The notes under the pieces were generated by a model, which did no database searches, was not told the origin of the DNA, and saw only the letters and a program-made list of their open reading frames with translations. The position numbers and the translations under genes are program-made. Of a stretch of DNA of 20,000 nt, positions 1 through 20,000 are shown piece by piece. Source of the DNA: an uncultured virus (IMG/VR IMGVR_UViG_3300001580_000009) (Duplodnaviria > Heunggongvirae > Uroviricota > Caudoviricetes); IMG/VR virus record IMGVR_UViG_3300001580_000009, one strand, 5' to 3'. Numbering within the stretch: the first letter of the stretch is position 1; every line of letters begins with the position of its first letter.

Positions 1-1851
1 AACTAAGTTTTCGCCGCCGGGCTTGCCTGTAAACAGATTAGATGACAATGCGGATTGTACATTGGCACCTGACGCCACTAGTGAATCTACAAGGGTTGAT
101 GCTCCGGGTTTCACGAACCCACTTGTTTCTAAATTCTTAACTGTTTCTCCGAACGATCCCACTACCGCAACCTTGCCGGCTGCTGTTTGCGCTATACCGG
201 CACCTTGTTGTACTGCAGCAGCTAGAGGGCCAGTAGCAACATCATTGGCAATAGCTCCCAATGTTGCGCTGGTGACGTTCTTGTCCATTGCTGCGCTTAC
301 CGGGCTAGTAACGGGCATTGTAGCCGCAGTAGACACTGACACTGCGTTCGTTACACTATTCAAACCTGCTTGATTGGCGTCGGCTACACCGGCTGCAGGT
401 GGCGAAGGTAAATTACCTTCAGCACTTAAATCTACTTTAACGTCTACTCCTTGGCCCGCATTAGCCCATGGGCAATGCGCTGGCGCTCTACTAGTAATAC
501 TCAATAGTTTACCGGGTGCAGCAACGAAGCCCTTCACCTTATCATGCAACGTATCTGTATGAACCATTATAGGCAAAGGTTTAACTTCTTGCGGTTTCGT
601 TGAAGCAGAACCGGTATTAAGATTAATTTTAGATCCGTTTATGTAAGTAATATCTTTACTAACAAACGATGATTCGCCGCCTGATTCAAAACTCATTTGT
701 TCATCTACTTTAGTAGTCATTTGACCTAAAGTATGGACTTTATAATTTTGACCGATTCGTTGTAAGTAATCTTTATCTGCTACAGTGTGTATTTGTTCTG
801 CTTGAATATTAAGATTTTTAGCAGCGTGAATATTAATATTGTTGTCTGCGTGTAAATTTAAATCACCCTGTGTTCTTAGGTTAATTGAGTTGGTAGAGTA
901 AACATCAACTGTGCCTTCTTTACCTAACTCAATGTATGATTGACCATTAGAATGCAACAGCATTAATGTTTGACCATCATCACTCATTAATATTTGGTGT
1001 CCTAATGCCGTACGAATTCTGATTAATTGATCACGACCAATTACATCGCCATCATCCATAACAATTGAATGGCCGCCGCGACGAGCGAGTACCCGCAACT
1101 GTTGATTTTTACTGTCATCTAAGTTACCGGCTACTGTATTATCATCAAAGCCACCTGAATATATAGGGCGACCGGGAGTGCTTACGCCCCAACCTACTCT
1201 AGATGGTGTCTCTCGCTGTGAACTTGATGATATAGGTCCCCTAATAGGGTCTCTAATAATACCCTGCTGCGCCATGATCATGGCAGTATAGGTATGTACT
1301 GGTTTGGGTTCCTTTAAGTATTTGTCCGTATTGGCCACTCCCGGATTATTCATATTAATGTTAGTAACCGGAAGTCTTACAGCACCACCATAACTTTGTG
1401 CTTCTCCTTCATTTGCTATAATGTTTTCTGTAGCTCCAATGGCAGGCACCATTGTCAATGCTTCGGGTTCAGGGATCGCTCCTATGTAGAAGCCATAGTT
1501 CATGTCACCGTTAACAAATATACAGATTACTCTTGTACCTATGTCCGGTGGTGAGCTCCAGTAACCATATGAACTAGAATTAGTTTTGTAACTCCCGTAA
1601 CCTGTTTCACTTGATGTAGGTCTCACCAAACCATAGAAAGGACTTAAGAAAGAAACAGTGACCCAGTTTTTCTTATCATCAGGATCAAGACCGCTGTTGT
1701 CTGCAATGTAAACTTGAAGTCTACCTGCTCTAATCGGATCGATATTGTCCTTAACGATTCCTATGACAGGTGCTAAACGAGCATTGGCATTACCCGCAAA
1801 CGGGGTACTAGCTCTTGTTGAACCTGACGGTTTGAAATAATCCTGTGCCAT
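1..1851 (-). CDS. gp5: Baseplate central spike, T4 gp5/VgrG-like (partial; 3' end lies beyond the left window edge; absent from the ORF track)
   Basis: Manual translation from ATG at 1851 (AGGA RBS at 1861-1864) gives MAQDYFKPSG...VIGIVKDNIDPIRAGRLQVYI...WVTVSFLSPFYG, a gp5 OB-fold-like start. It continues through beta-helix-like repeats (GHSIVMDDG...GHQILMSDD...INLRTQGDLNLHADNNINIHA) and SRAPAHCPW (HCPW at 466-477). The segments I translated share one frame, which is still open at position 1. Confidence 0.85.
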   Translation of the reverse strand, partial: MAQDYFKPSGSTRASTPFAGNANARLAPVIGIVKDNIDPIRAGRLQVYIADNSGLDPDDKKNWVTVSFLSPFYGLVRPTSSETGYGSYKTNSSSYGYWSSPPDIGTRVICIFVNGDMNYGFYIGAIPEPEALTMVPAIGATENIIANEGEAQSYGGAVRLPVTNINMNNPGVANTDKYLKEPKPVHTYTAMIMAQQGIIRDPIRGPISSSSQRETPSRVGWGVSTPGRPIYSGGFDDNTVAGNLDDSKNQQLRVLARRGGHSIVMDDGDVIGRDQLIRIRTALGHQILMSDDGQTLMLLHSNGQSYIELGKEGTVDVYSTNSINLRTQGDLNLHADNNINIHAAKNLNIQAEQIHTVADKDYLQRIGQNYKVHTLGQMTTKVDEQMSFESGGESSFVSKDITYINGSKINLNTGSASTKPQEVKPLPIMVHTDTLHDKVKGFVAAPGKLLSITSRAPAHCPWANAGQGVDVKVDLSAEGNLPSPPAAGVADANQAGLNSVTNAVSVSTAATMPVTSPVSAAMDKNVTSATLGAIANDVATGPLAAAVQQGAGIAQTAAGKVAVVGSFGETVKNLETSGFVKPGASTLVDSLVASGANVQSALSSNLFTGKPGGENLV

Positions 1852-1864
1852 TTAAATAAATCCT

Positions 1865-4348
1865 TTAAGGGTCTCGCTGATCTGTTTCTGTAGGTATAGT
1901 ATACTCATCCGTAACCGCAGATGCATTAACCGGTTGCACCGGTGCTAGACCATTGCTACTAGTTGTTCCTGTGCCACCATTAGAGTTAGGTCCAGAGATT
2001 TGTTTGGCTCTATCTTCCCCGATTTTCTTAATTGCTTGGGAAGAGAAAGTACTTAATACACAATCTAACACTTGCGTAAACTTACCATTGTTAAATGTGC
2101 TTTCAACTCCTATAACCATATAACTTACACCTTTAATACCCAATTCGGCAGAGTTAGGGATAAAGGTGATCTGTTCATTTATAGTCATCAATCCAGTACC
2201 TTCAGAATCATAGTCGTATGGTTCTTTGAAATCTATCTCAATCAAAACTTGAGAACCATTTGGATTAACAGTATAACCATCAGGACCGTAATATCTATCG
2301 TATTTGGCACCGGCGCCGGGATCTGCCTCATTCATTAATAAATCAGGATCACCTAATATAGTTATTTTTGCTTTTGAAAACGCACCCGGATCATACAAAA
2401 TAGTTCTAATGTTATTTTGTGATTCTAATGTTCTCGGCTGACGTCCTTGACGATTTTGATCTGTAAATTTGTTAGGTAAGTTAGGTGTCTCAGCATAACC
2501 TTCAGGGTTATCACCAATCGCAGGGTTCAACGTTACGTTGAAAAAAGTATTGTCCAATTGCTGTTCATAGCCAATTACTTCACTGTTTTTACCAGTGTAC
2601 CAATATTCATATCGTTTATGCGGGCCCGGGTAAGGAGGAACTTTGCTAGCATACGCAGCCGGCAAAATCGGAGTTTCATATTTTTGAATTACGTATGTAA
2701 TATCGTATGCGTAATCGGATGTGTTGGGATCCCAACGTGGATTAGTAGCTCTAGGTGATACACTATACCAAGATACCGTTTGATTAGGATCAGGTGGTGT
2801 TGTAGGATAGTCTTTCTTTTGTGGATCCGGTGAGGTTGTTGATACGTAACTAACTTTTAATGCGTCACGCAAGAAAGAACTTTGTACGATAATTTGATCA
2901 ATAGCCTGCAATACTGCTGTGTCGTTTTTAAAAGTTAATTCTCTTTTATTGGTATTTGGAACCGCTTCTATAGCAATAGCGTCAGTTGATTCTTTTGAAT
3001 TTGTAGCTCGGCTTGAAGGTGTCTTACTCTTTTCAGTATCATCTGGCAAAACTAATGATGCGTTTTCAATGAGCTTAACGTCCGGACCTATAAATTCTAC
3101 GGCATAATTATTAATTTCTTTAATGCTGCCGGCATTTTTTAAATCTTGCTGTGCCGCTGTCATTTTCTTCAACATTTCACGAATGGCTTCACCTACAGTT
3201 CCTGCGGTAACTTTAGCCCCGTTGTCAACTCTGCCTCGCTTTACATTAAAAGCGACAATACTAGGCACCGGTGCAGCCTTAATTTGATACGTAGTTGCTT
3301 TACCGTCAATTTTAAATTTAAGTGCGTTGATTAGTAAGTCGTAATACAATTCAAAAGTTCCGCCTGATTGCGGTGTTACTCTAGGATCTAATTGTATTGA
3401 TTCTCCGGGAAACATTTCTTTACCTGTCAATATCTTCCCGTCATCACCGTAACCTAGAAAGCGTATTCCTAGTACAAAGAACTGCCTAGTAGGGTTCTTA
3501 CCACCTGCAGACATAGTAGGCTTGATAGTTTCTACTGCTTGTTTTAAACGAGATATCAATGAGAATCCGTAAGGTTCAGTAACCTGAAATGATATTTCCG
3601 TAGAGGTTGCTGCTGATTGAGTACCCTTACTCATCACCGTTTTAATTTTTAAATTATCTATATAAAAATCTTCAGCAAAGCCCGGCGCTCTTTGAGCCGG
3701 ATCCGTAATGCCACCACTCTGTAATATAAGTTTAGCTCCGGATATATCTCTGCGACCTGAATTTATAAAATCATCTCGGGCTCTAGGTGACATAACATAC
3801 AAGGATAACTGGTATGTGTAGCTAGAGTACCACCCTAACGGATTTTTTAATCTCTTACCAGGTTTTGAGTCTCCCGCGCCGGCAGTAGTAGACGCGCCCA
3901 CTGAAACTGAGCTTGAAGCTGTGCCGGGAGTGGGCGCTGAGTAATTGCTTAATCTGGCTGCTTCGGCTCTGTCGTTGCTACCATCATCGTCAGCGGTTCC
4001 CGTTAGTTCTGCTGTGGGCTCGGCGTTGGCCGTGGCCGGTGGTATCGGTTCGGCAGTGTTTGGTTGCGATGTTTCGGGTGGGGTTGCCGGCGGAGGGGCG
4101 GGAGGAGGGGTGGCTAATGCTTCTTTGACTTGTTCCCACTGACCTGAGGTTGCCATTTCAGTCATTGCCGCTTGGGCTGCAGGCGACAAATTAGGACTTG
4201 AAGCCAATCCAATGAATGATTGCGCTGATAATTTATTGATATTAGTGAGCATCATGCCGTAACTCGGGATGCCCGGACCTCTCACAATTACATTGCCGCT
4301 AGGGCTTAAATCATAGTTATAACCATTAACTGTAATGAAGTCTGCCAT
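1865..4348 (-). CDS. Baseplate hub-like protein (gp27/Mu gp44-like fold likely) with Pro/Ala-rich N-terminal extension
   Basis: 827-aa ORF between the gp53-like and gp5-like genes. Motifs NPLGWYSSYTYQLSLY, FQVTEPYG, ITILGDP and VESTFNNGKFTQVL resemble contractile-tail hub proteins. Confidence 0.6.
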   Translation of the reverse strand: MADFITVNGYNYDLSPSGNVIVRGPGIPSYGMMLTNINKLSAQSFIGLASSPNLSPAAQAAMTEMATSGQWEQVKEALATPPPAPPPATPPETSQPNTAEPIPPATANAEPTAELTGTADDDGSNDRAEAARLSNYSAPTPGTASSSVSVGASTTAGAGDSKPGKRLKNPLGWYSSYTYQLSLYVMSPRARDDFINSGRRDISGAKLILQSGGITDPAQRAPGFAEDFYIDNLKIKTVMSKGTQSAATSTEISFQVTEPYGFSLISRLKQAVETIKPTMSAGGKNPTRQFFVLGIRFLGYGDDGKILTGKEMFPGESIQLDPRVTPQSGGTFELYYDLLINALKFKIDGKATTYQIKAAPVPSIVAFNVKRGRVDNGAKVTAGTVGEAIREMLKKMTAAQQDLKNAGSIKEINNYAVEFIGPDVKLIENASLVLPDDTEKSKTPSSRATNSKESTDAIAIEAVPNTNKRELTFKNDTAVLQAIDQIIVQSSFLRDALKVSYVSTTSPDPQKKDYPTTPPDPNQTVSWYSVSPRATNPRWDPNTSDYAYDITYVIQKYETPILPAAYASKVPPYPGPHKRYEYWYTGKNSEVIGYEQQLDNTFFNVTLNPAIGDNPEGYAETPNLPNKFTDQNRQGRQPRTLESQNNIRTILYDPGAFSKAKITILGDPDLLMNEADPGAGAKYDRYYGPDGYTVNPNGSQVLIEIDFKEPYDYDSEGTGLMTINEQITFIPNSAELGIKGVSYMVIGVESTFNNGKFTQVLDCVLSTFSSQAIKKIGEDRAKQISGPNSNGGTGTTSSNGLAPVQPVNASAVTDEYTIPTETDQRDP

Positions 4349-4660
4349 TTAGATTCCCAATGCTGCTTTTAAGGTATCCATAGTAGGTATATATATTTTG
4401 ATGCCAGCCACAAAATCAAAATACGGATCCTTACTTAATTTATTAGGGTTGCGTTGAGCGAATACCCACCACAATCTAGAATCACCGTATAAGTCATACG
4501 CTAATAAATCAGGTCTATGTTCATACACTCTTGGCAATTCATAATAAACATCAGTTGATAATGCCGGGATTGGGCGAAACTCTAATACATCTAGATATCT
4601 ATTGTCTACAACGGACGTATTTCTAAATGGACTAGTTGACGGATATATGTTGTTTATCAT
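4349..4660 (-). CDS. gp53: Baseplate wedge protein, gp53/LysM-like
   Basis: Contains RPDLLAYDLYGDSRLWWVFAQRN...IYIP, typical of the gp53 family. The likely start is ATG at 4660, overlapping the upstream stop as TAATG, giving 103 aa. Confidence 0.8.
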   Translation of the reverse strand: MINNIYPSTSPFRNTSVVDNRYLDVLEFRPIPALSTDVYYELPRVYEHRPDLLAYDLYGDSRLWWVFAQRNPNKLSKDPYFDFVAGIKIYIPTMDTLKAALGI

Positions 4661-6342
4661 TACCAAACTCCTGGCTTCTGTCTCTTAGAACCACGTAATA
4701 GCTCACCCGTAGCGTATTGCTTGACGCTAAAGTCATTACTAATTTGATTTCTACTAATCATCGGTGCTGCTGAGATTTGCAATTGAATTTTTGTTGGAAC
4801 ATAAGTGGGTTCTTTTTGATTTTTAGGTCCCGCAGCAAATTGTACTGGAATCGGTCTTCCACCGGGGCTGATGCCCTTCAATCTAGTCTGTGATGCTGTT
4901 CCTGTAGTTCCTCCAGAATCAGGACCGATCTTAGTTTGTTCATTTATTGACGCACGTATATAATCAACATTATTCGGCAAATTATAATTAAACGAAGTGA
5001 TTACTAATGGGTGAGTGTCAAATTGAAACGCCCCTAAACCATGGAGATAACATAAAGGCGGGGGAGTTCCTGCTTTAGGATCTTTGTCCTGCGCATAAAA
5101 CATTTTTGTAACTGATCTAAAGAAATGAATTACAGCCAACAAATAATTAGCTTCAAACGTGTCTTGCGCCGTAAAGTCTCCCGTAATAGTTATATTATCT
5201 ATGCTACTGCTATTGTATTGGTATATTTTATAATTACTATGAGTTACCGTAGTTGGATCATAGTTTGCAACATATTGAACTTGAATTTGCGGAGTATACG
5301 GGAATATAACACCTTTAGTGTCTGCTAAGGGTGCAAGTATACCCGGAGAATCTTTATTTTCATATAGATAATACGCACCTTCTGCCAAAGATAATCTTAC
5401 TCTCCAGTCTTTCTGTAAGTTGAAATTTACTTCATCTTGTGCGCTAGCCTGAGCATTTGGTGAGTTGACGTTTTGTAACCCTTGAACATTAGTTGCGGAT
5501 CTAACGTCATCGTCAGTGGGCGGAATATATTCAGGTGTGTCGGCCATACCTGCGTCAGCCATTGCCGCTGTTTCGTCATCCAATGCGTCAATTACTGCTT
5601 GTTCAGTGGGGGGCTCCTGTTCTGATTGAGCCGCAATCATTTCTGACTGCAAGAATGGGTCTTCTTCAGCGTCAATTACTGCCTGTTCAGTAGGGGGCTC
5701 CTGTTCTGATTGAGCCGCAATCATTTCTGACTGCAAGAATGGGTCTTCTTCAGCGTCAATTACATCTTGCGAGGTCGGTTCTTCTACCGCTATTGGCTCT
5801 GCCATTGCCGCTGTTTCGTCATCTAATGCGTCAATTACTGTTTGTTCCGTCGGAGTTTCTGGTTCAGTTGCAGGCGGGCCCGCGGGATCAGAAGATGTCG
5901 TAACCGGCAATTCCCCGTTTTGTTTTAGGTAGGCTACGGCTGCCGGTGAGGCTTGGGAAGGGTCTATTTTTGCTATTTCTATATCAATCGCAGCAGCCTC
6001 GTCTTGTTTGGCAATATAAGGTTTTCTAGCGTTGGTTCTCGCATCAAATGCTGCGTCCCGTGCAGCAAGTAATGGTTGGTACTCGGCTAATTGTGTATTC
6101 CATTGAGTTTGTATCGCCAGGTACTGTTGTTGCAATGCCGCATTATTCGGATTGGCATCTGCCGCCTTTTTAGCGTCAATTACATCTCCCAAATCTAAAT
6201 TGCCGGGACGCGATAGGAATGCATCTAATGCTGCTTGAGCCTGATTGAGTTTTACGTCTGCGGCTTCCGCGGCGGCCAGCAAAGGTACTAATTCTTGTTC
6301 TTTTATTGCTAACTGTGCCTTTAATTCTGCGACTGTGGCCAT
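4660..6342 (-). CDS. Tail tube initiator / baseplate-tube junction-like protein with long N-terminal helical and acidic repeat extension
   Basis: The C-terminal ~250 aa (DWRVRLSL, GVIFPYTPQI, THSNY, ITGDFTAQ, GTPPPLCYLHGLG, PLVITSFNYNLP) resembles tube-fold baseplate proteins (gp48/gp54-like). It is the first gene of the baseplate operon, behind an ATAAATA motif. Confidence 0.6.
   Translation of the reverse strand: MATVAELKAQLAIKEQELVPLLAAAEAADVKLNQAQAALDAFLSRPGNLDLGDVIDAKKAADANPNNAALQQQYLAIQTQWNTQLAEYQPLLAARDAAFDARTNARKPYIAKQDEAAAIDIEIAKIDPSQASPAAVAYLKQNGELPVTTSSDPAGPPATEPETPTEQTVIDALDDETAAMAEPIAVEEPTSQDVIDAEEDPFLQSEMIAAQSEQEPPTEQAVIDAEEDPFLQSEMIAAQSEQEPPTEQAVIDALDDETAAMADAGMADTPEYIPPTDDDVRSATNVQGLQNVNSPNAQASAQDEVNFNLQKDWRVRLSLAEGAYYLYENKDSPGILAPLADTKGVIFPYTPQIQVQYVANYDPTTVTHSNYKIYQYNSSSIDNITITGDFTAQDTFEANYLLAVIHFFRSVTKMFYAQDKDPKAGTPPPLCYLHGLGAFQFDTHPLVITSFNYNLPNNVDYIRASINEQTKIGPDSGGTTGTASQTRLKGISPGGRPIPVQFAAGPKNQKEPTYVPTKIQLQISAAPMISRNQISNDFSVKQYATGELLRGSKRQKPGVW
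5558..5840 (-). repeat. Intragenic tandem repeat (84-bp unit, 28 aa) bracketed by a 40-bp direct repeat
   Basis: GCGTCAATTAC recurs at 5585, 5669, 5753 and 5828 (spacings 84, 84, 75). The unit encodes VIDAEEDPFLQSEMIAAQSEQEPPTEQA. Segments 5558-5597 and 5801-5840 match at 39/40 bases (VIDALDDETAAMA). Confidence 0.95.
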
Positions 6343-6358
6343 ACATTTTCACCTTTAC

Positions 6359-6372
6359 TAAATAGTATTTAT
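6359..6372. promoter_or_regulatory. Pair of oppositely oriented T4-type late promoter motifs
   Basis: TAAATA on + (6359-6364) and ATAAATA on - (6366-6372), between the divergent baseplate operon and gp55. Both resemble the T4 gp55 consensus TATAAATA. Confidence 0.6.
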
Positions 6373-6406
6373 CGCTAAAAAAGTCCCCATTTTTTACCCT
6401 ATAGTG

Positions 6407-6435
6407 TTGTAAAACCTATTAAACTATGCTATATT
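6407..6435 (+). promoter_or_regulatory. Sigma70-like promoter for gp55
   Basis: TTGTAA (6407-6412), a 17-nt spacer and TATATT (6430-6435), with an extended -10 TG at 6427-6428. AAGGA RBS at 6454-6458. Confidence 0.55.
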
Positions 6436-6461
6436 CTTAGCATTTGTTAACCTAAGGAACT

Positions 6462-7364
6462 ATGTCTACAATACCCGCAATCAAAAAACCCGTAAATTAT
6501 CTAAACAATAAGGACATTCTCAAAGAGATTCATGAGAGCAAAAATTCTTATTGTTACTTTTCTAAGCAGGAATATCATCGTTACGATCTAATCGTCGATG
6601 CTGCCCACGATGAGTTAAACAAAGCACTAGAAACAGTGCTTAATCCCGAAAATATTCAAACAGCAAAAGAAAATCGAGCCAATCGACTTTCAGTAGAAAC
6701 TGGTCAAAAGATTGACCCAAATGATATTCCTACTACTGATTTAGTATTTAGAGTGATGACTTGGGAGCATATTCCCGTTTCACCCAAGCAACCACGTAAA
6801 GTTACAAAAAAGAAAACGGCAAAGGACATCATTGAATTTGAAGATGATTCCGAAGATGAGCTATTTGCTGACTTAGAAGATTCTACAACCAAAGATGAAG
6901 TTGACGACATGGTGCATGTTAAGGTCAACTTCCCACCATTTCAGCATTTTAAGATTGACGAAAATGGTTCATTCAAATGTGTAGGCAAAAGTCATTGGAT
7001 CGGCGGAATCAAAACTGGACATTTCAGCAAAGACCACGGTAGGATTACCGATAAGTTAGCCCGAATGTATATTCTTCTTTGCGAAAAATATTCAATGAAG
7101 TTCAATTGGCGCGGATATACTTACAACGATGAAATGCGCAATAGCGCCATTCTTCAGTTAACTTATGTAGGTTTACGATTCAACGAAGCTAAATCGGCTA
7201 ATCCATTTGCTTATTACACTGCTGCCATCAATAACAGTTTCTGTCGTGTATTGAATACCGAAAAACGCAATCAAAATATTCGTGATGATATTTTAGAATT
7301 GGCTGGGTTAAACCCAAGTTGGTCACGCCAGAGTATGAGTTCGGGCGCTTCATACGAAGAATAA
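6462..7364 (+). CDS. gp55: Late-transcription sigma factor, T4 gp55-like
   Basis: N-terminal VNYLNNKDILKEI, plus NWRGYTYNDEM and FNEAKSANPFAYYT motifs. It lies immediately upstream of gp47/gp46, as in many T4-like phages. Confidence 0.85.
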   Translation: MSTIPAIKKPVNYLNNKDILKEIHESKNSYCYFSKQEYHRYDLIVDAAHDELNKALETVLNPENIQTAKENRANRLSVETGQKIDPNDIPTTDLVFRVMTWEHIPVSPKQPRKVTKKKTAKDIIEFEDDSEDELFADLEDSTTKDEVDDMVHVKVNFPPFQHFKIDENGSFKCVGKSHWIGGIKTGHFSKDHGRITDKLARMYILLCEKYSMKFNWRGYTYNDEMRNSAILQLTYVGLRFNEAKSANPFAYYTAAINNSFCRVLNTEKRNQNIRDDILELAGLNPSWSRQSMSSGASYEE

Positions 7365-7414
7365 CTTTACCGTTATTATAGCGGTCCTACACCATTATAA
7401 TTTATAATTATCGA

Positions 7415-8431
7415 ATGACTAACCTATTCAAAAAAGCAGCCGTTTTTACGGATATTCACTATGGCCTAAAGTCAAACAGTCTTCAACATAACCAAGACTG
7501 TGCCAATTTCGTAGATTGGTTTATTACTACTGCCAAAAAAGAAGGGTGTGAAACTTGTTTTTTCTTGGGAGATTGGAATCACCATCGTGCAAGCATTAAC
7601 ATTCACACACTACAGTTTGGTCTGCAAGCTTTAGAGAAACTAAGTAGGGCATTCGATAAAGTCTATTTTATTCCCGGAAATCACGATCTATATTATCGTG
7701 ATCGCAGGGACATTCATAGCGTAGAATGGGCTAAACATCTACCCAATTTAACAATCGTCAATGACTTTTTCTCAGAAGGTGATGTTGTCATTGCCCCATG
7801 GTTAGTACAAGAAGATTACAAAAAATTAAAGAAATACAGCGGGAAATACTTATTTGGGCATCTTGAACTACCACGTTTCTACATGAACGCAATGGTAGAA
7901 ATGCCCGATCACGGTGAAATTAACGAAGACCACATGACTGGCTTCGAAATGGTGTTCAGCGGTCACTTTCACAAGCGCCAAAGTCGTAAGAATATTTGGT
8001 ACATCGGTAATGCTTTCCCGCATAACTATGCTGACGCAGGTGATGACGCACGAGGCATGATGATTTTAGAATGGGGTCAAGAACCTGTTTTTAAGTCATG
8101 GCCTCGTCAACCCATCTATCGTGTTTATAAGCTAAGTGAAGTATTAGATAAGCCAGAAGGCTATCTATTGATTGACTCACATGTGCGTGTTCACTTGGAT
8201 ATAGACATAAGTTACGAAGAGGCTAATTTTTTGAGGGAGACTTTTATTCCAGAGTATAAACTCCGTGAGATGACTCTTATCCCCATCAAAAGCGAGGGAA
8301 TAGAACAGGGCCAAAATTCTGATGGGTTGAAATTTGAATCAGTAGATCAAATTGTCATAGACCAGATTAATGCGATTGAGAGTAAGAACTTTGATAAGAA
8401 GGTTTTACTAGATATCTACAACAACTTATAA
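7415..8431 (+). CDS. gp47: Recombination endonuclease subunit, Mre11/SbcD-like metallophosphoesterase
   Basis: Has the DIH, GDWNH, GNHD, GHL and SGHFH metallophosphoesterase motifs, and is adjacent to a Rad50-like gene. Confidence 0.93.
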   Translation: MTNLFKKAAVFTDIHYGLKSNSLQHNQDCANFVDWFITTAKKEGCETCFFLGDWNHHRASINIHTLQFGLQALEKLSRAFDKVYFIPGNHDLYYRDRRDIHSVEWAKHLPNLTIVNDFFSEGDVVIAPWLVQEDYKKLKKYSGKYLFGHLELPRFYMNAMVEMPDHGEINEDHMTGFEMVFSGHFHKRQSRKNIWYIGNAFPHNYADAGDDARGMMILEWGQEPVFKSWPRQPIYRVYKLSEVLDKPEGYLLIDSHVRVHLDIDISYEEANFLRETFIPEYKLREMTLIPIKSEGIEQGQNSDGLKFESVDQIVIDQINAIESKNFDKKVLLDIYNNL

Positions 8432-8941
8432 GACAGGAGTCCAACCTTTGACAGCTTTTCGTTTTCCTTTGAAAATCTGATTGACTGTCCCTTTGTTGGC
8501 TCCATATGTCTGTATGAAATTGTATCTGGTCATGATTACTTCAGTTCCGTCTTTATGACGCCAAATATACTCTGTATGATTATACCTGTAATTTCGTTCA
8601 CCTGTGTGAGCCAAAGAATTTTTAGTAAGAGTTTCGGTTGTTTTTTGAGGGTGATATTTGCCGCAAGCAAATCCCCCACCGTCTTCAGGAATAAGATTAG
8701 CCCATTGCTTACTCTCAGCAACCGACCATGCTTTGCTATAAAACAGGCCCCAACTTTTTAATGATTCTTTTGAAAAGCACTTTTGTAAAATGTATGTATC
8801 ATGCTCTTTGCCGTGCTTTTTAAGATGACGCTTCCAGACTGTTCCCGATCCTTTGTAATTGAATGGATTTTGTACAGTCTGACAAAGATATTTCAACCCA
8901 GTGATGCGGTGGGTCTTAACTAATAGGTAATAAATAGTCAT
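8426..8941 (-). CDS. Free-standing GIY-YIG-like (Seg-type) homing endonuclease
   Basis: Begins MTIYYLLVKTHRITGLKYLCQT...YKGSG...WANLIPE (a degenerate GIY-YIG layout) with a basic C-terminal DNA-binding-like tail. The likely start is ATG at 8941, with GAGGAG 7 nt upstream (8949-8954), rather than the track's start at 8956. Confidence 0.7.
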   Translation of the reverse strand: MTIYYLLVKTHRITGLKYLCQTVQNPFNYKGSGTVWKRHLKKHGKEHDTYILQKCFSKESLKSWGLFYSKAWSVAESKQWANLIPEDGGGFACGKYHPQKTTETLTKNSLAHTGERNYRYNHTEYIWRHKDGTEVIMTRYNFIQTYGANKGTVNQIFKGKRKAVKGWTPVL

Positions 8942-9008
8942 GCTGATGCTCCTCAATAGCGTTAGAGTAGTTGGGAATCCCCATTCCGCGAACTACACTT
9001 TTATTTAT
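8942..9008 (-). promoter_or_regulatory. Late promoter motif plus structured 5' leader of the endonuclease gene
   Basis: On -: ATAAATA (9002-9008), then the hairpin GTAGTT-CGC-GGAAT-GGGG-ATTCC-C-AACTAC (8967-8996), then the GAGGAG RBS. Confidence 0.6.
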
Positions 9009-9018
9009 GCCAATTTAG

Positions 9019-9047
9019 TTGAAATGTCTACACCTAATGTATACAAT
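9019..9047 (+). promoter_or_regulatory. Sigma70-like promoter for gp46
   Basis: TTGAAA (9019-9024), a 17-nt spacer and TACAAT (9042-9047), ending 8 nt before the ATG at 9056. Confidence 0.65.
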
Positions 9048-9055
9048 GAGAAACT

Positions 9056-11128
9056 ATGGTAACAATTAAGAATATCACCCTGCGAAATTTTTTATCTATC
9101 GGAAATGTTACTCAAGCAGTAGATTTTGACAAAAAAGATATTACACTAATCTTAGGCGAAAACTTAGACTTAGGTGGCGACGGTGCTAGAAATGGCACCG
9201 GTAAAACCACTCTTATCCAAGGACTTAGTTATGCTTTGTTTGGTGTTCCCATTAATAGCATTCGCAAAGATAACTTAGTAAACCGTACTAATACTAAAGG
9301 TATGATGGTTACACTTGAGTTTAACGTCAACGGAACTGAATACAAAATTGAGCGTGGTCGCAAGCCTAATATTCTTAAGTTCTACGTAAATAACGTACAG
9401 CAAAAGGCTACTGAAGACCAGCAAGGCGAGAATAAAGAAACCCAAGCTGCGATTGAGCGGGTACTGAACATGACACCCGAAATGTTCAAACATATTGTTG
9501 TTTTGAACACCTACAGCGAACCATTTTTAGCCCTAAAGAACAATGAACAACGTGAAATTATTGAACAACTTTTGGGCATCACTTTGCTTTCAGAGAAAGC
9601 CGAAGTCGTCAAGGATTTGATTCGCCAAAGCAAAGATGATATTCAACAAGAAGAATTTAGAATCAAAGCTGTTGAAGAAGCCAATAAGAGAGTCAAAGAA
9701 CAAATTGATGCACTTAAGCGTAGACAAACGCTTTGGGTTAAAAAGCACGACGAAGACCTTAAAGCCTTAGTAGATGCATACGACGAATTGATCAAAATTG
9801 ATATTGCAAAAGAACTACAAGCCCATAAGGACTTGGTCGTTTGGAATTCTCAAAAGCAACAACAGGATACCTATAACGCATTGCTTGCTAGGTCTACTGC
9901 TTGGAAGCAAAAGCACGACAAAGAAGTTGCCGCTGCGGAGAAGGCGTATCTAGACAAGAATCGTTACAATATTGATGATGAACTACACGCTTGGGCTCAG
10001 TTAAAACTATGGGAGCAAGAAAAAACTGTTCAAGATAATCTTGCTACTGAAATTGCTACCCAAACCAAAAACGTAGAAAAAGAAAAAAAATTAATTTCTA
10101 AACTAGAAAAAGAGGTTCGGTCACTAGAAGATCACAAGTGTTATGCATGTGGTCAAGATTTCCATGATGAGCAGCACGACAAGGTTCTAAATACCAAGCG
10201 CGAGGATTTGAATCATGCAGTTACTCAGTTAACAGAGTTAAAGGCAAATCTAGATAAAAACAAAAGTCTCGTCAAAGAGCTAGGCCCCAAGCCTACAACT
10301 CTGTATAAGACAGAAGCTGAAGCTATTCGTCATTCTAGTGACCTTGAGAATCTTAAGAAAGCATTAGAAGAAAAAACAAGAGAAACAGACCCATATGCTG
10401 AACAACTGTCGGAAATGACCGTTGTAGAAGTTGGTCCTATGCCGGTTACTCATTATGATACTGAGCGTGAGGCTATTGAGCATAAGAGTCAGTTGGCTAA
10501 CTTAGTAGATCAAATCGAAAAGAAGGCTCATGAAACCGATCCATATACTGATCAAATTGCTGATATGGAGAAGGATGCGATCCAAGAAATCAGTTTTGCG
10601 AAAATCAATGAAATCACGAAAACCATGGAGCACCAAAAGTTTTTGCTTGAATTACTCACTAACAAAGATTCATTTGTTCGTAAGAAGATCATTGATCAAA
10701 ACCTTTCTTACCTAAATGCTCGTTTAACTAATTACATTGATAAGATCGGTTTACCTCATCAAGTTGTATTCAAGAATGACTTACAAGTTGAAATCACTGA
10801 ATTAGGTCGTGAACTTGACTTCGATAACTTAAGTCGCGGGGAACGAAACCGACTAATCTTGAGTCTAAGCTTCGCATTCCGTGACGTATGGGAGAACTTG
10901 TACGCACCGATTAATACGCTGTTCATTGACGAATTGATTGACTCAGGTCTTGACACTATGGGTGTTGAGAACAGCATCGCCATCTTGAAAGACATGAGTC
11001 GTAGACGACAAAAGTCAATCTGGCTTGTTAGTCACCGTGAGGAACTTGCGGGGCGTGTACCTAGCGTACTCAAGGTTGTAAAAGAGGGCGGCTTCACAAC
11101 ATATTCTAGCGCAACTGATATTGGATAA
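9056..11128 (+). CDS. gp46: Recombination endonuclease ATPase subunit, Rad50/SbcC-like
   Basis: Walker A NGTGKT, coiled coils, zinc hook CYAC (10139-10150), signature LSRGE, Walker B LFIDE and H-loop VSH. Confidence 0.95.
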   Translation: MVTIKNITLRNFLSIGNVTQAVDFDKKDITLILGENLDLGGDGARNGTGKTTLIQGLSYALFGVPINSIRKDNLVNRTNTKGMMVTLEFNVNGTEYKIERGRKPNILKFYVNNVQQKATEDQQGENKETQAAIERVLNMTPEMFKHIVVLNTYSEPFLALKNNEQREIIEQLLGITLLSEKAEVVKDLIRQSKDDIQQEEFRIKAVEEANKRVKEQIDALKRRQTLWVKKHDEDLKALVDAYDELIKIDIAKELQAHKDLVVWNSQKQQQDTYNALLARSTAWKQKHDKEVAAAEKAYLDKNRYNIDDELHAWAQLKLWEQEKTVQDNLATEIATQTKNVEKEKKLISKLEKEVRSLEDHKCYACGQDFHDEQHDKVLNTKREDLNHAVTQLTELKANLDKNKSLVKELGPKPTTLYKTEAEAIRHSSDLENLKKALEEKTRETDPYAEQLSEMTVVEVGPMPVTHYDTEREAIEHKSQLANLVDQIEKKAHETDPYTDQIADMEKDAIQEISFAKINEITKTMEHQKFLLELLTNKDSFVRKKIIDQNLSYLNARLTNYIDKIGLPHQVVFKNDLQVEITELGRELDFDNLSRGERNRLILSLSFAFRDVWENLYAPINTLFIDELIDSGLDTMGVENSIAILKDMSRRRQKSIWLVSHREELAGRVPSVLKVVKEGGFTTYSSATDIG

Positions 11129-11143
11129 TTTTTAAGATTATTG

Positions 11144-11150
11144 ATAAATA
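11144..11150 (+). promoter_or_regulatory. Late promoter motif for the HNH gene
   Basis: ATAAATA followed by an AAGGAG RBS and ATG at 11177. Confidence 0.6.
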
Positions 11151-11176
11151 AGAAGTGAATCCAATAAGGAGAACTT

Positions 11177-11827
11177 ATGTTTATCAACAACGAATCATAT
11201 AATAGATATTATGAAATAATTGAGAGGGCTAATTCTATATGTCCTCGAAATGTGAAAAAGACAGAGGCAATGAAGATCAGAGGCTATATCGAAGACCATC
11301 ATATCATACCCAAATGTTTGGGTGGCCCTGATGTGATTGCTAATAAAGTTTGGTTAACTGCTGAAGAACATTTTATGTGCCACAAGTTATTAACCGAAAT
11401 GACCGAAGACAATGCCAATGGTAAAATGTGGAGCGCTTTGTGGCGAATGATGAATAAGCAAAGTAAAAATCAAGATCGTGATTATATAGTTGATGCCAAA
11501 GAATATGCCATAGCAAGAGAACAAAACGCAAAAAATCATAGTACTAGAATGAAGGGCACTCTAAACCCGTTTCATAATAAAAAACACAGCACCGCAACAA
11601 AAGAAGTCATGTCTTCTAAGAAAAAAGGGAAGACTTATGAAGAAATATTCGGGGCAGATAAGGCAAAGGAAATGCGAGAGCGCAGGAGCAAAGAAGGTCT
11701 AGGTAAAGCTAAAGGCCCGCAAGAAAAAATATCATGCCCGCATTGCGGCACCCTAGGAGGGTTCAGTATAATGAAGCGTTGGCACGGTGATAAATGTAAA
11801 TTTATCAATGATAAACACATAGCATAA
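11177..11827 (+). CDS. Free-standing HNH (Mob-type) homing endonuclease with NUMOD3-like repeat and C-terminal Zn-finger-like motif
   Basis: EDHHIIPKCLGG...NKVWLTAEEHFMCHKLL (HNH), NPFHNKKHSTATKEVMS (NUMOD3-like) and CPHCG...RWHGDKC. Confidence 0.85.
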   Translation: MFINNESYNRYYEIIERANSICPRNVKKTEAMKIRGYIEDHHIIPKCLGGPDVIANKVWLTAEEHFMCHKLLTEMTEDNANGKMWSALWRMMNKQSKNQDRDYIVDAKEYAIAREQNAKNHSTRMKGTLNPFHNKKHSTATKEVMSSKKKGKTYEEIFGADKAKEMRERRSKEGLGKAKGPQEKISCPHCGTLGGFSIMKRWHGDKCKFINDKHIA

Positions 11828-11835
11828 GTAACTCT

Positions 11836-12402
11836 ATGACAAGTCCACAGAAAGCAAAAGGTTCCAGTTTTGAGCGAGAGGTCGCTACGTATTTGAGTAA
11901 ACTCTACGGAGAGTCATTTATTCGCGCTCCTGGATCCGGCGCTTATGTGGGCGGTAAGAATCAGCAACGTAAGGAATACTTACATGAGGGACAAGTTCGT
12001 TCTTTCAAGGGCGATATTGTTCCTGGACAGAGTTTTCCTTTGTTTAATGCTGAATGCAAAAGTTATGCAGACTTTCCGTTTCATCTTGTTTTAACAGGCA
12101 AATGCAAGCAATTAGATGGTTGGTTAGACCAGCTAATGGATGTGGCTGAACCAAATGACATAAATATCTTGTTCATGAAATTCAACCGCAAAGGCAAATT
12201 TGTCTGCGTCCAAAGTAAATTTACTTGGATTACTGATCAATTTTTATACTACACATCTGAAAAACACAATGATTGGATTATAATCGAGTTCAATCACTTC
12301 TTTACTCATAACAGAGACATCCTCAAATCCTATTCAGGCTCAAAATCCCAACTCATAGACACCAAGTCAGGCATTTTAAATATTAATACTACTCAGGTTT
12401 AA
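11836..12402 (+). CDS. PD-(D/E)xK nuclease, probable Hjc-like Holliday junction resolvase
   Basis: KAKGSSFEREVA...GDI...AECKSY matches the E...D...ExK layout of Hjc-type resolvases, and the gene sits in the recombination cluster. Confidence 0.75.
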   Translation: MTSPQKAKGSSFEREVATYLSKLYGESFIRAPGSGAYVGGKNQQRKEYLHEGQVRSFKGDIVPGQSFPLFNAECKSYADFPFHLVLTGKCKQLDGWLDQLMDVAEPNDINILFMKFNRKGKFVCVQSKFTWITDQFLYYTSEKHNDWIIIEFNHFFTHNRDILKSYSGSKSQLIDTKSGILNINTTQV

Positions 12403-12423
12403 TTTTTAGGCTCAATGTTGTTT

Positions 12424-12845
12424 AGTCGGGGCACCTCGACTCTCCTTGAGATTGTACAGGTTGTGCTGTGCCGTCGGATTCTGGAGTATAGCACGGGGTT
12501 ATATTGATCTTTTCAAAAGAAAGAGATATAACACAAAAACCCGTGGAACACCGAGAGGGCAATCGACAAAGCGAACCCTCAACAAACCTATAGGAAATTC
12601 TGTCTTGCTTCTATAGGAGTGCGTTGCCGAGGCATTAGAAAGCGTTTTATACCCTTAATTCTAGTAGTACTCACTACAGTCCCAATAAAAACCTTACAGG
12701 GCAACCGGTGGCGAATAGTAGCAGTGTAGTAGCTGATTATTCGTGGGAATAGACGGCAAAGGATGACGGGCTGGCATACAGTTTTGTCCATTTGGTAGTG
12801 CTAAAATAGCACTACCATGGCTTCAGAGCGGCAATGTATTAGCCC
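12424..12845 (+). ncRNA. Candidate large structured non-coding RNA (family unassigned)
   Basis: No credible ORF. At least seven local hairpins and five long-range helices, whose non-Watson-Crick positions are almost all G-U on the + strand (details in findings). The boundaries are approximate. Confidence 0.7.
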
Positions 12846-12882
12846 TCATACGAAATTAAACAGAATATAAGACGATACAAAT

Positions 12883-12932
12883 TACCGAACGAGTACGAAG
12901 TACGAGTGAAGGTAGATGTCCGAAGGACATCT
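12883..12932 (+). other. Two adjacent C-GAA-G triloop hairpins
   Basis: TACC-GA-AC-GA-GTAC-GAA-GTAC-GA-GT-GAA-GGTA (12883-12914) and AGATGTCC-GAA-GGACATCT (12914-12932). Confidence 0.6.
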
Positions 12933-12944
12933 CTAAAGATAAAC

Positions 12945-13175
12945 TTAAAAGAATGGCATTTGAGATTTCTTAGTTACTTCCATGTTGTGGTCAATAAGTT
13001 CATCAATCTGTTTTCTCTCCATAGCGGACATATTAAGGATATCCTCATAGGATGCTCCCCCTCTCATATGCCACGCTAGCGATAAAGCGTTTTTCTTTAT
13101 CGCTATAACGTCTTTCTCGTAACTCTCTAACAGCTTCGTTATGCCTTCGTGGCTAAGGTGTAGAAGCCTTAACCG
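12945..13175 (-). CDS. gp51-like / tail chaperone 'GT'-like segment, probably translated by -1 frameshift from the upstream ORF (absent from the ORF track)
   Basis: Open frame RLRLLHLSHEGITKLLESYEKDVIAIKKNALSLAWHMRGGASYEDILNMSAMERKQIDELIDHNMEVTKKSQMPFF*. The first ATG is only at 13067 (40 aa), and the frame begins at the slippery site. Confidence 0.7.
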   Translation of the reverse strand, partial: RLRLLHLSHEGITKLLESYEKDVIAIKKNALSLAWHMRGGASYEDILNMSAMERKQIDELIDHNMEVTKKSQMPFF

Positions 13176-13999
13176 AAAAAATCACTGGCATTCAACGTGA
13201 ATGGTTGCTTGTATTCATTTCCGCAATGTACGCACTTGATCTGTAATGGTTGCATTTCAGTTTGTGCCTTCAATTCAGAGTTATGGTCTCTTATTGCTAC
13301 GTATACATTCTTATCACAGTTTTTCAAGAAATCTAAGATAAAATCTGATTTGTCAACCAAAACAGTAGGTGTCTTGATATATTCAATAGTTTTAGCTAAA
13401 ATGTTCATTGTTAAATCGGTTATAGCTTTTAACGCTTCTTGATTCTTTTTGGTACGTTCAGTAGCGTCTACGATCTTTTCCATACCCTGAAACATCTTTT
13501 GTATTTCCACTTGATCGATACTGGCTTCATTCATTTCTTTGTACGTTAATGGTCTAAACTTGATTTTTAGATCATGAACGGCTAATTCAGTATCATAATC
13601 CCCGGCTTTTAATGTAGCCAATGCTGCTACCAAATTAACACCGTATGTAGCAACTTCTTCACAAGAAGGGCATTGAGACTCTATTTCAAGACCCTCACTA
13701 TTATCAGCAGCCTTAATACCAATTAGGATAGCATCCAAGTCGATACTGGTAATAGCCCATGGATCTTTTACTGCAGGTACACAACTTTTAATTAATTCAG
13801 ATACCGCAGTACCGTTGAACAAAGCATCAGGTGTTTTTGCTGTGATTTCGTCAATCGCAGTCATGGGATAGACCGGCAATTCTCCAGTTTCGGGCATTTC
13901 AATTACTCCTGGAGCATAATGTTTACCACCGCTGGGTAGTCTAAGATATACTGCGGGTCTTCTGAAATACTGTCTTAGTGGATTATTGTCTAGTGCCAT
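13169..13999 (-). CDS. gp26: Baseplate hub assembly chaperone, T4 gp26-like
   Basis: LPSGGKHY, PMTAIDEI, IDLDAILIGIK, two CxxC motifs (CPSC, CVHC), IKFRPLTY, and a C-terminal DFFG. Confidence 0.75.
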   Translation of the reverse strand: MALDNNPLRQYFRRPAVYLRLPSGGKHYAPGVIEMPETGELPVYPMTAIDEITAKTPDALFNGTAVSELIKSCVPAVKDPWAITSIDLDAILIGIKAADNSEGLEIESQCPSCEEVATYGVNLVAALATLKAGDYDTELAVHDLKIKFRPLTYKEMNEASIDQVEIQKMFQGMEKIVDATERTKKNQEALKAITDLTMNILAKTIEYIKTPTVLVDKSDFILDFLKNCDKNVYVAIRDHNSELKAQTEMQPLQIKCVHCGNEYKQPFTLNASDFFG

Positions 14000-14033
14000 T
14001 GGATTTCCTTTATAAATGGGTCTTTACCGAATA

Positions 14034-14053
14034 ATAAATACATAGATATTTAT
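14034..14053. promoter_or_regulatory. Pair of oppositely oriented late promoter motifs
   Basis: ATAAATA on + (14034-14040) and ATAAATA on - (14047-14053), between the divergent gp26-like and tape-measure-like genes. Confidence 0.7.
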
Positions 14054-14064
14054 TGGATAAAATT

Positions 14065-17000
14065 ATGGCTACAGAAAATCTTGATCCGGAAATCATGCGA
14101 GAACTCAATGAGTCTATGCAAAATCTCGGTGACGGGATGCGAGAATTCACTGATGTAATGACCATGATGATAACCGGTGGCGCTGATATGTCATCAGCGA
14201 TGCGTAGTGCGACCGGGGCAACTCGCGGGTCAGAGACAGCCATGAAGTCATGGAACGATAGAGTAAGAGAAGCGGCTAAAGCCGCTGAATTAGAAGCCGA
14301 AAGCAAACGGAAACAAGCTGAACAAAACGCTAATTTAAAACAAGCATTCAAGTCTATGCAGGATGCAGCAGGTGGCTTCACTAAAGCTTTACTCGACACA
14401 AGCTCAGGATTTCAAAAATATGAAGCATCGATAAAGAGCACAACCGGCGCCGTAGGTAGCCTTTTGCAAAATTTTGGATATATGGGTAAAGCTGTAGCTC
14501 TAGCAACGGATGCGATAGGCAAGCTTGCAGGAGCAACATTAAAGCAAACTGATGACATAGTTAAAGCGTATGATTCATTGGCAGGGATCGGTGGATCAGT
14601 GGGATTAACCGCTGAAGAAATTGTAAATTTGGGTAAAAACGCCGGATTTACAATTCAAACATTAGAACAGTTTACGAAAAGAGCCAAAGAATCAGGTACC
14701 AATCTTATGGCTATGGGTGATTCTGCTACTGGAGGAATCAAAGCCTTCAGTCAAGTTGTGGCTGTCGGTGAGGATGCCCTTAAGAAATATCGTAGATTGG
14801 GCATGACTCAAGAAGATTTGATTGAAGCACAAAGAACATACATACGACAACAAATTGAGGGCGGCCAATCACTTAAAAAGAGCCCAGAACAATTACAAAA
14901 AGCTTCATTAGCATACATTGATCAATTAAACACTCTTGCTGAGTTAACTGGCATTAACGTCAAGAAACAGCAGGAAGCCATTGATATTGCAAACGCAAAC
15001 GAGAACTTTAATGCCTATAAGTTTTCAATGGATCAAAAAGCGTTAGCTTTAGAACAGGAAGAACAGGAAGCAAGAAAATTAGGCCAGACTGCACGTGCCG
15101 ACGAATTAAAAGCGCAAGCAGAACAAATACGTAACACAATAGCAGCTAAAGAAGAATTTGCTAAACTAGCAGTTAGCACCATGAGTGCTTCCAATGCTGC
15201 TGCTGCATTAGAGTCCATTTCTACTGACGGAACTACGATTATCACAGAAAATAATCAAAAATTAGTTCTAGCAGGTATTGATGTCGTTAAGATGAACGAA
15301 GAAATGAACAAAGGCAGAAAACAGTCAGCGGAGTTATTGGGTTCTCAGGTAACGGCTGCTAAAAACTTCTCGAATCAATTTGGAGTCATGGCATATGGTA
15401 TGGGCAAGGCATCTAAAGACTTGCAGCAGACATATGGCGTTGACAACGAGATGCGAAAAACTGCCATTGAGTTTGCAAAATTGGAGACTGAGGAAGAACG
15501 AAAAGCCTTTATTGCAAGACAGGCGCAGGCGCAAAAAGATTTAGAAGCAAAGGGTAAGGAGGGCGTTAAAGGGCAAGAAGTCATGGATGCGACTGCTACC
15601 AAAGAAAGTTTGGAGCGTCGTGCTAGATCCGTATATGATGCAATGATCGGCGCCATAAACCCATTCAGGGGCAAGATGCTTGAAGCCTCTATGGTAGTAG
15701 TTGGATTATCAGCAGCAGCGGTCGCAGCGGCTTCGGCATTAAACAAAATTGCCAAGTCTAGATTTGGTGTTGGTATAGACGATTTAATGGATGGTAAAGA
15801 TTCTAAAGGTAAATCTAAACCCACAGCCAAACCCAAATCCAAGAAGCCTCTGAGTGGTGCTGCTAAAGCATCACATGAAGCCAAAGTAGCAAGAGAAAGA
15901 GCAGCCAAAGCAAAAACTATTAAATCTGCCGGTAAATTCACAGTAGGTGGTATGATAGCCGGACTGGGCTTAGATTATGGTTCTGAAATGGCGAAAGAGG
16001 CTGGTCACGAAAAAACGGGCGCAGGTCTTGATATAGCAAGTTCGGCTTTGTCCGGCGCTAGCATGGGTGCTTTACTAGGTAGTATAGTACCTGTTATCGG
16101 TACTGCTGTTGGAGCAGCAGTCGGCGGCGCGCTCGGTGGGGCATATGGAGCATATCAAAACCGTGACGCATTTTTCGGAGACAAGAAACAGGAAGAAACA
16201 CAAAATAAAGTTGAGAAGAAACCATTAGATGTACCCAAAGCATCGGAAGGTGGTAGTTTCTCGGGACCTAAAGAAGGCTACTTAGTTGAATTACACGGTG
16301 ATGAAGATGTTATTCCGAGAAAAGGTCGTCAGCCTGAAGAATTGAATACTCTGGGAGCATTGAACAATACATTAAGCAATGCTCTATCAGCTCCTAAGGA
16401 CTATGTAAAGCAGGCTACTGTTGACACTACTGGCATAGAATTAGCAGGAGATGTAGCCGAAAAAGCTACTGAAAAGGTAATAGCTAAATTAGTACCACAA
16501 TTAGCAGTGGTTTCTAAAGTAGCATCTTCGATAGATAAATTAGACTCGGTACAGAAAATATTCTCAGAAAAATCCAGTCCAATTGAAAAACTTTGGGAAG
16601 TAGCAAAATTGCTACATCCTGCAGCGAGAATATTAGGTACTGCAATAGATATAGTTGCGCCATTGATTAAAGATGCGAATAATCAAACTCCTGTTGTAGC
16701 TCAAACTAAGAAAGATACGACAGTAGATACTGAGAACATAGAAAAAGAATTACCAAAAGCCGCTTCAGGTGGTATATTCAAGGGGCCTAAGTCCGGTTAC
16801 CCTGTAGAATTGCACGGTGAAGAAATGGTAGTCCCGTTAACAGGTGAAAAATTTGATAAGTTGTTTGAAAAAAATGATTCTCCGCTGCCTAGATTAGAGC
16901 TAGTAAAAGAAGCTAAGAGTTTAGAAGATTTCAGCACTGCAGTAAAAGACACAGACGCCGTCCTGAAAAAATATACTTCAACATTAATTAAACTTCGTGA

Positions 17001-18189
17001 TTTAGAGGACGACGAATTAGAAAAGCAAGAAGATAAGGCCACATCGTTAGACAAATCACAAGACAAATTGAACAATGTTTTCTCTGAAGCCGTAATTGAT
17101 TTAGCAAGATTTACTAAGCAGATCAAGTTTGCAACAAGACAACTTCCCGAAGCAGGAACACCATTACAAACAGGCTACGGTGGAGTTGTAACTTCTGGCT
17201 CAGGAGCACCGGTTACTTCAGGAGTACCGGCAGCCGAACCATCCAAAACAGCACCATCGGCCCCGGTAACCACAAGACCATCACCAGTTAGTACAACTAG
17301 TGATATGGCAGGATACTTGAAAAAAGTTGCCGTTGTTGAGTCAGGTGGAAAAGCAGGAGCACAAGCAGGAACCTCTAGTGCTAGTGGGTTGTTCCAGTTC
17401 ACCGCAGGAACATGGAAGCAGATGGTCAAAGAAATGGGCAAAGACTATACCCTAGAGGATAGATTTGATCCCAAGAAATCTGAAGAAGTAGCAGCGTATT
17501 TTACAAGTAAACAAAGGGCCCAGCTTGAAAAGGGCACCGGCCAGCAAGCTACGGATACTGATATGTATATGGCCCACTTCTTGGGAGCAGGCGGCGCCAC
17601 AAAATTCTTGAATGCCCTAAGACAAGATCCAAATGCTCCAGCAACAGCCGGGGCTACAGAACAACAGATTAACGCAAACTTATCTATATTCGTCACAAAG
17701 GATGGTAGGCTCCGCACTTTACAAGAAGTTTATGATTTGATGGCCGGTAAGCTCGAAAAAGCCGAACAGCGAATCGCTCAAGGTAAAGTTTCAGACTCTG
17801 TTAAGAATATAGGTGGTGATCAACCAACACCACAGTATGCTCAGGTTAAGAAAGAAGAATTACCCAAAGCACGCGACGGGGGGTTATTCTCTGGTCCTAT
17901 GACAGGTTATCCAGTAGAATTACACGGTGACGAACTAGTTGCCCCGTTAAATGCCGACAATATCATTACCAAACTTATTAATAACACAGTTACTAGAGAA
18001 CCGGCGGTAGCGGAAACAACTACGAAAGTAGAAACAACGACCGCAATGTCATTAGAAATGATGCGAGAAATTCAGACTGCTAACTCCGAAATGATAGCTG
18101 TTTTGACGGAAAAATTGGACTCAGTGATAGATAAACTAGCATCCAGTAATGATATTCAGGATAAAATATTAACCTATTCTAGGGGCTAA
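14065..18189 (+). CDS. Tape-measure-like tail protein with lytic transglycosylase (SLT-like) domain
   Basis: Long Ala/Gln/Lys-rich helical protein with a glycine-zipper segment (GALLGSIVPVIGTAVGAAVGGALGG). SLT-like motifs VES...SASGLFQF...TW...YMAHFLG lie at about 17314-17610. The likely start is ATG at 14065 rather than TTG at 14053. Confidence 0.75.
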   Translation: MATENLDPEIMRELNESMQNLGDGMREFTDVMTMMITGGADMSSAMRSATGATRGSETAMKSWNDRVREAAKAAELEAESKRKQAEQNANLKQAFKSMQDAAGGFTKALLDTSSGFQKYEASIKSTTGAVGSLLQNFGYMGKAVALATDAIGKLAGATLKQTDDIVKAYDSLAGIGGSVGLTAEEIVNLGKNAGFTIQTLEQFTKRAKESGTNLMAMGDSATGGIKAFSQVVAVGEDALKKYRRLGMTQEDLIEAQRTYIRQQIEGGQSLKKSPEQLQKASLAYIDQLNTLAELTGINVKKQQEAIDIANANENFNAYKFSMDQKALALEQEEQEARKLGQTARADELKAQAEQIRNTIAAKEEFAKLAVSTMSASNAAAALESISTDGTTIITENNQKLVLAGIDVVKMNEEMNKGRKQSAELLGSQVTAAKNFSNQFGVMAYGMGKASKDLQQTYGVDNEMRKTAIEFAKLETEEERKAFIARQAQAQKDLEAKGKEGVKGQEVMDATATKESLERRARSVYDAMIGAINPFRGKMLEASMVVVGLSAAAVAAASALNKIAKSRFGVGIDDLMDGKDSKGKSKPTAKPKSKKPLSGAAKASHEAKVARERAAKAKTIKSAGKFTVGGMIAGLGLDYGSEMAKEAGHEKTGAGLDIASSALSGASMGALLGSIVPVIGTAVGAAVGGALGGAYGAYQNRDAFFGDKKQEETQNKVEKKPLDVPKASEGGSFSGPKEGYLVELHGDEDVIPRKGRQPEELNTLGALNNTLSNALSAPKDYVKQATVDTTGIELAGDVAEKATEKVIAKLVPQLAVVSKVASSIDKLDSVQKIFSEKSSPIEKLWEVAKLLHPAARILGTAIDIVAPLIKDANNQTPVVAQTKKDTTVDTENIEKELPKAASGGIFKGPKSGYPVELHGEEMVVPLTGEKFDKLFEKNDSPLPRLELVKEAKSLEDFSTAVKDTDAVLKKYTSTLIKLRDLEDDELEKQEDKATSLDKSQDKLNNVFSEAVIDLARFTKQIKFATRQLPEAGTPLQTGYGGVVTSGSGAPVTSGVPAAEPSKTAPSAPVTTRPSPVSTTSDMAGYLKKVAVVESGGKAGAQAGTSSASGLFQFTAGTWKQMVKEMGKDYTLEDRFDPKKSEEVAAYFTSKQRAQLEKGTGQQATDTDMYMAHFLGAGGATKFLNALRQDPNAPATAGATEQQINANLSIFVTKDGRLRTLQEVYDLMAGKLEKAEQRIAQGKVSDSVKNIGGDQPTPQYAQVKKEELPKARDGGLFSGPMTGYPVELHGDELVAPLNADNIITKLINNTVTREPAVAETTTKVETTTAMSLEMMREIQTANSEMIAVLTEKLDSVIDKLASSNDIQDKILTYSRG

Positions 18190-18191
18190 CA

Positions 18192-18198
18192 ATAAATA
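18192..18198 (+). promoter_or_regulatory. Late promoter motif for the portal gene
   Basis: ATAAATA in the 13-nt gap before the ATG at 18203. Confidence 0.6.
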
Positions 18199-18202
18199 AT
18201 AT

Positions 18203-19969
18203 ATGACCTACAAAAAGAAATTCTTAAATAAGAGCGGTGTATCCAGTCCCATATCCGGTGCTAACAGTAATTCGGGTGCCTGGAACAACGATGCTTCAAG
18301 TGGTAATTGGAGTAACCTAGACTGGGGATACCGAAACTATATGAGTCGGCTCCCGGAAGTCTACACGGGTCATCCGAACCGTATTGAACGATATAATCAG
18401 TATGAAATGATGGACGTTGATGCTGAAATTAACGCATGTTTGGACATCATCTCTGAGTTCAGTACACAAAAGAACGAACACAACAAGACACCATTTAGTT
18501 TTGAATTCAAAGAAGAACCCACTCCCCACGAAGTAGAATTGTTAAAGACGCAACTACAACAGTGGTGTAAGCTGAATGAGTTTGATGTAAGAATTTTCAA
18601 GATTTTCCGTAATGTTATCAAGTACGGTGATCAAGTATTCGTCAGAGACCCTGAAAACTTCAAGTTATGTTGGGTTGATATGGTCAAGGTCATTAAGGTC
18701 ATCGTAAACGAAAGTGAAGGTAAGAAGCCTGAGCAGTATGTTCTAAAAGACCTCAACATTAATTTACAGAATCTTTCAGTAGCTCAAAAGACAAATACAG
18801 ACTTTGCTGCTAACCCTGCAACAGGTTTGGGTGGATCAGGTGGCGGAACAAACACACCTTACACTGTCCCTTCTATGCCCTATAATACAACAGGTAGTAG
18901 ATTTACATTGGGACAAAGTGAAGCAGCAGTTGATGCTAAACATATTGTTCATTTGAGTCTAACAGAAGGTCTAGACAGATTCTGGCCTTTCGGTCAAAGT
19001 ATCTTAGAGAACATCTTTAAGGTATACAAGCAAAAAGAATTATTAGAAGATGCGGTACTAATCTATCGGGTCCAACGTGCTCCTGAGCGTAGAATGTTCA
19101 AGATTGACGTTGGGAACATGCCAAGTCACATGGCTATGGCATTCGTAGAACGCATCAAAAACGAAATACACCAGCGTAGAATCCCATCATTATACGGTGG
19201 GCAGTCAATAGTAGACGCCACATACAACCCTTTGTCAATGAACGAAGACTACTTCTTCCCTGTTACGGCAGATGGTAGAGGATCTTCTGTAGAGGTTCTA
19301 CCTGGTGGCCAAAACTTAGGTGAGATTGATGACTTAAGGTATTTTAACAATAGACTAGCACGTGGTCTACGAGTACCTAGTTCATATCTACCTACTGGCC
19401 CTGACGACAATACAACCCCATTGAGTGATGGTCGTGTAGGTACTGCAATGATTCAAGAGTTCAGATTTAACCAATATTGTGAACGTTTACAAAACTACAT
19501 GGTTATGAAATTGGACGAAGAATTCAAATTATTCTTGCGCTGGAGAGGCTTTAATATTGATAGCGGATTGTTTCAATTAAAGTTCAACCCCCCTCAAAAT
19601 TTTGCAGCATATCGTCAAAGTGAGTTAGATACCGCAAGAGTCAGCACATTCAGTACGATGGAAGCGTTCCCTTATATTTCTAAACGTTTTGCTCTTGAAA
19701 GGTTCTTGGGTCTAACTGAAGAAGAAATTGCCAAGAACGAGAAATTATGGCGTGAAGAACACGATACTGACCTTACAGAAGAACCTAAGGGATCTGATCT
19801 TCGTAACATTGGTGTCAGTGTAGGAGATATTGAATCTGATTTGGAAACAGGTGAAGAGTTAGAAACGCCACCTGAAGGCGAAGAAGCAATGACGGCACCC
19901 GAAGTTGCAGGTCCAGTATCATCAGCCCCCGGAGCACCCGTCGCCGGTGCTGGAGCACCAGTAGCATAA
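18203..19969 (+). CDS. gp20: Portal vertex protein, T4 gp20-like
   Basis: LEDAVLIYRVQRAPERRMFKIDVGNMP, EDYFFP and LPGGQNLGEIDDLRYF are hallmark gp20 motifs; the C-terminal tail is acidic. Confidence 0.95.
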   Translation: MTYKKKFLNKSGVSSPISGANSNSGAWNNDASSGNWSNLDWGYRNYMSRLPEVYTGHPNRIERYNQYEMMDVDAEINACLDIISEFSTQKNEHNKTPFSFEFKEEPTPHEVELLKTQLQQWCKLNEFDVRIFKIFRNVIKYGDQVFVRDPENFKLCWVDMVKVIKVIVNESEGKKPEQYVLKDLNINLQNLSVAQKTNTDFAANPATGLGGSGGGTNTPYTVPSMPYNTTGSRFTLGQSEAAVDAKHIVHLSLTEGLDRFWPFGQSILENIFKVYKQKELLEDAVLIYRVQRAPERRMFKIDVGNMPSHMAMAFVERIKNEIHQRRIPSLYGGQSIVDATYNPLSMNEDYFFPVTADGRGSSVEVLPGGQNLGEIDDLRYFNNRLARGLRVPSSYLPTGPDDNTTPLSDGRVGTAMIQEFRFNQYCERLQNYMVMKLDEEFKLFLRWRGFNIDSGLFQLKFNPPQNFAAYRQSELDTARVSTFSTMEAFPYISKRFALERFLGLTEEEIAKNEKLWREEHDTDLTEEPKGSDLRNIGVSVGDIESDLETGEELETPPEGEEAMTAPEVAGPVSSAPGAPVAGAGAPVA

Positions 19970-20000
19970 ATACATTGCGAGGATTTTTAAAATGATACTT
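19966..20000 (+). promoter_or_regulatory. Late promoter motif, RBS and start of the next gene
   Basis: ATAAATA (19966-19972) overlaps the portal stop codon. GAGGA lies at 19979-19983 and an ATG at 19992 runs off the window. Confidence 0.55.

Follow-up and report, generated by a model that had tools for sequence, protein, structure and literature searches.

Does the only large ORF-free gap in a gene-dense window, here the whole 20,000-nucleotide stretch of DNA analysed from an uncultured virus (IMG/VR IMGVR_UViG_3300001580_000009), hold an RNA gene, and what would such a gene do? The question was raised by a first-pass annotation of the sequence, which proposed a + strand non-coding RNA of about 420 nt at 12424-12845. 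Our analysis indicates that positions 12425-12932 are, with high probability, a real pseudoknotted RNA gene on the + strand, belonging to an uncatalogued family. This conserved structured RNA has a PDDEXK endonuclease gene on one side and the gp26 hub gene on the other, its predicted start lying 22 nt past the PDDEXK stop and its predicted end 13 nt short of the stop of a gp26 extension. The RNA would measure about 400-510 nt in all, compact homologs such as the L003 type having about 410 nt, and has a conserved core at 12425-12845.

The description of the gap as ORF-free stands for the RNA and fails for the remainder: of the 766 nt (12403-13168) only about 542 nt are non-coding, and the right part (12945-13168) is a start-less minus-strand coding frame, a -1 frameshift extension of gp26 joined at T TTT TTC. 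Within the RNA region no ORF is conserved: of 84 homologs, 4, 0 and 12 keep the three ORFs that lie there in the window open and in frame. The variable hairpins differ in length between homologs by amounts that break the frame, and we conclude that the region is non-coding. The next genes past the RNA, the gp26 extension and gp26, are convergent on the opposite strand and no + strand gene follows, leaving a riboswitch or 5' leader without a downstream gene to regulate. The RNA is not an intron, since it is not inserted in any gene. ARAGORN found no tRNA or tmRNA gene in the 20-kb window, nor a tRNA-like domain with tag frame, and no Rfam tmRNA match was obtained.

Homologous loci were collected along two routes. 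The first set (n = 118 loci) contained 80 loci fetched by requiring the P9 word, which makes the invariance of the P9 hairpin in that part of the set a matter of construction, and samples of 38 and 80 loci chosen by gp26, which has at least 572 relatives in IMG/VR, are free of this selection bias. The gap DNA is 63-76% identical to 36 of the 38 loci, whose gp26 proteins are only 40-67% identical. The covariance model of the RNA (R1) matched all 86 unique full-length homologs (210-368 bits), with a score of 259 bits for the window itself at 12440-12833, and recovered 73 of 80 further loci picked by the gp26 protein alone; the other seven stop 75-386 nt after gp26, before the RNA. The P9 word is present in at least 120 viral contigs, and the RNA is single-copy in five of five phage records of 258,859-524,565 bp, extra rows in the copy count being the palindromic P9 read on the opposite strand. 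Judged from these sequences, the RNA is conserved, always at the same spot, throughout a large clade of T4-related jumbo phages, all uncultured. Neither the gap (distant mode) nor the 7 kb around it (near mode) found a DNA match among 50,697 phage records, and R1 gave nothing significant on the loci L036 and L038 or on Atu_ph07, PA5oct and PBECO4 (locus and whole records). In L036 the resemblance ended with two hairpins in changed order, one like P9 (GGUAGCAGC/GCUGCUACC) and one like P6a. The P9 word matched once among prokaryote genomes, on a Chitinophaga vietnamensis contig, which was dismissed as a chance match (R1 negative, genome without a T4-type portal). A full-text literature search retrieved no description of the 12425-12932 RNA, and PMC7318152 (Table 1) places the four published ncRNAs of PA5oct elsewhere in its genome.

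Covariation in the aligned homologous loci carries the case for a conserved fold. On a plain MAFFT alignment not fitted to the model (A1), 95.0% of the cells of the fold were paired, against 81.8% after shuffling and 33-44% when the fold was slid, and 61 of 84 pairs were compensatory (changes on both sides), a level reached by none of 500 shuffles; the covariation score was 0.399 versus 0.157 in shuffled alignments, again with 0/500 shuffles. Two further alignments, both of which lean towards the model, gave 96.2% pairing with 64/85 compensatory pairs (A4, model-fitted) and 95.5% with 52/75 (A6, an independent gp26-chosen sample). Folding of 12403-12945 was likewise better than that of shuffled controls (100 each), with z = -5.03 on the + strand and -3.36 on the - strand. 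The earlier assignment to the + strand is borne out by 345 G-U against 77 A-C among 7029 paired cells, and GNRA loops occur on that strand only. G-T pairs are also tolerated in single-stranded DNA, and a G-U bias alone is no proof of RNA.

The fold comprises a 5' hairpin (P1), a small P2 domain and a junction closed by P4 that carries P5, P6 and P7. P1 (GUCGGG/CUCGAC, 12425-12440) is directly 5' of the conserved CUCCUUGAG; its sequence varies between clades, and a hairpin of at least 5 bp (mean 6.3 bp) is present in 86/86 homologs, the pairing of only 66.9% in A1 being due to MAFFT misalignment. Both P2 (CUCC/GGAG, 12442-45/12483-86) and P2c (12448-49/12480-81) are 99-100% paired and nearly invariant, the P2 pair C12445-G12483 changing to U-A in 2 of 85 sequences. 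The adjoining P2b (12450-51/12474-75) and the P2a hairpin (12454-57/12468-71) together show 5-6 of 6 compensatory pairs. P3 (12491-12545) is a peripheral hairpin ranging from about 12 to more than 60 nt across homologs, with six basal pairs that are 98.8% paired and all compensatory on A4.

The central multi-helix junction is closed by P4 (12549-53/12706-10; 100% paired, 3/5 compensatory on A1), whose closing pair is UA in 51 sequences, CG in 20, UG in 9 and AU in 5. P5 (12555-59/12576-80) was 100% paired with 4/5 pairs compensatory and its inner helix P5a (12563-65/12572-74) 99.6% paired with 2/3, both on A1. Next come P6 (12582-83/12619-20; 2/2 compensatory) and the P6a hairpin (12587-94/12610-17; 8/8), also scored on A1, and the P6 and P6a region reached 11/11 compensatory pairs on A4. 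P7 (GUUGCC/GGCAAC, 12623-28/12700-05) was 96% paired with 4/6 compensatory on A1, through exchanges such as GC 75 to AU 7 and CG 77 to UA 8. Within it lies the variable peripheral hairpin P7a (12629-12672), with an outer stem at 12629-31/12670-72 (80% paired, 4/4 compensatory, A4) and an inner stem that corresponds to the hairpin first noticed at 12634-12665; P7a is very variable in length, and the locus L114 has about 100 nt or more inserted there. The single strands ACUACAG (12673-79) and C(U/C)UUACAG (12692-99) consist of columns at least 90% conserved in 85 sequences. The P8 hairpin (12713-19/12736-42 and 12720-22/12732-34) follows, with 94.8% pairing and 9/10 compensatory pairs on A1 and 97.9% and 10/10 on A4. 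All seven local hairpins of the first-pass annotation are thereby recovered, as P1, P3, P5, P6a, the inner stem of P7a, P8 and P9.

Two pseudoknots were detected. PK1 joins the P6a loop to AGACGG (12600-05/12751-56); it was 98.0% paired on A1 with 5/6 pairs compensatory, its pairs swap between UA (60) and CG (23), AU (42) and GC (40), and CG (58) and UA (24), and they rank among the top pairs of mutual-information scans. PK2 (UCCC/GGGA, 12680-83/12745-48), first picked up by such a scan, crosses P7, P4 and P8 and was 94.3% (A1) and 96.0% (A4) paired with 4/4 compensatory pairs, the pair 12680-12748 being UA in 50 sequences, CG in 15, AU in 10 and GC in 3. Together, and with the support of this covariation, PK1 and PK2 lock the central junction to the 3' domain. 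They replace the crossing long-range helices, A to E, that had been proposed from the single sequence. Helices A (12459-12470/12695-12706), D (12479-12487/12820-12828) and C (12618-12629/12829-12840) paired no better than shuffled controls (71.6% versus 71.8%; covariation score 0.091 versus 0.093), and helices B (12469-12475/12752-12758) and E (12768-12780/12835-12845) gave 49.8% versus 49.3% with no covariation. The true partner of the 3' strand of B (12752-12758) is the P6a loop, in PK1, and 12829-12840 of helix C lacks covariation as partner of the P7 5' strand. That crossing set excepted, the proposal of a multi-pseudoknot, ribozyme-scale + strand non-coding RNA is supported by the strong covariation, PK1 and PK2, the G-U excess and the lack of any Rfam match.

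Within 12757-12792 a conserved purine-rich GGAUGAC is followed by a first twin word (12770-12778), and a second, GCGGCAAU, at 12828-12835 changes in step with it, towards the same letters: positions 12770 and 12828 read GG in 42, TT in 19 and GA in 13 of 86 sequences, and the changes common to the two words include a C insertion, GGCA to AGCA, and CAA to CAG or CAU. No complementary partner for the twin words was found inside the RNA, and none consistent within ±4 kb. A short helix, S2 (12773-75/12789-91; UGG/CCA in the window, AUGG/CCAU in most homologs), is tentative, with only 74-80% pairing. An H-type pseudoknot of GGG/CCC and AUGG/CCAU at 12766-12792 was considered and rejected, its first stem failing (K=G often opposite A) and its second being the one paired to only 74-80%. 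Between the twin words stands P9 (12793-12817), a hairpin of 9 bp whose stem (UGGUAGUGC/GCACUACCA) hardly varies; an invariant UGG comes next. The exact stem is kept in 35 of the 38 loci found via gp26 alone, while the other helices covary freely; invariant in the first sets, P9 was 99.3% paired with 3/9 compensatory pairs in the second gp26-chosen sample.

The RNA does not stop at 12845, the 3' limit first given to it, and continues through hairpins P10 and P11 to 12932. An A-rich linker (12846-12882), variable in length and sequence, with low conservation and many gaps, separates the core from both. P10 (12883-12913) has a conserved CGAAC...GUGAG with tandem G-A pairs, a GAA loop and a covarying stem (AU 39/CG 32; GC 42/UA 22). 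On the - strand a U-rich run follows P10 on direct reading of the sequence, and P10 probably doubles as terminator for the convergent gp26 transcript. P11 (12914-12932; 98% paired, 6/6 compensatory, A1) is capped by GAA or, in several homologs, by GNRA-type loops (GAUA, GUAA), on the + strand only, and is the likely 3' end or terminator of the RNA; the U run after it is weak, reading CUCUAAA in the window and CUUUA in the majority of homologs. Of the 86 homologs, 34 have TAAAAAT upstream of the RNA at a constant distance from the model start (-27 to -25; background 0.017 per 45 nt), a word absent from the window itself. The T4 late promoter consensus is TATAAATA, and this exact word is absent from the window; a sigma-70 and terminator scan of the gap gave nothing above chance. 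Transcription would come after the recombination and resolvase genes, one subclade having the promoter-like TAAAAAT just before P1, and, given the missing TAAAAAT in the window and the weak U run after P11, the RNA could be a processed 3' part of the PDDEXK transcript.

What such an RNA might do can be proposed from its build. The locus is best read as a gene standing on its own in these uncultured T4-related jumbo phages; its product, a structured non-coding RNA encoded once per genome, would act in trans through its three-dimensional fold. P3 and P7a form a periphery that tolerates large insertions. The pseudoknotted core would give a rigid frame for partner binding, and the almost frozen P9 stem with its flanking twin words would be the binding site of a sequence-specific, probably dimeric, phage or host protein. 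A scaffold or decoy RNA is on this ground the likeliest mechanism, proposed tentatively and at less than even confidence; no partner protein, complementary target or catalytic motif was found. A ribozyme, self-processing or trans-cleaving in phage RNA or DNA metabolism, with an active site formed by the pseudoknots and the invariant junction nucleotides, would account for the closed multi-helix junction, the two pseudoknots, the insertion-tolerant peripheral hairpins, the ribozyme-like size and the invariant unpaired ACUACAG, CUUUACAG and GGAUGAC, and the RNA does sit among nuclease genes (gp46/47, the PDDEXK endonuclease, homing endonucleases). We nevertheless consider it unlikely: no Rfam ribozyme family matched at E<=10 in the window or at E<=1 in 20 homologs, RNase P RNA, group I and II introns and small self-cleaving ribozymes included, and we can point to neither a conserved processing site nor a substrate. 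The comparable size, junction-plus-pseudoknot build, conserved core and variable periphery of RNase P RNA and group I introns come without any of their signature sequences that we could recognise in the window RNA.

The exact position between convergent genes, 22 and 13 nt from the flanking stops, the resemblance of P10 and P11 to a back-to-back terminator pair and the want of a clear promoter in the window would suit a cis-acting end region, either a long structured 3' UTR stabilising or terminating the PDDEXK and gp26 messages or an antisense control of the gp26 extension. This is improbable, as about 400 nt, 60 pairs that covary, two pseudoknots and junction strands without variation are more than a terminator or stabiliser needs; the variable linker sets the core apart from P10/P11, the RNA is intact in L006 and L007, where a GIY-YIG homing endonuclease gene and not PDDEXK lies upstream, and 34/86 homologs have the fixed promoter-like word 5' of P1. 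There is a very slim chance that the element works as DNA or as a primer, in single-stranded form or an R-loop, for replication, recombination or packaging: it adjoins gp46/47 and a junction-resolving nuclease, and folded single-stranded DNA shares the tolerance of G-T pairs, but pseudoknots, GNRA/GAA loops and tandem G-A pairs are features characteristic of RNA, the composition is unremarkable (GC 0.41-0.44, no iterons, no AT-rich unwinding block), and the site is a point where transcription converges, not diverges. That the RNA forms an RNA-only multimer like ROOL or GOLLD, which it resembles in kind and not in family, is rather improbable. The scaffold or decoy reading offers in the frozen P9 and the co-evolving twin words a concrete handle on the partner, and the alignment is a sufficient basis for designing probing, cryo-EM and pull-down work. 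To our knowledge, large multi-pseudoknot RNAs with many covarying pairs are rare, and nearly all that have been studied are a ribozyme, a ribonucleoprotein core or an RNA-only cage.

No Rfam family matched the window at its gathering score. At E<=10, the interval 12200-13300 gave six weak matches, all to unrelated families (9-20 bits versus gathering scores of 45-103), among them mir-124, snoRNAs and the Deltacoronavirus 5'UTR (13.1 bits), only the last overlapping the RNA core; 20 homolog loci gave none even at E<=1, and neither three cultured relatives nor L036 matched a family. The first-pass annotation was accordingly right that the RNA could not be assigned to a known family; its comparison with GOLLD (RF01998) and ROOL (RF03087) holds for the kind of RNA and breaks down for the family. 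Common to all three are large size, an intricate fold with pseudoknots, a phage origin and discovery by environmental comparative analysis. Neither the GOLLD nor the ROOL covariance model matched the window, 12200-13300 (E<=10) or the 20 homologs (E<=1). GOLLD and ROOL often lie near tRNA genes; the window RNA, unlike them, has no tRNA neighbours (0 in 20 kb), a T4-related jumbo carrier, a constant position flanked by a resolvase-type nuclease and gp26, and a smaller size (core about 400 nt). GOLLD and ROOL form homo-oligomeric complexes, according to PMC12286853. Another comparison is with the pRNA of phi29 (RF00044), which showed no Rfam match to the window RNA and is much smaller, and whose trans-acting job is of the kind that we think most likely for the window RNA. 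That pRNA is a phage-encoded structured RNA of about 120-170 nt which acts in trans in an assembly machine.

A counterpart in position is the RNA of the cultured phage PBECO4. It occupies the same gap, with the small ORF that follows gp26 on one side and the resolvase (endonuclease VII) gene on the other, is of similar size and is read towards gp26, and it has in the same order as the window RNA the words CGUUGC ... ACAGAGCAACC, which form a helix covarying in the PBECO4 copy c195k (GUCAU/AUGAC), and GGGCA..GAACCC.CUCA. It differs in occupying four places in its genome, where the window-type RNA has one in each of five records, and in having no P9 hairpin. With filters off, R1 scored at best 3.6 bits (E 9.1) on the PBECO4 locus and found nothing at E<=1 in the whole record, and an nhmmer profile of the window RNA family found nothing on PBECO4 loci at E<=100; homology was set aside, the resemblance consisting of words in common without statistical support, and common descent with a RaK2/121Q/PBECO4-type RNA is a lead, not a result. 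That cultured RaK2-like phages have another, different large RNA in this gap suggests that jumbo T4-type phages may generally keep an RNA gene between resolvase and gp26, a proposal open to testing in phages of E. coli or Klebsiella. From sequence alone the window-type family is already backed by over 100 different sequences and about 60 pairs that covary, by two covariation-supported pseudoknots and by its one fixed place in genomes of up to 525 kb. It is possible, if still doubtful, that the RNA is a new double-pseudoknotted class, a fixed single-copy component of a giant T4-related phage lineage and the positional counterpart, perhaps a very distant relative, of the RaK2-like RNA. If so, jumbo myoviruses would generally carry an essential RNA machine part beside their junction-resolving nuclease and baseplate-hub genes, whether as a ribozyme, as an assembly of RNA alone or as the RNA subunit of a ribonucleoprotein recognising the twin words, and this part would have a standing like that of phi29 pRNA, without kinship to it.

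The window, taken from a 23,872-base contig of an uncultured virus, covers part of the genome of a T4-related phage. Its genes, named with Pfam and PHROGs, encode a gp5-like hub (1-1851, - strand), the late sigma factor gp55 (6462-7364, +), gp47 (7415-8431, +), a homing-endonuclease-like ORF (8426-8956, -), gp46 (9056-11128, +), a second homing endonuclease (11177-11827, +), a PDDEXK_15 endonuclease assigned by PHROGs as a RusA-like resolvase (11836-12402, +), the baseplate hub protein gp26 (13169-13999, -), a long SLT-domain protein (14053-18189, +) and the portal protein gp20 (18203-19969, +). The PDDEXK and gp26 genes converge on a 766-nt gap containing the stretch flagged in the first-pass annotation as a candidate structured RNA. 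The right third of that gap is coding on the - strand: when 22 unique homologous gaps are aligned with MAFFT, 12945-13168, unlike the rest of the region, comes out free of alignment gaps, and a start-less, stop-to-stop - strand frame of 78 codons (12945-13181) overlaps the gp26 stop. A slippery run, T TTT TTC (13174-13180), lies just upstream of this stop (- strand, GAT TTT TTC GGT TAA), and the frame is probably a -1 programmed frameshift extension giving a long form of gp26, as a gp26/gp51-like pair. With the right third coding, the truly non-coding part is therefore 12403-12944.

A search with gp26 yielded 38 viral loci (gp26 identity 40-67%), in 36 of which the DNA after gp26 resembles the window gap (63-76% identity) and an ORF-free gap is retained, of 638-892 nt or, with an extra inserted ORF, 1308-1618 nt. 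Conservation is blocky, with near-invariant stretches between hairpins that vary in sequence and length. The most conserved word is the P9 hairpin (12793-12817), carried by at least 120 viral contigs; its exact stem is present in 35 of the 38 loci, the exceptions being one cut short (L025) and two without the exact stem (L036 and L038). The sole bacterial match to the P9 word, in a Chitinophaga contig, was a chance match. The P9-word and gp26 searches together gave 86 unique full-length sequences whose core is 47-60% identical to that of the window. R1, a covariance model built from 34 compact homologs (with a limit of 400 columns, the longer core of the window did not fit), recovers all 86 at 210-368 bits and matches the window at 12440-12833 with 259 bits. 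Because most homologs had come via the P9 word, a second sample was drawn by gp26 protein profile alone, comprising the best 80 of at least 572 relatives; R1 matches 73 of them (65 at full length, 8 truncated at a contig end), and the seven negative loci end 75-386 nt past gp26, short of the modelled region. The RNA is single-copy in each of five phage records (258,859-524,565 bp; two rated complete), the extra weak R1 matches being the palindromic P9 read on the opposite strand. We conclude that the RNA is real and widespread in uncultured jumbo T4-type phages.

In some relatives, free-standing homing-endonuclease-like ORFs lie between the 3' end of the RNA and the gp26 extension (L033:5116-5628, phrog_314 match at 1.5e-13; L036:5097-5762, NUMOD3 and phrog_314); the ORF inserted at L001:4997-5689 matched no family, and in loci L006 and L007 the gene upstream of the RNA is of the SegE GIY-YIG type instead of PDDEXK. 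Such elements seem to use the conserved RNA gene as a landing zone.

Folded alone, 12403-12945 is more stable than shuffled controls: the + strand reaches -168.1 kcal/mol, compared with -136.4 for its 100 shuffles (z = -5.03), and the z-score of the - strand is -3.36. Much stronger evidence against chance comes from the relatives. RNAalifold on A1, a plain MAFFT alignment of 85 sequences that was not fitted to the fold model, predicted 69 pairs, of which 50 are supported by compensatory changes, and a mutual-information scan then exposed two crossing pairings. The resulting + strand model begins with P1 (12425-30/12435-40) and P2 (12442-45/12483-86), which encloses P2c, P2b and the P2a hairpin, followed by the variable hairpin P3 (12491-12545). 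P4 (12549-53/12706-10) closes a junction with P5/P5a (12555-80), P6/P6a (12582-12620) and P7 (12623-28/12700-05), the last containing a variable hairpin, P7a, and the conserved strands ACUACAG and CUUUACAG. P8 (12713-42), P9, a variable linker and the hairpins P10 and P11 complete the model, which ends at 12932. The two pseudoknots join the P6a loop (12600-05) to 12751-56 (PK1) and 12680-83 to 12745-48 (PK2).

On A1, 95.0% of 7029 cells were paired, compared with 81.8% after shuffling and 33-44% with the 3' partners slid; both-sided changes occurred in 61 of 84 pairs, and the covariation score was 0.399 against 0.157 shuffled, none of 500 shuffles reaching any of these measures. Of the pseudoknots, PK1 was paired in 98.0% of cells (compensatory at 5 of 6 pairs) and PK2 in 94.3% (4 of 4). 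P1 scored low (66.9%) because MAFFT misaligns it; when the 86 homologs were folded individually, every one had a hairpin of 5 bp or more at its place. In the R1-fitted alignment 96.2% of cells were paired and 64 of 85 pairs compensatory, and the 60 distinct sequences of the gp26-only sample gave 95.5% and 52 of 75. P9 is almost frozen in that sample, yet 3 of its 9 pairs do vary in a compensatory way, as in GGUAGAGC/GCUCUACC and GGUAGGGC/GCCCUACC.

All seven local hairpins of the first-pass annotation proved real. Its long-range helices A-E were not supported: A, D and C jointly were 71.6% paired against 71.8% shuffled (covariation score 0.091 against 0.093), and B and E 49.8% against 49.3%. 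Their complementarity in the window comes from joining conserved G+C-rich words and is not kept when homologs change in sequence. In fact, 12623-28, within helix C, pairs with 12700-05 rather than 12829-40, and 12751-56, which overlaps the 3' strand of helix B, pairs with the P6a loop rather than 12469-75.

Two local features were also observed. The bases of the P4 closing pair, 12549 and 12710, each covary with 12693 (12693-12710: UA 50, CG 17, UG 13, AU 5), which may indicate a base triple or an alternative pair. The conserved 5' word (A/U)CCUCCUUGAG at 12442-12450 contains CCUCCUU, the letters of the 16S rRNA 3' end, and its CUCC pairs with an internal GGAG in P2; the helix thus resembles a Shine-Dalgarno/anti-Shine-Dalgarno duplex, possibly by coincidence.

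The + strand orientation proposed at the outset is favoured by the paired cells, of which 6335 are Watson-Crick, 345 G-U, 77 A-C and 272 other; the GNRA loops of P11 in several homologs (GAUA, GUAA) occur on the + strand only. The window has three ORFs in the region; of 84 homologs, only 4, 0 and 12, respectively, keep them open and in frame. A candidate promoter, TAAAAAT, occurs in 34 of 86 homologs at a constant distance from the model start (-27 to -25), 5-8 nt ahead of P1 (background 0.017 per 45 nt); the sequence at this place differs in the window and its closest relatives, and L006, L007 and L015 have TATAAT-like words upstream. Late genes of the clade are preceded not by this word but by AATAAATA or CTAAATA, a variant of the T4 late promoter; such words lie upstream of window positions 13999 (-), 14053 (+), 18203 (+) and 6342 (-) and of gp26 in loci L008-L018. 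The exact T4 late promoter consensus, TATAAATA, is absent across the whole 20-kb window. A weak U run follows P11, and on the - strand P10 is followed by a U-rich stretch, a pattern by which P10 and P11 may be back-to-back terminators.

The RNA is outside every catalogued family. No Rfam family matched the window at curated thresholds; at E<=10 there were six weak matches of 9-20 bits to unrelated families (miRNA, snoRNA, coronavirus UTR and others), all far below gathering scores, the only one inside the RNA being Deltacoronavirus 5'UTR (13.1 bits, 12755-12872), and 20 diverse homolog loci gave nothing at E<=1. The window contains no tRNA or tmRNA, and full-text literature searches found no account of the RNA.

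How such an RNA might act is suggested by its conservation pattern. Covarying helices, invariant junction strands, two pseudoknots, peripheral hairpins tolerant of insertions and the lack of a cis-regulated gene point to an RNA that would work through a precise three-dimensional fold. Two twin words flanking P9 (12770-78 and 12828-35) co-vary across the 86 homologs as identical, not complementary, letters: one G/T position reads GG in 42, TT in 19 and GA in 13, and both words share a C insertion, GGCA to AGCA, and CAA to CAG or CAU. No complementary third strand for them was found inside the RNA or within +-4 kb. A frozen P9 among freely covarying neighbours, with co-evolving identical words on either side, is best explained by a partner with two like sites that would recognise the P9 helix and the twin words sequence-specifically.

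We tentatively favour a trans-acting scaffold or decoy, to which a phage or host protein would bind. A ribozyme ranks second and appears unlikely; an RNA-only multimer, third, is more doubtful still. Readings in which the element acts in cis or as DNA trail these, and a leader or riboswitch is ruled out because no + strand gene lies downstream.

Among cultured phages, the closest gp26 proteins (about 30% identity) are those of Agrobacterium phage Atu_ph07, Pseudomonas phage PA5oct and Escherichia phage PBECO4, all of which likewise have unannotated DNA between gp26 and a resolvase gene; R1 matched none of them, either at the locus with filters off or across whole records. The four ncRNAs tabulated for PA5oct lie elsewhere in its genome (PMC7318152, Table 1). 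The most divergent environmental relative (L036:5763-6449, -; gp26 47% identical) is not matched by R1. It has two hairpins whose order is changed, one P9-like with an altered stem (GGUAGCAGC/GCUGCUACC) and one P6a-like with a UUUUGUCUUGG loop, and the RNA there may have diverged or been rearranged. The large RNA-like element of PBECO4 is a different one and occurs at four places, near 38 kb, 94 kb, 195 kb and 305 kb. One copy (4538-5373 of its locus, L162; fold z = -3.5 on its strand) occupies the gap syntenic to the RNA, where it has a strong terminator and is preceded by a TATAAT word. An nhmmer profile of the RNA family did not match this element, which shares with the RNA only the CGUUGC...ACAGAGCAACC helix words and a GGGCA..GAACCC.CUCA hairpin, in the same order; their common descent is a lead suggested by these words. 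GOLLD and ROOL have no detectable relation to the RNA and are of the same kind, large orphan phage RNAs.
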